Source of the DNA: Candidatus Shapirobacteria bacterium
GTDB lineage: Bacteria > Patescibacteriota > Microgenomatia > UBA12405
Assembly (NCBI GenBank): GCA_041649835.1
Contig: JBAZML010000002.1
Coordinates: 3,318 to 67,317, forward strand
Direction of reading: 5' to 3'
Length of the DNA stretch: 64,000 nt
The notes below the pieces were generated by a model. The model did no database searches, had not been told where the DNA came from, and was given only the letters and a program-made list of their open reading frames with translations. Below are positions 1-64,000 of this stretch, piece by piece. The position numbers were made by a program, and so were the translations under genes. The number at the start of each line of letters is the position of its first letter. The stretch's first letter is position 1.

Positions 1-376
1 GGAAAAGTACCCAGATAGAATCAATCAAATATGCTTTAGTAAAAGAGACATATTACCAGACAAGCCGGGTTTTGTAAAGCACACAGAATATTTTGACGGA
101 ATTCCTTTAACCACTTCCCAACATTGGATGATGGTTCCTTCAATATGGAGAATGTCTTTTGCTAAAAAAGGAATAGACGGAATCCTTAACTATAAAGTAC
201 ATGATTTCCATTGGGAACTGAACAAACTTCTGAAGGGTAGAAATGTGATTAACAATGCTGAGTGGGTACTTAGGAATACTAAAACTTTTTACTATGGAAA
301 AGTACGAGAAGGAAAATTAGTAGAGCATATAGGCAAAATTGACAAATCTGTACGAGAAAAAACTTACAAATGGTAG
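1..376 (+). CDS. hypothetical protein, 5'-truncated at window edge
   Basis: Frame of ORF 128..376 stays open back to base 2; no recognisable motifs. Confidence 0.3.
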   Translation, partial: EKYPDRINQICFSKRDILPDKPGFVKHTEYFDGIPLTTSQHWMMVPSIWRMSFAKKGIDGILNYKVHDFHWELNKLLKGRNVINNAEWVLRNTKTFYYGKVREGKLVEHIGKIDKSVREKTYKW

Positions 377-377
377 G

Positions 378-414
378 TTTACTTTGTTACTATAGTTTGT
401 TATAATAAACTAAA
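378..414 (+). promoter_or_regulatory. early/middle promoter cassette (degenerate copy): TGT-TATAAT extended -10 + AAACTAAA leader
   Basis: tgttataataaactaaa at 398-414 matches the cassette repeated at 38.2, 39.8, 40.1, 45.3, 47.8 kb; gtttac -35-like element ~17 nt upstream. Confidence 0.4.
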
Positions 415-471
415 TTAGGCCAGCCCCTTAATCCATTGGGAAGATAGTAGCAGCCAAAAAAGGAGAACCAA

Positions 472-699
472 ATGGGAAGAGGGTGTTTATGTTCAGAGGG
501 GCGTATTATTCTTACTACTGACGTTACTAGTGGTAGGTCAGACCGAGAATCTTCTTATCGAGCAGATAGGCAATCATTAGAAGATATCCCTAAACATTAT
601 TGCTTTACTGATAGTAAAATAGTGGATGAAGATATTCCTAAAGGTAAGTGTATTCGTAGGTGTAATGTTTGCGGGAAAATTTTTGATTCTGAAAAATAG
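472..699 (+). CDS. hypothetical small protein with C-terminal CxxC pair
   Basis: ORF with AAGGAG RBS at ~460; CIRRCNVCG motif. Confidence 0.3.
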   Translation: MGRGCLCSEGRIILTTDVTSGRSDRESSYRADRQSLEDIPKHYCFTDSKIVDEDIPKGKCIRRCNVCGKIFDSEK

Positions 700-753
700 A
701 GATTGCAAGAGAATAAAAGGGAATTATATACTTAACTCCCGAAAGGAAAGAAA

Positions 754-1293
754 ATGATCTGGTTCACAGCCGACTATCACTTATCTCATAAGAATATTAT
801 CACCTACTGCAATAGGCCTTTTTCCTCGATTAAGGAAATGGACAACTTAATACTAGACAATCTAAAGTCTAGTATTAAGCCCGGAGATGATATATATTTC
901 CTCGGAGATCTATCATTTAATCTAGAGGCTGCCAGAGAGTTTTTGTCTATAGTAAAGAAATGTAATCTGACTTTTATTAAAGGAAACCATGATAAAAGTC
1001 AAGTTTTACAAGAATTGAGAAACCACAAAATTCCGATATACGGGCTCAAGACTATAACCTTTAAAGATCAACCTATAGTTCTTTGCCACTATAGCCTTCG
1101 GGTCTGGGATCGAAGTCATTTTAATAGTTGGCAACTTTACGCACACAGTCACGGAACCTTGCCTCCGATAGGAAAAGCATATGATGTGGGAGTAGATAAT
1201 AACAACTTTGAGCCCGTTTCTATAGTAGATCTTTTTAAGATAATGGAAAATAGTCCTAATAATTTTAATTACATAGAGAGGGGGCGAATATGA
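754..1293 (+). CDS. calcineurin-like metallophosphoesterase
   Basis: N-terminal ADYHLSH, GDDIYFLGDLSF and GNHD motifs typical of metallophosphatase (MPP) fold. Confidence 0.7.
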   Translation: MIWFTADYHLSHKNIITYCNRPFSSIKEMDNLILDNLKSSIKPGDDIYFLGDLSFNLEAAREFLSIVKKCNLTFIKGNHDKSQVLQELRNHKIPIYGLKTITFKDQPIVLCHYSLRVWDRSHFNSWQLYAHSHGTLPPIGKAYDVGVDNNNFEPVSIVDLFKIMENSPNNFNYIERGRI

Positions 1294-1604
1294 GTTTATT
1301 TCTATTTTGCGCAGCTATGGTTGTATTCTTCGAGATGGGGTTTGTTACTTCATCTTTATTTGCAATGAACAGATTAGATGATAGAAAAACCGCCAAAATT
1401 TATTTAACTGAACTTTTCCTAACTGTGGCCCCTCAATGCACTCCCGGAGACAGTTTAGTAGATCTTGTTGCGCAAATAGACAACTATATAGCTGGGCAGA
1501 ATGATAAAATAAAAAAATTGAAAGAAGAATATATTGAATTGAAAGAAGAATATAATGAGCTCGAATCTTTTTTGGAAAGGCTGAAGGAAGAGGAGGAACT
1601 GTAA
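1290..1604 (+). CDS. hypothetical protein, N-terminal hydrophobic segment + C-terminal coiled coil
   Basis: Start overlaps preceding stop (ATGA); hydrophobic N-terminus, EEYxELKEEY heptad repeats. Confidence 0.35.
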   Translation: MSLFLFCAAMVVFFEMGFVTSSLFAMNRLDDRKTAKIYLTELFLTVAPQCTPGDSLVDLVAQIDNYIAGQNDKIKKLKEEYIELKEEYNELESFLERLKEEEEL

Positions 1605-1855
1605 TGCCGACGGGTCAATGCTGTAGAAAATTCCATGTGTGCTAAAGTTGTGGATTAAATAATGGTTGGGAATATGTATATTGTTGTGAAGAACATTGGA
1701 AACAAAGTAAAGAATATAAAAAGTGGAGAACAAAATTTAGAGCTCTGTACAAAACCATAAATTCTATACAACAAATGTTTCTTATGGAATTTTTAACTGA
1801 GATGGATTCTGATTATGAAAATGAACTTTATGATTGGGTATGGAGAGTTAACTAA

Positions 1856-2521
1856 ATGTTAAGATATATATTTAAATGTGCCGACAGTTATTGTACAGGA
1901 TTATCGCCCTTTTATTTAATGATTTACAGCATTGTAGTGGGCCTTGAAACAAAGTCCGCGTTTGAATTCGGGGCCGGGTGGAGCACGCGGGTAATTCTTG
2001 ATGCGTTAAAAGGAACTGGTGGACATTTATATTCTATAAGCACAGATTCTCAGAAAGACGTAATGATAAAAACCGAAATGATTTCTGGAAATCCAATAGG
2101 TCCTGGGGTACATGATGTAGAGCAATACTATAGTGAGTATTCAGAAAACTGGACTCATTGTCAGGGCAAATCTGAAACGTATCTTAAAAACCTAAGAACT
2201 CAGAATATAAAAGAACCTTTTGGCTTTGTATTGCATGATGGTTCACATACCGAAGAAGTGGTATATAATGATTTAGTTTTTATACTCCAAAAAATGAAAT
2301 ATAACTCTGTTTTACTTGTTCATGATGTTCTTCATTCTCATTGTGGTAAAGGAATGAGAAATGCTGTAGATAAAGCATTGAAGCCTTATGAGTATGAAAT
2401 TGCAACTTTACCATACGGTTTTGGTTTAAGTATCATAGTTCTTAAAGATAATAAGCATAATGGAATTGTGGAAATAAAAAGACATAAACCTACTAGCCAA
2501 TTTTTAACGGAGGTCTTATGA
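1856..2521 (+). CDS. class I SAM-dependent methyltransferase (Methyltransf_24/TylF-like sugar O-methyltransferase fold)
   Basis: Motif I FEFGAGWSTRVIL, acidic SISTD, LHDGSHTEEVV resembling the hiDGdHsyeav motif of the CmcI/TylF family. Confidence 0.6.
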   Translation: MLRYIFKCADSYCTGLSPFYLMIYSIVVGLETKSAFEFGAGWSTRVILDALKGTGGHLYSISTDSQKDVMIKTEMISGNPIGPGVHDVEQYYSEYSENWTHCQGKSETYLKNLRTQNIKEPFGFVLHDGSHTEEVVYNDLVFILQKMKYNSVLLVHDVLHSHCGKGMRNAVDKALKPYEYEIATLPYGFGLSIIVLKDNKHNGIVEIKRHKPTSQFLTEVL

Positions 2522-2682
2522 CCCTTGTATCTGTGTGGATAGCAATTTTCATATTATTGTTTTTTGTCAATAGGATACAAGCTGGGGATTATGATTTTAC
2601 TCCAGCCTTTCTGAGCGCGGTTCTTATGTTAGTGGGCATAGTATTTACTGCCAGTTGGCTAATCAGGGGGTGCGTGGGATAA
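2518..2682 (+). CDS. small membrane protein (54 aa)
   Basis: ATG overlaps MTase stop (ATGA); two hydrophobic helices; below the ORF-track length cutoff. Confidence 0.3.
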   Translation: MTLVSVWIAIFILLFFVNRIQAGDYDFTPAFLSAVLMLVGIVFTASWLIRGCVG

Positions 2683-2791
2683 TGGATAGAAAATTTACTA
2701 AAGAAGAAATAGACAATTTTAAAAAATTCCAAGAACAGATGATTAAAGAGGGACTCATAGTTAGAAAAGAGATAAATAAAGAGGTTGCCAC

Positions 2792-3010
2792 ATGCAAATA
2801 GATGGCAAAGTAGAACAAATTAAAAGGTATAAAATTGTAGGGCCACATTGTTGTGATGAAATGGGTTATCTTTTAAGATCCTCGTCCTTTAATTCTAAAT
2901 CTGGTGCTATAATGGTCGGAGCTGATTTCTCTGTTGGTATAAAATATCTGGAAATAAGATTTTGCCCTTTTTGTGGAGAAAAAATAACATATAGTGAGAC
3001 ATATCAATGA
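2792..3010 (+). CDS. small zinc-ribbon protein
   Basis: CCDE...CPFCGE Cys pairs; stop overlaps next start. Confidence 0.3.
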   Translation: MQIDGKVEQIKRYKIVGPHCCDEMGYLLRSSSFNSKSGAIMVGADFSVGIKYLEIRFCPFCGEKITYSETYQ

Positions 3011-3954
3011 GGCAGTATAGAATCGCGGTTCTAGGTAAATGGGAAACATACATCTCATATTTTTTGATGGGTAGTCTTCAGGGGGCGTTCCTTAATGGTG
3101 GACTCGGAATTCCTATATCTATAGAAAAGAATTCACCCAATGAAATTTGGAATCAATTAAATTTCTTTAAACCTCATGCGGTCCTCGCTCATACGATTTT
3201 TGACAGACGACCAAATATTGGAGAGCTATTCGAAGTCTTCAGGAAATATAGAAGACATGGTGGTAAGGTTTTCTATCATGCAGGAGACGCTAGAACTGAA
3301 CCCAGATATCCTAAAGCCATTAATGATATAGTAGATTATGTTCTATTGAATCATTGGCCTATGATACCTGCCTACAATGTCTGGAAGATCCCCACAATCC
3401 ACTGGCCGTATGCAGCGTTGGCCCAGGAAGAAATTGCAAAACCTTCAGCTCTATATGTTTGCGACCTAGGATTTGCTGGAAGTTTGGAAAATAATCAGCA
3501 TCACGCACCTAGGGCCAAGTTTATTCAAGCACTCAAGTCTAAAGTTTCTATTAAAATCTTTCCTACTCCAGAAACCGGTAATACAAGATTTCAAACTCCA
3601 GAATTTGCGGCTTCAGCTAAAGGCTGTCTTGGTTTTCAAATGGGGTTGAATATGCCCCTCTATCAGGATGTTCGGCCTTTTCAACTCTGTGGGGCGGGAG
3701 CCTTATATTTTCATGATAAACACCCTTCTATGGACAAATTTTTTAAAGATGGAATTCATTATGTCGGCTTTGAAAGAGATAATGTAGAAGATTTCTATAA
3801 TAAATGGACATATTATCTTAATAACCCTGAAGAGGCTAATAAAATCAGGAAAGAAGCTTTTAGGTACTGTCAGGAACATCATAGTTACAAAGAAAGAATG
3901 CGAGGAATAATAAATATACTTGAGGGTAAAGAGTATAAGCTTCACTACATTTAG
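3007..3954 (+). CDS. glycosyltransferase, CgeB-like (Glyco_trans_1_2 / DUF3880 C-terminal domain)
   Basis: C-terminal ...EEANKIRKEAFRYCQEHHSYKERM matches the CgeB-family signature (rraia..aRervlaeHTyehR); paralog of 4982..6007. Confidence 0.65.
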   Translation: MRQYRIAVLGKWETYISYFLMGSLQGAFLNGGLGIPISIEKNSPNEIWNQLNFFKPHAVLAHTIFDRRPNIGELFEVFRKYRRHGGKVFYHAGDARTEPRYPKAINDIVDYVLLNHWPMIPAYNVWKIPTIHWPYAALAQEEIAKPSALYVCDLGFAGSLENNQHHAPRAKFIQALKSKVSIKIFPTPETGNTRFQTPEFAASAKGCLGFQMGLNMPLYQDVRPFQLCGAGALYFHDKHPSMDKFFKDGIHYVGFERDNVEDFYNKWTYYLNNPEEANKIRKEAFRYCQEHHSYKERMRGIINILEGKEYKLHYI

Positions 3955-4049
3955 GTAGAACTTCGGAGACCTTTGGCTCCGACTACACACTATGCCGACT
4001 TTAAACACTTAAGACCTTACTTTTAGTCGGAAGTAAGAAAGGAAATGTT

Positions 4050-4910
4050 ATGGTTTACAGCAAAAAAATGATAGTCGTGTTAAAAGTAGATGGTCACATT
4101 TTACGGGAATTTAACCACGAGAATCTTTCAGAATTTGAGTCTGAATGTTCTTTGCTCTTACCATTTGGTACAGAGTATTCGTTAATGTTCAAAAATCTGG
4201 AATCTAGAGCGGCAAAGTTAAGAGTCTGGATTGATGGAGAAGATGCACTTGGCGGCAACGCTATTTTGGTACATCCAAACAGATCTGTTGATTTAGACGG
4301 GTTTATGAATAGTTTCGGTAAAGTTACTAACCGATTCAAATTTATTCAGAAAACTGAACAAATTGTAGAACATCGCGGCGATAGAATAGATGATGGAATG
4401 ATAAAAGTAGAATGGACCTTTGAGAAACCTAAACCTATTCAAGTTGATGTTTTTCAAAAAAACTACTATGACTGGACTTGGGTAGAACCTATCAAGTACT
4501 ATCCATATTGTCCTCCGTATTCTCCTACTGTTACGTATGGAAATAGTTCAAATTTGCAAAGTAGAAATATTGGAGAAGCTTCTAATATTTCTTACAGAGC
4601 AGTAGCCGGCGCATCAATAACAAACTGTTGTTCTAATGATGTACCAGTAGCCTCTTGCGGCCCACTACCAGATGAAGGAATAACCGTTAAGGGTTCTGAG
4701 GCAAATCAATCTTTTGTTAACGGATACATTGGAGAACTTGAACCCAATTCCCATGTAATTATCATAAGATTAAAAGGAACATTTAAGACTTCACAAGTAA
4801 AAGTTCCTATAGAAGTAAAAACAAAAATACAATGTACTACCTGTGGTAATAGCGTAAAGTCTGGAAATAAATTTTGTCCAAACTGTGGGACATGTTGCGT
4901 AGAAATTTAG
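4050..4910 (+). CDS. hypothetical protein with C-terminal zinc ribbon
   Basis: CTTCGN...CPNCGTCC at C-terminus; sits between the two GT paralogs. Confidence 0.4.
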   Translation: MVYSKKMIVVLKVDGHILREFNHENLSEFESECSLLLPFGTEYSLMFKNLESRAAKLRVWIDGEDALGGNAILVHPNRSVDLDGFMNSFGKVTNRFKFIQKTEQIVEHRGDRIDDGMIKVEWTFEKPKPIQVDVFQKNYYDWTWVEPIKYYPYCPPYSPTVTYGNSSNLQSRNIGEASNISYRAVAGASITNCCSNDVPVASCGPLPDEGITVKGSEANQSFVNGYIGELEPNSHVIIIRLKGTFKTSQVKVPIEVKTKIQCTTCGNSVKSGNKFCPNCGTCCVEI

Positions 4911-4932
4911 AAGTTTAGGATCTTAAACAACT

Positions 4933-4970
4933 AGAGGAGGGTAGAAGATTTTGCCCTCCTCTTTAATAAG
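4933..4970 (+). terminator. rho-independent terminator-like hairpin
   Basis: agaggaggg/ccctcctct 9-bp stem, 12-nt loop, followed by tttaataa. Confidence 0.5.
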
Positions 4971-4981
4971 GAAATTTAACT

Positions 4982-6007
4982 TTGCCAAAACAATTAAGGA
5001 TTATTACATTAGGCGACTTTAAACAATACTATTCTTGGTATCTTGCTGGAACTATACAAGGATCCATTCTTAATGGTCATCTTCATTACTCAGTTCCGAT
5101 AAGACAAAAGCCTGTAGTTATAGAAGAACAAATCAATTTCTTCAAACCTCATGTACTATTCTGTCATATGATCTTTAGTGAACACCTAGTAGATGCTGAA
5201 GGCAAAACATATGAAAGAGAATCATTACATGAGGTGTTGTCTAGGGCTAGAAGAAAGTGGGGTACAAAGATCGTATATCAAGAAGGAGATGCAAAAAACA
5301 GTCCTAGATATTCATATCCTATAACCGATCTTATTGATTTAGGCCTAATAAACAGCCAACTTAACGAAAAATACTCTGAATTAATGAAAACAAAATTTAT
5401 TCACTTTCCTTATTTTGCTTTATATCAAAATGAAATAGAAACGCCTGATAATATATTTAGAACCCAAATGAGCTTCGCTGGAAATACTTCACCTAGAAAA
5501 GATGGGCATTTACACTCCGGAAGATATGAATTTATAGAAAAACTTAAACATAAATTAGAAATGAAAATTTACCCAGATAAAAATATTGGTAATTCTAAAT
5601 TTTGTACAGCTCAATTAGCAGCAAGTTCTAGTTCTGTTTTAGGAATTCATCAAGGATTTAAAATTCCTGGATATTTAGACACTAGACCGTGGATGTATTG
5701 CGGGGCAGGTGGCCTTTATTTTCATGATGAGGCACCAGCAATGGATCTATTTTTTGAAGATAAAGTTCATTATATTAAGTATAATAGGTTTGATGTTGGG
5801 GACGTCTACAATAAATATATGCACTACATGAGTGAGAACAGAGAGGCTGGAGACCAAATAAGAAAAGAGGCTTTTAGATATTGTCAAGCATATCATACAT
5901 CTAAACATAGAATCAAAGCAGTTTTGGATGTTTTAGAGAACGGTGGAGATAGAATTCCTGGACTATATTTAAAAAATATAAAGGAGCTAGGTTATGTCCC
6001 AGAATAA
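4982..6007 (+). CDS. glycosyltransferase, CgeB-like (paralog of 3007..3954)
   Basis: Aligns along its full length with ORF 3007 (FFKPH..., PRYxYP, CGAGxLYFHD, IRKEAFRYCQxxHTxKxR); apparent TTG start. Confidence 0.65.
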   Translation: MPKQLRIITLGDFKQYYSWYLAGTIQGSILNGHLHYSVPIRQKPVVIEEQINFFKPHVLFCHMIFSEHLVDAEGKTYERESLHEVLSRARRKWGTKIVYQEGDAKNSPRYSYPITDLIDLGLINSQLNEKYSELMKTKFIHFPYFALYQNEIETPDNIFRTQMSFAGNTSPRKDGHLHSGRYEFIEKLKHKLEMKIYPDKNIGNSKFCTAQLAASSSSVLGIHQGFKIPGYLDTRPWMYCGAGGLYFHDEAPAMDLFFEDKVHYIKYNRFDVGDVYNKYMHYMSENREAGDQIRKEAFRYCQAYHTSKHRIKAVLDVLENGGDRIPGLYLKNIKELGYVPE

Positions 6008-6143
6008 AGAGATTTGCAAAAATTGTAACTGGTTTAAAAATGGTCGGTGTCATAAGAATCCTAAGATTGAGGGGAAATCTCCTGATGATTTTTGTTCTTA
6101 TTGGGAACCTAAGGTGTTAAACGAAAAATTATGGTATTATTAG
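5994..6143 (+). CDS. small Cys-rich protein (49 aa)
   Basis: AAGGAG RBS, ATG at 5994; CKNCNWFKNGRCH...CSYW; overlaps end of GT gene in another frame. Confidence 0.3.
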   Translation: MSQNKEICKNCNWFKNGRCHKNPKIEGKSPDDFCSYWEPKVLNEKLWYY

Positions 6144-6225
6144 AAAATTGGATACTTAGCTATACTAATGATATTGTGGTCATTTTCTATTATATTTCAA
6201 AATCTGTGTTTTAAATAGTGTTGTT

Positions 6226-6864
6226 ATGAAAGTAAAGTTGTTTGATGAATTAATTATTCATGATAATTATGTGAGAATAGACGGAAAGCCGCTTGAGTCT
6301 ATTCTTGGTAAACACTGCGTATGGGTAGCCGCCCTCGAACTAAAAATTATACTTTCGTTTCAGGGCTATATTGAAAGTACTGCATGGCAGCGCGGAAGAA
6401 AAGCTAAAGAAATTAGAGAGCTGAATCTAAATGCTGATACTCCAGGGTTTACGATGGAGAGTCTATATAGTATAGCAAATGAAACCAGAATCCTACAGAT
6501 TTTAGCCGAAAAAAATATGTCTCCGTCTTCTAGGGGATATGCCTATTTCAAAACCGCTATGTCCACTATTTTTACAAAAGAATTATATACAGATAAGAAG
6601 GGTATGTTTGGGTATTATATACAAGATGCAAATAAACTAAGTCGAGGACAATATAACTTTGAGAAATTTAAAGAAGGGTTTTTAGATACTGGAAGAATTA
6701 AAGCAAATTCTGGGGCTATAGGCGATCTAGGAAAAAAAGCCGGGAATCTTGTTAATGGGTACTTAGTTGACGTAAGACGCACACGTGAGTATATGATGCA
6801 ATTTAATGGTCAATTAGATATTGATCCGCTATTAAGAACTTTAAACGTATTTAATAGGACGTAA
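6226..6864 (+). CDS. hypothetical protein
   Basis: 212-aa ORF, no recognised motif. Confidence 0.35.
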   Translation: MKVKLFDELIIHDNYVRIDGKPLESILGKHCVWVAALELKIILSFQGYIESTAWQRGRKAKEIRELNLNADTPGFTMESLYSIANETRILQILAEKNMSPSSRGYAYFKTAMSTIFTKELYTDKKGMFGYYIQDANKLSRGQYNFEKFKEGFLDTGRIKANSGAIGDLGKKAGNLVNGYLVDVRRTREYMMQFNGQLDIDPLLRTLNVFNRT

Positions 6865-6867
6865 TAT

Positions 6868-7212
6868 ATGAAGTTACTAACCAATAAGTTGATTTTTGGG
6901 CTTTTACAAAATTTCTGTAGATGGAAAAAATGGAATATAAAAAATTTTCCATCACACGATGATTGGAACGTAAAGTCATTTAAATGTAATTTATTAGGAT
7001 TTATTTTGGGTAGTCAAAAATGTCCTAATTGTAATAAAATTGATACACTTTATTCATATGAAAATTACGATTCTTTAACTATATTTTGTAGTGAATGCAA
7101 AACCGAGTATTACAGTATTACAAATGTGCTCCATTTTGGGGATTTTGGTATACACTCGGCGGCTATTATAAATCTTCCTGATATAGGAATTATTAAATCG
7201 AGGAATATATGA
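6868..7212 (+). CDS. hypothetical Cys-rich protein
   Basis: CPNCNK...CSECK zinc-ribbon-like pairs; stop overlaps next start. Confidence 0.3.
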   Translation: MKLLTNKLIFGLLQNFCRWKKWNIKNFPSHDDWNVKSFKCNLLGFILGSQKCPNCNKIDTLYSYENYDSLTIFCSECKTEYYSITNVLHFGDFGIHSAAIINLPDIGIIKSRNI

Positions 7213-7859
7213 CAAAAGATGAATTAAAACAACAAATTAATGTTTTAACTCAGTTCCCCCACAAAGAACGATCACAGCCGTACCAGAGCTATTACCTTAA
7301 AGACGAGGGTTACATAAAAGGCACTAGAGATACTTTATATCGTTTTGACATAATGAAGATCGAAAAAGATTTATCTGGAAAGTCTGTTTTAGATCTTGGT
7401 TGTCAACTCGGTACCATGGGCGTGGAAGCTTATAGAAGAGGGGCCGGCCCTGTTCTCGGAATTGAGTACGAAAAGGACTATGTAAGTTGTGCTAAAGCCT
7501 TAGCAAAATATAATGAATTTGATATTACTTTTATACAAGGCGATTTAACCAAAGGAGATGAAGTTCCTAAATTAGTGAATAAATTTTTTAATAATAAGCC
7601 GGTTGATGTGGTTCTAGCTTTGGCACTATATAAGCATGTAAAAGAGCATATGTTTAAAGTATTATCAAAAATAAAATTTAAAACCCTATATATTGAGTCT
7701 CATAATACTGGGACTGCCGGCCTAGAAACTCAACATGTTAAGGAAATGCTTTTATTTATGAAAAAGTATGACTATTCTCCTGTGTTTATCGACTTCGTCG
7801 CTGACAGAAGTCTGCGCGCTATTTGGAGAATTGATTGTCATGACAATGAGGTTCTATAA
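7209..7859 (+). CDS. class I SAM-dependent methyltransferase
   Basis: Motif I VLDLGCQLGTMG, motif II GIEYE, FIQGDL. Confidence 0.6.
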   Translation: MTKDELKQQINVLTQFPHKERSQPYQSYYLKDEGYIKGTRDTLYRFDIMKIEKDLSGKSVLDLGCQLGTMGVEAYRRGAGPVLGIEYEKDYVSCAKALAKYNEFDITFIQGDLTKGDEVPKLVNKFFNNKPVDVVLALALYKHVKEHMFKVLSKIKFKTLYIESHNTGTAGLETQHVKEMLLFMKKYDYSPVFIDFVADRSLRAIWRIDCHDNEVL

Positions 7860-8042
7860 AGCTGGAATAGGGGTTTTGATATTCTTTTACCATACAACTC
7901 ATTTAGAAATCTGTTTTATGTTCAGAAACATAAGATTTTGTCAAGACTATCCTATAGACTACGCTGGGTACTATAATTTTGTTACAGGTTAAAGTTTACA
8001 TTTTTGCACAATATGATTAAATAGTATTAAAGGAGATTGGTA

Positions 8043-8492
8043 ATGTTTGAAGATTTAGTTGATGAAAGTAAATTTAAGCACCTAGAAGAAGATTGTGGCA
8101 GTTGTACTGGGGAAGAATGTGCTGTTGGAGCGTGTGCAGCTTGTTCTGGTTCTTGTCAACCTGAAGTATTAGAAGATGAATTGCCCATGTCATTTTTACA
8201 ATCTCCAGACCTTAAACAACTGACACATCTTACTCTAGAAGATCAAATGTATCTAAAGTATCATGTTGGGTATAATATTCAAAAGTTTTATATGCCTGCA
8301 TTCGCATATGATTGCTTGGAGAAAATTACAGAATATCCATTTAATGGTTCTTATGGTATTTACAAATTTTGTAAAGGTGGCCCAAAATCCGTAGAAATTA
8401 TAGAAAAAGGTAATTTAAGAACTATTTTAATTAAAAGACAAAATAATGCTGGAAAACCTATAGAGTATATTGAATTAGTAGAATTATATTAG
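8043..8492 (+). CDS. hypothetical protein with Cys-rich N-terminus
   Basis: AAGGAG RBS then ATG 8043; CGSCTGEECAVGACAACSGSC cluster. Confidence 0.35.
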   Translation: MFEDLVDESKFKHLEEDCGSCTGEECAVGACAACSGSCQPEVLEDELPMSFLQSPDLKQLTHLTLEDQMYLKYHVGYNIQKFYMPAFAYDCLEKITEYPFNGSYGIYKFCKGGPKSVEIIEKGNLRTILIKRQNNAGKPIEYIELVELY

Positions 8493-8497
8493 GAACC

Positions 8498-8779
8498 ATG
8501 GAAATTTACCTATCTACGCAACTCAGTAACTTTACTATAATTTGTCATTTTAAAGTAGACGATTACTCTAAAATGGTAAAACGTCTTTTGTCAATAGTTC
8601 CATCAAACTTTCTTTTAGGAAAAGACCAATATTTTACTATCGAAGACTATTTTAAGTTGATTCCAGAATCAACACTAGGGCCATTTTTCTTTGATGGAAG
8701 AATGATATATGGAGGCTCTACTTATTATTTAGATTACGACTTAGAAGATGATGAGGTTTATCCGTTAAAAAGGAAATAG
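8498..8779 (+). CDS. hypothetical protein
   Basis: 93-aa ORF. Confidence 0.3.
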   Translation: MEIYLSTQLSNFTIICHFKVDDYSKMVKRLLSIVPSNFLLGKDQYFTIEDYFKLIPESTLGPFFFDGRMIYGGSTYYLDYDLEDDEVYPLKRK

Positions 8780-8785
8780 AAGGAT

Positions 8786-9577
8786 TTGTCTAAAAGAATT
8801 TTAATAACCGGCGGAAGTGGGTATATAGGAACAAATCTTACAACATTTTTAGAAGGTAAAGGCTTTGTTGTAGGTAATGTAGATAAGAAACTCGGAATAT
8901 ATGCAGAACATTTAAGACTTCCTAAAAAACATGATTTATTTGCTATAATTCATTTAGCTGCTCTCGCTGGGGTGGTAGAATGCGACCAGAATCCAGCACA
9001 GGCGGTTAAGGATAATATCATAGCTTCTATGAATATATTTTCTTTGGCTGCAGAACATAATATTCCGGTAATTGTAGCCTCCTCTCAGGCGGTTCAAAAG
9101 CCTATGTCTTCAGTGTACGCTTTCACAAAATACACAATGGAGCAGTACACCAAACACTATTTTGAAGCTAACATAAAACTATTAAGATTCGCTAATGTGT
9201 ATGGTGGTCAGAATTACCTGGAGACTAAAAATTCGGTTATAGCCTGCTTTGTCCAGAGGGCGCTAAAAAATGAACCGTTAGTAATAGACGGTACTGGTTC
9301 ACACTCGCGGGACTTTATCCACGTAGATGATATATCTAACGCAATTTTTCTGGCGATGTTTTGTAGACAATCCTGCGATTCTCCGGTGGACATAGGAACT
9401 GGTAAATTGACCACTATGAAAGAGCTTGCAGACATGATTTCCGATAACCAGACATATGACCCAGGAAATCCTAGAGCTATAAGTACCTCCCCAATAAATC
9501 CCAGCCCCGCAAAAGACTTTTTCGGATTCGAAGCAAAAATATCAGTTAAAGATTATATAAGTAGTTTAAAATTTTAG
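8786..9577 (+). CDS. NAD-dependent epimerase/dehydratase (short-chain dehydrogenase/reductase fold)
   Basis: N-terminal Rossmann ILITGGSGYIGTNL; YAFTK (YxxxK) catalytic motif. Confidence 0.65.
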   Translation: MSKRILITGGSGYIGTNLTTFLEGKGFVVGNVDKKLGIYAEHLRLPKKHDLFAIIHLAALAGVVECDQNPAQAVKDNIIASMNIFSLAAEHNIPVIVASSQAVQKPMSSVYAFTKYTMEQYTKHYFEANIKLLRFANVYGGQNYLETKNSVIACFVQRALKNEPLVIDGTGSHSRDFIHVDDISNAIFLAMFCRQSCDSPVDIGTGKLTTMKELADMISDNQTYDPGNPRAISTSPINPSPAKDFFGFEAKISVKDYISSLKF

Positions 9578-9605
9578 CTTATCTGCCATGAGTAGAAAAA
9601 GTAAT

Positions 9606-9636
9606 GAGGGGGCCACTAAGGCCCCCTCAGCTTTTG
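9606..9636. terminator. bidirectional rho-independent terminator between convergent genes
   Basis: gagggggcc-actaa-ggccccctc perfect 9-bp GC stem followed by cttttgg. Confidence 0.65.
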
Positions 9637-9717
9637 GATTAGTCTTTTCTGTAGATTTCAATATCATCAGAAATTTTCTTTAATATGAGGTAAAGAAAAG
9701 CTTCGGTTTTCTTATTT

Positions 9718-9942
9718 TCAATTAAATCGCCCCTCAGGAAGCAACTCTAATTCAGAAACTCCAGGAAAACTGCGACCAGGAATATTTCCGGCACCAAATT
9801 CTTTTACCCAACGTTTGTGATTTTCAATATGTTCCTGTTTAAATTTAACCACATCACCTACTTTCCACCTTCTTTGATCATAGCACGTGCCCCTGTCATA
9901 ACCACATATGTCGCATTTAAGATTTTTCATGACTACCTCCAA
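9718..9942 (-). CDS. hypothetical protein (N-terminal CxxC)
   Basis: 74-aa ORF, KCDICGYDRGTC. Confidence 0.3.
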   Translation of the reverse strand: MEVVMKNLKCDICGYDRGTCYDQRRWKVGDVVKFKQEHIENHKRWVKEFGAGNIPGRSFPGVSELELLPEGRFN

Positions 9943-9990
9943 AGTTTTAGTTTATTATATACCCGGAAGCCAATTTCTGAAACAAGTTTT

Positions 9991-10563
9991 TTACATTTCG
10001 ATAAAAACTTCATATAATTCTGGACTCCAGTTTTCCGTAAGATATTTTTTGGCTCTATCCCAAAATTCCCGTACTGAACACTTGTACCATTCTTCGCACC
10101 CCACTCCTTTTACTGGAGAAAAGCGGCACCAAATTTCATCGGTCATTTTAAGATAGATTCTTTTATAATGTCTTTTAAATTTTTTGTTAAGAATGGTTCC
10201 TTGATACGCCCAATGAATGTCATATGCTGAATCATACCAAAAATTTTTTGATTTATAGTGTTTAACGTCTAATTTTTTAAATTCATTGAGTTTAAGAAGT
10301 TCTTCGGTTCCTAATTTAGTATGTAAGTCTTCTAAATTATTAAGTTTTTCCTGTTCCTCTTTCGTAAAGTCTAATCTTCCGTTACCACCACCTAAAAAAT
10401 GTAATTCAGAAGAAAACTGAATTGGAATAGCCCAGATTCCTCTTTTAGCTGGGGTAGTGTTTCCTTCTCTATGAGTTTGGTATTGACCATTAACTGGGCC
10501 CAGTCTCACAAAAATATGTTTTTCGCTAGGTTTTCTCATAGAACGTTTTCTGAAGTTCTTCAT
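9991..10563 (-). CDS. hypothetical protein
   Basis: 190-aa ORF driven by a minus-strand copy of the early promoter cassette. Confidence 0.35.
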   Translation of the reverse strand: MKNFRKRSMRKPSEKHIFVRLGPVNGQYQTHREGNTTPAKRGIWAIPIQFSSELHFLGGGNGRLDFTKEEQEKLNNLEDLHTKLGTEELLKLNEFKKLDVKHYKSKNFWYDSAYDIHWAYQGTILNKKFKRHYKRIYLKMTDEIWCRFSPVKGVGCEEWYKCSVREFWDRAKKYLTENWSPELYEVFIEM

Positions 10564-10600
10564 AATGGTTATTATACCATAATATGAAACTTTCTGAAAC
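10561..10600 (-). promoter_or_regulatory. early/middle promoter cassette (minus strand): GTTTCAG-N17-TGGTATAAT
   Basis: Reverse complement reads gtttcagaaagtttcatattatggtataataaccattATG. Confidence 0.5.
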
Positions 10601-10606
10601 CAGATT

Positions 10607-10614
10607 TATAAATA
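10607..10614 (+). promoter_or_regulatory. T4-type late promoter motif TATAAATA
   Basis: Exact TATAAATA ~48 nt upstream of ORF 10656. Confidence 0.45.
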
Positions 10615-10641
10615 TTATATTTACATTTTTCCACTATATAG

Positions 10642-10649
10642 TATAAATA
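10642..10649 (+). promoter_or_regulatory. T4-type late promoter motif TATAAATA (second copy)
   Basis: Exact TATAAATA 7 nt upstream of the ATG at 10656. Confidence 0.4.
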
Positions 10650-10655
10650 TAATAT

Positions 10656-11036
10656 ATGGACGACGTTTTCAATATACCAGAAGAAAAAGAGTCCCCAGAG
10701 GATTTACTAAGGGCAAACATAGAGAAAGCTAATGAAATATTAAATATAGCCATGTCTAATATTTCAGCTGGGCTGGCAACGCCGAGAATGCTAGAAGTGG
10801 CCGCCAAATTAGTGGACTCAGTTACAAACGCAGCAGAAAAATTAATTGGGGCCGGGTTCGATCTAGAGAGTTTACTTTTAAAAGAGCGTTTGATAAAATT
10901 AAAAGAAAAGGAATTAATGTTGAAATCTAATACGGACGGAGTCCCAAAAACTTTGAATCAGAACATAATCGTGAGTAGCAGAGAAGACCTTCTAAAGCTA
11001 TTTCAATCTAAAAAGGGGAATGAGAATGATGAATGA
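10656..11036 (+). CDS. hypothetical acidic/helical protein, first gene of PrkA operon
   Basis: 126-aa ORF overlapping PrkA start. Confidence 0.4.
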   Translation: MDDVFNIPEEKESPEDLLRANIEKANEILNIAMSNISAGLATPRMLEVAAKLVDSVTNAAEKLIGAGFDLESLLLKERLIKLKEKELMLKSNTDGVPKTLNQNIIVSSREDLLKLFQSKKGNENDE

Positions 11037-12975
11037 AAAGGATTTTAGAGAAGTTATTATTTCTCAAAGATCAAAATCAAAAGTAGAAGAATGGGCAGGT
11101 GCAGCTTTAGATTATTTGTATTTAGTAAAAGAAAATCCTGAGATTGCGCAATTTGCTCCTAGCAGATTGTATAATGCATTAATGAAATATGGTACAGAAC
11201 CTATCGACGATGATAATAAAATTAGAGGATATGAGGATCTTATAAAGTATAATTATTTTGATGATAAGATTTATGGTACTCAGGAATCTTTACATGATAT
11301 TATGAAATTTTTTAAGGCCTCTGCTCGTAGGACAGAAACCGGCAGAAGAATTCTTATTCTGGTAGGCCCAGTATCTTCAGGTAAAAGTACAATAGCTTAT
11401 ATTCTTAAAAGATGTTTAGAGAATGATGACACCCCAGCCTACGAGATTTCTGGGTGCCCAATCCACGAAGATCCCATTCATCTAATTCCTCTTGGGGACC
11501 GGCCATTTTGGGAAGAGCAACTGGGAATTAAAATAGAGGGCAGTCTATGTCCTATTTGCCAAATGAAAATTGACGAAGACTATAGAGGCGAATGGGAAAG
11601 AGTTCCTGTTAACAGATTCGCCTTTAATGAACAAAGAAGAGTTGGTATTGGTACTTTTCAGCCTTCTGATCCTAAGTCGCAAGATGTAAGTGAACTTATT
11701 GGAAGAGTTGATTATTCTAAAATGACTATGTACTCAGAAACTGATCCTAGGGCTTTTAAATTTAATGGTGAGCTTCAAGTAGCCAACCGCGGTATTATTG
11801 ATTTTATCGAACTTTTAAAGACTGATACTAAACTACTTTATGTTTTGATTACTGCAGCACAGGAACAACTCATTAAAAGTCCTGGCTTTCCTCAAATGTA
11901 TATAGATGTTATTTTATTAGCTCATACAAATGAGAGTGAATACTCGAGCTTTAAAGCTGATAAAAAGTCAGAGGCGATTCATGATCGTATGTATCCGATT
12001 ATGGTACCATGGAATCTTAGAGTAGATAATGAAATCCAAATCTATAAGAAACTGATTAAAGAAAGTGAATTTAAAAATATTCATATTTCTCCTTTAGCTC
12101 TAGAAGTAGCGGCTAAATTTGCAGTATTAACACGCCTTAAAAAGTCTACCAAAGTTTCTTCTCTTATTGAAAAAATGAGACTATATAATAATGAAGCACC
12201 TGAGGGATTTAAAAGAGAAGAGATCGATATTAAAGAACTTAGACAAGAAGGCAGAGAAAACGCCGAAGGTATGACCGGTATTTCTCCGAGATTTATTATG
12301 AATGCTTTGAATATCGCCTTAGCTTCTAAAGAAGACAAAACTTGTATCAATGCTTTGGATGTTATTCGTAGTTTGAATCACAACTTTGAACATCATATTG
12401 GATATACTCCAGAAGAAAAGGCAAATTACCAAGCTTTGTTACTCGCAGATAAGGATTCAGTATTAGCCGAATTTAAAACTTTAGCTAAAAAAGAAGTTCA
12501 ATTGGCTTTTATCTCTGCCTATGATGATCAAGTCCAGAACTTATTTGCTAATTATCTTAAGAACGCTTTAGCGTATTGCAAGAAAGAGAAAGTAAAGGAC
12601 GATGTTCTTGGAGAATTTTCTGATCCTGATGAAAAACTAATGAGAAGTATTGAAGAATCTATCGGAGTTCCTATTAACTCTGTTAAAGAATTTAGACAAG
12701 CTATTTTCGTGCAGAAGAGTTCTTGTCTTGAACGCGGAGAAAAGTTTGACTACACTACATATACTCCATTGAAAGAAGCTATTGAACATAAGTTAATGAA
12801 CGATCTTAAGAACGTGGTTTCTTTAACTCTTTGTGATCCTGCTAAATCTCAAGACAAAAAGATCGTAAAGAAGAGGCAAGAAGTTTTAGATACTCTTAAG
12901 GAACGTGGTTATTGCGAATATTGTGCTTACGCTTTGCTTCAGTATGTTGAAGCTTTACTACGGAAAGAATCGTAA
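11020..12975 (+). CDS. prkA: PrkA/YeaG-family serine protein kinase (AAA+ N-domain + kinase-like C-domain)
   Basis: Walker A ILILVGPVSSGKST, CPIHEDPIHLIP, GIGTFQPSDPKSQD, LLAHTNESEY; collinear with B. subtilis PrkA along ~640 aa. Confidence 0.9.
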   Translation: MRMMNEKDFREVIISQRSKSKVEEWAGAALDYLYLVKENPEIAQFAPSRLYNALMKYGTEPIDDDNKIRGYEDLIKYNYFDDKIYGTQESLHDIMKFFKASARRTETGRRILILVGPVSSGKSTIAYILKRCLENDDTPAYEISGCPIHEDPIHLIPLGDRPFWEEQLGIKIEGSLCPICQMKIDEDYRGEWERVPVNRFAFNEQRRVGIGTFQPSDPKSQDVSELIGRVDYSKMTMYSETDPRAFKFNGELQVANRGIIDFIELLKTDTKLLYVLITAAQEQLIKSPGFPQMYIDVILLAHTNESEYSSFKADKKSEAIHDRMYPIMVPWNLRVDNEIQIYKKLIKESEFKNIHISPLALEVAAKFAVLTRLKKSTKVSSLIEKMRLYNNEAPEGFKREEIDIKELRQEGRENAEGMTGISPRFIMNALNIALASKEDKTCINALDVIRSLNHNFEHHIGYTPEEKANYQALLLADKDSVLAEFKTLAKKEVQLAFISAYDDQVQNLFANYLKNALAYCKKEKVKDDVLGEFSDPDEKLMRSIEESIGVPINSVKEFRQAIFVQKSSCLERGEKFDYTTYTPLKEAIEHKLMNDLKNVVSLTLCDPAKSQDKKIVKKRQEVLDTLKERGYCEYCAYALLQYVEALLRKES

Positions 12976-12976
12976 G

Positions 12977-14305
12977 GTAAAACATATGTCGATAGTTGTC
13001 CATGATTCTTGGGATCTTTCTGAAAAGTGTAGAAAAGATCGCCAACGCCATAATGAGAAAGTAGATAAGGCTATACGTGATGCTGCTAGAGATACTTTAG
13101 CTGATGAATCTATTATCACTAAACGTGGCGAACGTACTGTAAGAATCCCGGTAAAGGGTCTTAAGGAATGGAGATTTATTTTCGACCATAACCAAAAAGG
13201 AAAGAAAATTGGTGGAGCAGGCCAAGGTAAAATAAAGCCTGGAGATACGATAGCAAAAAAGAATCTAGATCAAGAAGGTAAAGCTGGAAATCAACCTGGA
13301 GAAGATATTATAGAAGTAGATGTGTCTCTAGAATATCTTCTCGAAATTATGTTTGAAGAACTAGGTTTACCTAATCTAGAAGACAAAGAAAAGATCGAGA
13401 ATTTAGTTTCTGCGGGATTTAAATTTGATTCTATAGCTAAAAAGGGTATTCATTCTCAGTTACATAAAAAGAAAACTATCCTAGAAAGTATCAAAAGATT
13501 TGCTGCAGATATACGAGAACTTATGTTAGCCGGGAAGTGTTCAGAAGATGATGCAAAAAGAGCCTACTACCAAGCTAAACATGATCTTAAAAAGGCTTTA
13601 AAAATAATTTTAACAAACTCTATTGATAAGTATATCGACCCTAATTTAATGAATCCTATGATTAATGATGAGGATCTTAGATTTAGGAGGGTAGAAGAGA
13701 ATTTTATTCCTCAAAGTAGGGCTGTAGTAATTTTAATGTGTGATTCTTCAGGTAGTATGGGACAAGAAAAGAAGTATTTAATGAGATCCTTATTTTTTTG
13801 GCTCACACAATTTGTCAGACAATGTTATGAATATGTGGAAATAAGGTTTATAACACATGATACAACAGCGAAGCTTGTGGACGAGGATGAATTCTTTAAG
13901 AAAGGAGAATCCGGGGGTACTTATTGTTATACAGCTTTTGAAATGGCGAATCATTTATTGCAAACTGTGTATCCTGTAGAAGCCTGGAACGCCTTTTGTT
14001 TATACTGCAGTGACGGTGACTCATGGGATGTGAAAAAAGATATAGCGGCTTTAAATCATCTTATAGATTCCGGACTAAGTTTGTTTGGGTACTATGAAAC
14101 TCATCCATCAGAAGTTAGGTTCTATGGATTTGATGATGGGGAACTACTCTCAGACATTATAGACGAATTTGATCTTAAAATTTTGGATATAGGTAAAAAT
14201 CAAGAGTTCTATAAAAATGTTGATAAACGAATGGTCGCAGGTATAATAAGAAGTAAAGAAGATGTATTTCCAGCACTCAAAGCTACTCTATATGGAAAGA
14301 GGTGA
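12977..14305 (+). CDS. yhbH: YhbH/YeaH-family protein (DUF444, vWA-like)
   Basis: N-terminal MSIVVHDSWDL...QRHNEKV as in YhbH; MCDSSGSMG MIDAS-like motif; start 2 nt after prkA stop. Confidence 0.85.
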   Translation, partial: VKHMSIVVHDSWDLSEKCRKDRQRHNEKVDKAIRDAARDTLADESIITKRGERTVRIPVKGLKEWRFIFDHNQKGKKIGGAGQGKIKPGDTIAKKNLDQEGKAGNQPGEDIIEVDVSLEYLLEIMFEELGLPNLEDKEKIENLVSAGFKFDSIAKKGIHSQLHKKKTILESIKRFAADIRELMLAGKCSEDDAKRAYYQAKHDLKKALKIILTNSIDKYIDPNLMNPMINDEDLRFRRVEENFIPQSRAVVILMCDSSGSMGQEKKYLMRSLFFWLTQFVRQCYEYVEIRFITHDTTAKLVDEDEFFKKGESGGTYCYTAFEMANHLLQTVYPVEAWNAFCLYCSDGDSWDVKKDIAALNHLIDSGLSLFGYYETHPSEVRFYGFDDGELLSDIIDEFDLKILDIGKNQEFYKNVDKRMVAGIIRSKEDVFPALKATLYGKR

Positions 14306-14308
14306 TAT

Positions 14309-14401
14309 ATGATAGGATTTATTTTAGGGTTATTAGGGGGTTTATTCGTCGGTCATTTTTTAAGTAAAATGCTTCAAAAACTGTTAAATAAAGAGAGGTG
14401 A
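14309..14401 (+). CDS. small hydrophobic peptide (30 aa)
   Basis: MIGFILGLLGGLFVGHFL...; below ORF-track cutoff. Confidence 0.25.
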   Translation: MIGFILGLLGGLFVGHFLSKMLQKLLNKER

Positions 14402-14404
14402 TTT

Positions 14405-14533
14405 ATGATTATTGACTGGTACAGGTTCGGCTTCTTTTGTCTTTGTTTATTTGGGTCATTCTTTGCTAGTGGTATTCATGGAATTATTTGGTTTATGGCA
14501 GGAATAACTTACGTAAATATATGTGAGAGTTAA
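14405..14533 (+). CDS. small hydrophobic peptide (42 aa)
   Basis: MIIDWYRFGFFCLCLFGSFFASGIHGIIWFMAG... Confidence 0.25.
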   Translation: MIIDWYRFGFFCLCLFGSFFASGIHGIIWFMAGITYVNICES

Positions 14534-14535
14534 AG

Positions 14536-15030
14536 ATGAAAAAATGTGAACTATGTGGGGAGACTAGGATATTTCAGGACGATCCTACTGATAATGGATA
14601 TAATTTTGTGGTCTTTTGTTGTTATTCTCAATATCATATAGAATTAAATGGAACACAAAAATTAATACATCAAGGTACCTTATGTAAAGACTTTATGTTA
14701 TATAAACTTAAAAATTCTAGTCCGCATAATGAGTTATCAAACTCTGAAGCAGAAAGGCTTGCGTGGCTTCTCGAAGAACTTGGAGAAGTACAACAAGCAA
14801 TAGGTAAAGTACAACAAGCAATAGGTAAAATACTTAGACATGGATATGATAGCAAATGGCCTCCTGATATAGGACCCTCAAATAGAGATAATTTAGAAAA
14901 AGAAATAAGAGATGTTATCAAGGTGTTAAGATTAATGGACAGATTTACAGATATTAATCTTATGAAAATCGAGAACTCAGTAACAGATGACTACTCTAGA
15001 TGTTATCTACATCACCAGGATCTATCATGA
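14536..15030 (+). CDS. MazG-like nucleotide pyrophosphohydrolase-like protein with N-terminal zinc ribbon
   Basis: CELCGE N-terminus; LLEELGEVQQAIGK ... NLEKEIRDVIKVL resembles all-alpha NTP-PPase EExxE/ExxD helices; contains in-frame 21-bp tandem duplication. Confidence 0.4.
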   Translation: MKKCELCGETRIFQDDPTDNGYNFVVFCCYSQYHIELNGTQKLIHQGTLCKDFMLYKLKNSSPHNELSNSEAERLAWLLEELGEVQQAIGKVQQAIGKILRHGYDSKWPPDIGPSNRDNLEKEIRDVIKVLRLMDRFTDINLMKIENSVTDDYSRCYLHHQDLS

Positions 15031-16481
15031 AACTGCAAGAAACTCAACGTCTTATTAAAATTGAAGAAAAAATTAAGCAAATCGCCTCTGAGGAGCTCGG
15101 CTTAACTTTTCCTAACATTGAGTTCGATTGTATTCCGGCAGAGAAGATGATCGAAATCATGGCTTGTAGAGGTCCTTCCCAAATATCTCATTGGTCTTAT
15201 GGAAAGAACTATGAAAAAATTAAAACAATCTATAATGAAATTACCCCCGATCTTCCTTATGAAGTTGTTATTAATTCTCTTCCACCAAGAGCATATCTTC
15301 TTAATAAGAATACCTTAGCAGTTCAGGCCTTGGTCATTGCTCATGTTTATGGACACGTTCATTTCTTTACCAAAAGTAAATTCTTTTCTAAACATAGAAG
15401 AGATATTATAGAACTCATGTCCAATGCCTCTGATAGGTTTAGTAAATACGAAAAGAAATATGGTATTGAAAACGTAGAACCCATTATTGATGCTGGGCTG
15501 GCTTTACAACAACATGTTAATCCTTATGACGAAGAGACTGAAGAACAGAAAAGAGAACGAGTTTATGAGCACCATAAAAAGAAAATGCAACCATTTTCTC
15601 ATGAGTTCTCAGATCTGATTAACACCAATGACCGAGACCGAAATCTTGATATAGAAGCGTATAATAGTCAATTGCGGCTAGCTCTTAAAAATCTAATTCC
15701 AGTAGAGCCAACGGAGGATATTCTACGGTTTATTATTGATAATTCTAGAAACCTTGATGATTGGGAAAAGGATATACTCGAAATTATTAGGGAAGAGGGT
15801 ATGTACTATCACCCAGTTATTAAGACAAAAACAATTAATGAGGGATTTTCCGTCTTTGTGCACCAAAAGATTATGCAAAGACTTTTTGAGTTAAAATTGC
15901 TTACCCAAGAAGAACACGGTCAATACGCGGTAAGTAATTCTCTAGTAAAAGCTCAATCTATGTTTTCCATTAATCCTTATCTAGTAGGGTCTAAGATGTT
16001 AGAAGATATTGAAGACAGATGGAATAAGGGCAAATTTGGAAAAGAATGGGAGAATTGCGAAAATATAACAATAAAAAAGAGTTGGAATAAGAATCTAGGT
16101 TTGGGTTGGAAAAAGGTTTTAGATGTATGTGAATCTTATAATGATTGGTTGTTTATGCAAGATTTTTTAACTACAGACTTAATAGAAGAGTTGGAATTAT
16201 TTATTTATCAGCAGATAGAGACCAGGGACGAAATTAGATTAGTTAGAACAGAACATACTCTAGAAGAGATTAAACAAATGATTTTAATGAGTTATGCTTT
16301 GTCTTATACCCCTAAAATAGAGGTTATAGAAGGAAGAAAAGAATTAATTTTAAGGCATGAATATTTTGGAAATAATCTAGATACTAAATATGCTATGGAG
16401 ACTATAAAACATGTAACAAGACTCTGGGGAGATAAAGTCTTGTTACATACTAGAGATGGAGAAGTTGAATTGGTTTTGTAG
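15027..16481 (+). CDS. spoVR: SpoVR/YcgB-family protein
   Basis: MKLQETQ...CIPAEKMIEIMACRGPSQISHWSYGKNYEKIK..., IAHVYGHVHFF, NEGFSVFVHQKIM all match SpoVR landmarks; ATGA overlap with preceding gene. Confidence 0.85.
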   Translation: MKLQETQRLIKIEEKIKQIASEELGLTFPNIEFDCIPAEKMIEIMACRGPSQISHWSYGKNYEKIKTIYNEITPDLPYEVVINSLPPRAYLLNKNTLAVQALVIAHVYGHVHFFTKSKFFSKHRRDIIELMSNASDRFSKYEKKYGIENVEPIIDAGLALQQHVNPYDEETEEQKRERVYEHHKKKMQPFSHEFSDLINTNDRDRNLDIEAYNSQLRLALKNLIPVEPTEDILRFIIDNSRNLDDWEKDILEIIREEGMYYHPVIKTKTINEGFSVFVHQKIMQRLFELKLLTQEEHGQYAVSNSLVKAQSMFSINPYLVGSKMLEDIEDRWNKGKFGKEWENCENITIKKSWNKNLGLGWKKVLDVCESYNDWLFMQDFLTTDLIEELELFIYQQIETRDEIRLVRTEHTLEEIKQMILMSYALSYTPKIEVIEGRKELILRHEYFGNNLDTKYAMETIKHVTRLWGDKVLLHTRDGEVELVL

Positions 16482-16482
16482 T

Positions 16483-16716
16483 CTATTTAGCAACCCACCC
16501 AGTATTACTAATTCCAGACTCTTTTACATAAAGCGAAGTATTGGCCCCACCATCCGACCTAAGATATAAACTGCCTGGAACGGCCACAATAATTCCTTCT
16601 GGAGAGCCAGTTCCCCCAGTAATTATCATATCTGTTCCGTTTATTTCAATTTTATTAGATAAAGTTATTTTATCATTACTTGCGCTAGTTAAAATATTAA
16701 CATTTAGTGTGCTCAT
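16483..16716 (-). CDS. hypothetical protein
   Basis: 77-aa ORF at 3' end of late operon. Confidence 0.3.
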   Translation of the reverse strand: MSTLNVNILTSASNDKITLSNKIEINGTDMIITGGTGSPEGIIVAVPGSLYLRSDGGANTSLYVKESGISNTGWVAK

Positions 16717-17006
16717 TCAGTATACTCCATAATTAGATTTCCATTTTCCATTTTAGCTCTATATAATCTTCCAAGGAAAGAATTACCAGAAATAGGGTCT
16801 GTGCCGGCCCCTTTATCTTTCCATTTAGCCCCAATAGCCACCCAGTCGCCAAACGCAATCGTTCCGCCCACATACACAACCTCTTCATCCTCTACGAATA
16901 TTACCCTAGCAACATCATCTATAGTCCATATAGGCAAAGTAGGCACGTTCTGGATCCAAAGTTTTCCCACAAAGTAAAGGCCGTGGCTTTTTGTCGCGAG
17001 ACTCAT
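16713..17006 (-). CDS. hypothetical protein
   Basis: 97-aa ORF, overlapping stops/starts. Confidence 0.3.
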   Translation of the reverse strand: MSLATKSHGLYFVGKLWIQNVPTLPIWTIDDVARVIFVEDEEVVYVGGTIAFGDWVAIGAKWKDKGAGTDPISGNSFLGRLYRAKMENGNLIMEYTE

Positions 17007-17203
17007 AGTAGTCCACCTTCAATCAAAAATTCTTGTAGTCTCTTCAATTTTTTATCCCTCACAGGTCTATCATTTTCTATTAAATTCGTAAGAATTTGGT
17101 AGTCTTCTTCAGTATAGACCTCTTTCCTTTCATCCATTTCTTTAATTCTGTTTTCCTGAATCTTTATGTTAGAAACTAGATCAAATAAAGACTTTGTGGT
17201 CAT
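17003..17203 (-). CDS. hypothetical protein
   Basis: 66-aa ORF. Confidence 0.3.
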   Translation of the reverse strand: MTTKSLFDLVSNIKIQENRIKEMDERKEVYTEEDYQILTNLIENDRPVRDKKLKRLQEFLIEGGLL

Positions 17204-17691
17204 TTTCTTTTAATCCCCTTCATTTGATTAGTCCTAAAGTGTGCAGCAACTCTTCTCTGCGTTAACATGTTAAAGTCTTTGAAATAACTCCTAACAACCT
17301 CTTCTTGAGCTTTATCTGGAGGAATATATTCAAGCCCACGAATATAGTAGACAGGCGAATAAAAATACCTCCGAATCACTTCTTTCATATAGGGGTATTG
17401 AGTTTTTACTCTGTCCCAAGTTAACTTAACATTCCCCTTATTTCTAAGCATTTCCGCCATCCAGGTTTCTACAAACTTTGCTCTAGTTCCGCGCGGCAGA
17501 TAATTCAAATTTATAGCTTGGTGGAATCTCCATTGTCTTCCTGTTGTCGGATGTCTCCCAGATAAACTGTTTAAATACAAAATAACGGGAGAAGGATCAT
17601 GTTCGAAAGCTTGATATGAAAATTTATACAAATTCCCAGATTGAAGTGTTACTCCTCCCTGCTTAAAGTTGTAGTGTACTTTTAAGGCCAC
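17200..17691 (-). CDS. hypothetical protein
   Basis: 163-aa ORF. Confidence 0.35.
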   Translation of the reverse strand: MALKVHYNFKQGGVTLQSGNLYKFSYQAFEHDPSPVILYLNSLSGRHPTTGRQWRFHQAINLNYLPRGTRAKFVETWMAEMLRNKGNVKLTWDRVKTQYPYMKEVIRRYFYSPVYYIRGLEYIPPDKAQEEVVRSYFKDFNMLTQRRVAAHFRTNQMKGIKRK

Positions 17692-17694
17692 CTT

Positions 17695-18150
17695 CTACCT
17701 CAATAATAAATCTATTCTATTAACAATATTCTTATCATCCCAGAGCTTTTTTCTTAATAAAACCCCAGCAGCTATTCCAGCCAGCCCTATTCCTATTTTT
17801 GTAGCTTTTGATACTTGGCCGCTTGAAGCTTCTCCAGTTTCTGCCCATTTAGCAAAGCTTTCACAGTTATTAAAAATTATGTTATATTCCGTTTTTTCTT
17901 TTAGTCTTGTGTATACCCTAGATAAGATCATAAACACAGAATCTCTATTTGGAGAATTTTCTACGACTTTCTTTCCACCGCGAAGAAATTCTTCCATTGT
18001 GGATTTTATAACTATTCCGTTCTTCTTAGTTAATACATGGGCATCTCCATAGTGAACAACTTTTTCTCCACGCACTTCTATTCCATGATGCCAATATATC
18101 GGTATCTTGGCTACTTTTCGTAAGACTTTAATATGATCGCCCACAGCCAT
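17695..18150 (-). CDS. permuted papain-like NlpC/P60 (LRAT/YaeF-like) protein with C-terminal membrane anchor
   Basis: His-box WHHGIEVRGEKVVHYG followed by NCESF (NCEHF-like Cys motif) in the permuted H...C order; C-terminal IGIGLAGIAAGVLL helix. Confidence 0.5.
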   Translation of the reverse strand: MAVGDHIKVLRKVAKIPIYWHHGIEVRGEKVVHYGDAHVLTKKNGIVIKSTMEEFLRGGKKVVENSPNRDSVFMILSRVYTRLKEKTEYNIIFNNCESFAKWAETGEASSGQVSKATKIGIGLAGIAAGVLLRKKLWDDKNIVNRIDLLLR

Positions 18151-18159
18151 TTAAAATCC

Positions 18160-18555
18160 TTACTTTAATTTAGTATAGTCTATCGCAGATAGTTCATTTT
18201 CTACTGCGTCTTCATAGTCAGGCATATCAAACAGCTCTTTTTTGATCCCGGCATGCTTATGTTGTTGCTTTAAATACATAAGAAAAGCATTTCTACATAT
18301 TGTAGTTATATACGCAAAAGCATTTGTTGTTTTTTCTGTATTAAAATTATACAAATATTTGCAACAGGTTAACAAAGCCTCGGCAACCATATCTTCTCTA
18401 TATGTGTAACCTGCAAATCTTCCACTACATCCTAAATTTGTCGCAATATCAAAAATCATAGAACCCAAATTCTCTGACATCTTTCCGCTTTCTTTATAAA
18501 GTTTTAATTCTTCTAATAGATCCTTATTTTTCACATAAAATTTAGCATTTGCCAT
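18160..18555 (-). CDS. T4 gp55-like late-transcription sigma factor
   Basis: KFYVKNKDLLEEL and FAGYTYREDMVAEALLTCCKYLYNFNTEKTTNAFAYITTICRNAF align with T4 gp55 ([61 protein letters not shown]). Confidence 0.75.
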   Translation of the reverse strand: MANAKFYVKNKDLLEELKLYKESGKMSENLGSMIFDIATNLGCSGRFAGYTYREDMVAEALLTCCKYLYNFNTEKTTNAFAYITTICRNAFLMYLKQQHKHAGIKKELFDMPDYEDAVENELSAIDYTKLK

Positions 18556-18565
18556 TGTTCACCTT

Positions 18566-20254
18566 TTAGAAGTTTGTTGTGCTTACCCTACGCCATTTAT
18601 TGGTATCAAAACAAAGATAGACATAGGACCCATCCCAGCATATTTGTCCAGCATATCCTGCTGCGGCTGAAGTTGCTGGAGTTTTAGAAGTTCTGATTCT
18701 TATACTATCATCAATAACATCCAATGGAGCGGTAGGAGTAGTATTTTGTCCCAACACTAACCATCCATCTCCCCTTAATTTAGCTGCTGATGCTTCTAAT
18801 GTGTTAGTATAAGTAGTTGTCCACTTATAATCACCCGTTCCTAAAGAATACGTAGTAGCAAATTTAGGTCTTAAAGAAAGGTCGAATATACCAGAAGTAG
18901 AAAGGCTGCTTACTTGAAAGTCTCCTAAAGAAGTGGTTTCGAGGTCTGAATATATCCCAGTGCTGTATAATAACCTTAATTGTGGCCCAGCTGCATCTAC
19001 AATTTCGAATTTTCTTGTACCAGCAGAATTTCCTACAACAACTCTATTATTTGTTGAATCTATAAATAAGGTATTAGTATCAAAATTTAAACTATTAGGA
19101 ATACTTACAGTTCCAGCATTTATCGTTACACTATCGCCGATAACATCTCCGAGAATAGTATTTCCAGATACAGTTAGAGTTCCAGTTTTAACACTAGTAT
19201 CTGCGTAAAAAGTTCCTGTAGAAATATTTGTAGCTTCAAGATTTACTGTAAATATTGATGTACTAGATCTTAATATACTAAAATACCCAGCTGCCCCTAC
19301 TGTTTGTCCTATAATTATGTTGTCAATATACCCGCCATCTAAATTTACATTTATAGAATTTAAATTTGTTATGGTGCCATTAGTTACGGTTCCTAAATTT
19401 GTTATATTAGCCGTAGTAATGTTAGCTGTGGTGATGTTAGCTGTAGTTAAAGTAGCTAACGTAGAGGCTAGAGTCGCTATAGTTCCAGTTGTTATATTAG
19501 CTGTAGTTAAAGTAGCTAACGTAGAGGCTAGAGTCGCTATAGTTCCGGTTGTAGCTATTAAAGTAGTAAAAGTTCCTGCAGCTGGAACCGCTCCACCTAT
19601 AATGGTTCCATCTATAGCACCACCATTAATGTCAACCAGAGGAATCTGAACGGCCCCGGTTGAATTAAGAATGGTTAAACCATTAACACTGTTGTAATTA
19701 GATATGTTTAGATCTGTTGCACTTCTTCCACGAATAAAGGCTGCTAATATTGAGTATGTTGGACCAATGTCCCAATTTCCTGTTAATAATCTGCTACCAT
19801 TGGTTTTTAGATATTGAGTATGTTCATCTACAGACACATCGGTTTTGTGATCTTGCCACCCCTTTGCTAGAGCGTTATTTACAACCTTACTATAATATTC
19901 ACTAGTAGAATTAGTATCTACACTTCTTCTTGTAACATCAAAAAGCTGCAAATTATCAAGATTTCCAGCGGTTATTCCGCTCCCAGACCAGGTTATTTTA
20001 AAGAGTCTTTGATACTCATAACCATACGTTGATCCACCTTCTTCCAAATCAGCAACAAAAAATTCAAAATATCCATTTGCATCAGTAATTATTGGGGTTG
20101 CATATGAGGTTGTAGGAGACCCAGCTTGTGTTATGTATATATTGGCGTATGTAGCTGAACCTCCGGCCAGAGGATACGCATAAACATGTATAATAGCCCC
20201 GGAAACAGGCTCTCCTCGATAGTTTAGCAAATAGTTATAGAACTTCGTTTTCAT
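18566..20254 (-). CDS. tail fibre protein with internal tandem repeats
   Basis: TGTIATLASTLATLTTANIT repeat, G/T/N-rich beta-rich composition, C-terminal conserved knob; downstream of baseplate genes. Confidence 0.55.
   Translation of the reverse strand: MKTKFYNYLLNYRGEPVSGAIIHVYAYPLAGGSATYANIYITQAGSPTTSYATPIITDANGYFEFFVADLEEGGSTYGYEYQRLFKITWSGSGITAGNLDNLQLFDVTRRSVDTNSTSEYYSKVVNNALAKGWQDHKTDVSVDEHTQYLKTNGSRLLTGNWDIGPTYSILAAFIRGRSATDLNISNYNSVNGLTILNSTGAVQIPLVDINGGAIDGTIIGGAVPAAGTFTTLIATTGTIATLASTLATLTTANITTGTIATLASTLATLTTANITTANITTANITNLGTVTNGTITNLNSINVNLDGGYIDNIIIGQTVGAAGYFSILRSSTSIFTVNLEATNISTGTFYADTSVKTGTLTVSGNTILGDVIGDSVTINAGTVSIPNSLNFDTNTLFIDSTNNRVVVGNSAGTRKFEIVDAAGPQLRLLYSTGIYSDLETTSLGDFQVSSLSTSGIFDLSLRPKFATTYSLGTGDYKWTTTYTNTLEASAAKLRGDGWLVLGQNTTPTAPLDVIDDSIRIRTSKTPATSAAAGYAGQICWDGSYVYLCFDTNKWRRVSTTNF
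19441..19560. repeat. 60-bp direct tandem repeat x2 (one mismatch) inside tail fibre gene, flanked by degenerate ANITT-encoding copies
   Basis: 19441-19500 and 19501-19560 identical except a/g at ~19546. Confidence 0.8.
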
Positions 20255-20269
20255 AGGTGTACCTGCAGT

Positions 20270-20277
20270 TATTTATA
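20270..20277 (-). promoter_or_regulatory. T4-type late promoter motif (TATAAATA on minus strand)
   Basis: tatttata on plus strand 15 nt upstream of fibre ATG; overlaps stop of upstream gene. Confidence 0.35.
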
Positions 20278-23200
20278 AATTTTTATTGATTCTATAGAAG
20301 CTCGTTATATCGAAATTGGATACTTTATATAGTTCACTTTTGATATACGTATAGAACATAAGTTCATCATCCTCATTAAAAAGCCCCATTTCGGTTATAG
20401 TAGTTTCCTCTTTATTACCATTGAAAAACCCCTTAATATAATATTTATTAGAGTCTTCAGTAATTATTAAATCGTAAATATACGAACTTATTAAGGTATT
20501 TTTCAGAGCATTATTTCCTATAGCATCATAGTTTTCAGTTGAAGCCCCGTTTCCGATCTCGATATATCCGTTTGACAAAGATTCTATTACATATTCTTTA
20601 GTATATAGTCCACCTAGACATGTTACAAAAGCGTATCCTGACTTTTGCTCTTCAAGAGTAATAGTAATCTGTTTTTTATCTCGAAACAAAGTTATTGTTT
20701 TTGGGAATATTTGTTTTAGTTCGTCATCATAAAGTTGAACTAGTACTCCCTTATGATCCAGGGTATGAGTTATAATCCATTCTGTAGAAGCAACAGATTG
20801 TACATATAGATAGTCACTATTTCTAATTTGGCAATATCCTAAAGTTGGTACATACCACGTAGAAGTCATTTGATCCACTTCTGTTATGCTAACATTAGAT
20901 GGCAACATTTGTTCTTTGTCTAAATAGAAGTAATAATCTGAGAGAACTGCACTAGTTTCTTGAGAATGAGTAAATCCCCAAGAAGCAGAAGCTTCATATG
21001 TATTTGTTAAGGTTTCTTTGGCGGCTCCTATTAGACAAAGACCAGAAAATGGAGAATCAAATTCTATAGAAACATTATTAGTATCTATTATTTTTACAGA
21101 AAGAGGAAATACCATTTCATAGGTATTATCATAACATTGTACTAAAACATTCTCTGTATTTAGACCATGAAATATGCTCCATTTAGAAGTTGGAACATAT
21201 TTTCTGTAAATGAACCCGGCAGAAGTAGACTCAGTATCTACACAACAATATGTATAGAAGTCGGCAACATTTCCGTATATATCATCATATGTTTTAATAG
21301 TTTCTTCACTAAAATCTGTTATTGGAGAAAGCAATAAAGAGTAATGAGAGTATTTGGAAGCCGGTCTAGAGACTTCAAGCTGATCATAAAGCATTAAAGC
21401 GTAATCTCTATTAAGAATATCTCTATCACATAAAGGCTCACAATTAAGGTCTATTTCAGCCTTATAATGCGGACTCATTAATAGACCGTCAGCATATGTT
21501 AATTGTCCTACTTCTCTTAGAATGGCCATGCCTGAAGCAGAGCTGGCAAAAGACGCTGTGACATTGTCTTTATCCACAGCTTGAAAATTCTCTGGGCTTC
21601 CTTGAAATAAAGTAGTACACACAGAATCAGCTATTCCGCAGGCAACATACCCAATGGCCGAAGTAGGAAATGTAACAACGATATTATTCTCGTCTACTAT
21701 TTCGACCTCAGGTGTATTATCTTTTACTGTAGGAATGAAACTTTGCTCTGCTACATAGATGATAACATCACCAGAAGTAGGGGTATTAAATAATATATTT
21801 GTCCAATTTTTATTATACAAATGTAATTCATCTGGAATAATCTCTATTCCACCACTATAAACTCTAACAACAATCTCATAATTGTCTAAATAGTGTTCTA
21901 CCCACCAACAAGCACTTGGAATCGTTTGAGTATATGTAAATACTGATTGATCATGATCTATTTGATATGTATTAATAAATATTTGTTCTGCTGCGGATAA
22001 AGAAACTGAAATAGTATCTGTTGACGCGCTAGCTGAAATAGTATTAAGCAGTCTTCTATTTAAATCATATACTTGAATAAAAAGGTTAGAAGAAGAGTAC
22101 TCGTTCATTAATTGAAATACAGTATTGTCTATTCCAGAATAAATGTTTGTAATAATATTCAAAGAATTAAGGTTGTGATTTATGTTCCAAATATTTGAAC
22201 GATATAAGAAGGCTTCAACATAATCTGGAATAGCCACTTCTAAATACCCAGCAAATGGATATGTAGAACTTAAGGCTAAGGTATTAGTATATATTGGTCT
22301 AATGTCTAGATCATTTACCGCGTTATAGTCGGTATCATATGCTTGAAGTAATTGGACGTCTCCACCACTAACAGTATAAGTGGACATCCAACCAGAGGAT
22401 AAAGGCAAAGTTAATGTTTCATCGGCTTCTAATAGAAAAATTCTGCCATTTTCTTCGCTAGCAAAGTTTACTTTCACAACATCATTTGTTATATTATATA
22501 AAGAAGAACAATTTGTTGTGGCTTCGCCCTCAGAATAAATTTGATATACTAAATTTTTGGAATTTAAAGTATGGGTTATGGTCCATGCAGACGTAGCCAT
22601 ACTTAAATAGAAGTCAGCCATTAATGCTTTTGAATCTAAATTATGTTCTATTTCCCATTCCATTTTGTCTATGGCTTGAATATGGAAATAGTCACCTGAT
22701 AGAGCAACAACTTGGGTACCATTATTGCTACTTATATTAGCAACTAAAATATCATTCATACCACTAGGCATTACTGTTTCAAATGTACAGATACCAGAAA
22801 TAGGAAGAGTAGTGGTATTATATGTAAAAGTTGTTGGGTAATATCCTTCTACTAATGGAGCAATTTGATTTAAATTATGAGAATGAAGTTCACTTATAGA
22901 TAGCAAAGGATTCATATACTGAGGCTTAGTTATGAGAGCAAATCCTGTAACCAGTTCATGAAATGTTAATAAAAGAGAACTAGAGTCTATACATGCAACT
23001 TCAGACGGACTAACAAGATTCATATAAGAATCAAAACATTGAATAACCGGAATCCTATCATCAAGGGAATGCGCAATATACCACCTATCAGAAGCATAAT
23101 TCTGTTTATGAATATAACAATTATCTAACGGAACATTAAACCCTTTACCAGAGGCCAGGGTATAATATTCTGCCCCTGTACAACCAACAGATAATGCATC

Positions 23201-24172
23201 ATAGTAGCTAAGATAATTGAAATCTATGAAATACGGTTCTAAATCATAGTCATGAGATAAATCAAAAACACTATCTGGATGCCATCTTTCATATACATTT
23301 AAATTATTTTCTGTGGCCCAAAATAGAGTTTTAAATGTTATGTATAGAGATGAATAGGTCCCCTTTCTTTTTAGGTAATTAATTATATTAGCTACAAGTT
23401 CTTTTAGTCTTCTTTCTCTAGCTCTAGTTTCTTCAGAAACTTTATCAATGAATAATGACTCAAAATAGGATTTATTTATTTGATAATTATAAATTTCTGC
23501 TAAATATGGAAGATAATCGAGAGGTATTTCTTTAGCATCTATCAAAGTTTTTATAGTTTTTGCTCTACTATAAAAAGCATTATATACCTGATCAAAAGTA
23601 ATTTTAAAGAATTCTTTTAATTTTGTAGTTTGATTATGTTCTGGAATACATGTTAAAGCATATCTATCATATCCCCAGTAGTCTATTCTATATTGATTAA
23701 CTTCTTTTTGGGGGTATATTTTACCGATATATTGGTGAATTTTATAAGGATTTATAAAATAAGTCATATCAATAGTATTGGTAAAACTGCTTCCATTTTC
23801 TACAAGGTTATCAACATATTCCTGTACTACCCCGCCCTTTCTTCTTAATAAGTAAAAATCTGTTTCGGCCGGAATATCTAAAGCACTGGTTGCCGAAGTT
23901 TCCATAGAACTCATTCTTTCTAAATAGAAGAAATTGTTATTATAATAGTCTTCTTCAGAGACTCCATAAGGTTTAAACGGTATTTCTATTTTTTGAACAA
24001 CCCCATCTAAATCTTCTATTTTAACAATACCGTAGAAATAACTCCAATTCTCTTCTATTACAGTTGTCATTGGTCCTACAAGAACTGATCCTGTATCAGA
24101 TAAAGCAACAGTACAAAATTTTGCTAAAAAGTCAGCTAGAATAAATTTTGGAAACTCTGAAAATTTAGGCAT
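20273..24172 (-). CDS. large baseplate/tail-fibre structural protein (1299 aa)
   Basis: Position between baseplate-J-like gene and fibre gene; size and S/T/N-rich composition. Confidence 0.45.
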   Translation of the reverse strand: MPKFSEFPKFILADFLAKFCTVALSDTGSVLVGPMTTVIEENWSYFYGIVKIEDLDGVVQKIEIPFKPYGVSEEDYYNNNFFYLERMSSMETSATSALDIPAETDFYLLRRKGGVVQEYVDNLVENGSSFTNTIDMTYFINPYKIHQYIGKIYPQKEVNQYRIDYWGYDRYALTCIPEHNQTTKLKEFFKITFDQVYNAFYSRAKTIKTLIDAKEIPLDYLPYLAEIYNYQINKSYFESLFIDKVSEETRARERRLKELVANIINYLKRKGTYSSLYITFKTLFWATENNLNVYERWHPDSVFDLSHDYDLEPYFIDFNYLSYYDALSVGCTGAEYYTLASGKGFNVPLDNCYIHKQNYASDRWYIAHSLDDRIPVIQCFDSYMNLVSPSEVACIDSSSLLLTFHELVTGFALITKPQYMNPLLSISELHSHNLNQIAPLVEGYYPTTFTYNTTTLPISGICTFETVMPSGMNDILVANISSNNGTQVVALSGDYFHIQAIDKMEWEIEHNLDSKALMADFYLSMATSAWTITHTLNSKNLVYQIYSEGEATTNCSSLYNITNDVVKVNFASEENGRIFLLEADETLTLPLSSGWMSTYTVSGGDVQLLQAYDTDYNAVNDLDIRPIYTNTLALSSTYPFAGYLEVAIPDYVEAFLYRSNIWNINHNLNSLNIITNIYSGIDNTVFQLMNEYSSSNLFIQVYDLNRRLLNTISASASTDTISVSLSAAEQIFINTYQIDHDQSVFTYTQTIPSACWWVEHYLDNYEIVVRVYSGGIEIIPDELHLYNKNWTNILFNTPTSGDVIIYVAEQSFIPTVKDNTPEVEIVDENNIVVTFPTSAIGYVACGIADSVCTTLFQGSPENFQAVDKDNVTASFASSASGMAILREVGQLTYADGLLMSPHYKAEIDLNCEPLCDRDILNRDYALMLYDQLEVSRPASKYSHYSLLLSPITDFSEETIKTYDDIYGNVADFYTYCCVDTESTSAGFIYRKYVPTSKWSIFHGLNTENVLVQCYDNTYEMVFPLSVKIIDTNNVSIEFDSPFSGLCLIGAAKETLTNTYEASASWGFTHSQETSAVLSDYYFYLDKEQMLPSNVSITEVDQMTSTWYVPTLGYCQIRNSDYLYVQSVASTEWIITHTLDHKGVLVQLYDDELKQIFPKTITLFRDKKQITITLEEQKSGYAFVTCLGGLYTKEYVIESLSNGYIEIGNGASTENYDAIGNNALKNTLISSYIYDLIITEDSNKYYIKGFFNGNKEETTITEMGLFNEDDELMFYTYIKSELYKVSNFDITSFYRINKNL

Positions 24173-24173
24173 G

Positions 24174-25931
24174 TTAATAAGTTTCCTCTAATATGACACA
24201 ATCTGAAACGCTTAAATATGGAAATTGATTTTGATCTAATTGAATAACTTTAAGTAGATTTTCTTCCCAATGTGCAGTATCGTAATAAATATATTTAGGA
24301 TAGTAACTTGAATCATAATTATACGGATTAATCCAAATCTGTCCTATTTTATCATAAAATGATATTTCTCTAATATTTAGATTTAAAATCCCTGCTACTT
24401 TAGAAAAAGAATTTGTTATCGTCTTTTGATTAAGATCTAGAAGAAAATAAACAATTTCGTTAAAAGAAATTTTCTCATTAAAAGACCGATTTGTGGGTAA
24501 AAAATAATACTCTAATTTATCTTTCAGATCTTTTTGCACTTCAATAAATCTATAGTTACTTCTTATTTTAATAGATAAAGTAAATTTGAAGTACGTAAAA
24601 TCTGGAATAACAAATTCTTCATAGGCGCAAAGCATTTTTCTAGGTTCTAAATATTCAGAAATTAGTGTCATATAGTCAGAGTCGTATGAAGTCGCAATGT
24701 TTATTCCGTCATCATTTGTGTAATATATAAGTTTATCAGTCCATGGTTCTTCTGGAACTATACTAAGATATACTTTATTATAATTTCTTACATCTCCGTT
24801 TGTTATAGGATTTTGTTCTTGTTCTCCCCAAACATTAGCATCTAATATTGTTGAATGTTGAATTAAATATCCTGTATAATCAGATTTAGTTACACATCTA
24901 TATTGAGCATGTGTTATATTCTTTGTATTTTCTTTTATTTGGTCTATTGTTTCAGGACTTGATCCGCCGATAGCACCAGATTCATTATTAATACTAAAAT
25001 CAGCTGTATCTAGGTTATAAACTACTCCAGCTGAAGTCGTCACAGTAATTAGATCATTATTAGCTTGAGTTATCCACCCTGACCCTACATTACCGTCTTC
25101 TCCTAAAGTTTCAAGTAAGGTAACTTCTATAAGATCTGTAGAAATAGGAATATTTCTTGCCTCAGAAAATTCTATAATGTAATTTTCATATTTATCATAT
25201 CTTAAAGTGTAAACATTATCGTCGTCAGCATAAAGTCCGCTAAGATCTTCATAAAAATCGTCTATTCTTGTCCATTCTGTTCCATTTACTTCTAATTTTA
25301 TTGATGGAATACCGTCAAGAGTATCATCGTCGCAGCCAAAGGTTAATGGACTTAGATAAATTTTATTATCTACAAGGTCTCTACCATAATATTGGTAGGA
25401 TTTTACTCTACCTTGAGAAACATTAATTCCACTATACTCATAATACTCAGTAGTTTCATTTAGTGTAAAGTCATCAGGATAAACTAATATTGTTGATTCT
25501 GATGTAGAGAAGTATATGGCTTCAGTACCAGAAATATATGCATCCTCTTCAGTTGGAGGAGAAGTCCAAACGTCTGTCCACGGATATATTCTTATTGTAG
25601 AATTAGGAATCACATTATCAAGAATTGTAAGTTTTAATGTAGTTCTTGCCGAAACATATCCTTTTGGATAATACCCAACTAATTGAGCAAGTCGAGAAAC
25701 GTTTTCGTAAATATCAGCAGAATCTATATAACAGTTTTTAGCTATTTTATTAAGATAGAATGTGTTTAATTCCGCAAGATAAGAAATAAGTTCAACTAAA
25801 ACGGTAATGTTCCCGCCGGAGTAGTTTATATTATTAAATGTAGAACTTAATTCTAATTGTTCTTGGATTTTTGCCTTAATTGTGCTAAAATCCATGTCTA
25901 CAAAATTTGGCATTAGTACGGATGATGTCAT
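24174..25931 (-). CDS. baseplate J-like (gp6/gpJ-family) wedge protein
   Basis: N-terminal ...NITVLVELISYLAELNTFYLNKIAKNCYIDSADIYENVSRLAQLVGY resembles the Baseplate_J signature; follows the gp25-like gene. Confidence 0.55.
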   Translation of the reverse strand: MTSSVLMPNFVDMDFSTIKAKIQEQLELSSTFNNINYSGGNITVLVELISYLAELNTFYLNKIAKNCYIDSADIYENVSRLAQLVGYYPKGYVSARTTLKLTILDNVIPNSTIRIYPWTDVWTSPPTEEDAYISGTEAIYFSTSESTILVYPDDFTLNETTEYYEYSGINVSQGRVKSYQYYGRDLVDNKIYLSPLTFGCDDDTLDGIPSIKLEVNGTEWTRIDDFYEDLSGLYADDDNVYTLRYDKYENYIIEFSEARNIPISTDLIEVTLLETLGEDGNVGSGWITQANNDLITVTTSAGVVYNLDTADFSINNESGAIGGSSPETIDQIKENTKNITHAQYRCVTKSDYTGYLIQHSTILDANVWGEQEQNPITNGDVRNYNKVYLSIVPEEPWTDKLIYYTNDDGINIATSYDSDYMTLISEYLEPRKMLCAYEEFVIPDFTYFKFTLSIKIRSNYRFIEVQKDLKDKLEYYFLPTNRSFNEKISFNEIVYFLLDLNQKTITNSFSKVAGILNLNIREISFYDKIGQIWINPYNYDSSYYPKYIYYDTAHWEENLLKVIQLDQNQFPYLSVSDCVILEETY

Positions 25932-25935
25932 ATGT

Positions 25936-26322
25936 TTACAACCTTTTCAAAATAAAATTCAAAGTTAGGGTTTCTCCAATGGATCCTATAGATTTGAGAC
26001 TATATAAAACCGTAATATTATAAGTAGCTTGTTCCATGGCCATATGTACATTGACGTTCAATATGTCGATTCTGTCTTCCCAGGTATTTAAGGCATCCAA
26101 AATAGCTTCACCAAGGCGCCTAGCAGTATCTTCAGACATTAATTCATGTAAAAGATATACTACTCCATAAGCAAAGTCTGGAAGCATCCTGCGAGAGCCC
26201 TGCATTGTCTTGGCAATATTCATCATAGAAGCTTTGACCGCTTCTATATCACCGAGGGTCTTTATATCCCCGTCTCTCTGTCTACTGAGCTCTAAATCTA
26301 TGTCTTGGTAAGCGTAAGCCAT
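25936..26322 (-). CDS. baseplate wedge protein, gp25/gpW-like
   Basis: 128 aa; GSRRMLPDFAYGV core typical of the GPW/gp25 family; position downstream of spike. Confidence 0.6.
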   Translation of the reverse strand: MAYAYQDIDLELSRQRDGDIKTLGDIEAVKASMMNIAKTMQGSRRMLPDFAYGVVYLLHELMSEDTARRLGEAILDALNTWEDRIDILNVNVHMAMEQATYNITVLYSLKSIGSIGETLTLNFILKRL

Positions 26323-29012
26323 TATAAATTATCCAAATCTTCCCAATCGTCGAATTTCCCTTCCCACTCGGCATTTTCCACGGTTAAATATTTTACTATT
26401 TCTCGCACCTGAGTTTCATATTCTACTAAAAGCCTAAACATTTCTTTAAGACTATCTTTTATTCTTCTTATAACCTCTGTTATATATTCGTCGAGCTTTA
26501 TATATAGAATATTTATATCAATTTTTATAATTGAAGAAACATAAGCAGTTAATATTTGTAAAGCAGAAGTAGCAGCCATTATCGCGTCAAAACTTGTGTC
26601 AGCTTCTGATAAAGCAGTAGAAGCGTCGGTGGTTTCCATTCTAGTATTAAAGTCTATATCACTTTCACCAGGTAACCTAAACACTTCATATTGTGGTTCA
26701 GTTATTGTTCCGCCATCATATAAATCTTTCATCATAGAAGCCGGTGCTGCTTCAAGAATAGTTCTCAAACTACTAGATATAGTGGTCTGAAAAAATCTAT
26801 ATTGTTCTTCTGTTATTATTCCACCATCGTATAAATCTTTCATCATAGAAGTTGGGTATGCCCAAAGAATAACTCTTAAACCGTGATCCATTTCAGGTAA
26901 TGATAAAAGGGTTGTTGAAACATTTTCTTGTTGATCTGCAGTAAGATACCCGACCCCGGAACACAGAGGGGTCTCGATAAGGCCTCCAACTGTTACCCAA
27001 GAATCGTAATCTATGACACCGAAACCATCTTCAAATTCGTTCATTGTTGCTCTAGCCCAGACTTTTGCTTTAATTACTGGGGCTAATTGTTCATACATAT
27101 AATCTATTAAATCGTTCATTTGAAAATCGCCGTTTCCGTCCACAAAAGAAGAAGATAGAGCCAAAGTAACAAAACTCTGTTTTTCATTTAATTCAGTTAC
27201 AAGCCCGCCGGAACCAGCTATTGTTGCCATAGAAGTATAGGCTGAAGCCGGGAGAGTATAAAAATATTGATCATTTATATTATCTCCGCCGAGCCCAAAA
27301 TAAGCCTCTCCGCCTTCTAAAAAGCTTCCTATACCAAAAATCCCTGATCTTGGATAGAGATCTATGTCTCCTAATGCAGTATAAGCCGAATAATCAAAAG
27401 CTAAGTCGTATAAACTCTGAAACTGTTGTAATTGATCCTTTATGGTTGGGGTGAATTCTGTTGTAAAGGTCATTCCGGAAGTATAAATCTCATTAGCACT
27501 AGAATATATAGACATCAAGCTTCTTAGTAAATTAAGATTAGCCGGAATTCCGCTAACCTGATTAAGAATATTCATACCTACTTGACCAGGAAAATTCATA
27601 ATAGTACTTGCGTAATTAGCAATAGTTCCGATTAAAAGCTGGGGGGCTGTAGTAATAGTTTGAAATAGTTGTCTAGCCGCCGCCATTTCAGTTTTAATAT
27701 ATGTAGCTATTTCATCCACTTGCATAACAATTTCTGTAACCGGTTTTAGAACTTCATTTGCCCAACCTATTGCGTCTTGAACATAAGCCGCGATTGTTTC
27801 TTGGAATTTCTGCATAGCCTCCATTATAGGCTGCATAGCTTTATTTATTGACTCTTGAATACCGGCTAGAGCCGAGTTTGTTTTATTTAGAGCTTCGGTA
27901 ATTGGTTTTTTACCTAATAATGTTGGAGTTCCTCCACTTTGATTCGGTCCCATAGAATTTTTTGCAGCCGGGCCATATGCACTACTACTTCTAAACCCAG
28001 CAGTAAAAGAAGACAAAAAACCGAGGCAAGAATGAGATACTGATCCTTTACCTGAAAATGATTGTGCCCCCCAGACTCCTACATTTTGACTAGCTTTTGC
28101 TGAAATGTTTTGTGTAGACCCTGCAGCTAAAGTTTGTCCACCAATTCCATAACTAATTTGTTTTCCTTGAACTATTTTTGTTTCAGCATCTGTAATAGTT
28201 ATTCTCTTGGTTCCGCCGATAACCTCATTTTCCTTTCCGGTTATGTATCTATATGATTCACCCCCGATATATTCGTAGGATTTACCTATAATGAGATTGT
28301 ATCTATCAGCGTTATTTCTAATTACCATATCTCCAGTAGGAGATATTTCTATATAAGAATTTGATGGATGATATAAATGAAACCTTTCTCCAGAAGGAGT
28401 ATTATCAAGTTCTATTACAAATCCTGCATGTGTTGCTAATATGGTATCATTAGGATATTTGGTAGAATTTAAATAATAATATGGATCTTTTTCTGACCAT
28501 GTTCCACTCTCTCCATCTGGAACATTTTCTAATTTTCTAGCTTTTCTAGTTTCAACAACAGTTCCTGTAGAATTATCTCTAGCTAACCTATTCCAGTCAG
28601 ACTCTCCTAACATAGAAGATAATGGATAATTACCAGATGGGTCGTTAAAACCGTCTTTAGGATTAGCTTTTAATTTTGGAATACCTGGAGCTGAAGCAAA
28701 GTAGCGAGGCTGAGTCAGGGCCCCATTCTCAAAAAAAATGTATAAATGGCTGCCCTGAAGTGGCACAGAAAACATTCCAAACCCAGAAACTGCTCCCTCA
28801 AATATTGAAAGACATGGTTCCGCCCAAGGTAAATTAGCAGTAGGAATACCCTCAGTTTCAGAAATAGTCTTTACTTGGGTATGAATTCCATAAATTCGTA
28901 CTTTACATCTGCCTCGTTTCTCGGGATCGTTGTTATCTTCGACAACCCCCCTATACACACCATCAAACCGGCCAGAAGAAGGTAATAGATTTTTAACCGA
29001 GATGCGACTCAT
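26322..29012 (-). CDS. baseplate central spike/hub protein, gp5/gpV-like N-terminal OB domain
   Basis: GVVEDNNDPEKRGRCKVRIYGIHT...LPWAEPC is the classic gp5/VgrG N-terminal OB-fold signature; C-terminal 27-aa repeat x2. Confidence 0.65.
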   Translation of the reverse strand: MSRISVKNLLPSSGRFDGVYRGVVEDNNDPEKRGRCKVRIYGIHTQVKTISETEGIPTANLPWAEPCLSIFEGAVSGFGMFSVPLQGSHLYIFFENGALTQPRYFASAPGIPKLKANPKDGFNDPSGNYPLSSMLGESDWNRLARDNSTGTVVETRKARKLENVPDGESGTWSEKDPYYYLNSTKYPNDTILATHAGFVIELDNTPSGERFHLYHPSNSYIEISPTGDMVIRNNADRYNLIIGKSYEYIGGESYRYITGKENEVIGGTKRITITDAETKIVQGKQISYGIGGQTLAAGSTQNISAKASQNVGVWGAQSFSGKGSVSHSCLGFLSSFTAGFRSSSAYGPAAKNSMGPNQSGGTPTLLGKKPITEALNKTNSALAGIQESINKAMQPIMEAMQKFQETIAAYVQDAIGWANEVLKPVTEIVMQVDEIATYIKTEMAAARQLFQTITTAPQLLIGTIANYASTIMNFPGQVGMNILNQVSGIPANLNLLRSLMSIYSSANEIYTSGMTFTTEFTPTIKDQLQQFQSLYDLAFDYSAYTALGDIDLYPRSGIFGIGSFLEGGEAYFGLGGDNINDQYFYTLPASAYTSMATIAGSGGLVTELNEKQSFVTLALSSSFVDGNGDFQMNDLIDYMYEQLAPVIKAKVWARATMNEFEDGFGVIDYDSWVTVGGLIETPLCSGVGYLTADQQENVSTTLLSLPEMDHGLRVILWAYPTSMMKDLYDGGIITEEQYRFFQTTISSSLRTILEAAPASMMKDLYDGGTITEPQYEVFRLPGESDIDFNTRMETTDASTALSEADTSFDAIMAATSALQILTAYVSSIIKIDINILYIKLDEYITEVIRRIKDSLKEMFRLLVEYETQVREIVKYLTVENAEWEGKFDDWEDLDNL

Positions 29013-30265
29013 GCAAATACACTCTTAAAAATGTCTGTTATAGAATTCAAAGCAATGGTACCACTACCTTGAATTCTGCCATATGCATTACGAATACAAG
29101 TGAGTGTCTGAATAAAGTACGGAGTCTGGAGAGGAGTAAAACGATGCAACACAGACTTTACTAAATATGAACCGGAGTCCATACTAGAATAAAGCTGAGT
29201 TGCTGTCATAGAAGGCCACTGAATATTGATCTTCTGCCCAGCATATCGTTTGTTATGACCGGAAACAACCAGCTTCACGCAATTTTGTAATGCATAACGC
29301 CTTATAAAGTTGTTGTAAAACAAATTTTTCAATACAGTTTTGTCACTTTCTCCAGTCAAATCGTAGACATATTGACTATATTGTAAACTATCATTATTAT
29401 TTGTAAACAAAGAATTACTTCCTAGACTGCTGATTTCTTTAACAGCTGTTGCATAAACAAAACTTTCATCAGGTTCTATTCCGATCATTGTTTTGGTTTT
29501 TGTGTCAAAGCCTAGTAGAGCTCCGCCTCCAAACTCTTTCATTCCTTGATTATCTACTCCATTTTGCTGCCAAGACAAAACCCTATTATCATTGTTTATT
29601 TGGGTAGTTTCCAATACATAAGTATCAGAATCTATGTCAGAGCTATTAAACAAACTATCTATGGTGACAAAATTTATATACTTTTTTCCATTAGAGAAAA
29701 ACAAATATCCATAGTTACATTTGCCCTTAGTACCTTTAGACCTATTAGAAATCCATCTTATTGTTTCCATTGGAGTCCAGTATGGCATACAAAAATCTTC
29801 TAAATAAGTATCGGATGTCTCTATGTTAATGTCTGTGGAAGTCACTTGCAACATATTCTTTACAATATCGGAAATAACAGTTGAAGCTTTTACTTTAGAA
29901 CCCCAGGCCTTAGAGAATTTTAAACTTGTCAAATTTTTATAATAGGAATCAGTGAAATAAAGTTCTATGACAGAAGCCTGTCCTTGTTTGAACCCAGTAG
30001 TAGAAGAAATCTTACCAATTCTTAGTAATGAAAATTCTCTTTGTTGAACTGAAGTTTTACCAAAAGCTATTAGAATCTTTTCTGCCCCAGTTAACGGACC
30101 CATCTCTTTTAGACCATATTTATCAGTTAGAGTTAATTTACCGAAACAACAGACACTATAAATATCTTCGCTAAAGTAACAATCAAAAATATCTTTATTA
30201 TCGATCATAACAGTTTTTAAAGCACCTAATTGAATGATAAGGGTAAATATTCCCTGCTCTGACAT
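29009..30265 (-). CDS. baseplate/tail structural protein
   Basis: 418-aa ORF between tape-measure region and spike. Confidence 0.35.
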   Translation of the reverse strand: MSEQGIFTLIIQLGALKTVMIDNKDIFDCYFSEDIYSVCCFGKLTLTDKYGLKEMGPLTGAEKILIAFGKTSVQQREFSLLRIGKISSTTGFKQGQASVIELYFTDSYYKNLTSLKFSKAWGSKVKASTVISDIVKNMLQVTSTDINIETSDTYLEDFCMPYWTPMETIRWISNRSKGTKGKCNYGYLFFSNGKKYINFVTIDSLFNSSDIDSDTYVLETTQINNDNRVLSWQQNGVDNQGMKEFGGGALLGFDTKTKTMIGIEPDESFVYATAVKEISSLGSNSLFTNNNDSLQYSQYVYDLTGESDKTVLKNLFYNNFIRRYALQNCVKLVVSGHNKRYAGQKINIQWPSMTATQLYSSMDSGSYLVKSVLHRFTPLQTPYFIQTLTCIRNAYGRIQGSGTIALNSITDIFKSVFA

Positions 30266-30280
30266 TATTTAGATCCTATT

Positions 30281-30664
30281 TTATTTGTTAGCAATGGCGT
30301 TGATCTCTGCTAACAATTGGTAAAGAAAATTTGGTTTAAGTATTTTTAGAGTATTTCCTGGAAGTAGATCCTCAAATGGATTCAATATATCATTGAACAA
30401 ACAAATAACCCACCATAAATACGGGCTGTTATAATACTTCATGCTTATAGTATCTGGAAAATCAGTATCATCAATATCATGATTAAGAAAATAAAGTACA
30501 TTTTTATTAGCTTTTTCGTTAATGATATAGTTTCGAAAGAGGTTCAAAAAATACTCTTTGGATTCAGTATCATAAAGAATATTGAACAAATTTAATTCAC
30601 TAGTATTACTAAGATAGTGATTAGTTAATGTATAAAAGTCTTTGTCTGATTTTTCTATAGGCAT
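30281..30664 (-). CDS. hypothetical tail protein
   Basis: 127-aa ORF in tail module. Confidence 0.3.
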   Translation of the reverse strand: MPIEKSDKDFYTLTNHYLSNTSELNLFNILYDTESKEYFLNLFRNYIINEKANKNVLYFLNHDIDDTDFPDTISMKYYNSPYLWWVICLFNDILNPFEDLLPGNTLKILKPNFLYQLLAEINAIANK

Positions 30665-30674
30665 AGTTTATCTC

Positions 30675-31487
30675 TTACATTGCCCTAGGAGCAGCGTCTG
30701 ATGTCACAGTAACAGAACTTCCAGTTTCAAAAGTACTATCAAACAATGGAGTTATATCTTGAAATGTTAGTTGTAATTTACATGAAGTAGGTTTACCTTT
30801 AACAAACGGGTAGGAAAGTTCCGGCTGAACAGTCTTTAGCGCTGCATATTGTAATTTAATAATCCCCTTAGGGATGGATTCTATTTTAAAGATGTGTGGT
30901 GGAGTTATAGATAAAACATTATTCACTATTTTTTTAGGGCTAGAAAATTTCATTAAATCTATTATTGCATTTTCTATTTTTTCATAATCAGAGGCTTGAT
31001 ATACCGCTAGCTCAAAATTAAAATTATATTCCAAATTTTGAGTTCCTTTATAAACTAAAGGGGCATCAACTCTGTAATTTATAACATCCCCTGACAACAT
31101 ACTACTAAGTTTGCCGGATAAGGTATCCATCCCCGTTTTTTTACTATCCCAGTTACCACTAAGTAGATTTTTTACATCTGCCCATGGAGAAAAATTTCCA
31201 GCAGCATTTTTAAGATCTTGCCATGGAATCATCCAGTTAGATATTACATTTGCCATTCTGGAAGTAATATTCTCATAGTTTTCCCAACTATGATCTAAAT
31301 TTAATTGGATATCGTTGGGTGCTAAAAATTTAAATACCCCTTCTGTTGCGCCCACTCTTACTTGGGCGTCGGAGCTTCTTATATTTGAAGTTTGTCCTTC
31401 GTACTTACATGCTGATATTTTTATCCAAAGGCAATCTTGTGGATTACTTGCCCAAGGACCAAAATCTGGAAATTGATATTCTGCCAT
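30675..31487 (-). CDS. hypothetical tail protein
   Basis: 270-aa ORF immediately downstream of tape measure. Confidence 0.3.
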   Translation of the reverse strand: MAEYQFPDFGPWASNPQDCLWIKISACKYEGQTSNIRSSDAQVRVGATEGVFKFLAPNDIQLNLDHSWENYENITSRMANVISNWMIPWQDLKNAAGNFSPWADVKNLLSGNWDSKKTGMDTLSGKLSSMLSGDVINYRVDAPLVYKGTQNLEYNFNFELAVYQASDYEKIENAIIDLMKFSSPKKIVNNVLSITPPHIFKIESIPKGIIKLQYAALKTVQPELSYPFVKGKPTSCKLQLTFQDITPLFDSTFETGSSVTVTSDAAPRAM

Positions 31488-31496
31488 TGTTTTTCC

Positions 31497-34400
31497 TTAT
31501 GGATTAAGAATTGATAATGCTAATCCCATAGTTCCCAGAACATACATATCATCAATCTCAAATGCATTAACTTGTTGCCCCTGCTGTTTACCGCCGGAAC
31601 TCATTGTTTGAGAAATGATGTTATTTGTTTGGGTAGCATTTTTACTCATTTCTCCGGGTAAATTTGAAGCGGCTTGAGCGGTGGCCTGTAAAGCTGCAGT
31701 ATTAGTTGCTTGTATTTGTGCTGTATTTAATCCTTTTTGTCGTTCCAGATCTGCAATTTGAGAAGTTGTCGTTAATCCAGTTAATGGAGATATTTTAGCC
31801 ATGTTATTCTGTTGTGCCTTACGTATATACTCTTCTGTAGATATACCACTTTTTACTGTATGCCCGGAACCATAGTCTGGGTTGTAAGACGTTTCTGCCA
31901 TAAGGGTTTTTCCAGTAGTAGGATCATAATATGCAATAGCTCCATGTCCTAGGCCCACAATAGAGTCCCCAGGCTTAATGTCTGATGCTCCATACTGCCC
32001 AGATTTTAAAAGAGTTCCAGCGTTTTTTCTAAGAAGTTCAGCAGAACCCCCGGTTGTTAGGTCTTTATATTTGGCCATTTGTTCAGGAGATAGCTGACCC
32101 GCCATAGAATCTAGTAAAGTTCTATACCCATAATTTACTAAACCAGTGCAGTCTATTTTCTTCGTTACGTTAGGATCTACTCCATGTCCACCGCCATATT
32201 CATAACCAAAGTTTTTAGAAGCATATTGTATTCCATTAAACATTGCGGTTAGAGGATCAGTACCTAGTTGAGGTCCTGTAGATTTAACACTAGGACCTCC
32301 GTATGTTTCCATTAAAAACTTTTTTGTTTCCATTGGGAGTTTACTTCTATCCATAGGGGCATTTGCTCCACCTAAAGCTCTATCTAATTTACCCTCTCCC
32401 CAATTATAAGCAGCCAGTGCTTTTTCTTTATCTCCTCCATATTTCTTCAATAGCCCAGCATAATAACTAACTCCTTTGTTAATATTTTGTTCCGGGTCAT
32501 ATGCGTTTATATTACCCGCTGTACCGGGCATAAGTTGCATAAGACCCATTGCACCTTTTGGAGAAGTTACACTAGGGTTCCAATTTGATTCTGTTTGAAT
32601 TAGTCTAGCTATATCTGCTGGGGTTATATCAGTTCTACCTGTAGCTTTAATAGCCTGATCTATAAATGGTGCATATGCTGGGTTTCTTATTATATCTGAT
32701 GCATTTGCAGGGATAGATGGTGTTCCAATCCCACCTACAATTCCACTACCCCCGCTTATAGCACCTACTGTTTGCGGAGAATTACCGCCGCCCAAAGTAT
32801 TAGTTACTTTTCCTAATACTCCCTTCCATATCTCATTTAACCATCCTACAACATCACTTCCAATACCTAAATACTTGTCTCTATTTTTATCATCGAATTT
32901 GTTTAGGTCTTTGGTCTGAACCAAATTGGCTTTGACTATGGCCTCATACATTGCATTTTCTGCACTTCCGGCTGAAGGAGATTCGCCCTTTTTTATATCT
33001 TCTTCAATCATATCTCCAACGTTTTTACCGATCCAGCCACCTATAAAGCCACCAATCATTTCTCCAGCAAAAACCCCGGCAGCAGCCCCAGCAGGGCCGC
33101 CTAGTAAAAAACCAAGACCGCCGCCAATGAGAGCCCCCGCGCCTTGCCCAGCAAAAGAACCGCCAACTGCTCCTGCAGTACCACCAACACCTTGTCCCTG
33201 AGCTGCAGCAAGTCCACCACTTAATAGAGCGCTTCCACCTCTAGTAGTAAATAACTTTTTACCGAGATTTAAACCTCCTTTTGCAATTGAACCGATTTTA
33301 CCTTTTAAATAGTCTAAACCTAAATATGAACCAATAAGAGCCGCTATATCACCAAAGTCGATTCCTCCGTCTTCTCCTGGAGGCTGGGCGCCAACAGAAC
33401 CAACCTGATTACCAAAAATTCCTTTTTTGAACTTAGCCTTTAATGTTGCTTTTGTTCTAGCATTTCTTTCGTTTTTGGCTTGTTGGGCTTCTCTATCTTT
33501 AGCCTCACGTTTTTTAATCTTTTTTAATTGATTATGTAATCTAGCTTCATCTCTTATGGAGGTATACTTAGCTAAAATAGAGTCCTTCATAGACTTTACA
33601 AAACTAAATATCTTATCTTTAAGAGACTTGTTACCTTTACCAAAAGTCTCAGCTAGGGCCTTTAAACCTCCCTTAAGTTTGCTAGCGTATTCTGAAATCG
33701 TTTTTGCTAATTTTGATTCTCCAAGTTTTTCGAAAAGGGCTTTAATTTTTTGAAATCTTTCAGAGTTGACAATACCTAAGAACTTTTCTTTAAAGAGGTC
33801 TATTTTATCTAAAACTTTAGATTTAAAATTTTTACTAAGAAACCCAGAAACCATAACAACATCTTTTATATAACCTAAAAACTTTCCAAATAGTTTAAAA
33901 TATAGAGGAAATCTAAAGAACTTACTCATGAAAAATTTTATCGGCCTAGTCATAGCAACTGCCTGTTCTCTACTAAATCCTCCGTATTTGGTTAAAACTG
34001 TTCTAGCGGCGAATCTTATTAGAAAAAACTTTATCCACCAACTAAAAATCTTTTTAACCCAACCAAAAAGTCCCTTGGCTGCATCCCACACAGCTCCTAA
34101 CTTATCTCCTAAAATTTCATGAAAATCATTCTTAACCAATTCTATCATTGAAGCAAACTTAGTTTTAATAAACTCTAAAGCTTTACCGAACACATTATAC
34201 ATAGCCACTCTAGCTGTACCAAAAACGTCGCTTTTTACTTTTCCTATAGTTTTACTAACCATTTTTTTGTATAAAGATCTACCTACATAAACCCCGATAC
34301 CAGTAGCAACAGCACCAACAAGAGTAACACCTAGATATTTTAGAAAGGATCTCTCTTGCTTTATTTTTTTGGTATAATAGACTTTTTGACTACCAGAAAT

Positions 34401-34550
34401 AGCGTTTTGTAGTTTTAGTAGATCTTTAGACGAAATTGTAGCAGGTAAAGATCCGGCTGCGATCTTTACATTTACTGCGTCAGCGGCCTTATTTGAAACC
34501 CGAACTGGAACAAGAAGGTTTCGATTTTTCACTGCGTCGACAATTGGCAT
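31497..34550 (-). CDS. tail tape-measure protein with lytic transglycosylase (SLT) and NlpC/P60 peptidase domains
   Basis: Long K-rich helical N-half, Gly-zipper segment; IQTESNWNP...GAMGLMQLMPGTAG (SLT motif); KIDCTGLVNYGY (NlpC/P60 Cys box). Confidence 0.65.
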   Translation of the reverse strand: MPIVDAVKNRNLLVPVRVSNKAADAVNVKIAAGSLPATISSKDLLKLQNAISGSQKVYYTKKIKQERSFLKYLGVTLVGAVATGIGVYVGRSLYKKMVSKTIGKVKSDVFGTARVAMYNVFGKALEFIKTKFASMIELVKNDFHEILGDKLGAVWDAAKGLFGWVKKIFSWWIKFFLIRFAARTVLTKYGGFSREQAVAMTRPIKFFMSKFFRFPLYFKLFGKFLGYIKDVVMVSGFLSKNFKSKVLDKIDLFKEKFLGIVNSERFQKIKALFEKLGESKLAKTISEYASKLKGGLKALAETFGKGNKSLKDKIFSFVKSMKDSILAKYTSIRDEARLHNQLKKIKKREAKDREAQQAKNERNARTKATLKAKFKKGIFGNQVGSVGAQPPGEDGGIDFGDIAALIGSYLGLDYLKGKIGSIAKGGLNLGKKLFTTRGGSALLSGGLAAAQGQGVGGTAGAVGGSFAGQGAGALIGGGLGFLLGGPAGAAAGVFAGEMIGGFIGGWIGKNVGDMIEEDIKKGESPSAGSAENAMYEAIVKANLVQTKDLNKFDDKNRDKYLGIGSDVVGWLNEIWKGVLGKVTNTLGGGNSPQTVGAISGGSGIVGGIGTPSIPANASDIIRNPAYAPFIDQAIKATGRTDITPADIARLIQTESNWNPSVTSPKGAMGLMQLMPGTAGNINAYDPEQNINKGVSYYAGLLKKYGGDKEKALAAYNWGEGKLDRALGGANAPMDRSKLPMETKKFLMETYGGPSVKSTGPQLGTDPLTAMFNGIQYASKNFGYEYGGGHGVDPNVTKKIDCTGLVNYGYRTLLDSMAGQLSPEQMAKYKDLTTGGSAELLRKNAGTLLKSGQYGASDIKPGDSIVGLGHGAIAYYDPTTGKTLMAETSYNPDYGSGHTVKSGISTEEYIRKAQQNNMAKISPLTGLTTTSQIADLERQKGLNTAQIQATNTAALQATAQAASNLPGEMSKNATQTNNIISQTMSSGGKQQGQQVNAFEIDDMYVLGTMGLALSILNP

Positions 34551-34576
34551 TTTAGTTATAACTCCAAAAATAAAAA

Positions 34577-34613
34577 GGTCTTAAGGATATTTATACAATA
34601 TCTCCTTAAGACC
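34577..34613 (-). promoter_or_regulatory. perfect 11-bp inverted repeat whose loop carries a TATAAATA late-promoter motif, ~38 nt upstream of tape-measure ATG
   Basis: ggtcttaagga-N15-tccttaagacc; loop tatttatacaatatc = TATAAATA on minus strand at 34588-34595. Confidence 0.5.
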
Positions 34614-34649
34614 CGAAGATCCGTTCCTTTTAAAGGAAGCGGAGGAAAA

Positions 34650-34856
34650 TTATTGAGCTGTTTTTATGTTACTTTGTGCTTGTATTTCCTCTTTAAGCTG
34701 TTTGATTACGAGATTTAGAAAAGCCTCTCTTTCAAAGTCGCTCAGCATTGCACTTTCGGTTAGTGAAATTCCGGCGTATTTACTCAAATAATATTGTTCT
34801 TCTACCAATGCCTCTATCGTTGCACCTTCCGTAACGATAGATTTTAGAATAAAAAA
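34650..34856 (-). other. -1 frame extension of tail assembly chaperone (programmed frameshift product, gpGT-like)
   Basis: Slippery heptamer T_TTT_TTA (plus strand 34850-34856 taaaaaa) at the last codons of ORF 34844..35572; -1 frame stays open for ~66 codons to the TAA at 34650-34652. Confidence 0.5.
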
Positions 34857-35572
34857 CTTTCTAAAGATATGTTGATCTCTTCCTCAGATTTGCACCCATC
34901 GCACTTCATCTTATACTTAAATTCAACTCCAAAATTAAGATTATCGAACCAATCTCTAATCTTTTCATAAAGTCCTTCGGGAATCATATTAACGAATTCA
35001 TATGCATCTTCAGCAGTTGGTACTGATTCTCCATCTGGGGTTACTATCTTTTTAATACATAGCGCGTGCGACCATAAGGCCTGATCAATCATTCTCTGTT
35101 GATATTCAAGATCTTTATTTACTTTGGTTGCTGCAACCTTCTGAACTCCACGAGTTAAAATTTGCAATTCAACCGCAATATTATCATCTAATTTTACAGA
35201 AGTATCATATTTTCCTAGCTTTTTTGTATGTAACTTACTAAGATCGATACTTTGCATTGTTTGTGAAGAACACTTGGGACAATTATATACAAATTTGTAA
35301 AGATTGCCTTTAGTTCTCCGTCTTATAGCTACAAGTAAAAAGAACCGATCTTCTAGGTATAACTCGTCAATGTTAAAACCTTCATCTACAACAGATCCAA
35401 CAATTAGATCATCTAAAGCCGTTTCTGAATCATCATCCCCAGTACCGTAGGACAAAAGCCTTTTAAGTTGAAAAGTGTTAAACGGTTTTATTTTAACTTT
35501 CTTTCCAGATCCAGGTAAAGTTTCAGAAAACTCATAACAATTTAAATACTTTTGGACATTTTCTAATGACAC
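34844..35572 (-). CDS. tail assembly chaperone (gpG-like), zinc-ribbon containing
   Basis: Position between tube and tape-measure genes; CPKCSS...CDGC; slippery site at its 3' end. Confidence 0.5.
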   Translation of the reverse strand: MSLENVQKYLNCYEFSETLPGSGKKVKIKPFNTFQLKRLLSYGTGDDDSETALDDLIVGSVVDEGFNIDELYLEDRFFLLVAIRRRTKGNLYKFVYNCPKCSSQTMQSIDLSKLHTKKLGKYDTSVKLDDNIAVELQILTRGVQKVAATKVNKDLEYQQRMIDQALWSHALCIKKIVTPDGESVPTAEDAYEFVNMIPEGLYEKIRDWFDNLNFGVEFKYKMKCDGCKSEEEINISLESFLF

Positions 35573-35638
35573 AATCTATTTCTCCTTAGTCTATTCTAAC
35601 ATAAAAATTATATCATACTACTTAATATTGTAAACTAT

Positions 35639-36169
35639 TTACACATAAGTGAAGTATGTATAGCTGAAAGTAACATCAAAGGTAGCAAAATCAGTGGTCT
35701 GACTCATATCCAATTGCAGATCGCCAACTTCTGACGGCCATGCAAATTGAAGATTATATACTAGAGAAGTAGTAAAAGTCTTCGGATTTAATAAATAGAG
35801 ACTTTGTTCTCTAAAATATTCACTAGGCATTGCGTGTTTATTTGTCTTAGGATTTAAAATAAAATCCTGCCAAGCTAAAAATGCTTTTCTAATATAAGCA
35901 TTTACGTCTACATTAAATGTACACGTTAGATTATTATAAGTCCTCTTTCCTGCTGTCTTATAATCGAAACCTTGCCACTGAGTTATGTTCTCATCAATTG
36001 TGCTGGACGGTAGGTTAGCAGTCTTTACCAAGAACCTTGCGTTCGGAACCAAAGAAATTTCGGCAGGAAAGTTAGGTTCAAAATAAAATAGATAAGCTCT
36101 TGCCCCAGTTTCAAAATTACTTTTAAAAGCGTCAATGTTAAGCTCATTAGCATTAGGTGTATTTGCCAT
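35639..36169 (-). CDS. tail tube protein, T4 gp19-like
   Basis: C-terminal FAWPSEVGDLQLDMSQTTDFATFDVTFSYTYF matches T4 gp19 LWPTNVGELQLDWDSNNEIQTFEVTLALDYW. Confidence 0.75.
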   Translation of the reverse strand: MANTPNANELNIDAFKSNFETGARAYLFYFEPNFPAEISLVPNARFLVKTANLPSSTIDENITQWQGFDYKTAGKRTYNNLTCTFNVDVNAYIRKAFLAWQDFILNPKTNKHAMPSEYFREQSLYLLNPKTFTTSLVYNLQFAWPSEVGDLQLDMSQTTDFATFDVTFSYTYFTYV

Positions 36170-36190
36170 AATATATCTCCTTCAAGATGC

Positions 36191-36214
36191 GGAGCTGAGC
36201 CTTAACTCAGCTCC
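36191..36214 (-). promoter_or_regulatory. GC-rich hairpin between sheath and tube genes (attenuator/RNA-stabilising structure)
   Basis: ggagctgag-ccttaa-ctcagctcc; no clear U-tract. Confidence 0.35.
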
Positions 36215-36231
36215 CAAGTAGTTGTTATTGT

Positions 36232-37998
36232 TTAGACTTCTGCGAAACTAGTCCCGGTTTTCGTGCCCACAAAGTGCAAGCGAATGTAGGTGATAGCGTA
36301 AACGGGTTTAACGTAAAAGTCTCCTCTTAGTTCTCCCTTTGCAATAGTTTCTGCTGTGTTATTGCTATCATCGCAAACAAGCTTGTAATCTTCAATGAGA
36401 CCCTTACCTTTAGCGTCCGCAAAAATTGGGGTTACGTCACTAAGGAACTGTTGACGCTTAATCGCGGTATTAGGTTCCTGTAAATAATACTTAGAAACGT
36501 CAGACACTTTCTTTTCAAGAATTAGAAAAGTTAGTCTACCATGTACATACCCGAAAATAGACTCTTTTTGTAACATGGTTTTCTGAGTCCAAATATATTT
36601 ACCTTGCCCAGCTAGACTTACAACGCTGTTAACATTATGCTTATAAATTTCGTCTCTTTCAGCTAAAGAAGGATTCCATGCTAGTCTACGAATGCCGTCT
36701 AATTTAGCTCTGTTCAAACCTGCTGGGGCTAATCCGCCTGCATCAACACACTTAACATATACGCCGGCTGCATAACCAGAGAACGGAACCCAACGATAAC
36801 GATTAGCATACTTATCTTTAATATCTATCCATGTACCATAAGCTGCAGCGTAACTAGAATTAAAGTCTGAGTAGGCTGCATAAAGACCTACACTCCAAGT
36901 TACCAAATCGTCGGCTTCATTTCCGACATTATTGATTACACTGGCACTTAGACAGTCTGGAATGAACATACAATCTTTACGAGTATTACATACCTGCATC
37001 ATTGTGAGCTTAGATGCATTAGGTTTATCACCATCAATAAATACATTGATGGTGTTATCTTCTGCATTAGCGTAGAGGTTAATTGCGGCATCCATTACTG
37101 TAGTAGAAGGAGCTTCGTTCCCATCAATGCCTGCGCCTACATTATCAGTATTTGTTCCGCCCCCAAGAACTTGCCAAGAAGAGGTTGCAAAATTAGCAAG
37201 AGCCTGGTTCTTATAAGTAGGATTGAGAGTAACTCTAATATAATCAGAATTTTCATTAATCTTACTTTCTACATACATTGCTTGAGAAAGGTCATCAACC
37301 TTTGTTTCATCTGTAGACACATTAAAAGCTTCTACAAAGGCCCAATTACTTTCTACAGTAGTGTCAGAACTTTGTAGACATTCTTGGACTATAACTAAGA
37401 ATTCCTTAGTAGATTCTAGTTGAGAATCTACACTACGAATAGCAGCATAAGTATCCCAAGATGCGTGAAGTTTTTGGCGAATTAAATCATAATTAGTTTT
37501 ATCACACACAGCAACTCTTAGATAATTACCAGAGTAGCCTCTATATGCAGCGATAATATACATTACATAAGGATCAGGACAAGCTACTTCATCAGCAAAA
37601 GCATCCGGATCAGAAATAGCCCCAACACCAGTACCCAATGTATAGGCTGTTGCTGAGGTCATTTCGCTAAAGGTAGCCGATGTTCCTACAGTTGCTTTTG
37701 TCCCAGAGAAAGTTGAAGAAGTTGGCATAACTCTTGTACAATAAAGATTATTAGAACTCTTTAAAAATCCTATAGCCGAAAACATATCACAGTAACACGG
37801 AGCATATGTGGTCGGGGTTCCAAACTTAGTTACTAAGTCTGTTTCATTTATTACTAAAATTGTGTCGTTTTCTCTACCTCTCCATGTATTCCTGAGAATA
37901 ATGGCACCAGCAGGCCCAGTTACTTCTTCGTTATACTGAGTTTGATCTTCCTCAGTTATAGAAATTTGCGGTGAAATTAAATCTACTAGTTCTGGCAT
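36232..37998 (-). CDS. tail sheath protein (gp18-like)
   Basis: 588 aa, immediately upstream of gp19-like tube gene; first gene of tail operon. Confidence 0.6.
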   Translation of the reverse strand: MPELVDLISPQISITEEDQTQYNEEVTGPAGAIILRNTWRGRENDTILVINETDLVTKFGTPTTYAPCYCDMFSAIGFLKSSNNLYCTRVMPTSSTFSGTKATVGTSATFSEMTSATAYTLGTGVGAISDPDAFADEVACPDPYVMYIIAAYRGYSGNYLRVAVCDKTNYDLIRQKLHASWDTYAAIRSVDSQLESTKEFLVIVQECLQSSDTTVESNWAFVEAFNVSTDETKVDDLSQAMYVESKINENSDYIRVTLNPTYKNQALANFATSSWQVLGGGTNTDNVGAGIDGNEAPSTTVMDAAINLYANAEDNTINVFIDGDKPNASKLTMMQVCNTRKDCMFIPDCLSASVINNVGNEADDLVTWSVGLYAAYSDFNSSYAAAYGTWIDIKDKYANRYRWVPFSGYAAGVYVKCVDAGGLAPAGLNRAKLDGIRRLAWNPSLAERDEIYKHNVNSVVSLAGQGKYIWTQKTMLQKESIFGYVHGRLTFLILEKKVSDVSKYYLQEPNTAIKRQQFLSDVTPIFADAKGKGLIEDYKLVCDDSNNTAETIAKGELRGDFYVKPVYAITYIRLHFVGTKTGTSFAEV

Positions 37999-38195
37999 TG
38001 TTCAAATCTCCTTTGTCGGTGAACCGAAGGATCGTTCAGCTCACTCTTGTTTGGGTTATATGGTATAGACAACACATATTTAAAATTTTGTTTTGGGTCT
38101 AAAGGTCGGTAATTCGTACTAGAATGTTCGTCGTTAGTAGTCGTCGTTTGTATATAAGTATTTATTAAAAAATTTCAGATTTTATCAAAAAATTA

Positions 38196-38243
38196 GTTTC
38201 AGGGGCTTGATGAGTATGATATAATAAACTAAAAGCTTGGAGG
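38196..38243 (+). promoter_or_regulatory. early/middle promoter cassette: GTTTCAG-N17-TGATATAAT-AAACTAAAAGCTTGGAGG
   Basis: 17-nt spacer, extended -10, conserved leader ending in GGAGG RBS before ATG 38254. Confidence 0.6.
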
Positions 38244-38253
38244 AAAGGAAAAC

Positions 38254-38550
38254 ATGAGTAAATGGGTAAAGATGTGGAAATCATATAACAGTGGTCCTGG
38301 AGAACCTGTTTATTTTGAATTTGAAAAAAATGAAGATATTAAAAATCTAATAGAGTATTGGGAGGAAGAAGAGTATTGGGATGAAGGTTATTATGATATT
38401 CTATGGGAACAAATTGATAAACCTCCAAAGGAATGGCTTGAAAAGGAAATTAAAGAATACGCTAAAAAATCTAAAAATTTATACAAAAATTATCGCAGAG
38501 CCAAAATTGCTATAGAAGATACCATTAAAAATTATAAACTTCTTCTATGA
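38254..38550 (+). CDS. small acidic protein, paralog A (tandem pair with 38907..39200)
   Basis: ~35-40% identity to ORF 38907 along its length (W.K.W, EYWEEEEYWDEGYY, IDKPP.EWL.KEI, KNLY.NYK). Confidence 0.5.
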   Translation: MSKWVKMWKSYNSGPGEPVYFEFEKNEDIKNLIEYWEEEEYWDEGYYDILWEQIDKPPKEWLEKEIKEYAKKSKNLYKNYRRAKIAIEDTIKNYKLLL

Positions 38551-38567
38551 TAAGGAGGTAGAGAAAT

Positions 38568-38753
38568 ATGAACCAGAAATTGCCTATGAGATATGATGTG
38601 GAATATGAGGGTGTACTTACTACGATCTATGAGGATATTTCCGGGGAATTTGAAACCTTAGTGGAAGCTAAGGAGGCGGCAATAAAACATTTACACGGCA
38701 TAATTGAAATGGCCGTATATCAAATAACCCACATTGCAGCAATGCAAAAATAA
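38568..38753 (+). CDS. hypothetical small protein
   Basis: GGAGG RBS; 61 aa. Confidence 0.35.
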   Translation: MNQKLPMRYDVEYEGVLTTIYEDISGEFETLVEAKEAAIKHLHGIIEMAVYQITHIAAMQK

Positions 38754-38773
38754 ATTCTAGGAGGAAACTCTGA

Positions 38774-38916
38774 TGGATAAGGAGCCTTTTGAAATTTGCG
38801 ATTGGTGCGGAGAAGGGGTACATTGGATCAATTCTCTGGGCTACTGTAAAAAATGTGTGGAGTGGCACATCAAGCAACACCATAAAGAAAATAAGGAGAA
38901 AGAAAAATGTGGTTAA
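38774..38916 (+). CDS. small zinc-ribbon protein (47 aa)
   Basis: AGGAGG RBS; CDWCGE...CKKCVEWH. Confidence 0.3.
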
Positions 38917-39200
38917 AAATATGGAGAGATAGTAGTGCAATGGCCGGGAGACCTCACTACGCCGAGTATGAAACTGAAAATGATATTGAGGGATTAATAG
39001 ATTATTTCGACGAAATGATTTATGGCGATGGCTACCATTATATTGAATGGGAAAAAATAGATAAACCCCCAATCGAATGGTTAAAGAAAGAAATACAGAG
39101 AAAAGCAGAAACACTAAAGAATTTATATGCTAACTATAAAGAGAACCGCCATAATTTACAAGAGTTTATTAAGCATTATAAATCTTTAATTAAATCATAG
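38907..39200 (+). CDS. small acidic protein, paralog B
   Basis: Paralog of 38254..38550. Confidence 0.5.
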   Translation: MWLKIWRDSSAMAGRPHYAEYETENDIEGLIDYFDEMIYGDGYHYIEWEKIDKPPIEWLKKEIQRKAETLKNLYANYKENRHNLQEFIKHYKSLIKS

Positions 39201-39212
39201 GAGGTAAGAAAA

Positions 39213-39367
39213 ATGGCTAAAAAGGCAAAAGGTTCTGCAGGGAATGGCAAGTCTGTTCGTAAAGTATTTTACTCTGTGTGGGACTACGAAAAGAAGGCCG
39301 AAATAAAAGTTTCTGAGCCTTCTAGGTCTGAACGTAATCGACGTATTAGACTAGGTTCTATAGTATA
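39213..39367 (+). CDS. small basic protein (51 aa)
   Basis: AGGAGG RBS; K/R-rich. Confidence 0.3.
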
Positions 39368-39377
39368 AGGAGGTAAA

Positions 39378-39560
39378 ATGGACATTTTTAATCCGTTTCC
39401 GTCTTTGGATAAAAATATAGAGGAGATTAAAAAATTGAGAGAGGCTTATGATCTTCTGGTTTCTATTCATCTTGAAATTGGGTCATATGGGCAAGGGAAA
39501 CTGTCTCAAGAACTTCTGTTTAAAATGAATGATTTCTTTGAGTTTGACGACTCTGAATAA
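39378..39560 (+). CDS. hypothetical small protein
   Basis: GGAGG RBS; 60 aa. Confidence 0.3.
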   Translation: MDIFNPFPSLDKNIEEIKKLREAYDLLVSIHLEIGSYGQGKLSQELLFKMNDFFEFDDSE

Positions 39561-39572
39561 AGGAGATAGTAC

Positions 39573-39776
39573 ATGTCTAGTCCCAATATACAGTTACTAA
39601 AGGCCACTTTAGAAAATCTTGCAAAAGAACTAAAATCTAATAGACCAATGATTTACGGAATAGATGGTGCATGGGCTCAAGGATACCAAGGGGGCCAATG
39701 GGATGCCGGATTTCATATTGAGGAATTACTAAAAGACTTTTTTGATTATGAAAAACCTGTTTCAGAAACCTCTTAG
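39573..39776 (+). CDS. hypothetical small protein
   Basis: GGAG RBS; 67 aa; its 3' end overlaps the next promoter cassette. Confidence 0.3.
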   Translation: MSSPNIQLLKATLENLAKELKSNRPMIYGIDGAWAQGYQGGQWDAGFHIEELLKDFFDYEKPVSETS

Positions 39777-39806
39777 GTATGTTATAATAAACTAAAACTT
39801 TGGAGG
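39759..39806 (+). promoter_or_regulatory. early/middle promoter cassette: GTTTCAGAA-N17-TGTTATAAT-AAACTAAAACTTTGGAGG
   Basis: Exact copy of the consensus; precedes GTG start at 39814. Confidence 0.6.
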
Positions 39807-39813
39807 TAAAAGG

Positions 39814-40107
39814 GTGATTAAAGTTTATCATAATAAAAATTTCCTTAATATTCCTTCATGGAAATGGGGTACTGAAGTTAAACCTGAAATCGTAGATTTA
39901 AAATGGGTGGCAACAGTCGATACGGACGATCTTAATGCGGCTTTTGAAAAAACGAACCATATTGATTGCGCATGGGAATATAATGAAGAAGTAAGTTCTT
40001 GTCTTATTAAACAAAGGTCTACTTCTTGTGGAGATGTCCTTATACATGGAGATAAAGCGTATGTGGTTGCGGCTGTAGGGTTTGTCGAGATTGATAACCT
40101 TTATTAG
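39814..40107 (+). CDS. hypothetical protein (GTG start)
   Basis: 97 aa after conserved leader. Confidence 0.35.
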   Translation: MIKVYHNKNFLNIPSWKWGTEVKPEIVDLKWVATVDTDDLNAAFEKTNHIDCAWEYNEEVSSCLIKQRSTSCGDVLIHGDKAYVVAAVGFVEIDNLY

Positions 40108-40115
40108 GTTATTTA

Positions 40116-40160
40116 GTTTCAGAATTTAGGTTAATGTATTATAAACTAAAACTTTGGAGG
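40116..40160 (+). promoter_or_regulatory. early/middle promoter cassette (variant -10 TATAAA)
   Basis: gtttcagaatttaggttaatgtattataaactaaaactttggagg. Confidence 0.55.
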
Positions 40161-40165
40161 TTGCC

Positions 40166-40414
40166 GTGAACCGAAAACAATTTATAGAACTTGTTAAAGA
40201 AGCCGAAAAAGGCTCGGTTTACAAAGATGAAGCAGATCTTTGGGAATCTTTGCGGCCGTTTGATGGACTGGCTCTCCATAAAGAAAGAAGGATGGCAACC
40301 AAAAAAGCGGTAATTAATTTCATTCGTTATCAAGCCCTCCAAATGAACGGTAATTGGGACTGGGATGAACTTGAAACCCTTCAATATTGTTTTCGTAGAG
40401 TGGATCTAATTTAG
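40166..40414 (+). CDS. hypothetical protein (GTG start after conserved leader)
   Basis: ORF track's TTG start at 40154 lies inside the GGAGG RBS; GTG at 40166 is the likelier start. Confidence 0.35.
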   Translation: MNRKQFIELVKEAEKGSVYKDEADLWESLRPFDGLALHKERRMATKKAVINFIRYQALQMNGNWDWDELETLQYCFRRVDLI

Positions 40415-40424
40415 AGGAGGTATT

Positions 40425-40673
40425 ATGTTAATCACCAAAAAATATGTTGACAAAATCGCACCATTTCACGGAAGGACTTCCTGTGACGATATTAATAGAA
40501 ATAATGCTTATGGTGGGTGGGATAAAACATATAATTCAAAAACCGGAGCAAAAAATATTATACTTCCTCGTTGTGCTCGATGTTATCTTCTTGATTCTAT
40601 TGGGTGTGATACTATGGACTTAGAATTTGAACCTGTAGTTGAAGTTTGGTTGAAGTATAAAGGAGAACGGTAA
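40425..40673 (+). CDS. hypothetical Cys-containing protein
   Basis: GGAGG RBS; 82 aa. Confidence 0.3.
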   Translation: MLITKKYVDKIAPFHGRTSCDDINRNNAYGGWDKTYNSKTGAKNIILPRCARCYLLDSIGCDTMDLEFEPVVEVWLKYKGER

Positions 40674-40675
40674 TC

Positions 40676-40975
40676 ATGAATAAAGTGGTCATTCCCAACT
40701 ACAGATTTTCCAATTGGAGCCGAGGTCAAAGCAAACCAGGTTCTTGGAAAATAGTATTGGAATATGACCCAAAAGATGTACCTAAGGATATTGTCTTAAC
40801 AGAAAAAGCGAAAGAAGTTTGGAAAAAGGAAAAGAGTATTTTTGGATATGCAAACTTTCGAGGACTTAAAACTGGAGACATATTATCTATAATCTCAGCA
40901 GCAAGGCGATCCGAGGTAAATTTAGGCGCTTCAAGAATGGGTTGGGTATGTTCATATAAAATTAAGGATCGTTAA
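40676..40975 (+). CDS. hypothetical protein
   Basis: 99 aa, ATGA overlap. Confidence 0.3.
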   Translation: MNKVVIPNYRFSNWSRGQSKPGSWKIVLEYDPKDVPKDIVLTEKAKEVWKKEKSIFGYANFRGLKTGDILSIISAARRSEVNLGASRMGWVCSYKIKDR

Positions 40976-41541
40976 TATGGAAAAATGGCAAAAAAGAATG
41001 CAAATGCTTAAAAGGTTTAAAAAAGCTAGACTGAAAAAGAAACTTATTAAGAGATGTCTGTTATGTGGTCAAATAATTTCAGAGGAGAGATAAAATGAAC
41101 CATAAAATAAATAAAATATTTGTTGCGTTGAACGATACAGCCAAAAAGAGACACATCAAAATCCGAGATCTTCAATATGAAGAGATTTCCCAAATAGTAA
41201 AAACTTATTCTGCTAGTGAAGAAGATTTTTATTTTTTATGGGAAAGTATTATGAAAACCGGACTTGTAAAATAATTTTTGGAGGATCACTATGGAAGACA
41301 AAGAATACGCAAAAAATCAAATTGTAATTCATTCTCTATTAGCTCAATGGTGGATGACCAGAGCACTTAGCTGAGAGGTTAAACGGATGGATTTATATCA
41401 CGTTGAGGGAAGTTATGGAGAGTATCCTAGAGATGAGTTCGCCAATGAAGAAAAGGTTTCTTATGCTGTTGATGCAGCCAAAAGGCAGATAGACATTATA
41501 AAAGATATTAATGATAAGGTTTTTGGGAGGGATGGTAGTTT

Positions 41542-42060
41542 ATGAAATTATTATTTTGTGAAAAATGCGGAGAAATTATTCCTATACCGGCCCCTAAAAA
41601 TAAAATAATATATTGTTCATGTGGTAATATTGGAGGAATATATCAAGATAATTGCGTTTATGCAAATATATATCTGAGGGATGAAGAATCGTTTCATACA
41701 TCCAAAGTTTTGGGTTTGAATAATTCAATATTATTAGGACTAGAAAAACAAATAGTTTGTAATGTAGGTGAATGGAATGACAGTCAACTATCAATATTTG
41801 TTGATGGGACTCCTATCAAATATGAGGAAATTAAATGGCCTACATACACTGGTTCGGATTTGGGATCAGCCTTTAATTATTTGTTAAAAGAGATAGGTAA
41901 AGAATTAAAAGATATAAGTTTCATAAAGGATCAAAAAATAAAGTTTAAGGATGGAGGATATGTACTATTAGCTGAACAACCGGCAAACAAGGATTTTATT
42001 TATGTTTCCGTACAGAAAAAAGACGGATATTTGATAGAAACTAAGCTTTTAAGATATTAA
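41542..42060 (+). CDS. hypothetical protein with N-terminal zinc ribbon
   Basis: CEKCGE...CSCGN; 172 aa. Confidence 0.35.
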   Translation: MKLLFCEKCGEIIPIPAPKNKIIYCSCGNIGGIYQDNCVYANIYLRDEESFHTSKVLGLNNSILLGLEKQIVCNVGEWNDSQLSIFVDGTPIKYEEIKWPTYTGSDLGSAFNYLLKEIGKELKDISFIKDQKIKFKDGGYVLLAEQPANKDFIYVSVQKKDGYLIETKLLRY

Positions 42061-42075
42061 GGAGAAGAAAAAAAA

Positions 42076-42900
42076 GTGATATGCTATTTTCATGAAGACT
42101 TGGATGGGATATGTTCAGCGGCCATTATAAAACACAAATATCCATGGGTGGAACTTATTCCTTTAAATTATGGAGATGATTACGATGAAAAAATCTTCTC
42201 TAGAAATTTTAAAAATGAAACTATTTTTTTTGTAGATATAACCACACAACCGGTATCCATAATGAGTGAGTTGACTATATTAAACCGAGTGATTATTCTC
42301 GATCACCACATCACCGCCATTAATAATATTAAAGCTTTGAATTGGGAGCCTGAAGGTATTTTAGACACATCAAAAGCTGGTTGCGAGTTAGCTTGGCAAT
42401 ATTGTTTTCCATATCAAGAACTTCCACTTCCTGTTTATTATCTTGGAAGGTATGATGTTTGGGATCATAGTAACGAATTAACTTTACCGTTTCAGTATGG
42501 TATGAGACTATTAAATTTGGCACCAGATTCACATTATTGGAAATATCTTTTTGCTGGGCATAAAGACTCCTATGCCCTAATCATCGAAGACGGAGAACTT
42601 GTTATTGAGTGGGAAAAAACTCAAAATGCTAAAAGGGCAGCAAACGCCTTTGAAGCAGAGTTTGAAGGCTTAAGAGCTATCGTTTGTAATGGGGATAGTG
42701 GTTCACCTTTGTTTGATTCAGTATATAATGAAGATAAACATGATATTATGGTTAGTTTTATATACACGAAAAATAAAGTTTGGACCTATGGTCTTTATTC
42801 TACAAAGCCAGATGTGAATTGCGGAGAAATAGCTAAGAGGCGTGGGGGTGGGGGCCATTTTTCAGCGTCAGGATTTCAAAGTAAAAAATTCTTGTTTTGA
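42076..42900 (+). CDS. DHH-DHHA1 family phosphoesterase (NrnA/oligoribonuclease-like)
   Basis: Motif I HEDLDGICSA, DHH at LDHHITA, C-terminal DHHA1 GGGGHFSASG. Confidence 0.6.
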   Translation: MICYFHEDLDGICSAAIIKHKYPWVELIPLNYGDDYDEKIFSRNFKNETIFFVDITTQPVSIMSELTILNRVIILDHHITAINNIKALNWEPEGILDTSKAGCELAWQYCFPYQELPLPVYYLGRYDVWDHSNELTLPFQYGMRLLNLAPDSHYWKYLFAGHKDSYALIIEDGELVIEWEKTQNAKRAANAFEAEFEGLRAIVCNGDSGSPLFDSVYNEDKHDIMVSFIYTKNKVWTYGLYSTKPDVNCGEIAKRRGGGGHFSASGFQSKKFLF

Positions 42901-42912
42901 AGGAGTTAACAA

Positions 42913-43119
42913 ATGAAACTGGGTAAAATTCAATCATGTGGAAACATATGTTATGTATCTACCTCAATCGATGAAGTAACTTTAACGTTTGGTAGAGGTG
43001 AACTTGATGAGTGGGGGTTTTGGGAAATTCCATGCGAAATATGTGCTCAGAACCATAAAAAAGCTTATCCTAATGATTTGGTTTGGCCGGATAAAGATAT
43101 ATGTGATGAGCCTAGTTAA
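42913..43119 (+). CDS. small zinc-ribbon protein
   Basis: CGNICY...CEICAQNH. Confidence 0.3.
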   Translation: MKLGKIQSCGNICYVSTSIDEVTLTFGRGELDEWGFWEIPCEICAQNHKKAYPNDLVWPDKDICDEPS

Positions 43120-43317
43120 AGGAGAATATTAATGAGATTCCCAAGTAAAAAATCTTCAGGAAAATTTCCTAACAAACTAATATTTGCGTTTTTGCCGCGT
43201 AGGTGTACGAAGTGTAGAGACACTATATGGTTGGAAGGTATTATTAAATCTTGGTATTATGGACTTAATAGATTTACATGTCTAAAATGTTATAGTAATG
43301 AATAGAGGAGTTATTAA

Positions 43318-43533
43318 ATGAAATATGAGCCGGAATGTGATATGATGTGGGACAAAAATGGGTACATAGCTCGTAGATATTGGGATAATGTATTTTGTAA
43401 ATTCTGTGGAGCTCCATTAAGCCCTAATGAGAGTTATGGTGAAGGTCCAGGCGATGGACCTGGAATGTGTATAGAATGTGTAAGAATTATTTTTAATGAA
43501 GTAGAGGAGGAGATGACAAATGCAGAAACTTAG
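43318..43533 (+). CDS. small zinc-ribbon protein
   Basis: CKFCGA...CIECV. Confidence 0.3.
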   Translation: MKYEPECDMMWDKNGYIARRYWDNVFCKFCGAPLSPNESYGEGPGDGPGMCIECVRIIFNEVEEEMTNAET

Positions 43534-43981
43534 AGATTTTTGCGCTATAGAAATTATGGAATGGGTTCCTCCAAAACAATTACCGGAAGGAAGATATTAT
43601 GATGTTAAAGAAAATGAAGAACTAGGTATTGGATATACTATAGGCTGGAGACATGAAGATGGCACTTTTTACTCCAATAAAGAACTAGAACCCTACGAAT
43701 ATTGGAGAACAAAAAATGGGGAAATTGTTAAGGCCCCATGGGGTGGGTATCTTACTAGGGGACAATATACAAGATGGCAACCAGATAATATTTATAATGG
43801 GCAAGCTTTTCTATTAATTGATAAGATCAGAGAAACTAGAAGTGTAGAAATTTATTTTCATAAGAGCAATGGTCTTGATGATGGAGTTTCTGTAAGAATA
43901 GATGATGGGTCATGGTGGTGGGATAAAAGTCTATTTTTAGTTTTGATTAATGCCTATACGGGGATGACATATGGATATTAA
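43520..43981 (+). CDS. hypothetical Trp-rich protein
   Basis: 153 aa. Confidence 0.3.
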   Translation: MQKLRDFCAIEIMEWVPPKQLPEGRYYDVKENEELGIGYTIGWRHEDGTFYSNKELEPYEYWRTKNGEIVKAPWGGYLTRGQYTRWQPDNIYNGQAFLLIDKIRETRSVEIYFHKSNGLDDGVSVRIDDGSWWWDKSLFLVLINAYTGMTYGY

Positions 43982-44133
43982 AAAAGTTCAAAATGCTTTG
44001 TTAGGACTAGCTTTATCTGAACATAAGGGAGAAGTAAATGACGAAATTCCGATTTTATGTGAGGCTTTAGGTATTTTGTGTAAATGGTCAGATAAATGGG
44101 AAAGATACATATTCTCATGGGAGTCAATATGGT

Positions 44134-44400
44134 ATGAATCAGAAGACTAAGAACATAATTAAAGGAATTCTTCTCATAGCTGTTCCTTTAATTATAATTA
44201 TTGTGATAGGATACTATTATGTTCAAAACACTTTTAATTCCACTATGTCGCCAATAACAAAAGGATTTGGAGGAATTACAATAAACAATCCTCCAGTAGG
44301 GCTATTTGATAGTTTAGCACAAATACTTATAGGACTAGGTATTTGTCTTTCAAGTGTTTGTTGGGGTGTAGCTAAAGTTATTAAAGCATTGAGAACTTAG
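44134..44400 (+). CDS. small membrane protein (two TM helices)
   Basis: Hydrophobic LLIAVPLIIIIVIGYYY and ILIGLGICLSSVCWGVA. Confidence 0.35.
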   Translation: MNQKTKNIIKGILLIAVPLIIIIVIGYYYVQNTFNSTMSPITKGFGGITINNPPVGLFDSLAQILIGLGICLSSVCWGVAKVIKALRT

Positions 44401-44409
44401 GAGATTAAA

Positions 44410-44625
44410 ATGGCTGGATATATTGGAAAAGTAAAATTGGATAAGGAAATTGTAGAAGGGTTTTTATTAATAGAACAAGATGAGCGTTACGATGAATATT
44501 ATGCAATGAAAATAGATGATGAATTATATCACGTTTATGGGGTTAATTTGCCTCGGTTTATTACAAGACTTGACAATTATAATTTAGAACAGTATATAGA
44601 AAAAGTGCCTAATGGCCTACTATAG
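44410..44625 (+). CDS. hypothetical small protein
   Basis: 71 aa. Confidence 0.3.
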   Translation: MAGYIGKVKLDKEIVEGFLLIEQDERYDEYYAMKIDDELYHVYGVNLPRFITRLDNYNLEQYIEKVPNGLL

Positions 44626-45250
44626 TTCAAAAGGCTCTCAGCTTCCCTCAGTCACAACTTTAATAGGGAGATATATTAATAAACCTTATTTAGCTAAGTG
44701 GGCTAGAGACTTAATGAGAGATTATTCTCTAGATTTTGAAAAAGAGTCCAGAATAGCCACAGAAATTGGTACAATAGCTCATGAAATGGTAGAATTAGAC
44801 CTTTTAGGACTACCATTAAAAGTATATCCTAAGAAATCTAAGGACCATATTAAACATGCTTTAATTGCCTATTCCGCTTGGGAGAAGTGGAAAGAATATC
44901 ATAAAATTGATAAGTTGCTAGGAACAGAAATAAAATTGACTTCAGAAGAGTATGGATTTGGGGGAACTATTGATATTCCTGCGGTAATTAATTCAAAAAA
45001 TACTATATTAGATCTTAAAACATCTAAGTCTATTAGTATAGAGTATCAGATTCAAATTGCCGCGTATGGTAAATTATGGGATGAAAATAATCCAGATACT
45101 AAAATTGAGAGATACGAAATTTTAAGACTTGATAAGTATTCTGGAGAATATGAATACGTAGGATGGGATGAATTAGAAAAACCTTGGAAGATTTTTAAAT
45201 ATTTTCTAGAAATAGACAAATTATTAAAAGAACTTGGGTATCAATTTTAG
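44612..45250 (+). CDS. PD-(D/E)XK-fold nuclease (RecB/Cas4-like core)
   Basis: LPSVTTLIG, GTIAHEMVE, GGTIDIP...ILDLKTSK (D...D/E-x-K). Confidence 0.45.
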   Translation: MAYYSSKGSQLPSVTTLIGRYINKPYLAKWARDLMRDYSLDFEKESRIATEIGTIAHEMVELDLLGLPLKVYPKKSKDHIKHALIAYSAWEKWKEYHKIDKLLGTEIKLTSEEYGFGGTIDIPAVINSKNTILDLKTSKSISIEYQIQIAAYGKLWDENNPDTKIERYEILRLDKYSGEYEYVGWDELEKPWKIFKYFLEIDKLLKELGYQF

Positions 45251-45299
45251 TTTCAGAAATTATCTAAACATGTTATAATAAACTAAAACTCTTTGGAGG
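45250..45299 (+). promoter_or_regulatory. early/middle promoter cassette: GTTTCAGAA-N17-TGTTATAAT-AAACTAAAACTCTTTGGAGG
   Basis: 17-nt spacer; leader ends in GGAGG before ATG 45305. Confidence 0.6.
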
Positions 45300-45304
45300 C
45301 TATT

Positions 45305-45610
45305 ATGAGTTATATGAGTGACAATATCCGAGAAGGTAAATATGATAATAAGCTTCCATTTGTATCTAGGAAAAAAGATCCAGAAGCGTACAAAGAATAT
45401 AATCAGGAGACTTCTCGTCTTCTAGACCTTTTTATTGATGACCTTGAAAAAGAGTATGATACCTCTAAACTCAAAGGAAAAGATAAGATTTTTGCATACG
45501 CTTGGGAACAAGGTCATGCGTACGGGTTTAGCGAAGTTGTAATTCACTATGAGGAAATTGCCGCTCTTGTTGTTGAAGTGATGTTGGCAAATCTTCCAGA
45601 CAAGAAATAA
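45305..45610 (+). CDS. hypothetical protein
   Basis: ATG 45305 after conserved leader (ORF-track TTG at 45293 is inside the RBS). Confidence 0.35.
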   Translation: MSYMSDNIREGKYDNKLPFVSRKKDPEAYKEYNQETSRLLDLFIDDLEKEYDTSKLKGKDKIFAYAWEQGHAYGFSEVVIHYEEIAALVVEVMLANLPDKK

Positions 45611-45636
45611 ACTAGAATTCTTTGGAGGAACCGATA

Positions 45637-46860
45637 ATGTCTTTAAAAAATGTTTATTTTGCTTTAGAGGAAATTGCCGCGGAACCTTCCACAAACGCTA
45701 AACAAATTTTAATTCAAAAATATCTGAATACTCCGTACTTTAAAGAAGTGGTTTATTTTACATATAATCCATTTTTAAAATATAAAATCTCTGAAGTTAC
45801 GTATACTGCATATAACCCATCTGGGTCTCCTGCAGATATTTTCAGTGTGTTAAGGCGCTTATCTGAGCAACGTGGAGCAAATAATCAAGATCGCAATGGA
45901 CTATCTAGAATAGCGTCTATTGATCCAGAAACAGTATCTGTGGTAAATAGAATTCTCAAGAGTGATTTGCGCTGTGGAGCTGGAACAACTTTATTTAGGA
46001 AGTTTATACCAGAAATTCCTAAACACGAGACAATGCTTTGTGGTAAAGATTTTGATAAATTCATGAAGTTAGCAGGGTCTTATGATAATGTAGTTGGATC
46101 TATAAAACAAGATGGTGTAAGAACTTGGGCCATCGTAGATAAACTTAGACAAAATGTAAAATACTTATCTCGTAACGGGAAAGAGTTTATTAATTTTGAT
46201 GTCTTTGACGAAGTTTTTATCGAATTTGCAAAGAAAGTCTATGATAATCAAGACGATTATGTTATTCTTGATGGAGAAGTCGTTACTAAAGACAAAAACT
46301 TTCAAAAAGTACTAACACAATTTAGTAGACATACTGGAGTCCAAAAAGATCTTTTTGAATTCAGAATCTTTGATATTGTTAATGATTTACCGTTTTATGC
46401 TAGATACGAACTATTAACTAAGCATTTTGAACTCGATACTAATCCAGATCATCCTCCTGTATGTTTGGTTCACCACTTTAGAAACTTCAAATCTAAAAAA
46501 GAAATTTATGATCTTCTTGATAAAGTTGCAGGAGAAGGTGAAGAAGGTTTAGTAATTAAAACCTTTAATGGCCCCTATGAGATGAAAAGATCTAATCATT
46601 GGTGTAAACTGAAATTAACTTACACTGAAGATTTACCAGTCTTACGTTTTGAATATGGCACTGGTAAGTATAAGAATTTACTTGGGGCTCTTATTTGCGA
46701 CAGAAATGGTGTAGAAGTACGGGTAGGCTCTGGGTATGATGACCAAGAAAGAGTTGATCTACTTAATATACCTTCTATGATAGAAGTCAAATTCAAAAAT
46801 GTTACAGATGATGGTTCACTAAGAGAACCTATCTTTGTTAGGGTAAGAGAGGACAAATGA
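45637..46860 (+). CDS. ATP-dependent DNA ligase
   Basis: Nucleotidyltransferase motifs I KQDGVR, III ILDGEVV, IV EGLVIK, V WCKLK. Confidence 0.8.
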   Translation: MSLKNVYFALEEIAAEPSTNAKQILIQKYLNTPYFKEVVYFTYNPFLKYKISEVTYTAYNPSGSPADIFSVLRRLSEQRGANNQDRNGLSRIASIDPETVSVVNRILKSDLRCGAGTTLFRKFIPEIPKHETMLCGKDFDKFMKLAGSYDNVVGSIKQDGVRTWAIVDKLRQNVKYLSRNGKEFINFDVFDEVFIEFAKKVYDNQDDYVILDGEVVTKDKNFQKVLTQFSRHTGVQKDLFEFRIFDIVNDLPFYARYELLTKHFELDTNPDHPPVCLVHHFRNFKSKKEIYDLLDKVAGEGEEGLVIKTFNGPYEMKRSNHWCKLKLTYTEDLPVLRFEYGTGKYKNLLGALICDRNGVEVRVGSGYDDQERVDLLNIPSMIEVKFKNVTDDGSLREPIFVRVREDK

Positions 46861-47170
46861 TCTGGATACTATGTCCTATAGTCTCATTAATTTATTTCTT
46901 TTATATTTTTAGTTACAAAGAATCTGCTCCAGCAAGTTGGGAGAAATAAATTAATAGCCGAGAACTTAAATCTTCTGAGGAATGGCAAAAACAATTTGAA
47001 CATTTAATTTATGTTATGGACCCTGATGGATGGGATCGGCATAACTATGATTATTCTTGGTATGACGAGAAAATTACAAAAGATGAATTCTTTGGTAGAG
47101 TTACTTCTTCTACATGTATATTTAAGGTATCTCCTATGGAACTTTATGATATGTTAACTTCTGGTGAAAT

Positions 47171-47761
47171 ATGAAAATTGGATTCGATTTTGACGCAGTG
47201 CTTGTAAACTCAGCTTTGGTTCTCTGTGATATATTATCGCAGACACTTAATAGATTAGTGTTACCTGAAGAAATATGTCTCTACGACATCCAAAAAGGTT
47301 TTCCGCAGTTATCAGACAAAGACATTATTCATGTAATAGACTCCTTAGTAAATATGGACAACACATTTAAAATTCCTCCATATCCTGGGGCCTTAGATTT
47401 TCTTAGGTGGTATGGAAAATCAAACCTAGAAATTATAATCATCACTAATAGAGTAGACCTAACTCCGGTATCTGTATATCTAGAATCTAACTTAGATAAA
47501 AAGACTTTTGAAAAAATTAGACTCTTTTATTCTAAAGAAAAAGGTCCATTATCCAGAGCGTTGGGTCTAAAATATTTCATTGAGGATAGATTTCAAAACA
47601 TTGTAAATTTAGCTAATCATGGCGTAGTTCCCATAATCTTTAAACAAAATTGGAATAAAAATCGAATCTCCCAAAAAAGTAATTTATTTGATTTGTGTGT
47701 ATTTGTTGATTCATGGGAGGACATATATAATTTTGTTGGGTGTGAGTTTTTTGGGTATTAG
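47171..47761 (+). CDS. HAD-superfamily hydrolase, 5'(3')-deoxyribonucleotidase-like
   Basis: N-terminal IGFDFDAVL (DxDx[TV] motif I). Confidence 0.45.
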   Translation: MKIGFDFDAVLVNSALVLCDILSQTLNRLVLPEEICLYDIQKGFPQLSDKDIIHVIDSLVNMDNTFKIPPYPGALDFLRWYGKSNLEIIIITNRVDLTPVSVYLESNLDKKTFEKIRLFYSKEKGPLSRALGLKYFIEDRFQNIVNLANHGVVPIIFKQNWNKNRISQKSNLFDLCVFVDSWEDIYNFVGCEFFGY

Positions 47762-47763
47762 CG

Positions 47764-47813
47764 GTTTCAGAAATCTTCTAAGCATGTTATAATAAATTAA
47801 AACCTTGGAGGTA
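47764..47813 (+). promoter_or_regulatory. early/middle promoter cassette: GTTTCAGAA-N17-TGTTATAAT-AAATTAAAACCTTGGAGG
   Basis: Consensus copy before ATG 47819. Confidence 0.6.
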
Positions 47814-47818
47814 TAGTC

Positions 47819-48259
47819 ATGGGTTACTGTATGGATCAAAAAGATGCTCAATTTTATATCCCCAAAAGAAATTATAATAAAGTTATTGAAGCCATTAAAG
47901 CTACAGCCAATGATACTTCTAAAATGGGAGGCGGATCTTACCAGGGCGGCAGAACCATTTCCAAATGGTTTGGTTTTGTTGATATGAATTATGTTAACCT
48001 CGGCAATCTTAAAGAAATTTTTGAGTGTTGGCGGTGGATAATTAAGGAAGATGTGCTTGGAATATGCGGAATAGAGTTTATGGGAGAAAAGGCCGGAGAT
48101 GATAAAGTTTTATTCCAAGCAATTGCCCCGTATGTTAAATCTGGAAGCAACATTCAAATGGTAGGAGAGGATGGGGCTGCTTGGAGATGGTATTTTAATG
48201 GAACTGATTGTGTTTATCAACATGGTAAAGTAACCTATATGAGGAGGTATAAATCATGA
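47819..48259 (+). CDS. hypothetical protein
   Basis: 146 aa. Confidence 0.35.
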   Translation: MGYCMDQKDAQFYIPKRNYNKVIEAIKATANDTSKMGGGSYQGGRTISKWFGFVDMNYVNLGNLKEIFECWRWIIKEDVLGICGIEFMGEKAGDDKVLFQAIAPYVKSGSNIQMVGEDGAAWRWYFNGTDCVYQHGKVTYMRRYKS

Positions 48260-48441
48260 AAAAGGTAAAACTTAAGGTGACTATAACTTTTGAGTTTGAT
48301 GCAAATCCTAAATACTATGGCACAGATGTTCCTGCAGAAATGGCAAAAATTGATCAAGAACAATTTTATGAAAACCCAGATATTCTGTCGGAAATGATTA
48401 TCACCGATGAGTACATGGTAAAAGTAGAACCTATAGAATAA
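48256..48441 (+). CDS. hypothetical small protein
   Basis: ATGA overlap. Confidence 0.3.
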   Translation: MKKVKLKVTITFEFDANPKYYGTDVPAEMAKIDQEQFYENPDILSEMIITDEYMVKVEPIE

Positions 48442-48450
48442 GGGGGTTAA

Positions 48451-48669
48451 TTGATGTCTTTAGATACTGTTAAAACTATTATGTGGTGGAGTTTTTGGAT
48501 AGTGTTTTTTAATTTAATAATTTTCATAGGAACTGTGCTCGGTGCAATATATTGTCATAAAGCTCTTACGTGGTTGTGCGCGTTTGAGAGTTCTATCTTT
48601 TTATTCGCTGGAGGTATTTTTTATGTTTGCCAAAATTATATTGTGAAAAAGGCGGAGAAAAATTTATGA
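48451..48669 (+). CDS. small membrane protein
   Basis: Two hydrophobic helices. Confidence 0.3.
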   Translation: MMSLDTVKTIMWWSFWIVFFNLIIFIGTVLGAIYCHKALTWLCAFESSIFLFAGGIFYVCQNYIVKKAEKNL

Positions 48670-48887
48670 CCCCTTGGGAATATCTTAAGTTACCTTATTC
48701 ATTTTGTTTTGTATATGATAATGGAAACTATACTAGCTATGTTAGGGAGTTTCCAGGTTGCGTAGCTGAAGGAGATGGATTAGAGGAAACCTGGATTGCT
48801 CTTCATGGAGCTGCTTACGATTGTATTGAAGCTACTTTAGACTTGGGACAAGAAATACCTGAACCTTTAACTACGGTGTGGAAATGA
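48666..48887 (+). CDS. hypothetical protein
   Basis: ATG 48666 with GGAG RBS (ORF-track start 48627 overlaps the previous gene). Confidence 0.3.
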   Translation: MTPWEYLKLPYSFCFVYDNGNYTSYVREFPGCVAEGDGLEETWIALHGAAYDCIEATLDLGQEIPEPLTTVWK

Positions 48888-49000
48888 AAATGACTTGTCC
48901 AAATTGTAAAGAAAGGCGAATATCTAAAGCCGAAACTAGCAAATTCATTGTTTTCCAATGTGATGACTGTGGAGCTAAGTGGGCTACAGAGCGAAAGTAA
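48884..49000 (+). CDS. small zinc-ribbon protein (38 aa)
   Basis: CPNCKE...CDDCGAKW. Confidence 0.3.
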   Translation: MKMTCPNCKERRISKAETSKFIVFQCDDCGAKWATERK

Positions 49001-49023
49001 AAATAATTAAGGAGAAACAAATT

Positions 49024-49293
49024 ATGTTAATGACACCTGAAAATGAAAATTGGGATGAATTTTGCGCCATTCTAGAAGGCCCAGAAGGCTGTGATTTTAA
49101 AGAGGATGAAAATGGCAAAATTACATGGAAATGCGATAGTAGTATGAGTAGGCCGCTAGCTATTAAAATTCTTGCAGAATATTTTCCGGAAATAAACATT
49201 AAAGGTTCATTAGAATATTTCAATGAACACGGCGGTCTTTGTGATTGCGAAATTCTGTTTAATGTGGAAAACCATGGACTTTATTTCCTCTAA
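49024..49293 (+). CDS. hypothetical protein
   Basis: AAGGAG RBS then ATG 49024. Confidence 0.3.
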   Translation: MLMTPENENWDEFCAILEGPEGCDFKEDENGKITWKCDSSMSRPLAIKILAEYFPEINIKGSLEYFNEHGGLCDCEILFNVENHGLYFL

Positions 49294-49405
49294 CAGAATT
49301 AGGTAAATTAGATAACAAAGTAGTTGCTTTAGAATATTCCTTGCTTAAATGGAGGATATGTTGTGTTGCTCTTGTAATATCCTTGACTATCTATTTGGGG
49401 GTTAA

Positions 49406-49600
49406 ATGTTGATGAGAAAAGACCCTGTATTTAATTATTATTGTTATGGCGGGACCATGGTTAAACGAATAGATCTTAAACTGGCGGAACAAACATATCA
49501 ATGTCCTCACGCTTGGGATACAGAAGGTGGATTTCCGGCTTGTAAAACTTGTAACGGTAAATTAGAGGGAACAGTTCCTATAACAATAAAATATGTGTAG
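49406..49600 (+). CDS. small Cys-containing protein
   Basis: CPHAWD...CKTCNG. Confidence 0.3.
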   Translation: MLMRKDPVFNYYCYGGTMVKRIDLKLAEQTYQCPHAWDTEGGFPACKTCNGKLEGTVPITIKYV

Positions 49601-49720
49601 AGGAGATAGAATGATGAACAGGAAAGCTGCTACAAAGTTTGACATCATTTCAGGACAAGCCAACACCCCCGCCAAAGCAATCCTAACCGCAGCGTGGGCG
49701 GCGTTGGAAGGAGGGAAGTG

Positions 49721-50164
49721 ATGGAACCCTGTAGAATTTGCGGTGCAGCGGAATATACAGCCAGTTATGGCGGGCCAGGTATATGCCCTAAGTGTGACTG
49801 CGGTGTATTCGATGCAAATGTTATGGCATGGAACAATAACAAGTTATCAACCGAACTCGCCGCCCTCAAAGAAGTTTTAGATGATAAAAGGCGGTTAACC
49901 AGAGAAATTGACGTTATTTTGAATGGAGAAAATGCGGCTAAACAGGCAAGCCTTTGTGACCTGATAGGCCAAATAAAAGAACTAGCCACTCTCCAGGGTC
50001 TGGTGCGGGAGATGGGAGCGGTTCTTGATAAAGTGGCAAATCATAAATGTTGTGAAATAGTAACGGTTGCTAATGGAGAAACTAAAGTTTCAAGGTATGC
50101 AAGAATAGCTACACAAATCCTCAACCGCCCCGAAGTTAAGGCGGTTCTTGAAGGAGGGAAGTAA
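49721..50164 (+). CDS. hypothetical protein with N-terminal zinc ribbon
   Basis: GGAGGG RBS; CRICGA...CPKCDCG; C-terminus ...AVLEGGK shared with upstream 36-aa ORF. Confidence 0.35.
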   Translation: MEPCRICGAAEYTASYGGPGICPKCDCGVFDANVMAWNNNKLSTELAALKEVLDDKRRLTREIDVILNGENAAKQASLCDLIGQIKELATLQGLVREMGAVLDKVANHKCCEIVTVANGETKVSRYARIATQILNRPEVKAVLEGGK

Positions 50165-50319
50165 TGCTTCCAACCCTAAATGCTGCTCTTCTTGCTGGGT
50201 CAGTCTTATTTTTTGGGATATTTTTAGCAGGAATGAAGACATCTAAAAGTGCCCCAATCGGTAATTTATTCTTATTATTAGCCTACCTATGCTTATTTTT
50301 TGGGTTGGCATCGAAATAA
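50164..50319 (+). CDS. small membrane protein (51 aa)
   Basis: Same GAAGGAGGGAAGT RBS cassette as previous gene; two hydrophobic helices. Confidence 0.3.
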   Translation: MLPTLNAALLAGSVLFFGIFLAGMKTSKSAPIGNLFLLLAYLCLFFGLASK

Positions 50320-50549
50320 AAAGGAGGGTGAGTGATGGATGATAAGTGTCCGTTTTGTGGGGCTGAGGCCCAATCATTGAGTGATCAAATAAAGCCACGG
50401 TTTGAACGCTCCGCCCTCAAGAAACTAGTCAAGGAGATGGGGAAGTGACTGTGCTTTATTTATTAGGGGGTTTATTTTTATTAGGACTAGCCATAATGAT
50501 CCTAGATTTTACAAACCATTATAATGGTGGTAGATAAGGAAAATTCGAA

Positions 50550-50813
50550 ATGAGTGAATGCCTATCCTGCGGAAGCTGTTGTAATGAAATCTCTCCGTTT
50601 GGAAATCCTTGTCCATATGTTAAGGAAGTAGAACCTGGATTATTTTTGTGTTCAATCTATTCCAAAAAACCTAAGGTCTGTAGAGACCATACTTTTGATG
50701 GAAGATGGTGTCCTATTGGGTTGTCTATTTTAAAGCCTGAACGGCTGTCAGATTTACACAGAAGAAGTGACAGGATTTATAAATTAGTTACTAAACAATT
50801 TAAGGAGTTTTAA
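50550..50813 (+). CDS. YkgJ-family CxxCxxCC cysteine-cluster (zinc/iron-chelating) protein
   Basis: CLSCGSCC...C...C pattern. Confidence 0.4.
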   Translation: MSECLSCGSCCNEISPFGNPCPYVKEVEPGLFLCSIYSKKPKVCRDHTFDGRWCPIGLSILKPERLSDLHRRSDRIYKLVTKQFKEF

Positions 50814-50814
50814 A

Positions 50815-51039
50815 ATGGGCGTAGATTGGGATTATTCTAAAGAAGGCGGCGGAAAAAAATTTAAAGATAGATATGTACTTGGCGAAGGAATACCTAATTT
50901 TACATCAAACGGCAAAGGTATATCACTATATAACTATGAAAAATATGGAAGTTTAATAAACCTATCAGTGCCAAAAGGATTAGCTCTACCGCGTATTAAC
51001 GGACTAATCTATAGATTAGTTCTTGAAAGAGTACGTTAA
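50815..51039 (+). CDS. hypothetical small protein
   Basis: 74 aa. Confidence 0.3.
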   Translation: MGVDWDYSKEGGGKKFKDRYVLGEGIPNFTSNGKGISLYNYEKYGSLINLSVPKGLALPRINGLIYRLVLERVR

Positions 51040-51040
51040 G

Positions 51041-51625
51041 ATGGAACACAAATTATACATAGAAATCAAACCTTCAAAGCATATAAAATATGATCCTGAC
51101 CAGTTATTTGAAACGATATTGTATTTCTGTTGGCAGAAATTAAAACACTTTGATCATGAAGACCTCCCAGAAATCTATATTGAAATTGGAACTAAGGACG
51201 CAGAGAAACTTAAACACAATGGATACTTTGATGTAGTTGGTGATGACTTAACTTATATCTGTTTATCTACTAAGAAATTGAAGACTGATAAATACCGGTA
51301 TAAGGACGGTTTAAAGAGTTTACTCCAAATGTTTCTTCATGAATTTTACCATATGCGTACATGCATAGAAACTTATTTGGAAAGTGATAGATCCATATCA
51401 TTATATGATTGGCAACATGAAAGGTATGTTAATTGCCAACAGGAATGCGATGATATGCTTAAGTTGGGAATAGATGAAGATTTAGTATATTGGTATTCTA
51501 AAGAGGAGATGGAGGCAGAAGCCTTCTCATTTGAAAATTTAGCATATATAGAAAATTTATACGGATACGGTGGATTGGTCATACCGCCGGATGCATTTGA
51601 AATGATACCAAAAATAATTAAATAG
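51041..51625 (+). CDS. hypothetical protein with HExxH (LHEFYHM) metallopeptidase-like motif
   Basis: Single HEFYH motif; no further support. Confidence 0.3.
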   Translation: MEHKLYIEIKPSKHIKYDPDQLFETILYFCWQKLKHFDHEDLPEIYIEIGTKDAEKLKHNGYFDVVGDDLTYICLSTKKLKTDKYRYKDGLKSLLQMFLHEFYHMRTCIETYLESDRSISLYDWQHERYVNCQQECDDMLKLGIDEDLVYWYSKEEMEAEAFSFENLAYIENLYGYGGLVIPPDAFEMIPKIIK

Positions 51626-51639
51626 TAAAGGGGAGAAAA

Positions 51640-52227
51640 ATGACAGCCTTTACCATAGATAAAATAGGAAAAGAACAAGATAAGATATTAATGAATATTG
51701 AAAAAGGGTCAGAACCTTATTTAACAGAAAAGAAACTCGGTAATATACTTCAAGTTCTATTTCCACATAGCACCATAATATACGATCGGCTATTAAGTAA
51801 AGAGATAAAACTAAGACCTGATTATTTGATAAAAGAAGAAAGATTAATTGTAGAATTTCAGGGGAGTCAGCATTATACTAAAGGATTTCAAGTATTTAAA
51901 GACTCTGAAAGAATTACTATTTTTGAGTCTTTAGGTTTTAAGGTTATTGAAATTCCATATTTTATTCAGCCAACAAAAGATATTTTAAGTCTCTTATTTG
52001 GTGATTATACTGGTGTTGAACCAGAGGATATGTCTAATGAGTATGAATGTGGCTTTATCCACCCACTATCTTTGTCTTTTGGAGATTTTTGTAGTTCAGG
52101 CTTAAATAAAGCAGAAAATTTTATAAAATCACTTCCAGTAAAAGAACATAATGACATCTTAAGAAGCATGGAAAAAAGAGCGGAAATAAACAAAATACCT
52201 ATTGAATTCTATAATCCCCTATCTTAG
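51640..52227 (+). CDS. DUF559/Vsr-like restriction-endonuclease-fold protein
   Basis: RPDYLIKEERLIVEFQGSQHY...GFKVIEIPYF resembles rpDF...liiEvDG..H..(R)..G..V.R of DUF559. Confidence 0.4.
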   Translation: MTAFTIDKIGKEQDKILMNIEKGSEPYLTEKKLGNILQVLFPHSTIIYDRLLSKEIKLRPDYLIKEERLIVEFQGSQHYTKGFQVFKDSERITIFESLGFKVIEIPYFIQPTKDILSLLFGDYTGVEPEDMSNEYECGFIHPLSLSFGDFCSSGLNKAENFIKSLPVKEHNDILRSMEKRAEINKIPIEFYNPLS

Positions 52228-52240
52228 CAATCTATATTCT

Positions 52241-52861
52241 TTAATCGCCTCTAAGACACCCTCTTTCAATCCTAGTTTTACTTATTTTTGCTCTAGTTTC
52301 TGTGGTTACTTCATGCCCCATTTTAGATTCAGACATTTTTTTGATGCTTTCTGGACTATGGACCCTAGTTCTACATTTAGAACAGGGTTCTTTCCTTGTA
52401 TTAAATTTATGTATATTAGTTTCATATGAATGACCATTAGGACATTTAACATTAAAAGATATTCCGTCATATTCATTATCCAAGAGAATAGATCCGGTTT
52501 GCTCTACGAGTAGTTTTAATTTTTCATAGGTTACAGTATTATGGACAACACGTTCTTCTACAGGTATTTTATCCCAAGCAGCTTTCCTAGCTTTTGATAA
52601 GGACTTACCAGTTTTTTCTCTATATTCAGGATTTTGCCAATTTTTCTTGCTATTAGCTGAATGTTTAGCTTTGGTCTCAGGTAAATTGGCTGAGCGTTTA
52701 TTTCTGCAAGTTCTACAAAGTTTCAAATCACCTTGTTTAATATAATTTTTATATACTTGTAAAACCTCAATTTCACAATGTTCACAAGTAAACCAGACCT
52801 TCTTACCACTACCTCTGGTCAATTTTTCTAATGGTGTACCGTCTTCAGTTCTAAGTAACAT
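52241..52861 (-). CDS. HNH-type homing endonuclease with NUMOD3 DNA-binding repeats
   Basis: CEHC...N...LKLCRTCRNKR (HNH-like Cys box) followed by three NUMOD3-like repeats (HSPESIKKMSESKMG; TTETRAKISKTRIERG). Confidence 0.55.
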   Translation of the reverse strand: MLLRTEDGTPLEKLTRGSGKKVWFTCEHCEIEVLQVYKNYIKQGDLKLCRTCRNKRSANLPETKAKHSANSKKNWQNPEYREKTGKSLSKARKAAWDKIPVEERVVHNTVTYEKLKLLVEQTGSILLDNEYDGISFNVKCPNGHSYETNIHKFNTRKEPCSKCRTRVHSPESIKKMSESKMGHEVTTETRAKISKTRIERGCLRGD

Positions 52862-52882
52862 GTTATGTACCTCCTTATAGTC

Positions 52883-52890
52883 TATTTATA
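52883..52890 (-). promoter_or_regulatory. T4-type late promoter motif TATAAATA upstream of the homing endonuclease gene
   Basis: tatttata on plus strand ~22 nt upstream of ATG; GGAGG RBS between. Confidence 0.4.
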
Positions 52891-53004
52891 ACATATCTAT
52901 GGAAAATGTAAACTAAGGAATATGAACAAAGAAAAAGCCTCCAGGTGAACTTTTCTTAACTCACTTAGAGGCTTAGGGTGCTTGTAACTAGTTAATATTA
53001 AACG

Positions 53005-54210
53005 CTAATCGGTAAAGTTATCGACCTTAACCCATCTGTAATAGAGCGCTGAGCCAAAGATATGTTCATGGATCCCATATCTCGACATAAGCCCGATAGT
53101 AGGATTGAAGGAATCTTCGAAAGTAGCTCTACTTGCCATTAGAGAAATATAAGGCAGATAGATAATACCAGTGTCATATGCGGAAGGACCCTTGTAACCT
53201 ACCAAGAAGCCGACTTCATCAGCAAATGTATCACGATAAACAGAGATTCTACCGTCTAGAGTACCAAGTCTTGCGACCCCAGTGGGGGCAGTATTTACGT
53301 CACCGGCAACGGGCCAAATAGTAAAGGCGGAAGTTGCTTCGAAAATGGCGCAAACAGTAGGATGACAGACGACCCAATTACCAGCCCCTCTACGAGTAGT
53401 AATGGCAATGTCATTAGACCTACGGATAAGCATATTGAACAAGGAACGATAACGTTCTCCATCCCATCTGCCATCAGCAGTTAGGTAATTCCAACCAGAG
53501 CTTGTAGTAGCAGAAGCAGTGGCTGAGGTATGAATAGCCGCGATAAGTTCACGATCGATTTCCTGAGTAATTTCATAACTCAGAATATCCATCATTTCAC
53601 CTTCAAGATCTAGACCGTGCATGGCTTTAAGATCTTGTGCTACTTCCTGAGACCAACGAGCACGAAGCTTACGAGTCTTGGCTTCTACTTGGGCCTTTTC
53701 AAGAGTCATGTTGACTTCTTTGATATGAGACCCAGTACCGATACCAATACCATAATCACTTCCTACGCCAGAACCAGCCTTAGAACCAAGAGCTTCCTGA
53801 GCTGAAGTAGTAGCAGAATAGGTGTAATCCTTATCTACTGTGTTATAGCCGATTTCCTGACCATGGGCCACGGAATTATAAGTCTGGCCAGCACGATAGC
53901 GCAGTGCAAAAGCTAGGCCTACGGGGCCGGTCATTGGTTGTACGCCAACTAGATCATGGGCAACCAATTCAGGAAAGGTTCTACGTACCATAGGAATAGC
54001 GATTTGATAAAAATCGCCATTGGTGGAATAAGAACCACTGCGATTAAAAGTAGCTTCAATGTTGGAACCAGATTCGTTTAATTGTGTGGTCATCCATTTT
54101 TCCTGGTTTTCCAGCATAATGGCAGTAGCATTTTTAACTTTCTGGGATTTAATGGGATTGCCTTCGTTAAGAATTTCTTCCCACTTTTTAACGGTTTCTT
54201 TAATGTTCAT
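53005..54210 (-). CDS. major capsid protein, T4 gp23-like
   Basis: ENQEKW, GVQPMTGPVGLAFALRY, VGYKGPSAYDTGIIYLPYISL, RYGI align with T4 gp23 (ENQEKDF, GVQPMNSPTGQVFALRA, VGYKGPNEMDAGIYYAPYVAL, RYGIG). Confidence 0.85.
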   Translation of the reverse strand: MNIKETVKKWEEILNEGNPIKSQKVKNATAIMLENQEKWMTTQLNESGSNIEATFNRSGSYSTNGDFYQIAIPMVRRTFPELVAHDLVGVQPMTGPVGLAFALRYRAGQTYNSVAHGQEIGYNTVDKDYTYSATTSAQEALGSKAGSGVGSDYGIGIGTGSHIKEVNMTLEKAQVEAKTRKLRARWSQEVAQDLKAMHGLDLEGEMMDILSYEITQEIDRELIAAIHTSATASATTSSGWNYLTADGRWDGERYRSLFNMLIRRSNDIAITTRRGAGNWVVCHPTVCAIFEATSAFTIWPVAGDVNTAPTGVARLGTLDGRISVYRDTFADEVGFLVGYKGPSAYDTGIIYLPYISLMASRATFEDSFNPTIGLMSRYGIHEHIFGSALYYRWVKVDNFTD

Positions 54211-54222
54211 TAAGTTCTCTCC

Positions 54223-55080
54223 TTAACTTTTGAGAATTTCTTTCCATCTTTCTACCATACTTGAGCGGTAGGTTTCAAATGGAGACTTTTCTTCTTTGAT
54301 TAAATCTTTTTTAGGTTTATCTTCTACAGTTATTTTGCCCTTGCCCTCAGATACTTCTGCGTTTTTCATTTTCTTTGAGTCGCATTCAGGACACATGGTT
54401 ATGTTGCAGGCTTTATCCGATTTTCCTTCATAACCACATTCAGGACATACACAGTCATTAGACTTTGCATCTTCGGCCTCATGTAGTTTATTTTCTACAA
54501 TAAGATCAAATTTACGATCGATTTCTTTTACGTTTGTTACGCCTTCTAACAGACCCATAACTCGTTTGCGAGCGGGAGTAGTTAGTCCATCAGTTTTTCT
54601 TACTTTATATAGTTCAGCTGCCAGATCTTGAGCATCAGATTCTAATACAAACTTTTCTTCCATTAGGCCGTTAACGTCTTCATTTAACTTAAGAATTTCG
54701 TCTCTAGCTTCATTCAGAAGCTCTCTGGCTTCGTCGTCGAGCACGCCTTCATCAATACCAATACGTACTTTAAACTGGTCAATTAGGTCGGAGTATAGTT
54801 CGCCTTTGCGAGCATACTCCATAATATTCTCGGGAATAATCATCTCTTCTTCTAAGATGTCATCTACGAAATTAGAAAACTTAGAGGTGATATCTTTCTT
54901 ATAGTCTTCAAATTTTTCTTCATAGTGCTCTAAAAGTTTTTCCTTTTCAACTTCAAGGGCCTCGTTTACTTTTTCCTGAACTTTTAGGTCAACAATATCA
55001 TTAAGCTTTTCAGTTATAGCAGCTTGCTGGTCTTCGTTCAAAGACTCGGCTTTTAGCATTTTTAAAATTTCATCAAACAT
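54223..55080 (-). CDS. prohead scaffold/core protein (gp22-like) with embedded zinc ribbon
   Basis: Highly acidic coiled-coil protein directly upstream of capsid gene; CVCPECGYEGKSDKACNITMCPECD. Confidence 0.5.
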   Translation of the reverse strand: MFDEILKMLKAESLNEDQQAAITEKLNDIVDLKVQEKVNEALEVEKEKLLEHYEEKFEDYKKDITSKFSNFVDDILEEEMIIPENIMEYARKGELYSDLIDQFKVRIGIDEGVLDDEARELLNEARDEILKLNEDVNGLMEEKFVLESDAQDLAAELYKVRKTDGLTTPARKRVMGLLEGVTNVKEIDRKFDLIVENKLHEAEDAKSNDCVCPECGYEGKSDKACNITMCPECDSKKMKNAEVSEGKGKITVEDKPKKDLIKEEKSPFETYRSSMVERWKEILKS

Positions 55081-55094
55081 TTATCTTCTCCTTC

Positions 55095-55508
55095 TTAGCG
55101 CTGTTTGGTAAGACCAAGTTTTTTACCAGAAAGACCTTTACCCATTTTTTCCATACGAGCAATTTTAGGTTTTAGCTTTCTTATTCTAGCTTTGATCTTA
55201 GCTTTATTTTTACGATAATACATCTTAGACTTTCTACGATTTTTAGCGTTAGTCTTTTTTAACAGACGCACTTCGCTGACTTCACCCTCGTCCTCATTTT
55301 CGGTATCCTCTTCGTCACCCTCATCACCAGAATCAAGTTCGTTGAGAATATCATGTAAACGAACAACCATTTCATCTGATAAATTTTCGTCGTCAAGTTC
55401 TAGTAAAAATTCTACCATGTTATTGACAAGTTCATCATCAGACATTTGTTCGTTTAGAGGTTCGATGTCAGTACCGAGATATTTTCTCAGTTTTTCATCT
55501 ATGTTCAT
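55095..55508 (-). CDS. prohead core/internal protein (acidic N-half, basic C-tail)
   Basis: Composition and position between protease and scaffold. Confidence 0.35.
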   Translation of the reverse strand: MNIDEKLRKYLGTDIEPLNEQMSDDELVNNMVEFLLELDDENLSDEMVVRLHDILNELDSGDEGDEEDTENEDEGEVSEVRLLKKTNAKNRRKSKMYYRKNKAKIKARIRKLKPKIARMEKMGKGLSGKKLGLTKQR

Positions 55509-55547
55509 ATATTATTGCCCTCCTATTGAGTTGTAATTCCTATAGAG

Positions 55548-55555
55548 TATTTATA
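55548..55555 (-). promoter_or_regulatory. T4-type late promoter motif TATAAATA
   Basis: tatttata on plus strand ~40 nt upstream of ATG 55508 with GGAGGG RBS. Confidence 0.5.
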
Positions 55556-55738
55556 CAAATTTGCATTTTTGTTACAAATTACTTATGAATTAAAGATTTT
55601 ATCTTCTTTTCTATCTTATATACAACATTACCAACAGGCCCCCGTTTTTTTCTAGAATCGGCGCTAGCTTTTCTAGCGGCCTCAGACCAAGCTTCGCCTA
55701 AAAGCAATTCTATTCTATTTAGTAGTTTTGTATTCATT

Positions 55739-56023
55739 CTATCCCCCAAAAGTTTTCTTGATATTATTTCCTACTGACTGAAATCCCTTTACCGCGATAT
55801 TTTTTAACACCTCTAGTGGAAGCATTTTAAGATCTGAGTAGGCGGATTTAAGTTTTGTTTGAGCGCCTATCAGTCGTTTAAGATTTCTAGCTTCTTCACT
55901 TTCTTCTATTATGGCCTCTATTACTTGAAGGGCTGTGTCTACACTATTAAGCATAGATACATATAAAGCTGCTGCAGAATCCTCATTTAATGTTTTATCT
56001 GAAAAATACTCTTTTAGTTCCAT
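55739..56023 (-). CDS. hypothetical head protein
   Basis: 94 aa. Confidence 0.3.
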   Translation of the reverse strand: MELKEYFSDKTLNEDSAAALYVSMLNSVDTALQVIEAIIEESEEARNLKRLIGAQTKLKSAYSDLKMLPLEVLKNIAVKGFQSVGNNIKKTFGG

Positions 56024-56035
56024 GAATTTATGGCC

Positions 56036-56479
56036 TTATAAGAATTTTATGCCGGTATAAACCGCGTTCTTATTTCTTTTTCTATATGAAGGTAGGTCTA
56101 TAGAATGAATCTCTGTACCTTTGGTTATTGTTATCCTGACTGGATTATAATTGTCAAAATGTACTTTAATATCTAATGGAGTTTGGGCACTTTTAAATAC
56201 CACAGTATCTCCATGTCCGGGGTTATCAGGATCGCTTTTTATAACTCTATCGAAAGCAAAGCCTTTAGATTTTAGAGCAAAATCTATTTTGTCTCTTAGG
56301 TCTCGATAATAGTTTTTACTATCTTCTGTATTTGTTAGTTTTCCTACAAGTTTAGTGATTAAGCTAACAACGAATTTAAGAAGAACTGGAGTAGCAACAA
56401 CCGCAGCAGTTTTAGCTAAAGTTGCAGTTAAGTTTTCAGCCAAAAGTAAATCTATTCTTTTTACGAGATCTTTAGACAT
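56036..56479 (-). CDS. hypothetical head protein
   Basis: 147 aa. Confidence 0.3.
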   Translation of the reverse strand: MSKDLVKRIDLLLAENLTATLAKTAAVVATPVLLKFVVSLITKLVGKLTNTEDSKNYYRDLRDKIDFALKSKGFAFDRVIKSDPDNPGHGDTVVFKSAQTPLDIKVHFDNYNPVRITITKGTEIHSIDLPSYRKRNKNAVYTGIKFL

Positions 56480-56481
56480 TT

Positions 56482-57279
56482 CTACCTTCCTACGATTTTA
56501 ATAAGTTTACCGTAAGCCTGTTCTAATAGAGCTCTTGTAGCTACTAACTCAGAATATTTTATCTTATCCCCCGATTCTTTCATTACTTTTTCCATAGTCT
56601 TTAAAGGAAAATAAGTATCAAAAGTATCAATAGTTTTGGCTAATCCACGAACTATTACAGAACCGTTGCCCTCATCTAGTCGAGAAAGCTGATTCATTAA
56701 GAACTTGAAATACTCTTCTTTAAGTTCTTCTACATTAGGCTCGACTTTATCTTCAGAATCATAAGTAGCAAATGTAGTACCTTCATAAATACCATTAACC
56801 CAAGATGGGTTATTTGATGGACTCGAAACTAGATCCCAAAGGATGAGTTTATATTCGTCATTTACAACTCCAGACTCATTGACCGAGCCTAGACCTCTAG
56901 AGCTAATACCTATGGGCCCCTCTTTTAAAAGAGTCTTAGCTATCTGTCCGTTTGGGGTATCTAGAATTTTAGCCTTACCATATAAATCATCCCCCTTCCA
57001 TTCAAGTTGCATTGTTCTAATAGCAACTTTGTCTAGATTGGGTTCTGGGTTTGATGGATGGCCGAGCTCTCCCCATAGAGGAATGCCCTTTTTTAGATAA
57101 GCCTCTTGGAGTTTAGTAACTTCTCTTTCTAAAATAGGTTTCTTGTAAATTCTACCATTAGCATTCTTCTTTTCGGCTGAAGAGAAGATCCCGACTACAT
57201 ATAGACTTTTGTCCTTAGCGTCTTCCTCAAGAACAACGTCGTAACTGCATTCTGTTATCAGTTTTAATCTCTGGTTCAT
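56482..57279 (-). CDS. prohead core protease, T4 gp21-like
   Basis: NANGRIYKK, GELGHPS, GISSRGLGS match gp21 NKNGRLYPE, GELTHPS, GVSSRALGS. Confidence 0.7.
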   Translation of the reverse strand: MNQRLKLITECSYDVVLEEDAKDKSLYVVGIFSSAEKKNANGRIYKKPILEREVTKLQEAYLKKGIPLWGELGHPSNPEPNLDKVAIRTMQLEWKGDDLYGKAKILDTPNGQIAKTLLKEGPIGISSRGLGSVNESGVVNDEYKLILWDLVSSPSNNPSWVNGIYEGTTFATYDSEDKVEPNVEELKEEYFKFLMNQLSRLDEGNGSVIVRGLAKTIDTFDTYFPLKTMEKVMKESGDKIKYSELVATRALLEQAYGKLIKIVGR

Positions 57280-57299
57280 AATAGCTTCCTTTTTATTAC

Positions 57300-57491
57300 T
57301 TATTCTTTTTCGCCTTCCTCTTCCTTCTCTACTTTTACCGGATCTACTTCTTTTTCAAGGCCCACCGTGTCTTTTAAATAACTGTTCTTTGCTGCTTGAA
57401 TTTCTTTTTTGAGAATTTCTTTGGCAGTCACATAATCATCTTTACTAAATGCGTCTAGAGCATCTTTTACTTTTTCGGTGTCAACAGGCAT
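57300..57491 (-). CDS. small acidic prohead core protein (gp67-like position)
   Basis: 63 aa between portal and protease. Confidence 0.3.
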   Translation of the reverse strand: MPVDTEKVKDALDAFSKDDYVTAKEILKKEIQAAKNSYLKDTVGLEKEVDPVKVEKEEEGEKE

Positions 57492-57527
57492 ATGTTATTC
57501 TCCTTATAGTTTATTTATTAAAAATTT

Positions 57528-59090
57528 CTAATATCCACCACTTTGCTGTTGTTCAAGTTTTGGATCAGGTCTGAATCCTAGTTTTATGTCTTCAGCAAAC
57601 GAGGCAGCATTCGCCTTAATATCATTTTCGTCCCATTCTAAATATTTTCTCATTAAGAAGGACTTTCCCATTTCTGGCAAATTTGCGAGTGTGAGATAAT
57701 TATTGAACTTTACTTCTCTCATTATTTGTTCTTGCTTGTCCTTATAGAAAGAAGGCTGAATCATCTTAATGGCTATATTGTCTCTAGTTAATTCGTATTC
57801 AGCTTTAAGACCCTTGAATTCTAGATGAAGTAAAAATAGATTAAGCCACTCATTACAAAAACGATTTTGCTGCCGAGAAAGAAATGTCGCCCATTTGATC
57901 TCATCTCTGCTAATTTCTCCAGCCGGGCTTCTTGAAAATAAAATCTCTGACTCTCTATCACTTTGCATAGCAGAAACCCTAGACATAGGATATTTAAGAG
58001 ACTGATACAGCTTTCTTTGAAAGTACTTAATATCTGAGAGTTCTGTAAACCCAGCTGTAGAAGATCCACCAACAGTAGAAATATCTGAACCTCTTCCCTC
58101 GCTCGACGTACTAAGAAAAAAATTGTCCTGTATAGATAAAACATCAGGATTTTGAGTTAATCTACCAGTACTTGGATCATAACTCTGTTTCTTCATCATA
58201 GAAGACTTTACTTTTTCAACATATTTCATGGCCTTATCTCTGGGCATATTTCCTACGTCTACCTTAAATACTAGTCTCTCGGGGGCCCTCACAATTCGGT
58301 AAATAATGATAGAAGTTTCAAGTAGTTTCAGTGTATTATACGGAACTTTTACCTTTTCCAAATACCCAAAAATCTCAGATTTAAGTCTTCCATAAATACC
58401 ATAGTCTACAAGTCCTATTTGGGCTGGTTCAAATTCAATAACATCTTTTTCTGATGGATTTACTTTTTTACCGGAATCTGGATTAAGATATTGTCTAAAC
58501 TTCTTTATTTTACCTGTTATATGATCGTATTCAAAATCCATAGTTTCTGACGGAAGTTTCTTAATTCCGATAATTCCGTTTTTTTGGTTCTTTTCATCTA
58601 TTATTCTTTCATAGTAAAATCTACCATCAATAAAATAGCTTCTAAAATAATCATAACAGTTTTCATGGAGTTTAAGTTTATTATAGAATAAATCGTCGAA
58701 TTCCTCTTGAAGTTTATCTATAATATTCTTATTCTTTTTAAGATCTTCCTCTTGAATATCGAGCACTAAAACTTTGCCTTCTAGATCTTCTTGGGTAGAT
58801 TCTATACAAGCATCTTCAATAACGTCTGCGATTTCTGGCATTTCAGCGATGTTTCTATAGTTTAAAATTTTTGCTCTTTCATTATCGAAAGTTTTATTTA
58901 TGTAGTGGGCGTAGAACAAATTAAAACTTGAAGTTGACAAAGCCGAAAATTGTGGTAGAAACTCTAACCCCTCACCTGACATATTCTTGGCAATTTTCGG
59001 TGTTAGCGTAGTTCCGCCCTTGTTTTTAAAGGCTGCTATTGACTCATCCAACTTACTTACATAATTTTTTACGCCAGATAATATTCCCAT
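57528..59090 (-). CDS. portal protein (gp20-like)
   Basis: 520 aa, gene order terminase..portal..protease..scaffold..capsid as in T4. Confidence 0.6.
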   Translation of the reverse strand: MGILSGVKNYVSKLDESIAAFKNKGGTTLTPKIAKNMSGEGLEFLPQFSALSTSSFNLFYAHYINKTFDNERAKILNYRNIAEMPEIADVIEDACIESTQEDLEGKVLVLDIQEEDLKKNKNIIDKLQEEFDDLFYNKLKLHENCYDYFRSYFIDGRFYYERIIDEKNQKNGIIGIKKLPSETMDFEYDHITGKIKKFRQYLNPDSGKKVNPSEKDVIEFEPAQIGLVDYGIYGRLKSEIFGYLEKVKVPYNTLKLLETSIIIYRIVRAPERLVFKVDVGNMPRDKAMKYVEKVKSSMMKKQSYDPSTGRLTQNPDVLSIQDNFFLSTSSEGRGSDISTVGGSSTAGFTELSDIKYFQRKLYQSLKYPMSRVSAMQSDRESEILFSRSPAGEISRDEIKWATFLSRQQNRFCNEWLNLFLLHLEFKGLKAEYELTRDNIAIKMIQPSFYKDKQEQIMREVKFNNYLTLANLPEMGKSFLMRKYLEWDENDIKANAASFAEDIKLGFRPDPKLEQQQSGGY

Positions 59091-59247
59091 TTTATACTCC
59101 TAAGTATTTTGTACAGTTTATTTTACACATAATAATCAAAAATCAACAAATTCCAAACTTGATAAGTACGAACGGTTTCACGAATATGCCGGTCTATATA
59201 CTCTCGATTAATAATGTTATGTTCTAATAATAAATAGCTAAGAAATT

Positions 59248-59700
59248 TCATTTTATTCCTAAACTTTTTTCAGTCAGTATCTTAAATTCTATTCCATTCT
59301 TTTTACAATATTCATCTGCTGCTTTCCATTTAGCCAAATTCCTAGTATAAGTAACCCATTCTTTTAAATAGTATGAGTCGTTTTTTTTTCTCGCCGGAAC
59401 CTTACATTCTTTTTCTGGTTTGATTTCTATAATGTAGTTGTTAATATTGCCGTCTTTTGTTTTAATTCTTACCATAAAATCTGGATAATAAGATCTAGAT
59501 TTCTTTTTAACAACATCGTAGTATAAAATCCTAATTGATTCACTAGACCATAGTATTATAGAAGATGTCTTGTCACAATATTCACAAAATTTACGTTCCC
59601 ATGAAGATCTACAAACAGCATGAGTCCCTACGAACTTATCTAGATTCTTTGGAACAAATATTGTATGACCTTTACCAACTTTATTTTTTATCCAACTCAT
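59248..59700 (-). CDS. PD-(D/E)XK-fold protein (head-completion-like or endonuclease)
   Basis: YYPDFMV...YIIEIKP (D...E-x-K); N-terminal C...C..C. Confidence 0.4.
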   Translation of the reverse strand: MSWIKNKVGKGHTIFVPKNLDKFVGTHAVCRSSWERKFCEYCDKTSSIILWSSESIRILYYDVVKKKSRSYYPDFMVRIKTKDGNINNYIIEIKPEKECKVPARKKNDSYYLKEWVTYTRNLAKWKAADEYCKKNGIEFKILTEKSLGIK

Positions 59701-60716
59701 GTTTTTATAATATAATTAATTACCAAATATGGTTGTAAATTATTATGCGCAGTCCCGCCGCCGGTAGAAGAAGTTTGATTTTCACCAAGAAAACATGTAA
59801 AACCGCTGCCAGCGGGAACAATATTTCCTCCAGTAAGCATTACTGCGGTATGTGTATGCGAAGGTATTTCATTAGTGATTAAGGTGTGTGTAGCTGCTCC
59901 ACCTGTTTGACCTAAAGAAGTAAAATTAGCATCTAAAGAATTTTTGCCTACTGGAATAATACCTCTTAAATCTGGAACATTAAATGTTGTTGTACCGTCT
60001 CCAACACCATATGTTGTATTCGTAATAGCGAATAAATCAGCATATGTAGTTCTTGATACAGCAGAACCATCACAAAGCAAAAATCCTGTAGGAGCAGAAA
60101 GCCCAGCATATGGAAATATAGAACCCTTAGGAATCAAATCTGTAACATCATCAACATACTTCTTATTAGCGACTTGATAGTCTTCAGTAGGAGCTTCGCT
60201 CGGGGTTAAAGGAAATGCTTGAAAAGTTATTGTGTTTCCTGCTGTACCATCCCATTCAGAATACACCAAAACCGTAGTAGCTCCTACTGTTATAGTTCCA
60301 GAACCCGTAAATATTTGATATGGACCTGCGATAACCGGCCCGCTAAATGTTATTGAAGACCCAGATGCTACACTAATAGTAGCCCCGGCCATAACATAAA
60401 CTGACACATTAGTAGGAATGCTAATACTTCCAGAAATTGTCCATATTCCTGGTACTAATACTAAAGTTCTGGTATTTGGAGACATAAGAGCGATAGCGGC
60501 TATAGCAGCAGCTATTGTAACCTGGTCTTTCGATGTTCCATATATCCTAGCATCTACCCATGGGCCCATAGATATGATGTCTGCTGGCTTTATCGCTGTT
60601 ATATTGTAGCTACCATCAAAAAGTTCTTGAATATATTCCCCAGAGACACCAGTAGGGATTTGAACTATATCAGCGTCTGAATATCCATTGATTATGTTGG
60701 TTTTTAATTCTGACAT
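59697..60716 (-). CDS. short tail fibre/receptor-binding protein with C-terminal phage tail collar domain (gp12-like)
   Basis: C-terminal LRGIIPVGKNS...GQTGGAATHTLITNEIPSHTHTA = collar-domain signature with HxH metal site. Confidence 0.6.
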   Translation of the reverse strand: MSELKTNIINGYSDADIVQIPTGVSGEYIQELFDGSYNITAIKPADIISMGPWVDARIYGTSKDQVTIAAAIAAIALMSPNTRTLVLVPGIWTISGSISIPTNVSVYVMAGATISVASGSSITFSGPVIAGPYQIFTGSGTITVGATTVLVYSEWDGTAGNTITFQAFPLTPSEAPTEDYQVANKKYVDDVTDLIPKGSIFPYAGLSAPTGFLLCDGSAVSRTTYADLFAITNTTYGVGDGTTTFNVPDLRGIIPVGKNSLDANFTSLGQTGGAATHTLITNEIPSHTHTAVMLTGGNIVPAGSGFTCFLGENQTSSTGGGTAHNNLQPYLVINYIIKT

Positions 60717-60728
60717 CTATTTAAGCTC

Positions 60729-62282
60729 CTATATTATTGAAGGGGTATTTAACCATGTCCAATCTGCGAGATCTGTTGAATCTGTGAGGATACCCCATAC
60801 ATCATCTTCCTCTTCTTTCTTACCAAACTCAAAACTTTCATCCAATATATCTAATGTTAAAGCATATGTTGCCCAATATAGAGCTGATACTAAATCATCA
60901 TTGAGATTATTACAAGTAAATTTTCCGCTTTTCTCTGAATAGTCATTCAACTGCTCTAACGTATCACGATCCAGAAGTTCAAGACTGTAATCCTCAATCA
61001 GCTTTTTCATTAACAAAACAGCCTTAGGTTTTGTATTTCTTGTTGCTCTTATTCCTAGATCTGTGGTCTTTGATCCGCAATTATAAAGTTTTGAATATTC
61101 TAGTTCCCACCAAAGTTGATTTACCACAGCAGAACCTTCTGCATTATTTTCACAAATAATCCAAGCCCCATTATAATAAACGCCAAGACGATTAAGTATC
61201 TCTGCATATTTATATACATCCACCATATTATCGTTAAATACTGCTACCTGTTTTAACTTAATAGGTTTTAAACTTATAACCTTTAAAATTTGGGTGCTGG
61301 AATAATGTTCTCCGGTTCCTTTAGCTGTATCAGCTCCAATAACATATACACAACCATCTATAGGCTTCTCATATACAAAAAGTTTACCATTTAAGTCCTT
61401 TGTAATTGGCTGTATATATTTATTAGAAATTTGCTTTAAAACTTCTGGATCAATTACTGTAGAGATAGAGCCGACGAAGGAACATTCAAATTCTTGATTA
61501 AAGAGGACCATATCATTATTCATATTCTTAAGTTGGTCTTCTTTCCACTTCTCGTCTCTTCCTTCTACATCACTCCAGATAGTTTTATAATACTTAAATT
61601 CATTTCTGTTATTTACAGCCCCATCCCATAGTTGGCCAAATAAATTAAACAGGCCTTTTGGAGTAGAAGCTATGATAATTTTAGCATCTTTTGAAGCAGA
61701 AACAGCTGGATAGTTAGACGCCCAAAACTCAGCGGCCAGCTTATCACTGGTCAAGTGAGCGAACTCATCTAATATTAGCAGTGTAATTGTTCTCCCCCTG
61801 AAGGCTGCTTTAGAAGTTGCTGCTGTTTGTATTGTACTTCCGTTCTCAAACGTTATTGAGGTCTCGTTATACTTAGTAATTCCAGGTTTTAGTTTTTCAT
61901 CAAGTTCCTCGTACATTAGTTTTATGCGCTGGAGGAAGTCTTGAGCTGATCTTGCAGAGTTTGATCCTATAGCGACATATGAATCTGGCCTAAATATTGC
62001 ATACCAAAGAGAATAGGATCCCATAGAAACCGTTTTTCCTTGTTGGCGCCCTGAGCAAATTATTACTCTATTGTTATTTAAAACTAAATCGAAAATATCT
62101 CTTTGATATTTTCTAGGAATAAATTCTACTCTACCGTCATCAGGGTGAAGAATGGTTACATGAGATAAGAAATAGTAAAAGTCTTCAGAACATCTAGTAA
62201 GTCGATCTATATCTTCCTTAGAATATTCGAGTTCAGTATTTGGTTTTTTTATAAAACCGAATTCATCGTATTTTATTGTCAT
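60729..62282 (-). CDS. terminase large subunit (gp17-like)
   Basis: Walker A CSGRQQGKT (gp17 SRQLGKT); size; upstream of portal. Confidence 0.8.
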   Translation of the reverse strand: MTIKYDEFGFIKKPNTELEYSKEDIDRLTRCSEDFYYFLSHVTILHPDDGRVEFIPRKYQRDIFDLVLNNNRVIICSGRQQGKTVSMGSYSLWYAIFRPDSYVAIGSNSARSAQDFLQRIKLMYEELDEKLKPGITKYNETSITFENGSTIQTAATSKAAFRGRTITLLILDEFAHLTSDKLAAEFWASNYPAVSASKDAKIIIASTPKGLFNLFGQLWDGAVNNRNEFKYYKTIWSDVEGRDEKWKEDQLKNMNNDMVLFNQEFECSFVGSISTVIDPEVLKQISNKYIQPITKDLNGKLFVYEKPIDGCVYVIGADTAKGTGEHYSSTQILKVISLKPIKLKQVAVFNDNMVDVYKYAEILNRLGVYYNGAWIICENNAEGSAVVNQLWWELEYSKLYNCGSKTTDLGIRATRNTKPKAVLLMKKLIEDYSLELLDRDTLEQLNDYSEKSGKFTCNNLNDDLVSALYWATYALTLDILDESFEFGKKEEEDDVWGILTDSTDLADWTWLNTPSII

Positions 62283-62285
62283 AAA

Positions 62286-63839
62286 TTATTTACTCTTTAT
62301 GTAATTATAAATTTCTTGCCCACTGTTTACAATAATTTCTATTCCATCCTTTTTATAATTAAGTTTAGAATAATTAATTTCTTTGGAGTGGTAAGGGGGT
62401 TCTTCTAAAGACATGAGAATTTCGCGCTCATAGTCTACTAATTCAAACTCAAATGTATTAGGATCAAATTTAGATTTAAAATAGAGACCTTCATATTTAA
62501 TTATTCCTTTGTCCCAAGTTCCGCCTTCCCACCTACCGTTTTCCCAAATTCCTTTAGTCCAATGCCCTCCTTTCCAAATACCATTAGACCAAATACCATT
62601 AGACCAAATACCATTAGACCAAATACCTCGTTCCCATGTACCATTAGTCCAAACTCCTTTGTCCCAAGTGCCGTTTTTCCAGGTACCTCGTTCCCATGTA
62701 CCATTTAACCATAGACCATTTAACCATAGACCATTGTGCCACGTGCCGCTAGCCCACGTGCCGCTAACCCAAGTTCCATCTTCCCACCTACCATTTTTCC
62801 ATATACCATTATTAAAAATACCTTTTTTCCAAACACCATCTTCCCAAACACCATCTTCCCAAACACCATCTTCCCAAACACCACGAAAAAACCATTTTCC
62901 ATGAGATTTTGTTAATTCTAATCTACCTTTAAGATCTTTAGCTTTTAAAATCCATAGTTCGTCTTTAAGAACCTGATCCCATGTAGTTCCATTGGTCAAT
63001 GTAATATATTTCTTAAGTTCTTCCACCCTAGCGGGCAGTCTTACGATAGTTGTTTTATCAACTTCATGATAAACTCTGTCAGACAATTTAAATATACCCT
63101 GTATCTTTGATTGAACACTTTCTAACCATTTTTCTACAGCCTCTTTAAATCCTGTAAGAGTTTCTAAGGGATATGTTCTAGAAGCTATTCCTAAATAGAC
63201 TCTCTTTGTTTTATCAAAGTATGGTTTAATCATTATTCTAGCTATAGGCCTTTTAATATTCTTGTCATCATCCTTAATTAAATATGCTATAATACTTCCC
63301 TCTGCAATTTCTTTTGGAACATATTTTTGATACTCTCCACCATTAGGGCCCAAAGTCATACATGACTCCCAGTCTCTACCTGTGGACATTCCTGCTATAT
63401 CATACGGATGTCTAGAAATAGCTATTAAAAGTTTATTAGAAGTTCCTGCCATCCTACCATAATCATTATTAAATTTGTTTAAGAGATCTTTTATATCTCC
63501 TTTAGCAAATCCCATTTCTTCGGGTTTCAATTTTTGTAAAACTTTTCCTATTTTCTGTTCGCGTATTTCACCTTTCTTTTTACAAAGACCTTTTAAATAA
63601 TCGGTAATTTCATACCCAAAAACATTTAAAAATCTGTTTAGCGCGTGGGCAATAGGATTATTGAGACCACTATCTATATTAATTTTAGGGGGCGTAAATG
63701 GTATGTAGATCCTATATTTACCGCCAAATAGAGAGTCGTATCGCGACTTGTTCCAATTTCGAGAAAGTTCTTTAGCTGTTGATAAAGGTAAAGTTTCATT
63801 TATCAAAGTTATGAAATATATTAATTTCTCTAAAATCAT
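62286..63839 (-). CDS. hypothetical protein with 26 tandem Trp-containing pentapeptide repeats (x-x-G-phi-W)
   Basis: FRGVW EDGVW EDGVW ... SNGIW SNGIW ... EGGTW over ~130 aa; occupies the small-terminase position. Confidence 0.5.
   Translation of the reverse strand: MILEKLIYFITLINETLPLSTAKELSRNWNKSRYDSLFGGKYRIYIPFTPPKINIDSGLNNPIAHALNRFLNVFGYEITDYLKGLCKKKGEIREQKIGKVLQKLKPEEMGFAKGDIKDLLNKFNNDYGRMAGTSNKLLIAISRHPYDIAGMSTGRDWESCMTLGPNGGEYQKYVPKEIAEGSIIAYLIKDDDKNIKRPIARIMIKPYFDKTKRVYLGIASRTYPLETLTGFKEAVEKWLESVQSKIQGIFKLSDRVYHEVDKTTIVRLPARVEELKKYITLTNGTTWDQVLKDELWILKAKDLKGRLELTKSHGKWFFRGVWEDGVWEDGVWEDGVWKKGIFNNGIWKNGRWEDGTWVSGTWASGTWHNGLWLNGLWLNGTWERGTWKNGTWDKGVWTNGTWERGIWSNGIWSNGIWSNGIWKGGHWTKGIWENGRWEGGTWDKGIIKYEGLYFKSKFDPNTFEFELVDYEREILMSLEEPPYHSKEINYSKLNYKKDGIEIIVNSGQEIYNYIKSK
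62505..62895. repeat. 15-bp-period coding repeat array (~26 units) encoding the W-pentapeptide repeat
   Basis: e.g. ccaaataccattagac x3 at 62583-62630; regular period across ~390 bp. Confidence 0.8.
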
Positions 63840-64000
63840 TTACTTTATCCTTGTATATACACCGCAATGGTCAGAGACAAAAGGGCCATTAGCGCCATTA
63901 AATATAATCTTCGTTTCCAGTATTTTAAACTCTGAACCTATAAAAATGTAATCTATTTTGTAATCATTTCTGCCTACATAATCACAATATGGGTTGTTCC
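63840..64000 (-). CDS. hypothetical protein, 5' part beyond window edge
   Basis: Open minus-strand frame to window end; stop TAA abuts ATG of ORF 63839 (TAAATG). Confidence 0.3.
   Translation of the reverse strand, partial: NNPYCDYVGRNDYKIDYIFIGSEFKILETKIIFNGANGPFVSDHCGVYTRIK

Follow-up and report, generated by a model that had tools for sequence, protein, structure and literature searches.

Three genes that lie together in many bacteria, yeaG-yeaH-ycgB in Escherichia coli and prkA-yhbH plus spoVR in Bacillus, encode full-length members of the PrkA, DUF444 and SpoVR families, which are also found in non-sporulating bacteria and archaea. Conserved cofitness links yeaG, yeaH and ycgB in six bacteria (bioRxiv 10.1101/072470), and PrkA is a clade-III, Yme1-like AAA+ protein with a pore loop, for which kinase or protease activity was undetectable in vitro (PMC13001217). 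Complete trios are also carried by the Thermus phages phiYS40 (ORFs 56-59), TMA, Lalka, MN1 and phiLo and by the jumbo Ralstonia phage RsoM2USA (ORFs 28-30), where annotation as 'SpoVR' and 'serine kinase' goes back to 2006 (PMC8504454), and unannotated matches to the trio are present in huge uncultured phages. The other system that bears on the locus described here is the late packaging operon of T4, gene 16-gene 17, which encodes the small and large terminase subunits (TerS and TerL).

The stretch of DNA that we analyzed (64,000 nucleotides, hereafter the window) encodes full-length PrkA, DUF444/YeaH and SpoVR proteins at 10656-16481 on the plus strand, as part of a late operon in the genome of a T4-like myophage that is uncultured and deep-branching. 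The trio follows the order PrkA-DUF444-SpoVR found in most bacterial operons, preceded by a TerS gene and with three small genes between DUF444 and SpoVR that distinguish it from the cellular module. The features are as follows:

10607..10614, plus strand: TATAAATA box 1, candidate T4-type late promoter, 41 nt 5' of the TerS-like start
10642..10649, plus strand: TATAAATA box 2, 6 nt 5' of the TerS-like ATG
10656..11036, plus strand: small terminase subunit resembling gp16, 126 aa, at the head of the operon (phrog_445, 7.3e-8)
11026..12975 (alternative start 11020), plus strand: PrkA/YeaG-family AAA+ ATPase ('serine protein kinase'), 649 aa (Pfam)
12986..14305, plus strand: DUF444/YeaH/YhbH-family protein with a vWA MIDAS motif, 439 aa (Pfam 2.4e-83, covering 6-413 of 418)
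14309..14401, plus strand: ORF for a 30-aa hydrophobic peptide, specific to the window's lineage
14405..14533, plus strand: hydrophobic peptide of 42 aa, with a conserved counterpart in L242, the closest relative
14536..15030, plus strand: MazG-like all-alpha NTP pyrophosphatase, 164 aa, with the domain at residues ~65-160 and a Cys-rich N-terminal extension
14786..14833, plus strand: in-frame tandem duplication (21 nt x 2.3; VQQAIGK twice) within the MazG-like gene
15027..16481, plus strand: SpoVR/YcgB-family protein, 484 aa (Pfam 7e-101, covering 4-404 of 407; SpoVR_C 3.9e-9)
18160..18555, minus strand: gp55-like late sigma, the factor expected to read TATAAATA promoters (phrog_234, 1.3e-30)
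60729..62282, minus strand: TerL, large terminase (phrog_2, 5e-43)

The initial annotation had placed the three genes in the PrkA, DUF444 and SpoVR families, and Pfam searches bore this out with near-complete model coverage, PrkA matching AAA_PrkA (4e-117, 4-357 of 358) and PrkA_C (7.5e-68, 1-255 of 255) as well as the PDB entry 9xip (6e-114). The database protein P0001 matches this PrkA at 100% identity. DUF444 matched TIGR02877 at 5e-97, yet under the model's cut-off, and the whole trio scored under the NCBIfam equivalog cut-offs for YhbH, YeaG and YcgB. All three ORFs are full length with no internal stops or frameshifts, and are intact genes rather than pseudogenes. The T4-like nature of the genome was likewise confirmed by the gp55-like sigma and the T4-type TerL, and T4-like genes flank the trio on both sides. 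The stop/start coupling claimed for the trio held only in part: true overlaps occur between TerS and prkA and between MazG and SpoVR (ATGA), whereas at the remaining junctions the genes stand 2-10 nt apart, with Shine-Dalgarno-like sequences. A search of the operon for an internal terminator found none.

The first gene of the operon, and the linkage of the trio to terminase genes, had been omitted from the initial annotation. In the family to which this TerS-like protein belongs, 12 of 27 members matched phrog_445, the top PDB matches of the family profile were the 44RR small terminase structures 3TXS/3TXQ (E = 0.005), and the TerS HMM detected the gene directly 5' of prkA in every T4-context locus with upstream sequence. 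In relatives TerL is usually the next gene downstream of the trio; in the window it is 44 kb distant. The order TerL-portal of the window is also seen in L169 and L170 (85% TerL identity), with MCP further downstream in L169. In the window's lineage TerL has been relocated, but the TerS/prkA overlap was retained. The clade shares with the T4 gene 16-gene 17 operon a gp16-like TerS, a T4-type TerL, TATAAATA promoters and a gp55 homologue, but differs from it in having ~5 kb of non-packaging genes between TerS and TerL and, in the window, in the unlinking of TerL from TerS.

Both TATAAATA boxes reported upstream of the operon are present, as is the gene for the gp55-like sigma. The distance from box 2 to the ATG is too short for a normal leader, and upstream of the box, across a spacer of 16 nt, is TTTACA (10620-10625); the box could be the late promoter of an mRNA with almost no leader, or belong to a sigma-70-like promoter. 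Across the whole window TATAAATA was not over-represented (11 sites versus 14.2 expected), although 6 of the 11 sites fall in the 60 nt before the start of a gene on the same strand, where 4.3% would be expected (P = 2.5e-6). Among relatives, TATAAATA was found within 80 nt upstream of TerS in 22 of 54 non-redundant loci and of TerL in 27 of 44, but never upstream of PrkA (0/54), DUF444 (0/48) or SpoVR (0/45), against a background rate of 0.023 per 80 nt. This enrichment at the terminase genes, together with its absence at the trio genes, indicates a single late operon. Gp55-type late transcription from TATAAATA, as the initial annotation had proposed, is therefore plausible from the motif's distribution, and the case is much stronger than it would be from the window alone because the enrichment extends across relatives.

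At least 110 IMG/VR contigs carry relatives, and in most of the 80 loci that we fetched the order was portal..MCP-TerS-PrkA-DUF444-SpoVR-TerL. In an independent TerL-anchored sample the trio lay directly upstream of TerL in 64 of 68 informative loci, and the arrangement recurs in many independent assemblies from JGI, ENA, Logan and NCBI. The members of the clade are 52-85% identical to one another, and a subgroup (L027, L029, L072 and L086) has the trio away from MCP, TerS and TerL. Neighbour-joining trees of PrkA, DUF444 and SpoVR, built without support values and with a cellular sample comprising the best 80 loci of one scan, were largely congruent, and in each the phage proteins formed a single clade that is sister to cellular operons in Fibrobacteria, Spirochaetia and Deltaproteobacteria MAGs (L089-L092), whose neighbouring genes are cellular; the tree of SpoVR has the IMG/VR contig L074 branching between the two. 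The next closest cellular PrkA proteins have only 42-46% identity, and across all cellular proteins sampled PrkA identity was only 42-56%. These comparisons indicate that the trio was acquired once from bacteria and that vertical inheritance has since maintained it as a near-core module throughout the phage clade. The view that a complete trio is unusual in such a phage is not supported, and the trio is better described as an old, nearly universal, late-transcribed component of the clade than as a one-off sporulation trick.

The Thermus and RsoM2USA phages differ from the window in that their PrkA proteins share just 28-36% identity with that encoded here, that they are not T4-like and lack the coupling to TerS, and, for the Thermus phages, that the gene order is DUF444-SpoVR-PrkA. 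Their trios are evidently captures separate from that of the T4-like clade, although those of Lalka and phiYS40 resemble it in lying near the portal gene or TerL.

Several observations point to retained function in the phage trio. The Walker A motif of PrkA, the MIDAS DxSxS of DUF444 and the HxxxH of SpoVR, all shared with the cellular proteins, are 100% conserved; in PrkA there is little or no variation across the phage clade at Walker A (GPVxSGKST), E259/E262 or K265, and in DUF444 D253xS255xS257 and D343-G344 are 100% conserved and T293 is ~90% conserved. About 75% of the columns conserved at 95% or more in cellular proteins are retained, and PrkA is as conserved across the clade as MCP and TerL. 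Inteins typically persist only at indispensable sites, and in some relatives they occur in all three genes: at the P-loop (GK^S) and HTN motif of PrkA, beside the conserved SGGT stretch of DUF444 (KGE^SGGT) and inside the NEGF(A/S) motif of SpoVR; TerL and the portal gene of the same clade carry inteins as well. On the other hand, SpoVR has HxxxH without the catalytic Glu of HExxH, and D112, an Asp conserved in cells, is replaced in all phage lineages examined, so that the phage SpoVR may have a different mode of action or be non-catalytic.

By analogy, the trio most plausibly works like FtsH/Yme1 or like MoxR-vWA and chelatase-type machines. The AAA+ zinc proteases FtsH and Yme1, like PrkA, are built around a clade-III AAA+ motor that has a pore loop, but belong to another family by sequence, and in the trio the peptidase-like part is a separate polypeptide lacking the HExxH Glu. 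MoxR-vWA and chelatase-type machines combine an AAA+ protein with a vWA/MIDAS partner and a third subunit, and by sequence the trio lies outside these families too. We propose that PrkA, DUF444 and SpoVR act jointly, as in cells: PrkA, whose 'kinase' label is disputed, would be a hexameric clade-III AAA+ motor, DUF444 a vWA/MIDAS adaptor that grips a substrate or partner, and SpoVR a zincin-fold, HxxxH metal-binding subunit that clamps or processes the substrate. Together they would form an ATP-driven protein remodelling or processing machine, in effect an FtsH/Yme1 split into polypeptides with a MoxR-vWA style adaptor. Made late with the packaging enzyme from a gp55-type promoter that it shares with the small terminase, unlike the cellular module, the machine would most likely target the host starvation- or dormancy-response protein(s) that the cellular module serves, and a slow-growing or starving host might thereby be kept productive until assembly and packaging are complete. 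As an explanation of the whole, a late operon whose trio acts as an ATP-driven machine on host starvation/dormancy proteins is the one that we favor, with moderate confidence. Thermus aquaticus, a relative of the host of the Thermus phages, has its own spoVR and prkA (PMC4605624).

A host-directed role is suggested by the presence of the complete trio in at least three unrelated phage lineages (the T4-like clade, the Thermus phages and RsoM2USA), in gene orders that vary and near head genes in only some of them. Late expression and a location within the head/packaging module are, however, atypical of genes for host takeover and would suit a role in morphogenesis no less well. The trio might have been co-opted in this clade as an accessory of head assembly or DNA packaging (an ATP-driven chaperone of capsid, portal or terminase, a processing factor, or head cargo), which would explain its position between TerS and TerL. 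That position is kept in 64 of the 68 TerL-anchored loci and most of the 80 PrkA-anchored ones, the TerS/prkA overlap survives in the window despite the distant TerL, and a shared promoter, conservation on a par with MCP and TerL, inteins in TerL and portal besides the trio, and the trio's placement in Lalka27b (between portal/minor head protein and TerL) and phiYS40 (<3 kb from TerL) all agree with it. We nevertheless judge this role rather unlikely, since the same complete cellular module was captured by phages with unrelated capsid proteins, which points to a target shared by cells rather than a phage-specific structural protein; furthermore, the trio lies apart from MCP, TerS and TerL in the four-member subgroup and among non-structural genes in MN1, phiLo and RsoM2USA, and the phage versions still carry about 75% of the residues that are conserved in cellular homologues. 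A role in conflict between phages or between phage and host, such as superinfection exclusion, counter-defence or abortive-infection-like control in which, for example, a host defence protein is destroyed by the AAA+/vWA/zincin machine, appears more doubtful still: AAA+, vWA and metallopeptidase-like domains are frequent building blocks of conflict systems, large phages captured the trio independently several times and its spacers attract small genes, but PADLOC defence models gave no meaningful match (the sole one being a P-loop, at 2e-4), the cellular homologues form not islands but vertically inherited operons of a housekeeping-like kind that have metabolic phenotypes, and high conservation with stable vertical inheritance is unlike the fast turnover of conflict genes.

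The initial annotation had inferred that host sporulation or starvation physiology is manipulated, a reading that we took as an endospore-forming host in which the trio forces or blocks spore cortex or coat assembly while MazG tunes (p)ppGpp/NTP pools. The homologues of B. subtilis and B. anthracis are indeed required for normal sporulation (PMC13001217), the top-scoring model for DUF444 is that of YhbH (TIGR02877), and Bacillota are numerous in the second-closest cellular PrkA group. This reading is nonetheless highly improbable, given that the closest cellular relatives are the Fibrobacteria, Spirochaetia and Deltaproteobacteria operons, that all equivalog scores fall far under their cut-offs, that the trio is conserved in non-sporulating bacteria with starvation and nitrogen-source phenotypes, that Thermus and Ralstonia, the hosts of other carrier phages, do not sporulate, that binning placed the contig with a Candidatus Shapirobacteria MAG and not a Firmicute, and that the MazG-like gene is an oddity of one lineage, as described below. 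Deposition of the contig within a bacterial MAG might also suggest a recent, functionless host-derived moron, decaying genes or a phage-cell chimera, but this is effectively refuted by the intact ORFs, the invariant catalytic motifs, the T4-like genes on both flanks, the monophyly of the phage clade at 52-85% identity and the repetition of the arrangement across the four assembly sources.

Finally, the inserts between DUF444 and SpoVR were in part as first described: the two hydrophobic peptides are there and the MazG-like assignment is supported at the superfamily level, but the N-terminal 'zinc ribbon' consists only of four conserved Cys in a low-confidence domain. The MazG-like ORF scored 17.5 bits in Pfam (cut-off 22) and 1.6e-9 against phrog_4856, and its 334 homologues are for the most part MazG proteins of ~100 aa with a single domain; some have PF03819 and some are named NTP pyrophosphatase. 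Its predicted structure is weak (pLDDT 70), and the highest-probability Foldseek matches, none significant, were dCTPase/DCTPP1, with iMazG among the weaker ones. Like phage MazG proteins, for example those of T4-like cyanophages, it has a small all-alpha NTP pyrophosphatase domain in which EExGE is followed by acidic motifs; it differs from them in combining a single ~100-aa domain with the Cys-rich extension, in its sub-cut-off Pfam score and in its 7-aa duplication, which none of the homologues shares, not even P0242 at 87% identity. Among trio loci the gene is confined to the window's immediate lineage, being absent from L242-L244 and from all other loci that the comparison covered, and a part for MazG and (p)ppGpp in the mechanism is not sustained, because even L242, with 85% PrkA identity, lacks it. 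The 30-aa peptide is also absent from L242, which encodes a 41-aa homologue of the 42-aa peptide at the equivalent position (L242:5158-5283). The MazG-like gene and the 30-aa peptide are recent, lineage-specific inserts, or passengers, and the spacers between the module's genes act as hot spots at which small genes insert.

The trio of PrkA, DUF444 and SpoVR genes in the window is a real and intact feature. It lies within seven closely packed ORFs at 10656-16481 of the plus strand, and its genes share one strand and the canonical order, with a 721-nt insert carrying three small ORFs as the sole interruption.

Features of the operon and of the elements associated with it (window coordinates, strand, identity)
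10607 and 10642, plus strand: TATAAATA boxes upstream of the TerS-like ORF
10656-11036, plus strand: putative gp16-like TerS ORF (phrog_445, 7e-8), first in the operon, with its stop overlapping the prkA start
11020/11026-12975, plus strand: PrkA (Pfam AAA_PrkA 4e-117, PrkA_C 7.5e-68)
12986-14305, plus strand: DUF444 (Pfam 2.4e-83)
between DUF444 and SpoVR, plus strand: 30-aa peptide ORF, first of the three inserted ORFs
14405-14533, plus strand: 42-aa hydrophobic peptide, between DUF444 and SpoVR
between DUF444 and SpoVR, plus strand: MazG-like protein of 164 aa, whose C-terminal ~100 residues are MazG-like
15027-16481, plus strand: SpoVR (Pfam 7e-101, plus SpoVR_C)
18160-18555, minus strand: gp55-like late sigma

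The identifications of the three proteins made in the initial annotation stand, since the Pfam profiles were matched at full length and far above their cut-offs. PrkA scored 391.7 bits (PF08298) and 229.4 bits (PF06798), where the cut-off is 25, covered the profiles almost completely and also matched the available PrkA structure, PDB 9xip, at 6e-114; DUF444 (PF04285) scored 281 bits against 27, and SpoVR scored 338.3 bits against 27 (PF04293) and 36.8 bits against 27.6 (SpoVR_C, PF24755). The E. coli YeaG equivalog model NF011999 gave PrkA 309 bits against a cut-off of 576 and, judged by these scores, the window PrkA is a family member and not a YeaG equivalog. PHROGs holds families for all three proteins, each labelled as of unknown function. 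The first ORF of the operon (10656-11036) had been overlooked; by its sequence it is a gp16-type small terminase, the match being weak but consistent: its profile found the 44RR small terminase (3TXS/3TXQ) as the best match in the PDB at E = 0.005, phrog_445 was matched by 12 of 27 relatives of the ORF, and the homologues in relatives are placed after the MCP and before TerL. As for the stop/start overlaps that had been described between the genes, the one between MazG and SpoVR was confirmed and the only other true overlap is that of TerS with PrkA, whereas the remaining junctions proved to be gaps of 2-10 nt.

PrkA homologues 58-85% identical to that of the window are abundant in metagenomes, and the contigs carrying them are T4-like, with the order portal, prohead protease, scaffold, Gp23, small ORF, PrkA, DUF444, SpoVR, TerL and gp13. 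Scanning IMG/VR with the single PrkA protein as query gave no match; an alignment-based scan yielded 110 viral contigs, 80 of which were fetched. A tblastn map showed MCP-TerS-PrkA-DUF444-SpoVR-TerL in most of these, and an HMM for TerS placed it directly 5′ of prkA in every T4-context locus having upstream sequence. In a sample drawn independently of the trio, consisting of TerL-anchored loci with at least 1.8 kb of upstream sequence (n = 68), the trio was directly upstream of TerL in 64 loci, so that a feature first regarded as unusual for a T4-like phage is near-core in this clade. The exceptions include L170, a locus whose TerL is 85% identical to that of the window and likewise precedes the portal; L169, the sibling of this locus, has the same order, plus the MCP downstream. 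The window TerL (60729-63839 region, minus strand) is unlinked from TerS and stands upstream of the portal and MCP. Since the window, L169 and L170 share the TerL-portal order while most of the clade has the portal and MCP followed by TerS, the trio and TerL, gene order indicates that it is the window lineage that was rearranged: TerL moved 44 kb off and TerS stayed overlapped with prkA. In the closest relative (L242-L244, PrkA 85% identical) the order is TerS, PrkA, DUF444, a 41-aa peptide and SpoVR, then gp2 on the opposite strand. A 517-aa ORF (62286-63839, minus strand) precedes the window TerL; it matched nothing in Pfam or PHROGs, and none of the loci fetched by that stage contained a relative. 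In a related phage (L004:4371-6222), resolvase-like and IS605 OrfB/TnpB (Cas12f-like) genes are inserted in the head module, between the prohead protease and scaffold/MCP.

We analyzed how the operon may be transcribed. The motif TATAAATA is not over-represented in the whole window (11 sites against 14.2 expected); six of the 11 sites lie at most 60 nt upstream of a same-strand start, compared with 4.3% expected (P = 2.5e-6). Among non-redundant relatives, counting over the 80 nt upstream of each gene (background 0.023 per 80 nt), TATAAATA was present upstream of TerS in 22 of 54 loci and of TerL in 27 of 44, and was found upstream of PrkA in 0 of 54, DUF444 in 0 of 48 and SpoVR in 0 of 45. 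Its distance to the start codon in relatives is mostly 15-40 nt, and no conserved -35 element was found upstream of TerL in these. A -10-like element 15-45 nt 5′ of a start, with no conserved -35, in a genome encoding gp55 is the signature expected of a T4-type late unit, and the initial suggestion of T4-type late promoters is upheld at the sequence level by the TerS counts, the zero counts at the trio genes and the presence of a gp55 gene. Within the operon of the window we found neither an internal TATAAATA nor a convincing internal terminator. Because the motif stands at TerS and TerL and at none of the trio genes, the trio and TerS are most likely read as one late transcript, with TerL under a late promoter of its own. 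At 10620-10649, a TTTACA is followed after 16-17 nt by TATAA(T/A), the latter overlapping the TATAAATA box, and the pattern recurs 5′ of TerS in L050, L053, L056, L059 and L084; it resembles a promoter of the sigma-70 type lying over the late promoter, through which the operon might also be transcribed before the late phase. The SpoVR-TerL intergenic region of L050, L051, L052, L054, L057 and L062 contains a GC-rich hairpin with a T-run, resembling an intrinsic terminator, just 5′ of TerL; the loop contains CATAAATA, and the hairpin seems to combine a terminator with an element of a late promoter.

The residues expected of each family are kept in the phage clade. In PrkA, every position of the Walker A motif GPVxSGKST other than x, which varies, is conserved, as are E262 and K265 (both 100%), and an acidic residue occupies position 259; in DUF444, the MIDAS residues D253xS255xS257 and D343-G344 are invariant and T293 is conserved at about 90%; in SpoVR, H106xxxH110 is invariant. 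Of the columns at least 95% conserved among cellular homologues, the phage clade retains 143 of 188 in PrkA, 46 of 62 in DUF444 and 39 of 53 in SpoVR. The clade-wide identity of PrkA (52-64%) is similar to that of the MCP (54-65%) and above that of TerL (43-54%). Furthermore, inteins (Hint plus LAGLIDADG) occur inside all three trio genes of some relatives, and, as a rule, such elements are maintained where both the site and the protein are indispensable.

Inteins and related domains in relatives (locus or database protein, gene, site)
P0052: PrkA, at the P-loop GPVSSGK^S
P0111: PrkA, at the invariant H^TN
L027:12456-15074: DUF444, at KGE^SGGT
L040:5497-8064: SpoVR, within the invariant NEGF(A/S) motif
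L016:15527-17716: TerL with a LAGLIDADG endonuclease domain
L006: portal with an intein splicing domain

A scan of GTDB species genomes placed the closest cellular PrkA proteins (54-56% identity) in Fibrobacteria, Spirochaetia and Deltaproteobacteria MAGs and the next closest (42-46%) in Bacillota, Acidobacteriota and Chloroflexota. The genes around the Fibrobacteria, Spirochaetia and Deltaproteobacteria loci are of ordinary cellular kinds, among them glycosyltransferases, ornithine carbamoyltransferase and FtsH. In the Fibrobacteria MAG locus L090 (8518-15919), the genes bordering the trio encode an aminotransferase and an ornithine/aspartate carbamoyltransferase, in keeping with the phenotype published for E. 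coli mutants in yeaG, yeaH and ycgB with arginine as nitrogen source. Neighbour-joining trees of PrkA, DUF444 and SpoVR were largely congruent. On the question, raised in the initial annotation, of a host-derived or a phage-clade origin, they show a single clade of T4-like phage sequences, to which four loci from these MAGs are the cellular sisters; only in the SpoVR tree does an IMG/VR contig, L074, branch between the two. The largely congruent trees and the single phage clade thus indicate that the trio was captured once by the T4-like clade, long ago, and afterwards descended vertically. An auxiliary metabolic gene or moron is a host-derived accessory gene, patchy in distribution and usually placed outside conserved structural modules; the trio is host-derived but near-core, vertically inherited and inside the head/packaging module, and is therefore not of this kind, a description that does fit the MazG-like gene and the 30-aa peptide as lineage-specific inserts.

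Other phages carry trios that are evidently captures separate from that of the T4-like clade (see also PMC8504454). The Thermus phages phiYS40, TMA, Lalka, MN1 and phiLo differ in their order, DUF444-SpoVR-PrkA, at 30-36% identity, Ralstonia phage RsoM2USA has its own trio at 28% identity, and four huge uncultured phages also match. In MN1, phiLo and RsoM2USA the trio is among non-structural genes, and in the subgroup L027, L029, L072 and L086 of the T4-like clade it is located away from the head genes; linkage to the head module as a universal of phage trios is ruled out by these three phages and the L027/L086 subgroup. Phage-borne trios have been annotated since phiYS40, but in the accessible literature we found no paper linking PrkA to T4-like phages or describing the TerS-trio-TerL arrangement, and the context in the T4-like clade, near-core, in a late operon and intein-bearing, is informative and apparently undescribed.

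What the trio acts upon in the infected cell can be approached from these distributions. The complete cellular trio was captured by three or more unrelated phage lineages, and these captures, together with the non-head positions and the largely retained cellular residues, point to a target shared by cells, most plausibly the physiology of starvation or dormancy in which the module serves. Taken jointly with the structural and evolutionary claims, which are well supported, we give a host-directed target about an even chance. A morphogenetic role in head assembly or packaging would account for the trio being, by prediction, transcribed late along with TerS, for its conserved place between the two terminase genes and for its core-like conservation, yet it fits poorly with the T4-like subgroup and the three cultured phages whose trios stand apart from head or other structural genes, and we regard it as unlikely. 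Functions in conflict are quite improbable, since the PADLOC models gave no match beyond a P-loop-level one to Csx3 (2e-4).

The proposal that the phage manipulates sporulation is very improbable: the equivalog cut-offs were not reached, as with the sporulation YhbH model TIGR02877 (325 bits for the window DUF444 against 468) and model NF008737 (224 bits for SpoVR against 679). Three features argue that phages use the core activity of the trio rather than a sporulation-specific one, namely the near-core late module with invariant motifs, the inteins within those motifs and at least two other independent captures. Viromics studies that list spoVR as a sporulation auxiliary metabolic gene (e.g. 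PMC8940887) therefore probably over-interpret it. This matters because PrkA/YeaG, YeaH and YcgB/SpoVR are among the most widely conserved prokaryotic gene trios still lacking known biochemistry, and the cultured carriers (the Thermus phages and RsoM2USA) offer a tractable route to the substrate.

With regard to mechanism, work on six bacteria (bioRxiv 10.1101/072470) identified yeaG, yeaH and ycgB as one another's top cofitness partners, their phenotypes concerning nitrogen and carbon sources. The PrkA of B. anthracis belongs to the Yme1-like AAA+ proteins of clade III and forms oligomers with ATP; it is required for sporulation and osmotic-stress tolerance, and neither kinase nor protease activity was detectable in vitro (PMC13001217). 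Whether PrkA is a serine kinase or a protease is disputed even for the cellular protein. As a working model we propose an ATP-driven machine of three parts for remodelling or processing, in which PrkA would be the motor, DUF444 a vWA adaptor and SpoVR a zincin-like subunit. The PDB holds no structure for DUF444 or SpoVR. In an AF2 model of SpoVR (pLDDT 87, pTM 0.83), HxxxH is predicted on a long helix (residues 97-116) after beta strands, a zincin-like placement. The SpoVR sequence MNEGFA bears a possible resemblance to the WLNEGFA motif of M1 peptidases. A zincin fold of the thermolysin type, with HExxH plus a third ligand, is opposed by the missing Glu after the first His, by the lack of a significant Foldseek match of the model in the PDB, by searches of PDB sequences with the SpoVR profile and the fragment around NEGF, which found no peptidase, and by Asp112, which is replaced in all phage lineages examined; no relevant literature was found joining SpoVR to zincins or metallopeptidases. 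This Asp (HxxxHxD; window ~15360-15362) is 97% conserved in our narrow cellular sample and is kept by the sister cellular loci L090-L092; the T4-like clade has A, N or H in its place, as do phiYS40, RsoM2USA and Lalka27b, and its loss may be a convergent change in phage SpoVR copies. It is improbable that the trio is an unrecognised split ATP-dependent metalloprotease or remodeller, with PrkA as unfoldase, YeaH as vWA adaptor and SpoVR as zincin-like subunit, recruited as an obligatory head-assembly or packaging factor co-translated with TerS; if true, this would define, for the first time, a class of substrates for a cellular module that has long been a mystery.

The junctions between the trio genes differ in the inserts they carry. 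Insertions are common in the PrkA-DUF444 spacer (median 275 nt, above 300 nt in 24 of 57 loci) and the DUF444-SpoVR junction is usually short (median 9 nt, above 300 nt in only 6 of 57). The MazG-like ORF scored 17.5 bits against a PF03819 cut-off of 22 and matched phrog_4856 at 1.6e-9; it has 334 homologues, many named NTP pyrophosphatase and some carrying PF03819, the metal-binding motifs (EExxE and ExxD) are conserved, and its N-terminal extension has four conserved Cys. An in-frame 21-nt tandem duplication at 14786-14833 (2.3 copies, VQQAIGK twice) directly follows the EExGE motif and is not found in any homologue, even one with 87% identity; the enzyme may be impaired by this duplication, which could also be a polymorphism of very recent origin. 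The structural model is weak (pLDDT 70), with Foldseek matches in the PDB to dCTPase and iMazG, none of them significant. Neither the MazG-like gene nor the 30-aa peptide is present in the relative with 85% PrkA identity, and MazG was absent from all loci fetched by then. We therefore rejected MazG as a module component, and with it the proposed involvement of MazG and (p)ppGpp: its absence elsewhere, unique duplication and weak model mark it as a passenger outside the mechanism. Only the 42-aa hydrophobic peptide is shared with the closest relative (41 aa, same position, L242:5158-5283), and its ORF is probably a genuine gene for a small membrane protein.

The window itself is from an uncultured T4-like myophage, with gp2, gp55, baseplate wedge and hub, sheath, a Gp23-type major capsid protein, a T4-type portal and TerL. 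Its MCP is at most 38% identical to that of any cultured phage, the best being Pelagibacter phage HTVC008M, no DNA-level match to the region turned up when 50,697 phage records were searched by blastn, and the window has no tRNA genes hinting at a host. Proteins identical to those of the window are deposited as 'MAG: ... [Candidatus Shapirobacteria bacterium]' (95,161 bp contig, locus tag WC503_00675). A Shapirobacteria (CPR) host, as the MAG label would suggest, was rejected because relatives of the same clade carry the labels Hodarchaeales archaeon and Bacteroidales; we therefore treated such labels as binning noise, and T4-like contigs of the clade appear to have been mis-binned into MAGs of unrelated taxa. 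Upstream of the operon, a plus-strand cluster at 754-9577 may be a sugar or DNA-modification module.

Genes of the 754-9577 cluster (window coordinates, strand, identity)
1856-2521 and 7209-7859, plus strand: methyltransferases
3007-3954 and 4982-6007, plus strand: two glycosyltransferase-like proteins
4050-4910, plus strand: zinc-ribbon protein
8786-9577, plus strand: nucleotide-sugar epimerase

Between gp2 and gp55, 17695-18150 (minus strand) encodes an LRAT/NlpC-P60-type protein (PF04970, 3.5e-17) with a C-terminal hydrophobic segment. Adjoining the baseplate genes, 20273-24172 (minus strand) encodes a 1299-aa protein with phrog_21918 repeated four times and further regions matching HNH-endonuclease-annotated and virion-structural PHROGs, which is probably a large fibre or structural protein.

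Follow-up and report, generated by a model that had tools for sequence, protein, structure and literature searches.

The window, that is, the whole 64-kb stretch of DNA that was analysed, appears to derive from an uncultivated, distant T4-like myovirus that runs a T4-type late transcription programme and in which a late promoter is nested in a transcription terminator or attenuator. The terminator or attenuator would end transcripts of the sheath, tube and hub (chaperone) genes, and the nested promoter would restart transcription for the tape-measure and baseplate genes; to this reading as a whole we give a probability of about 0.6. The promoter box in question lies in the loop of a hairpin, H2, which is the second hairpin of an RNA element found in many uncultivated T4-like phages.

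The gp55-type sigma factor gene

18160-18555, minus strand: gp55-type late sigma factor gene (131 aa), identified by PHROG_234, PDB 7d7c_F and tblastn

The product of ORF 18160-18555 had been aligned with T4 gp55 in the original prediction, and this assignment was upheld by comparison with PHROG_234 ("late sigma transcription factor", E=1.3e-30), with PDB 7d7c_F (the gp55 chain, E=3.4e-11, T4 residues 38-143 being covered) and by tblastn, in which annotated gp55 genes of T4-like phages showed 34-40% identity. The ORF matched 1785 phage records, those listed being annotated as gp55 or late sigma factor, and judged by these sequence matches it is a gp55 homologue. Its product could be aligned end to end with the gp55 of cyanophage S-SSM7 (160 aa), and its C-terminus, ...ENELSAIDYTKLK, was aligned with those of the gp55 proteins of S-SSM7 (...SDYNSIK) and Vibrio phage F86 (...FDFLQQ), the D residue being invariant. 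In the gp55 family a hydrophobic/acidic C-terminal epitope binds the sliding clamp (PMC2988020), and the aligned C-terminus is suggestive of such an epitope. The gene stands at the distal end of the block of structural genes, and a search upstream of it revealed no recognisable early-type promoter.

The sole Pfam signal in the 131-aa protein was Sigma70_r2, with 21.7 bits, slightly under the cut-off of 24, and sigma regions 3 and 4 gave no match. A small gp55-type protein that lacks region 4 is not expected to recognise a -35 element, and the factor encoded at 18160-18555 would steer the host RNA polymerase core to 8-bp (T/A)ATAAATA boxes, no -35 element being needed. The late system of T4, which comprises the sigma factor gp55, the co-activator gp33 and the sliding clamp gp45, likewise has a gp55 with a sigma region 2-like core and no region 4, and likewise an 8-bp (T/A)ATAAATA box in sense orientation upstream of structural genes, without a -35 element. 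It differs in the size of gp55, which is 185 aa in T4, the window protein being nearer in size to cyanophage gp55, and in the presence of gp33 and gp45, for which PHROG rendered no match among the 30 ORFs screened outside the structural blocks of the window, which is part of the genome. A system made up of gp55 and TATAAATA boxes is textbook T4 biology, and its presence in a distant T4-like phage is expected.

Number and placement of the late-promoter boxes

The late promoter of T4 is an 8-bp TATA box, placed roughly one turn of the helix before the start and lacking a -35 element, and AT-rich DNA is favoured just downstream of the box (PMC2988020). Exact matches to TATAAATA number 11 in the window, all of them with the coordinates and strands originally given. 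It had been proposed that the motif be counted against shuffled sequence, and that a background frequency with no bias of strand or position would speak against its significance. The first half of this is what was observed, since the total is at background level (11 versus 14.2 +/- 3.9 expected from shuffles), but the placement of the boxes is not random with respect to strand and position. Five of the 11 are intergenic and in the sense orientation of the next gene, a class of DNA that makes up 6.7% of the window, versus 0.86 expected, with five or more being obtained in only 3 of 2000 dinucleotide shuffles. The count of sense-intergenic TATAAATA boxes over 11 related head-module loci was 29, versus 3.5 +/- 1.8 expected from a first-order Markov simulation, and six for the reverse complement. 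These distributions support, at the level of sequence, that TATAAATA-type boxes serve as late promoters in this phage and its relatives. In T4-like cyanophages a NATAAATA form of the late promoter has been reported, which the variation at position 1 of the box resembles. The boxes considered are the following.

34588-34595, minus strand: TATAAATA box in the H2 loop, 37 nt before the tape-measure-like gene 31497-34550; conserved in the loop, no -35-like hexamer upstream
55548-55555, minus strand: TATAAATA box, 39 nt before a 137-aa head gene located ahead of the scaffold gene; TATAAATA is also present at the orthologous site in L007, a relative with 91% MCP identity
52883-52890, minus strand: TATAAATA box, 21 nt before a 206-aa treble-clef (homing-endonuclease-like) ORF; TTTACA-N16 upstream
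57512-57519, minus strand: AATAAATA variant box, 20 nt before a 63-aa gene between the portal and protease genes; the orthologous L007 site is TATAAATA
38159-38166, minus strand: AATAAATA variant box, 160 nt before the sheath gene and followed by a conserved leader; identified by comparison
20270-20277, minus strand: TATAAATA overlapping the stop codon of a 1299-aa gene, 15 nt before the tail-fibre ATG; predicted leader too short for an RBS
10607-10649, plus strand: two TATAAATA boxes, 41 and 6 nt before ORF 10656, the first gene of a PrkA-DUF444-SpoVR block; no RBS

A GGAG-type RBS is present downstream of three of these boxes only, namely those of the tape-measure-like gene, the 137-aa head gene and the 206-aa ORF. 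The proposal that the boxes precede late genes with GGAGG RBSs thus stands for 34588, 55548 and 52883, and does not for 20270, 10607 and 10642, no RBS having been found for the tail-fibre gene or ORF 10656. The former three boxes, together with the AATAAATA variants at 57512 and 38159, are on sequence grounds good candidates for late promoters. The two variants were absent from the original prediction, and relatives carry TATAAATA at orthologous positions: for 38159, L002 has AATAAATA and L005 has TATAAATA at the homologous position, these being the two relatives with 91% and 74% hub identity, and the leader is conserved starting at the box. A related ORF in L011 likewise has a TATAAATA box upstream, as at 52883, a site that appears ambiguous between a late and a sigma70-type promoter: this box and that at 10642, the nearer one to the ATG of ORF 10656, could equally be sigma70-type -10 elements because TTTACA-N16 precedes both. 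As promoters, the tail-fibre site at 20270 and the PrkA-operon sites at 10607 and 10642 are doubtful. An early-type promoter of the divergent gene overlaps the 10607-10649 region. The 34588 box is the sole intergenic promoter candidate ahead of about 18 kb of packed minus-strand genes, from 34550 to 16483.

The two-hairpin RNA element

34844-35572, minus strand: PF12322 T4_baseplate hub/assembly gene, upstream of the element (Pfam E=1.3e-22; PHROG_150 baseplate hub)
34650-34856, minus strand: end of the hub gene, with a -1 frameshift site T_TTT_TTA (34850-34856) and the ORF of an extension of about 64 aa, which stops just before H1
34621-34641, minus strand: hairpin H1 of the two-hairpin element (whole element 34563-34644; covariance model R1)
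34576-34614, minus strand: hairpin H2, terminator-shaped, with a 12-bp stem plus a 4-bp upper stem as minus-strand RNA
34566-34576, minus strand: U-tract UUUUUAUUUUU right after H2, 11 nt, read from the sequence; a T-run is found there in essentially all relatives
34562-34565 and 34548-34550, minus strand: RBS GGAG and ATG of the tape-measure-like gene, after the U-tract
31497-34550, minus strand: tape-measure-like protein with an SLT lytic transglycosylase domain, first gene of a tightly packed minus-strand block of about 18 kb that ends beyond gp55

The inverted repeat that had been noticed around the 34588 box (34577-34613) is exact in its arms (ggtcttaagga/tccttaagacc, 34577-34587 and 34603-34613), in its 15-nt loop and in the box that the loop contains. 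The predicted fold of H2 has -18.4 kcal/mol (z=-4.9), and UUUUUAUUUUU follows directly, so that the structure has the form of an intrinsic terminator, with a stable stem and a U-run directly after it on the transcribed strand; a simple terminator scan, in which loops were limited to 8 nt, missed H2 because its loop is longer. With regard to the gene upstream, originally described as a chaperone frameshift ORF, the -1 frameshift extension is conserved, a T6-T10 run and a -1 frame extension of about 60 aa being present in 57 of 57 distinct homologous loci, but the gene belongs to the PF12322 T4_baseplate hub family. In the literature on frameshifting in the gp26 family nothing specific was found.

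H2 is the second hairpin of an element of about 75 nt that is represented by about 55 distinct sequences from uncultivated T4-like phages. A covariance model of it, R1, matched the window at 34563-34644 of the minus strand with 70 bits (E=6e-12), this being the single full-length copy, and gave also a partial match of 23 bits to this palindrome on the opposite strand. The structure in R1 was specified by hand, because aligning the raw sequences with MAFFT and folding the alignment with RNAalifold put the 3' arm of H2 out of register and left only H1 and a short GGAUC:GGUCU helix. Counted over 59 distinct sequences in the alignment fitted to the model, 96.4% of cells are paired, versus 22-50% in slid controls, and 16 of 17 pairs show double changes, a level reached in none of 500 shuffles. 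For H1, 99% of cells are paired and six of seven pairs show double changes, and for H2 the corresponding values are 94.7% and 10 of 10, with G·U pairs being common. The many U·G and G·U pairs in the stems of the element (U·G 11 and 7; G·U 8 and 7) indicate that it acts as RNA on the gene strand. Rfam rendered no match at gathering thresholds in the whole window, and only noise (E>=0.18) in 34400-34900.

It could be argued instead that the inverted repeat acts as DNA, being bound as a palindromic operator by a dimeric protein or forming a cruciform that aids promoter opening, given that the arm sequences are conserved (GGTCTnAAG / CTTnAGACC) and that supercoiling of the DNA makes T4 late promoters more active (PMC2988020). 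However, the distance between the arms ranges among relatives from 4 nt to over 30 nt, unlike a fixed dimer site, the frequent G·U pairs would leave mismatches if the repeat acted as DNA or on the other strand, and the conserved T-tract is on one side only. An operator or other DNA palindrome was rejected on account of the G·U pairs and the variation in arm spacing, and action as DNA is the least probable of the possibilities considered here.

In other lineages the same element is found downstream of the tube gene, and weak full-model R1 matches (E 0.04-0.1) occur just after the major capsid gene at three loci; both are positions at which a terminator would be expected, following genes for abundant structural proteins. 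The hub protein and the major capsid protein, used as queries, found relatives in viral contigs, and the tape-measure protein found none there. A near-identity DNA search rendered no match in isolated phages, the closest cultured relatives showing about 25-37% protein identity, whereas the phage or near-identical contigs are contained in samples SRR8542065, ERR3094273, ERZ27247773 and JGI 3300009169, and R1 copies were absent from Pelagibacter phage HTVC008M, Synechococcus virus S-PRM1 and marine virus AG-345-O18.

A (T/A)ATAAATA box is located 9-25 nt upstream of H1 in 11 elements. Of the six elements at tube genes, three have such a box upstream of H1, and the other three have CATAAATA or GATAAATA. 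Where the box precedes H1, the late leader would carry the entire "terminator", and an attenuator or small RNA fits this arrangement better than a plain terminator does. It is possible that H1, H2 and the U-tract form a regulated leader, an attenuator set by a factor or by alternative pairing of the GGAUC just 3' of H1 with the GGUCU at the 5' end of H2, or else an RNA of about 85 nt, transcribed from a late promoter of its own in elements with a box ahead of H1 and released from the 3' end of the upstream mRNA in the others; the loop box of the window would then be a lineage-specific bypass. The stem sequences are indeed conserved beyond pairing (CGCUUAG..CUAAnGGAUC; GGUCUnAAGG), more than a plain terminator would require, the elements with a box, or at tube genes with CATAAATA or GATAAATA, upstream of H1 would give the order promoter, two hairpins, U-tract, no Rfam family is known for the element, and it is tightly tied to the RBS of the next gene. 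The pairing GGAUC:GGUCU is possible in 93% of cells, with one pair that covaries (CG 32, UG 12, UA 8). Nevertheless, this helix has 5 bp, two of them G·U, versus the 11-12 bp of the terminator stem, and its covariation is barely above controls, two pairs showing double changes, a figure equalled in 125 of 500 shuffles. The conservation of the stem sequences may reflect common descent or recombination between copies, as in PeSL cassettes (PMC4122927). This explanation seems rather unlikely. A bolder reading, less probable than not, is that the element is a hitherto undescribed, family-specific structured RNA of uncultivated T4-like phages. Acting as an attenuator under regulation, or as a small RNA that comes from a 3' UTR or is transcribed from a late promoter of its own, it might set the expression ratio between abundant tail or head proteins and the genes downstream, late promoters having been recruited repeatedly, just upstream of H1 or in the H2 loop.

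The box in the loop of H2

In the two close relatives L002 and L005 the H2 stem is preserved, with a double change from T:A to C:G and with a G·U pair, the U-tract is kept as well, and the loop box is TATAAATA in all eight positions, with the other loop bases and the loop length differing; in L002 the box is shifted by 6 nt and still intact. Overall, TATAAATA in the H2 loop is restricted to some lineages, namely the clade of the window, in which the loop has diverged around the box, and no fewer than three others, among them the distant lineages L045, L059 and L037. In hairpin loops that are followed by a T-tract, (T/A)ATAAATA was found 10 times, versus once for its reverse complement. By chance, about one box would be expected in the pooled AT-rich loop sequence of about 660 nt, so that its occurrence in four independent lineages amounts to only moderate enrichment.

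It can also be the case that the loop box has no function, being a match that arose by chance or descent in an AT-rich loop, and that the tape-measure gene is reached by partial read-through of H2, as in relatives without the box. Consistent with this, no (T/A)ATAAATA is present in or near the element in 44 of the 59 R1 matches listed (a few of which are weak or on the opposite strand, and among which the loop boxes of the window and L045 were mis-scored as "none"), the total count of the motif in the window is at background, the 34588 box is followed directly by TCCTTAAGACC, not by the AT-rich DNA that T4 late promoters favour there (PMC2988020), and the window, L002 and L005 are related, so that the box that they share represents one evolutionary event. 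On the other hand, the box is identical in these three lineages while the loop around it has changed and, in L002, has moved without being altered, it recurs in unrelated stems in L037, L045 and L059, the strand asymmetry of boxes in loops before T-tracts is tenfold, and the intergenic boxes of the clade are overwhelmingly in sense orientation upstream of structural genes. A box without function is thus unlikely.

The reading that we prefer, a late promoter nested in a terminator or attenuator, was already outlined in the original prediction as a terminator for read-through transcripts plus a late promoter for the tape measure, and it gains support from the compensatory changes and G·U pairs in the stem, the conserved U-tract and the presence of the loop box across three lineages. 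The structure-dependent switch that was also raised in the original prediction is no more than a conjecture, since H2 is one half of a widely conserved element whose loop in most cases has no box. H2 and the U-tract, in the form of an intrinsic terminator, would end or attenuate transcripts arriving from the sheath, tube and hub genes. The products of these genes are required in many copies. In the window phage and its close relatives, the late-promoter box stands at the 3' edge of the H2 loop, and according to T4 rules transcription would start about 6 nt downstream of it, near 34582, within the 3' arm (TCCTTA^AGACC). A transcript that starts inside the 3' arm would lack the 5' arm, so that H2 could not form and the U-tract would be passed. 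The late leader is predicted to be unstructured (the fold of the transcript from the 34588 box has only -0.3 kcal/mol) with its RBS free, which would allow expression of the tape-measure, baseplate and tail-fibre genes and of gp55 itself. Since phages that lack the box must reach the downstream genes by read-through, H2 would not be a tight terminator.

Late promoters located inside hairpin-coding DNA, which give rise to late transcripts without the 5' arm, are known in T4 for e, soc, I-TevI and segB, and for mobE of Aeh1 (PMC3014915, PMC2988022). The arrangement proposed for the window is alike in that a late promoter lies within hairpin-coding DNA and that late transcripts would escape a structure which read-through transcripts form. 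In T4 the hairpins sequester an RBS, and such a translational block, as well documented for genes e, soc and I-TevI (PMC3014915, PMC2988022), could be thought to hold the tape-measure RBS closed in long transcripts and free in late ones. Two relatives do possess the exact T4-style version, that is, hairpins with TATAAATA in the loop and the RBS in the 3' arm: L009, upstream of the orthologue of window gene 60729-62282, and L013, where the shape is the same and the ORF is cut by the contig end. The window hairpin, however, has the box in the loop itself and no RBS, the GGAG at 34562-34565 lying outside H2 and past the 11-nt U-tract, as the RBS does (always 3' of the U-tract) across the family, and the pairing of this GGAG with a distant segment in the minimum-energy fold is only weak. 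RBS sequestration by H2 was rejected because the RBS lies outside the hairpin, and a translational block at this site is very improbable. As the window hairpin is followed by a U-tract, what is escaped would be termination or attenuation rather than a block of translation.

The PeSL cassettes (promoter-early stem-loop) of T4-like phages are likewise compact terminator/promoter modules whose sequence is conserved within a phage group (PMC2839356, PMC4122927). They consist of a stem-loop and an early sigma70-type promoter and occur in many copies in hyperplastic regions, whereas the window element has a late-type box nested in the loop, two hairpins and a single full-length R1 copy, placed in a conserved tail module. 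The early motif that is repeated in the window, GTTTCAG-N-TATAAT, is separate in sequence from the element. With intrinsic (Rho-independent) terminators the element shares the stable stem followed by a U-run and the position after genes for abundant proteins, and with terminator/anti-terminator leaders the possible competing helix; it differs from both in the additional conserved hairpin H1, the conserved stem sequences and a promoter in the loop or just upstream.

What is new is thus the arrangement, in which the T4 logic of a late promoter inside a hairpin would be extended from translational control to the control of termination. An 8-bp promoter is short enough to fit in the loop of a terminator, so that a stretch of about 40 nt could both end one transcription unit and start the next. 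If this is true, it would separate genes whose products are needed in hundreds of copies, such as sheath and tube, from those needed in few copies, such as the tape measure and the baseplate. The combination of H1, H2 and the U-tract, with its strong covariation and no entry in Rfam, is moreover a candidate for a new cis-regulatory RNA.

The late sigma factor and its phage

The window has a GC content of 34% and densely packed genes, intergenic DNA making up 6.7% of it according to the curated gene list. The structural genes lie on the minus strand (16.5-38 kb and 52-64 kb), and those on the plus strand are mostly unknown or related to DNA metabolism. PHROG and Pfam matches identified sheath, tube, a hub-family protein (PF12322, T4_baseplate), a tape-measure-like protein with an SLT domain, portal, prohead protease, scaffold, major capsid protein and a gp2-like DNA end protector. 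The major capsid protein shares at most ca. 37% identity with its counterparts in T4-like phages, among them Pelagibacter phage HTVC008M and cyanophages, and a search with the window rendered no near-identical DNA in isolated phages. The window comes from a distant uncultivated T4-like myovirus.

The ORF 18160..18555(-), of 131 aa, had been proposed to encode a gp55-like late sigma factor, and database searches bear this out. Its hits include PHROG_234 'late sigma transcription factor' (E=1.3e-30) and, in the T4 late transcription complex PDB 7d7c, the gp55 chain (E=3.4e-11, T4 residues 38-143), and 1785 phage records were matched by its protein in tblastn, the annotation among the matches listed being gp55 or late sigma factor. 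Its sole Pfam match was a sub-threshold one to Sigma70_r2, as expected for the divergent gp55 family. T4 gp55 is longer (185 aa); with the gp55 of cyanophage S-SSM7 (160 aa) the protein aligns end to end. At its C-terminus, ...AIDYTKLK aligns with the ends of other gp55 proteins (...SDYNSIK, ...FDFLQQ), a segment that may correspond to the clamp-binding epitope reported for gp55 (PMC2988020). A search for gp33 and gp45 found no homologue of either among the ORFs screened in the 64-kb window, which is part of the genome. The gp55 gene is located near the far end of a packed structural block (16483-34550(-)), 10 nt past the tail-fibre gene, and upstream of it neither a recognisable early-type promoter nor a clear sigma70 promoter was found. 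An LRAT/NlpC-P60-like gene (17695-18150(-), Pfam LRAT E=3.5e-17) lies directly 3' of it, followed by the gp2-like gene.

Putative late promoter boxes in the window and its relatives

The 11 exact TATAAATA matches all lie where the original prediction had placed them. Compared with shuffled sequence their total number is at background (11 vs 14.2 +/- 3.9), and it is their placement that departs from expectation: five are intergenic and oriented with the downstream gene, against 0.86 expected from dinucleotide shuffles of the same intergenic regions (at least five in 3/2000 shuffles). Of the remaining boxes, all within genes, three are on the wrong strand. The relatives provide stronger evidence of non-random placement than the window. 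In 11 related head-module loci, found via the capsid protein, 29/58 boxes are sense-intergenic, compared with 3.5 +/- 1.8 under a first-order Markov model (29 being reached in 0/1000 simulations); they are typically located 16-56 nt 5' of start codons, and the reverse complement occurs there only 6 times. Since AATAAATA or TATAAATA is found at 57512, 38159 and their orthologous sites in related contig loci (L007, L002 and L005), (T/A)ATAAATA can serve as a working consensus.

Individual boxes in the window
55548: TATAAATA, also at the orthologous site of L007 (capsid 91% identity)
57512: AATAAATA; TATAAATA at the orthologous L007 site
38159: AATAAATA, 160 nt 5' of the sheath gene; AATAAATA in L002, TATAAATA in L005; leader conserved from the box on
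20270: on a stop codon, 15 nt from an ATG, without RBS
10607: no RBS downstream
10642: no RBS downstream; preceded by TTTACA-N16
52883: preceded by TTTACA-N16

The box at 20270 is doubtful as a promoter of the tail-fibre gene. Of the PrkA operon proposed behind 10607 and 10642, the PrkA, DUF444 and SpoVR genes are confirmed, and late expression of the block is doubtful. Because of the TTTACA-N16 upstream, the boxes at 10642 and 52883 could pass for sigma70 promoters just as well as for late ones. The original observation is confirmed and, with corrections, its interpretation largely stands.

Several other features of these regions deserve mention. The PrkA, DUF444 (YeaH) and SpoVR block is encoded within 10656-16481(+); the ORF at 10656, ahead of it, lacks an RBS and has its ATG 6 nt past the end of a TATAAATA box. 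A transcript initiated at that box might be leaderless. The sheath leader of ca. 150 nt (37999-38166(-)) starts right after a (T/A)ATAAATA box, is near-identical in L002 and recognisable in L005, and carries a covarying hairpin just 5' of the RBS. Between the tube and hub genes, 35607-35634(-) is a near-consensus sigma70-type promoter (TTTACA-N16-TATAAT with upstream TG, 11/12 matches), at whose site L002 and L005 have a 550-aa DUF7487 gene instead. Finally, a motif GTTTCAGAAA-N14-TGTTATAATAAACTAAAACTTTGGAGG is repeated 5' of non-structural genes (6 matches vs 0.15 expected; 9954-9983(-), 10571-10600(-), 38196-38225(+), 39759-39788(+), 45250-45279(+) and 47764-47793(+)); it is probably the early promoter of the phage, unusual in its -35-region element, and its leader and RBS are conserved.

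A box within a conserved two-hairpin element

Features around the tape-measure gene and past the capsid gene
31497..34550(-): tape-measure-like gene
34563-34644(-): two-hairpin element (hairpins H1 and H2), box 34588 in the H2 loop
34650-34856(-): T6-T10 run, 1-3 codons ahead of the hub stop, and the frame beyond
34844..35572(-): hub-family gene (PF12322)
52241-52861(-): 206-aa treble-clef zinc-finger ORF past the capsid gene
52925-52974(-): strong, terminator-like hairpin past the major capsid gene

On the minus strand the H2 region reads GGGUCUUAAGGA-gauauugUAUAAAUA-UCCUUAAGACCU, then UUUUAUUUUU, GGAG and, 11 nt later, AUG. Its predicted fold (-18.4 kcal/mol, z=-4.9), with a lower stem of 12 bp and a 4-bp upper stem into which the final four bases of the box fall, is shaped like an intrinsic terminator; the built-in terminator scan missed it solely through its loop limit. 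The RBS of the tape-measure gene falls outside H2. The T4 box lies about one helical turn 5' of the start (PMC2988020), and by T4 rules initiation would take place at the A's of UCCUUA^AGACC, within the 3' arm, with a predicted 31-nt leader that is essentially unstructured (-0.3 kcal/mol). The predicted hairpin with a box in its loop is also conserved: L002 (91% identity) and L005 (74%), contigs reached via hub protein homologues, retain hairpin and U-tract, with the TATAAATA of the loop intact. In L002 one stem pair has changed on both sides, from T:A to C:G, and in L005 the stem contains a G·U pair. The other loop bases diverge (gauauug, gaaug, gaguag), and 6 extra bases separate box and 3' arm in L002.

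A comparison of 80 further loci rendered H2 as the second half of a conserved element, in which H1 (yCrCUUAG...CUAAnGGAUC), a short spacer, H2 (GGUCUnAAGrG...CyCUUnAGACC) and a U-run are directly followed by the RBS of the next gene. A covariance model of 12 sequences with a hand-specified structure gave 76 matches, 59 of them distinct, with one full-length copy in the window (70 bits); a 23-bit partial match also listed lies on the opposite strand of the window palindrome. In the model-fitted alignment 96.4% of cells are paired, compared with 22-50% in slid controls, and both-side changes affect 16/17 pairs (0/500 shuffles as high). The many G·U and U·G pairs favour an RNA on the gene strand. 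No Rfam family matched the element, and no copy of it was found 3' of the hub gene in HTVC008M, S-PRM1 or AG-345-O18.

In most loci the element (ca. 75 nt; found in L002, L005 and L020-L098 besides the window) separates the hub extension ORF from the tape-measure gene. In six lineages it directly follows the tube gene, instead or in addition, and three loci have weak matches (E 0.04-0.1) directly 3' of the capsid gene. In the window the capsid gene has a similar hairpin behind it, GCCUCUAAGUGA...UCACCUGGAGGC, and then UUUUUCUUUG. Terminators after abundant structural genes would be expected at such post-tube and post-capsid sites. In the hairpin at 52925-52974(-) the stem GCCUCUAAGUGA resembles the H2 consensus, a U-run comes next, and ca. 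35 nt beyond it the next ORF has a TATAAATA box. Relatives of the neighbouring treble-clef ORF occupy other positions in other phages (post-capsid in L011, between hub extension and tape-measure gene in L092 and L094), which suggests a mobile, homing-endonuclease-like gene. As for the hub extension, the -1 frame past the hub stop is open for ca. 60 aa in 57/57 distinct homologous loci, the +1 frame having a median of 1 codon. This points to a conserved -1 programmed frameshift directly 5' of the tape-measure gene, as in lambda G/GT.

Termination, initiation or attenuation

A terminator or attenuator (H2) with a nested late promoter is the best-supported reading. H2 and its U-tract would end or attenuate the sheath, tube and hub transcripts, and the nested promoter would start transcripts lacking the 5' arm, which would run into the tape-measure gene and the ca. 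18 kb of packed genes behind it. T4 genes e, soc and I-TevI follow the same promoter-in-hairpin logic (PMC3014915, PMC2988022), although through RBS occlusion, whereas termination would be involved here. Compared with composite terminator/promoter cassettes, PeSLs for example (PMC4122927), the arrangement is a nested form. Over all loci, (T/A)ATAAATA lies in a hairpin loop followed by a T-tract 10 times, compared with once for its reverse complement. The classical T4 arrangement, with the box in the loop and the RBS in the 3' arm, is found in L009, 5' of the orthologue of window gene 60729..62282, and a similar one in L013, ahead of an ORF truncated by the contig end.

A role as a regulated attenuator or small RNA is also compatible with the element. 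Among the 59 model matches, which include a few weak and opposite-strand hits, those of the window, L002, L005, L045 and L059 carry the box within the H2 loop (automatic scoring gave 'none' for the window and L045, but the box is evident in their loop sequences). At the corresponding site of L037 the box occupies the loop of another terminator-like stem. A (T/A)ATAAATA box is placed 9-25 nt 5' of H1 in eleven matches, and the six tube-gene sites have either such a box (three) or CATAAATA or GATAAATA (three); the remaining listed matches have none. Since most relatives lack a box, H2 must be leaky, and where the box is upstream of H1, as in many relatives, the late transcript would carry the whole element. 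The stem sequences are moreover conserved, and a competing helix GGAUC:GGUCU is possible (93% compatible, with weak covariation).

The sigma factor and its promoters are a further instance of the known T4 late system, and the promoter in a terminator loop is a novel arrangement on a known hairpin-promoter principle. What most deserves following up is the two-hairpin element, for which a role as an attenuator or small RNA would be more interesting than that of a terminator with a promoter.

Follow-up and report, generated by a model that had tools for sequence, protein, structure and literature searches.

A tail gene with a possible -1 extension

Between a tail tube gene and a tape-measure-like gene, the window (the whole 64,000-nt stretch of DNA analysed here) carries a tail gene whose last sense codons form a run of U. 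This raises the question of whether the region past its stop codon, 34650-34843, is a spacer, a small gene of its own, or a continuation of the tail gene reached by a -1 ribosomal frameshift, as proposed by a first-pass annotation that assigned the gene to the gpG/gpGT type of tail assembly chaperone. The features on which the question turns are as follows.

35639..36169, minus strand: tail tube protein (T4 gp19-like), 176 aa, upstream neighbour; PF06841 E 5e-7, phrog_45 E 4.7e-36
34844..35572, minus strand: zero-frame ORF, 242 aa, gp26-like short form of 27.8 kDa; PF12322 and phrog_150 matches
34850..34856, minus strand: U_UUU_UUA, slippery heptamer in X_XXY_YYZ register; a single codon (UUC) separates it from the UAA stop
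34813..34841, minus strand: 9-bp hairpin (UCUAUCGUU...AACGAUAGA), candidate frameshift stimulator, 8 nt past the heptamer
34650..34850, minus strand: putative -1 frame extension of 66 codons (ILKSIV...IKTAQ) and TAA at 34652-34650; conservation, coding bias, and gp51-like profile matches
31497..34550, minus strand: tape-measure-like protein, 1017 aa, in the position of T4 gp29, downstream neighbour; phrog_167 E 2.5e-5

The order of tube gene, frameshift gene, and tape-measure gene is that of a T4-like tail module, and the G/GT position and geometry claimed by the first-pass annotation hold. The tape-measure-like protein contains an SLT lytic transglycosylase domain (PF01464, E 2.8e-24), and past its gene lie tube-cap-like, wedge-subunit-like, tail-protein (phrog_350), and gp5-like genes. 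A blastn search with 7 kb found no match among 50,697 phage genomes, and the sheath protein reaches only about 26% identity with that of any isolate, which together mark the phage, by sequence, as an uncultured, deeply branching T4-like myovirus.

The 242-aa ORF begins with a GTG at 35572, with AAGGAG at 35587-35582, 9 nt upstream, and its protein ends in ...INISLESFLF* at a TAA at 34846-34844. Its last codons, agU UUU UUA uuc uaa, contain the heptamer (TAAAAAA at 34850-34856 when read on the plus strand), and the ORF, its end, and the heptamer had all been read correctly to the base. Upstream, the -1 frame is blocked by a TGA at 34886..34884; from 34883 it runs without a stop to 34653, so that a second ORF overlaps the end of the first, with the heptamer inside the overlap and in zero-frame register. 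Its translation, FFILKSIVTEGATIEALVEEQYY...IKTAQ*, is exactly the one claimed earlier, running for about 66 codons past the heptamer to the TAA at 34650-34652. The frame and length proposed for the fused protein stand as well; its junction, previously given as FFILKS, should read ESFL|ILKS if the slip follows the decoding of UUA. The computed long form has 307 aa and 35.1 kDa, against 242 aa and 27.8 kDa for the short form, with the N-terminal 241 residues in common and long-form residues 244-306 predicted to be helical. The junction tryptic peptide of the predicted long form is SEEEINISLESFLILK, and its short-form counterpart is SEEEINISLESFLF.

Long -1 extensions are common in this DNA: in 16 of the 80 long ORFs of the window the -1 frame extends for 50 codons or more, simply owing to overlap with the next gene, and in only 3 ORFs does a heptamer lie in the overlap in addition to a long extension. 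The only other minus-strand candidate with both, at 57821-58156, was rejected as an alternative-frame ORF inside a 520-aa gene (57528-59090). The combination of heptamer and extension is not statistically decisive from the window alone, and it is the comparative data that are decisive.

Conservation among relatives and competing explanations

A scan with the single protein found no close relatives in IMG/VR, and relatives there were recovered by an alignment-based scan instead, giving a comparison set of 68 non-redundant related loci from IMG/VR, metagenomes, cyanophages, and the pelagiphage HTVC008M. Two of the IMG/VR contigs, L062 and L068, carry broken copies of the gene. The first-pass annotation had made its reading depend on the -1 frame being open in related phages, and it is: an in-frame U_UUU_UUN 0-1 codon ahead of the stop is found in 68/68 loci, the -1 extension is 56-73 codons long in all of them, and heptamer, register, position, and length are kept throughout. 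The +1 frame is usually shut within 1-5 codons. The same arrangement occurs in the isolates S-CAM3, Sf-CH3, C48C1, HTVC008M, and 121Q. When the 68 extensions are aligned, protein conservation begins at the slip site, with the first residue after the slip. Across 71 pairs, differences in the extension fall on codon positions 1, 2, and 3 of the -1 frame in the numbers 1077/585/1918, and single-nucleotide changes are synonymous in 1082 cases vs non-synonymous in 497, a substitution pattern that indicates purifying selection on the extension as read in the -1 frame. We infer the slippage itself from these comparisons, and consider it highly probable that the -1 frameshift is real and used.

The same data bear on other ways in which the -1 frame could come to be conserved. 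If it were a small gene in its own right, with a start codon of its own, that start in the window would be the TTG at 34808, which is the first in the -1 frame past the heptamer and lies 14 codons downstream of it. The resulting 52-aa ORF (34650-34808) appears in the ORF listing with AGAGG just upstream, 121Q has an ATG overlapping the stop codon, and mini-genes of 34-45 aa are annotated as 'gp51 baseplate hub assembly catalyst' in S-CAM3, Sf-CH3, C48C1, and HTVC008M. However, the AGAGG leaves a spacing of only 2 nt to the TTG and sits within the 3' arm of the hairpin, and the TTG is not kept in relatives, the closest of which (L084) has CTC in its place. More generally, no start codon is conserved across the 68 loci: the first possible one in the -1 frame varies in position from ahead of the slip site to 48 codons past it, falls at least 10 codons downstream in 36/68 loci, and is absent (no ATG, GTG, or TTG) in 2, and protein conservation already begins at the slip site, before most of the candidate starts are reached. 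A separate gene also gives no reason for a register-locked heptamer in 68/68 loci, and in T4 the homologous segment is covalently joined to the gp26-like domain. A phmmer search of 1.84 billion representatives for a stand-alone gene encoding the extension returned nothing but 38 mini-ORFs, 41-96 aa long and ragged at their N-termini. An independent gene is thus very unlikely.

The length of the T-run is relevant to a second alternative, transcriptional slippage, in which RNA polymerase would add one U within the run and the ribosome would not slip. Bacterial RNA polymerases slip at T-runs of 8-10, and among these loci, where runs range from 6 to 10, such lengths are found in 39/68 relatives. 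The runs of six T in the window and 19 other non-redundant loci, and of seven in 9 more, are nevertheless too short for efficient transcriptional slippage, and every one of them is in the exact X_XXY_YYZ register (the run starts at codon position 3 in 20/20 six-T and 9/9 seven-T loci), which is relevant to tRNA re-pairing and irrelevant to a polymerase. Transcriptional slippage may contribute in relatives with 9-10 T; as the explanation of the arrangement it has very little probability.

Homopolymer runs are also prone to sequencing and assembly errors, and the broken copies in L062 and L068 could be taken to suggest that one uninterrupted 307-aa ORF is the true gene. Such an error would have to produce the same -1 shift in 68 independent loci from varied samples and technologies, finished isolate genomes included, yet the zero-frame stop is kept 0-1 codon past the run and run lengths from 6 to 10 never restore the frame, making this explanation extremely improbable. 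Chance would require that an AT-rich genome (the window has a GC content of 34.7% and the many long -1 extensions counted above) happened to place a T-run close to a stop together with an off-frame stretch free of stops, with 34650-34843 a non-coding spacer. This is barely credible and contradicted by the comparative data, since the other long extensions in the window are overlapping next genes, whereas this one keeps its protein sequence across distant phages, has a third-position bias, and shows homology to the gp51 C-terminus.

A hairpin downstream of the slip site

The first-pass annotation suggested a search for a stimulatory RNA structure downstream, and a hairpin is indeed present at 34841..34813. 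The 50-nt window containing it folds at -10.7 kcal/mol (z -2.5) and is more stable than every control window within the same gene; the whole 110 nt downstream of the heptamer is unremarkable when folded (z -0.75), and only the local hairpin stands out. In L084, whose protein is 91% identical, the hairpin is kept with one compensatory change from U-A to A-U at synonymous sites, and in another close relative, L086, a different hairpin occupies the same place. RNAalifold recovered no shared structure in the three closest sequences because the L086 hairpin forms in a different register. Across the family, z is below -2 in only 15/68 loci and above -2 in 53/68: the hairpin is neither universal nor conserved family-wide.

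Relationship to T4 gp26 and gp51

The short form matches the Pfam family PF12322 (T4_baseplate) with an E-value of 1.3e-22 (81 bits, cut-off 24.5) over residues 13-235 and profile positions 4-211 of 219, and phrog_150 'baseplate hub' with 1.8e-25. Both profiles match T4 gp26, T4 gp51, and the window protein alike, and structural matches in BFVD are to 'baseplate hub' proteins, with E down to 8e-14. Within PF12322, database labels are 'baseplate hub subunit' for gp26 and 'hub assembly catalyst' for gp51. Along the 282 positions of phrog_150, the fused product covers 8-281 and gp51 13-280, while the unshifted product covers 8-226 and gp26 14-235. Profile-profile comparison was needed to see the gp26/gp51 relationship, and BLASTP of T4 gp51 against the fused product gave no significant match. 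With hhalign, T4 gp26 aligns to the unshifted product (96%, E 4e-9), its end ...EFFELL coinciding exactly with the slip site, and the fused products align end to end to the gp51 family (98.7%, E 4.4e-16).

The gp51-like part is a C-terminal helical extension of about 45-50 aa past the gp26-like domain, represented by phrog_634 (and by PF28602 in precomputed annotations) and reached here only via the -1 shift. By itself, the extension aligns to gp51 205-252 against the gp51 family (hhalign, E 3.6e-4) and to phrog_634 'baseplate hub assembly catalyst' (E 3.4e-4), and an HMM of the extension searched against translated T4 DNA has the gp51 C-terminus as its top match, weakly (E 0.027 in a small database); the direct signal between extension and gp51 on its own is modest. 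Cysteines add to the likeness: C98, C101, C224, and C227 of the short-form domain are invariant across 34 sequences, the gp51 family has C85, C88, C185, and C186 as invariant residues, and two pairs are kept in the family as CxxC ... CxxC, or as CC in gp51. On these profile matches, the short form is the counterpart of gp26 and the frameshifted form that of gp51, all in the family PF12322. The earlier label 'gpG/gpGT-type' is thus apt for mechanism and logic and not for homology, the family being that of T4 gp26 and gp51.

Proposed mechanism and its implications

One tail gene very probably yields a short and a long protein via a conserved -1 ribosomal slip, and we infer the two products from the sequence comparisons above. 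Most ribosomes would halt at the UAA at 34846-34844 and release the 242-aa counterpart of T4 gp26. A minority would slip one base back on U_UUU_UUA (34856-34850), possibly aided by the stop one codon downstream and the hairpin 8 nt downstream, and read 66 more codons into the 307-aa form, whose predicted helical C-terminal tail corresponds to the C-terminus of T4 gp51. The efficiency of the slip would set the ratio of short to long form, and in T4 the same pair comes from two diverged paralogous genes. Analogy to lambda gpG/gpGT, together with existing knowledge of T4 gp26 and gp51, suggests that the pair may act as a non-structural or transient chaperone, in which the domain common to both forms would hold the gp29-like tape-measure/hub protein, whose gene lies directly downstream, and the tail of the long form would recruit the next assembly partner, a hub or tube protein. 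As an overall explanation, a single late tail gene giving a gp26-like and gp51-like chaperone pair through a -1 slip is likely; for the G/GT-like chaperone role itself, which is drawn from analogy, we lean only somewhat towards a positive answer. The functional analogy to lambda rests on position and logic because searches of Pfam and of the PDB linked the protein neither in sequence nor in fold to gpG or to a solved chaperone.

To our knowledge, descriptions of T4 gp26 and gp51 have for decades gone no further than naming them 'hub assembly' factors and give no mechanism. Both proteins are needed for the central hub to assemble. A review of T4 lists both as 'hub assembly chaperones' and describes gp51 as required for hub assembly yet absent from the particle, and some of the genetic work that it cites makes gp26 a structural subunit of the hub (PMC3004832). 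Tentatively, and with somewhat less confidence than the chaperone role, we suggest that gp26 and gp51 could be the G/GT equivalent of the T4 lineage, serving gp29, that the U_UUU_UUN frameshift could be the usual state in T4-like lineages outside Straboviridae and maybe the ancestral one, and that the annotated mini-'gp51' genes could be artefacts. If so, the gp26/gp51 family uses the same recoding trick as G/GT at the same genomic position; a single-gene frameshift would be found in cyanophages, pelagiphages, 121Q-like jumbo phages, and many uncultured groups; and T4 would have resolved an ancestral frameshift gene into two paralogues. Unrecognised recoding would then account for the 34-45-aa 'gp51' mini-genes in databases as annotation artefacts, a systematic mis-annotation, visible as truncated mini-ORFs and unexplained gaps, that could be corrected in cyanophage, pelagiphage, and metagenomic phage genomes. 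For T4 itself, this gives a testable hypothesis, with gp26 and gp51 as chaperones of gp29 and the gp51 tail as a recruiting module. For studies of bacterial -1 frameshifting, the loci would also offer a large and deeply diverged collection of U_UUU_UUN sites, locked in register, some followed by a hairpin and others not.

Comparison with known systems

Among the closest parallels are annotated gene pairs. In Kyanoviridae (S-CAM3, Sf-CH3, and C48C1) and HTVC008M, 'gp26' and mini-'gp51' genes have an arrangement identical to that in the window: T_TTT_TTC or T_TTT_TTT stands at the gp26 end and is followed by a homologous -1 extension of 59-63 codons, within which GenBank calls a separate 'gp51' gene covering just the 34-45 codons that follow an internal ATG or TTG. 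These records leave a gap of 50-75 nt, and ribosomal slippage is annotated in none. We found no description of a frameshift in the gp26/gp51 family in the literature, where our coverage of subscription journals was thin. The recoding signal alone is shared with HIV-1 gag-pol, where the identical heptamer U_UUU_UUA is followed by a hairpin a few nucleotides downstream; the biology and the translation system are unrelated.

The G/GT -1 frameshift is a textbook feature of long-tailed phages, and Xu, Hendrix and Duda reportedly defined the class in 2004 (Mol Cell 16:11) as the conserved tail-assembly-chaperone -1 frameshift of these phages; we know of no G/GT counterpart recognised until now in T4 and its relatives. 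As in lambda, the gene described here lies downstream of the tube gene and directly upstream of the tape measure, has an X_XXY_YYZ heptamer at the very end of the short ORF and an extension without its own start, and is predicted to give two proteins with a common N-terminal domain, an arrangement kept independently of sequence similarity. Unlike lambda, the heptamer is U_UUU_UUN rather than G_GGA_AAG, and the partner encoded downstream is of the T4 gp29 type, a hub subunit that is also the tape measure. The window protein has no sequence or fold relationship to gpG: Pfam tail-chaperone families gave no match to it at E up to 1 and Foldseek against the PDB found nothing. Its shared domain (241 aa, with the four invariant Cys) is much larger than the whole of lambda gpG, which is roughly 140 aa.

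Of the T4 proteins, gp26 is the homologue of the unshifted product and gp51 that of the shifted one, including the C-terminal MIPxER...L.L.EKD.K segment, and the tail-module neighbours (gp19-, gp29-, gp48-, and gp5-like) are alike. The two forms in T4 are, however, separate, divergently transcribed, and strongly diverged genes without a frameshift, whereas the window phage has one gene for both forms, which would therefore have identical N-terminal domains and a ratio set by translation.

A slippery heptamer and an open -1 frame

The gp26-like gene is flanked by the tube gene and the tape-measure gene and is part of a T4-like tail module comprising sheath, tube, gp26-like, gp29-like (with an SLT domain), tube-cap-like, wedge-like, tail-protein (phrog_350) and gp5-like genes. 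The features discussed are as follows.

34844..35572, minus: zero-frame ORF, 242 aa, GTG start, AAGGAG nine bases upstream
34856..34850, minus (coding) strand: slippery heptamer T_TTT_TTA, plus-strand TAAAAAA at 34850-34856, in X_XXY_YYZ register
34886-34884, minus: TGA, upstream limit of the -1 frame
34841..34813, minus: 9-bp hairpin, eight nucleotides past the heptamer
34614..34576, minus: strong hairpin GGGUCUUAAGGAGA...UCCUUAAGACC, then a U-run at 34575..34563
35607-35634, minus: promoter-like site, near-consensus sigma-70 type (TTTACA-16 nt-TATAAT, 11/12 matches, with TG), in the 66-nt gap from the tube gene to the gp26-like gene

Reading the minus strand of 34500-35700, the ORF ends in ...INISLESFLF*, with last codons agT TTT TTA ttc taa. 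The first-pass annotation had proposed a -1 frameshift at U_UUU_UUA; the heptamer is present in register, and translating 34856..34650 in the -1 frame returns an identical peptide and the TAA at 34650-34652. Because the TGA closes the -1 frame upstream, the two frames can be joined only over about 12 codons, and the heptamer lies inside this stretch. We infer that a minority of ribosomes slip -1 here; with the slip taken after UUA decoding, the junction is ...ESFL|ILKSIV... and the computed products are of 242 aa (27.8 kDa) and 307 aa (35.1 kDa).

From the window alone the pattern is not beyond chance. The phage has 34.7% GC; of the window's 80 long ORFs, 16 stay open in the -1 frame for 50 codons or more, owing to overlap with the next gene, and in three ORFs a heptamer also falls within the overlap. 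The other minus-strand candidate, at 57821-58156, sits within a 520-aa gene in an alternative frame and was rejected as spurious.

Conservation across related loci

A protein search found 33 homologues, 239-290 aa long, each with ...FLF, ...FFF or ...NFFS as its C-terminus, and an alignment-guided scan of IMG/VR gave 80 loci. Conservation was counted by script over all loci collected, 68 of which are non-redundant. Contig look-ups gave closest relatives 91% and 74% identical, and in both contigs gene callers left an uncalled gap of about 300 nt ahead of the tape-measure gene, as in the window. An in-frame T_TTT_TTN is present in 68/68 loci (3'-most heptamer TTTTTTC in 38, TTTTTTT in 22, TTTTTTA in 7, TTTTTTG in 1), with the zero-frame stop immediately after it (28 loci) or one codon on (40 loci). 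The -1 frame, whose openness in related phages the first-pass annotation had made decisive, is open for 56-73 codons in every one of the 68, and the +1 frame is mostly shut after 1-5 codons. Recoding signal, register and conservation are thus all seen directly, and at the level of sequence the comparison settles the question of chance; a chance arrangement in the window is a weak explanation, as is a homopolymer error in sequencing its T-run.

Transcriptional slippage is likewise weak as the source of the window's long form; relatives whose runs reach 9-10 T may make some of their long form that way. Runs are of 6 T in 20 loci, 7 in 9, 8 in 16, 9 in 22 and 10 in one, and all 6-T and 7-T runs start at codon position 3, the sole register giving X_XXY_YYZ.

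Two loci from IMG/VR sample 3300000557 (L062, 3197-3929; L068, 3073-3820) are exceptions in appearance: an in-frame stop breaks the gp26-like gene about 100 nt short of its expected end, the T7 run and following sequence persisting downstream. Misassembly or pseudogenization is the probable cause. Streptococcus phage vB_SagM-GXN1 (L091, ~3641-4006) has a gp26-like ORF ending ...PEFFRPRFD* without a T-run; its -1 frame is closed, and its +1 frame, open 33 codons upstream and 89 downstream, ends in an extension-like peptide ...SISDFHYHYNRFV...KEAEKRKEE, a pattern that could stem from recoding by +1 or -2, or from an error in sequencing. The close relatives L084 (8345-9997) and L086 (8344-9999) carry, from tube gene to gp26-like gene, an extra ORF of 550-551 aa (Pfam DUF7487), absent from the window's 66-nt gap and possibly inserted as a mobile or accessory element.

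Coding constraint on the extension

Consensus of the 68 aligned extensions, LI.L....SL..I.EEQY.L.....IS..ES..M.DFEREAY.NLL.KD.KEE, starts at the first post-slip residue. The first ATG, GTG or TTG in the -1 frame ranges from before the slip site to 48 codons past it, lies at least 10 codons downstream in 36/68 loci and is missing altogether in two. Across 71 moderately diverged pairs, differences at codon positions 1/2/3 number 1077/585/1918, and single-nucleotide codon changes are synonymous in 1082 cases and non-synonymous in 497. Judged from these alignments, the -1 frame is coding and under constraint, without a start of its own.

An independent mini-gene is therefore a weak explanation of the -1 ORF. 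The window does have a TTG at 34808, with AGAGG just 2 nt upstream, within a hairpin arm; its closest relative has CTC there. A phmmer search of 1.84 billion representative proteins with the 66-aa extension returned just 38 mini-ORFs, whose lengths run from 41 to 96 aa and whose N-termini are ragged; gene callers yield such a set when choosing opportunistic internal starts. Public genomes hold similar cases: tblastn matches of the fused product in cyanophages are split between genes named 'baseplate hub' and 'baseplate hub assembly catalyst', and four phages have annotated 'gp51' genes of 34-45 codons, each in the -1 frame and beginning 50-75 nt past the gp26 stop.

Ends of gp26 in four phages with 'gp51' mini-genes; the -1 frame is open and homologous in each
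S-CAM3 (L001): tcT TTT TTC gcg tag
Sf-CH3 (L002): tcT TTT TTC ggg taa
C48C1 (L003): gaT TTT TTT taa
Pelagiphage HTVC008M (L089): agT TTT TTT taa

In all four, homology and open frame reach 50-75 nt further upstream, to T_TTT_TTY at the end of gp26, so that on this comparison these GenBank/RefSeq mini-genes are truncated readings of the extension. No slippage annotation was present in the GenBank records inspected. In E. coli jumbo phage 121Q (L090, 3624-3848; caT TTT TTC gag taa) a single codon separates the heptamer from the stop, which an ATG overlaps (TAATG). This ATG opens, in the -1 frame, the 69-aa gp595, annotated as a 'hypothetical protein', whose expression could rely on frameshifting or on coupled reinitiation.

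RNA structures around the site

A fold check downstream of the heptamer, suggested by the first-pass annotation, found the 9-bp hairpin; its 50-nt window folds at -10.7 kcal/mol (z -2.5), stabler than every control window of the same gene. L084 (91% identical) retains it, a double change at two synonymous third positions turning one U-A pair into A-U, and the 74% relative has a different hairpin in the same place. Stems are very strong in some cyanophages (-15 to -19 kcal/mol), z falls below -2 in 15/68 loci and most show nothing, so the hairpin looks like an optional enhancer; the one element that always accompanies the heptamer is the zero-frame stop, 0-1 codon after it.

The GGGUCUUAAGGAGA...UCCUUAAGACC hairpin and U-run lie in the 99-nt spacer (34551-34649) from extension stop to tape-measure ATG, which as a whole folds at -29.9 kcal/mol (z -3.6). 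Both L084, where a compensatory change turns a U-A pair into C-G, and L086 keep this element, which looks like an intrinsic terminator or attenuator at the chaperone/tape-measure boundary. A consensus scan missed it, presumably because its stem is bulged and interrupted and the scan defines a simple stem-loop.

Relation to T4 gp26 and gp51

In Pfam, the 242-aa protein passes the threshold for one family alone, PF12322 'T4_baseplate' (81 bits, cut-off 24.5; E 1.3e-22). Among PHROGs it falls in phrog_150 'baseplate hub', and the extension has a weak match to phrog_634 'baseplate hub assembly catalyst' (E 3.4e-4). T4 gp26 and gp51 both match PF12322 and phrog_150, gp51 residues 147-246 also match phrog_634 (E 1e-23), and precomputed annotation gives gp51 homologues a second Pfam family, PF28602.

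Coverage of phrog_150 (of 282)
T4 gp26: 14-235
T4 gp51: 13-280
Window unshifted product: 8-226
Window fused product: 8-281

In hhalign, the 68 fused products align end to end with the gp51 family (T4 gp51 and homologues of at least 240 aa; 88/92 sequences reported) at a probability of 98.7%, E 4.4e-16, over 241 columns. The extension falls on gp51 residues ~200-249, M.DFEREAY.NLL.KD.KEE pairing with MIPAERGFVLKLIEKDKQ, and alone aligns to 205-252 (E 3.6e-4). Profile against profile, T4 gp26 matches the fused products at 96% (E 4e-9) and gp51 at 97.5%; its end, ...EFFELL*, coincides exactly with the slip position, and gp51 runs 46 residues beyond ...DVFKLL. Profile coverage, hhalign and the end of gp26 at the slip site together show, as far as sequence homology goes, that the short product is the counterpart of gp26 and the long product that of gp51.

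AlphaFold models of the fused product (mean pLDDT 84, blocks of 90-98 over most of the shared domain) and of the gp51 family (pLDDT 92, pTM 0.87) share an order of elements: N-terminal beta-hairpin, helices, beta-hairpins with a first cysteine pair, helical insert, second hairpin with a second cysteine pair, and a helical C-terminal tail (residues 244-306 and 196-249, respectively). In the fused model the junction at 242-256 is of low confidence and the extension was modelled without alignment depth. Foldseek gave no match among solved structures (best E 0.088) and, in BFVD, many 'baseplate hub' or 'hub assembly' proteins of large myoviruses (E down to 8e-14), including SP-15, ACP17, VH7D, CP220, phiRSL1 and Ackermannviridae. 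Homology to lambda gpG-type chaperones is thus not demonstrable: the 'gpG/gpGT-type' label holds for position between tube and tape measure but not for kinship, which lies with PF12322/phrog_150.

Comparison with known systems

A conserved -1 frameshift in a tail-chaperone gene upstream of the tape measure is well known. What appears to be unrecognised so far is the use of frameshifting by the PF12322 (gp26/gp51) family, T4 gp26 and gp51 as two forms split into separate genes, and the public cyanophage 'gp51' mini-genes as truncated readings of the extension; we found no description of a frameshift in this family in the full-text literature, most subscription journals lying outside its scope. 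An account that fits a G/GT reading comes from a T4 review, which classes gp26 and gp51 as chaperones of hub assembly, calls gp51 an essential protein whose function is unknown and which the particle lacks, and treats gp29 as hub component and tail-length ruler (PMC3004832). By analogy, the short and long forms may play the parts that G and GT have in lambda. Lambda G covers the tape measure and the T portion of GT brings in the tube protein; the phage needs both, and the completed tail contains neither. T4 gene 26 (L088, 3803-4090) is annotated with a second product, 26', of 95 aa from an internal in-frame start, so T4 too expresses this gene as more than one protein, though by other means. 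T4 has two distinct genes, 26 (208 aa) and 51 (249 aa), which are transcribed divergently, the latter at the head of the 51-27-28-29-48-54 cluster, whereas in the window phage both forms would come from one gene via the frameshift.
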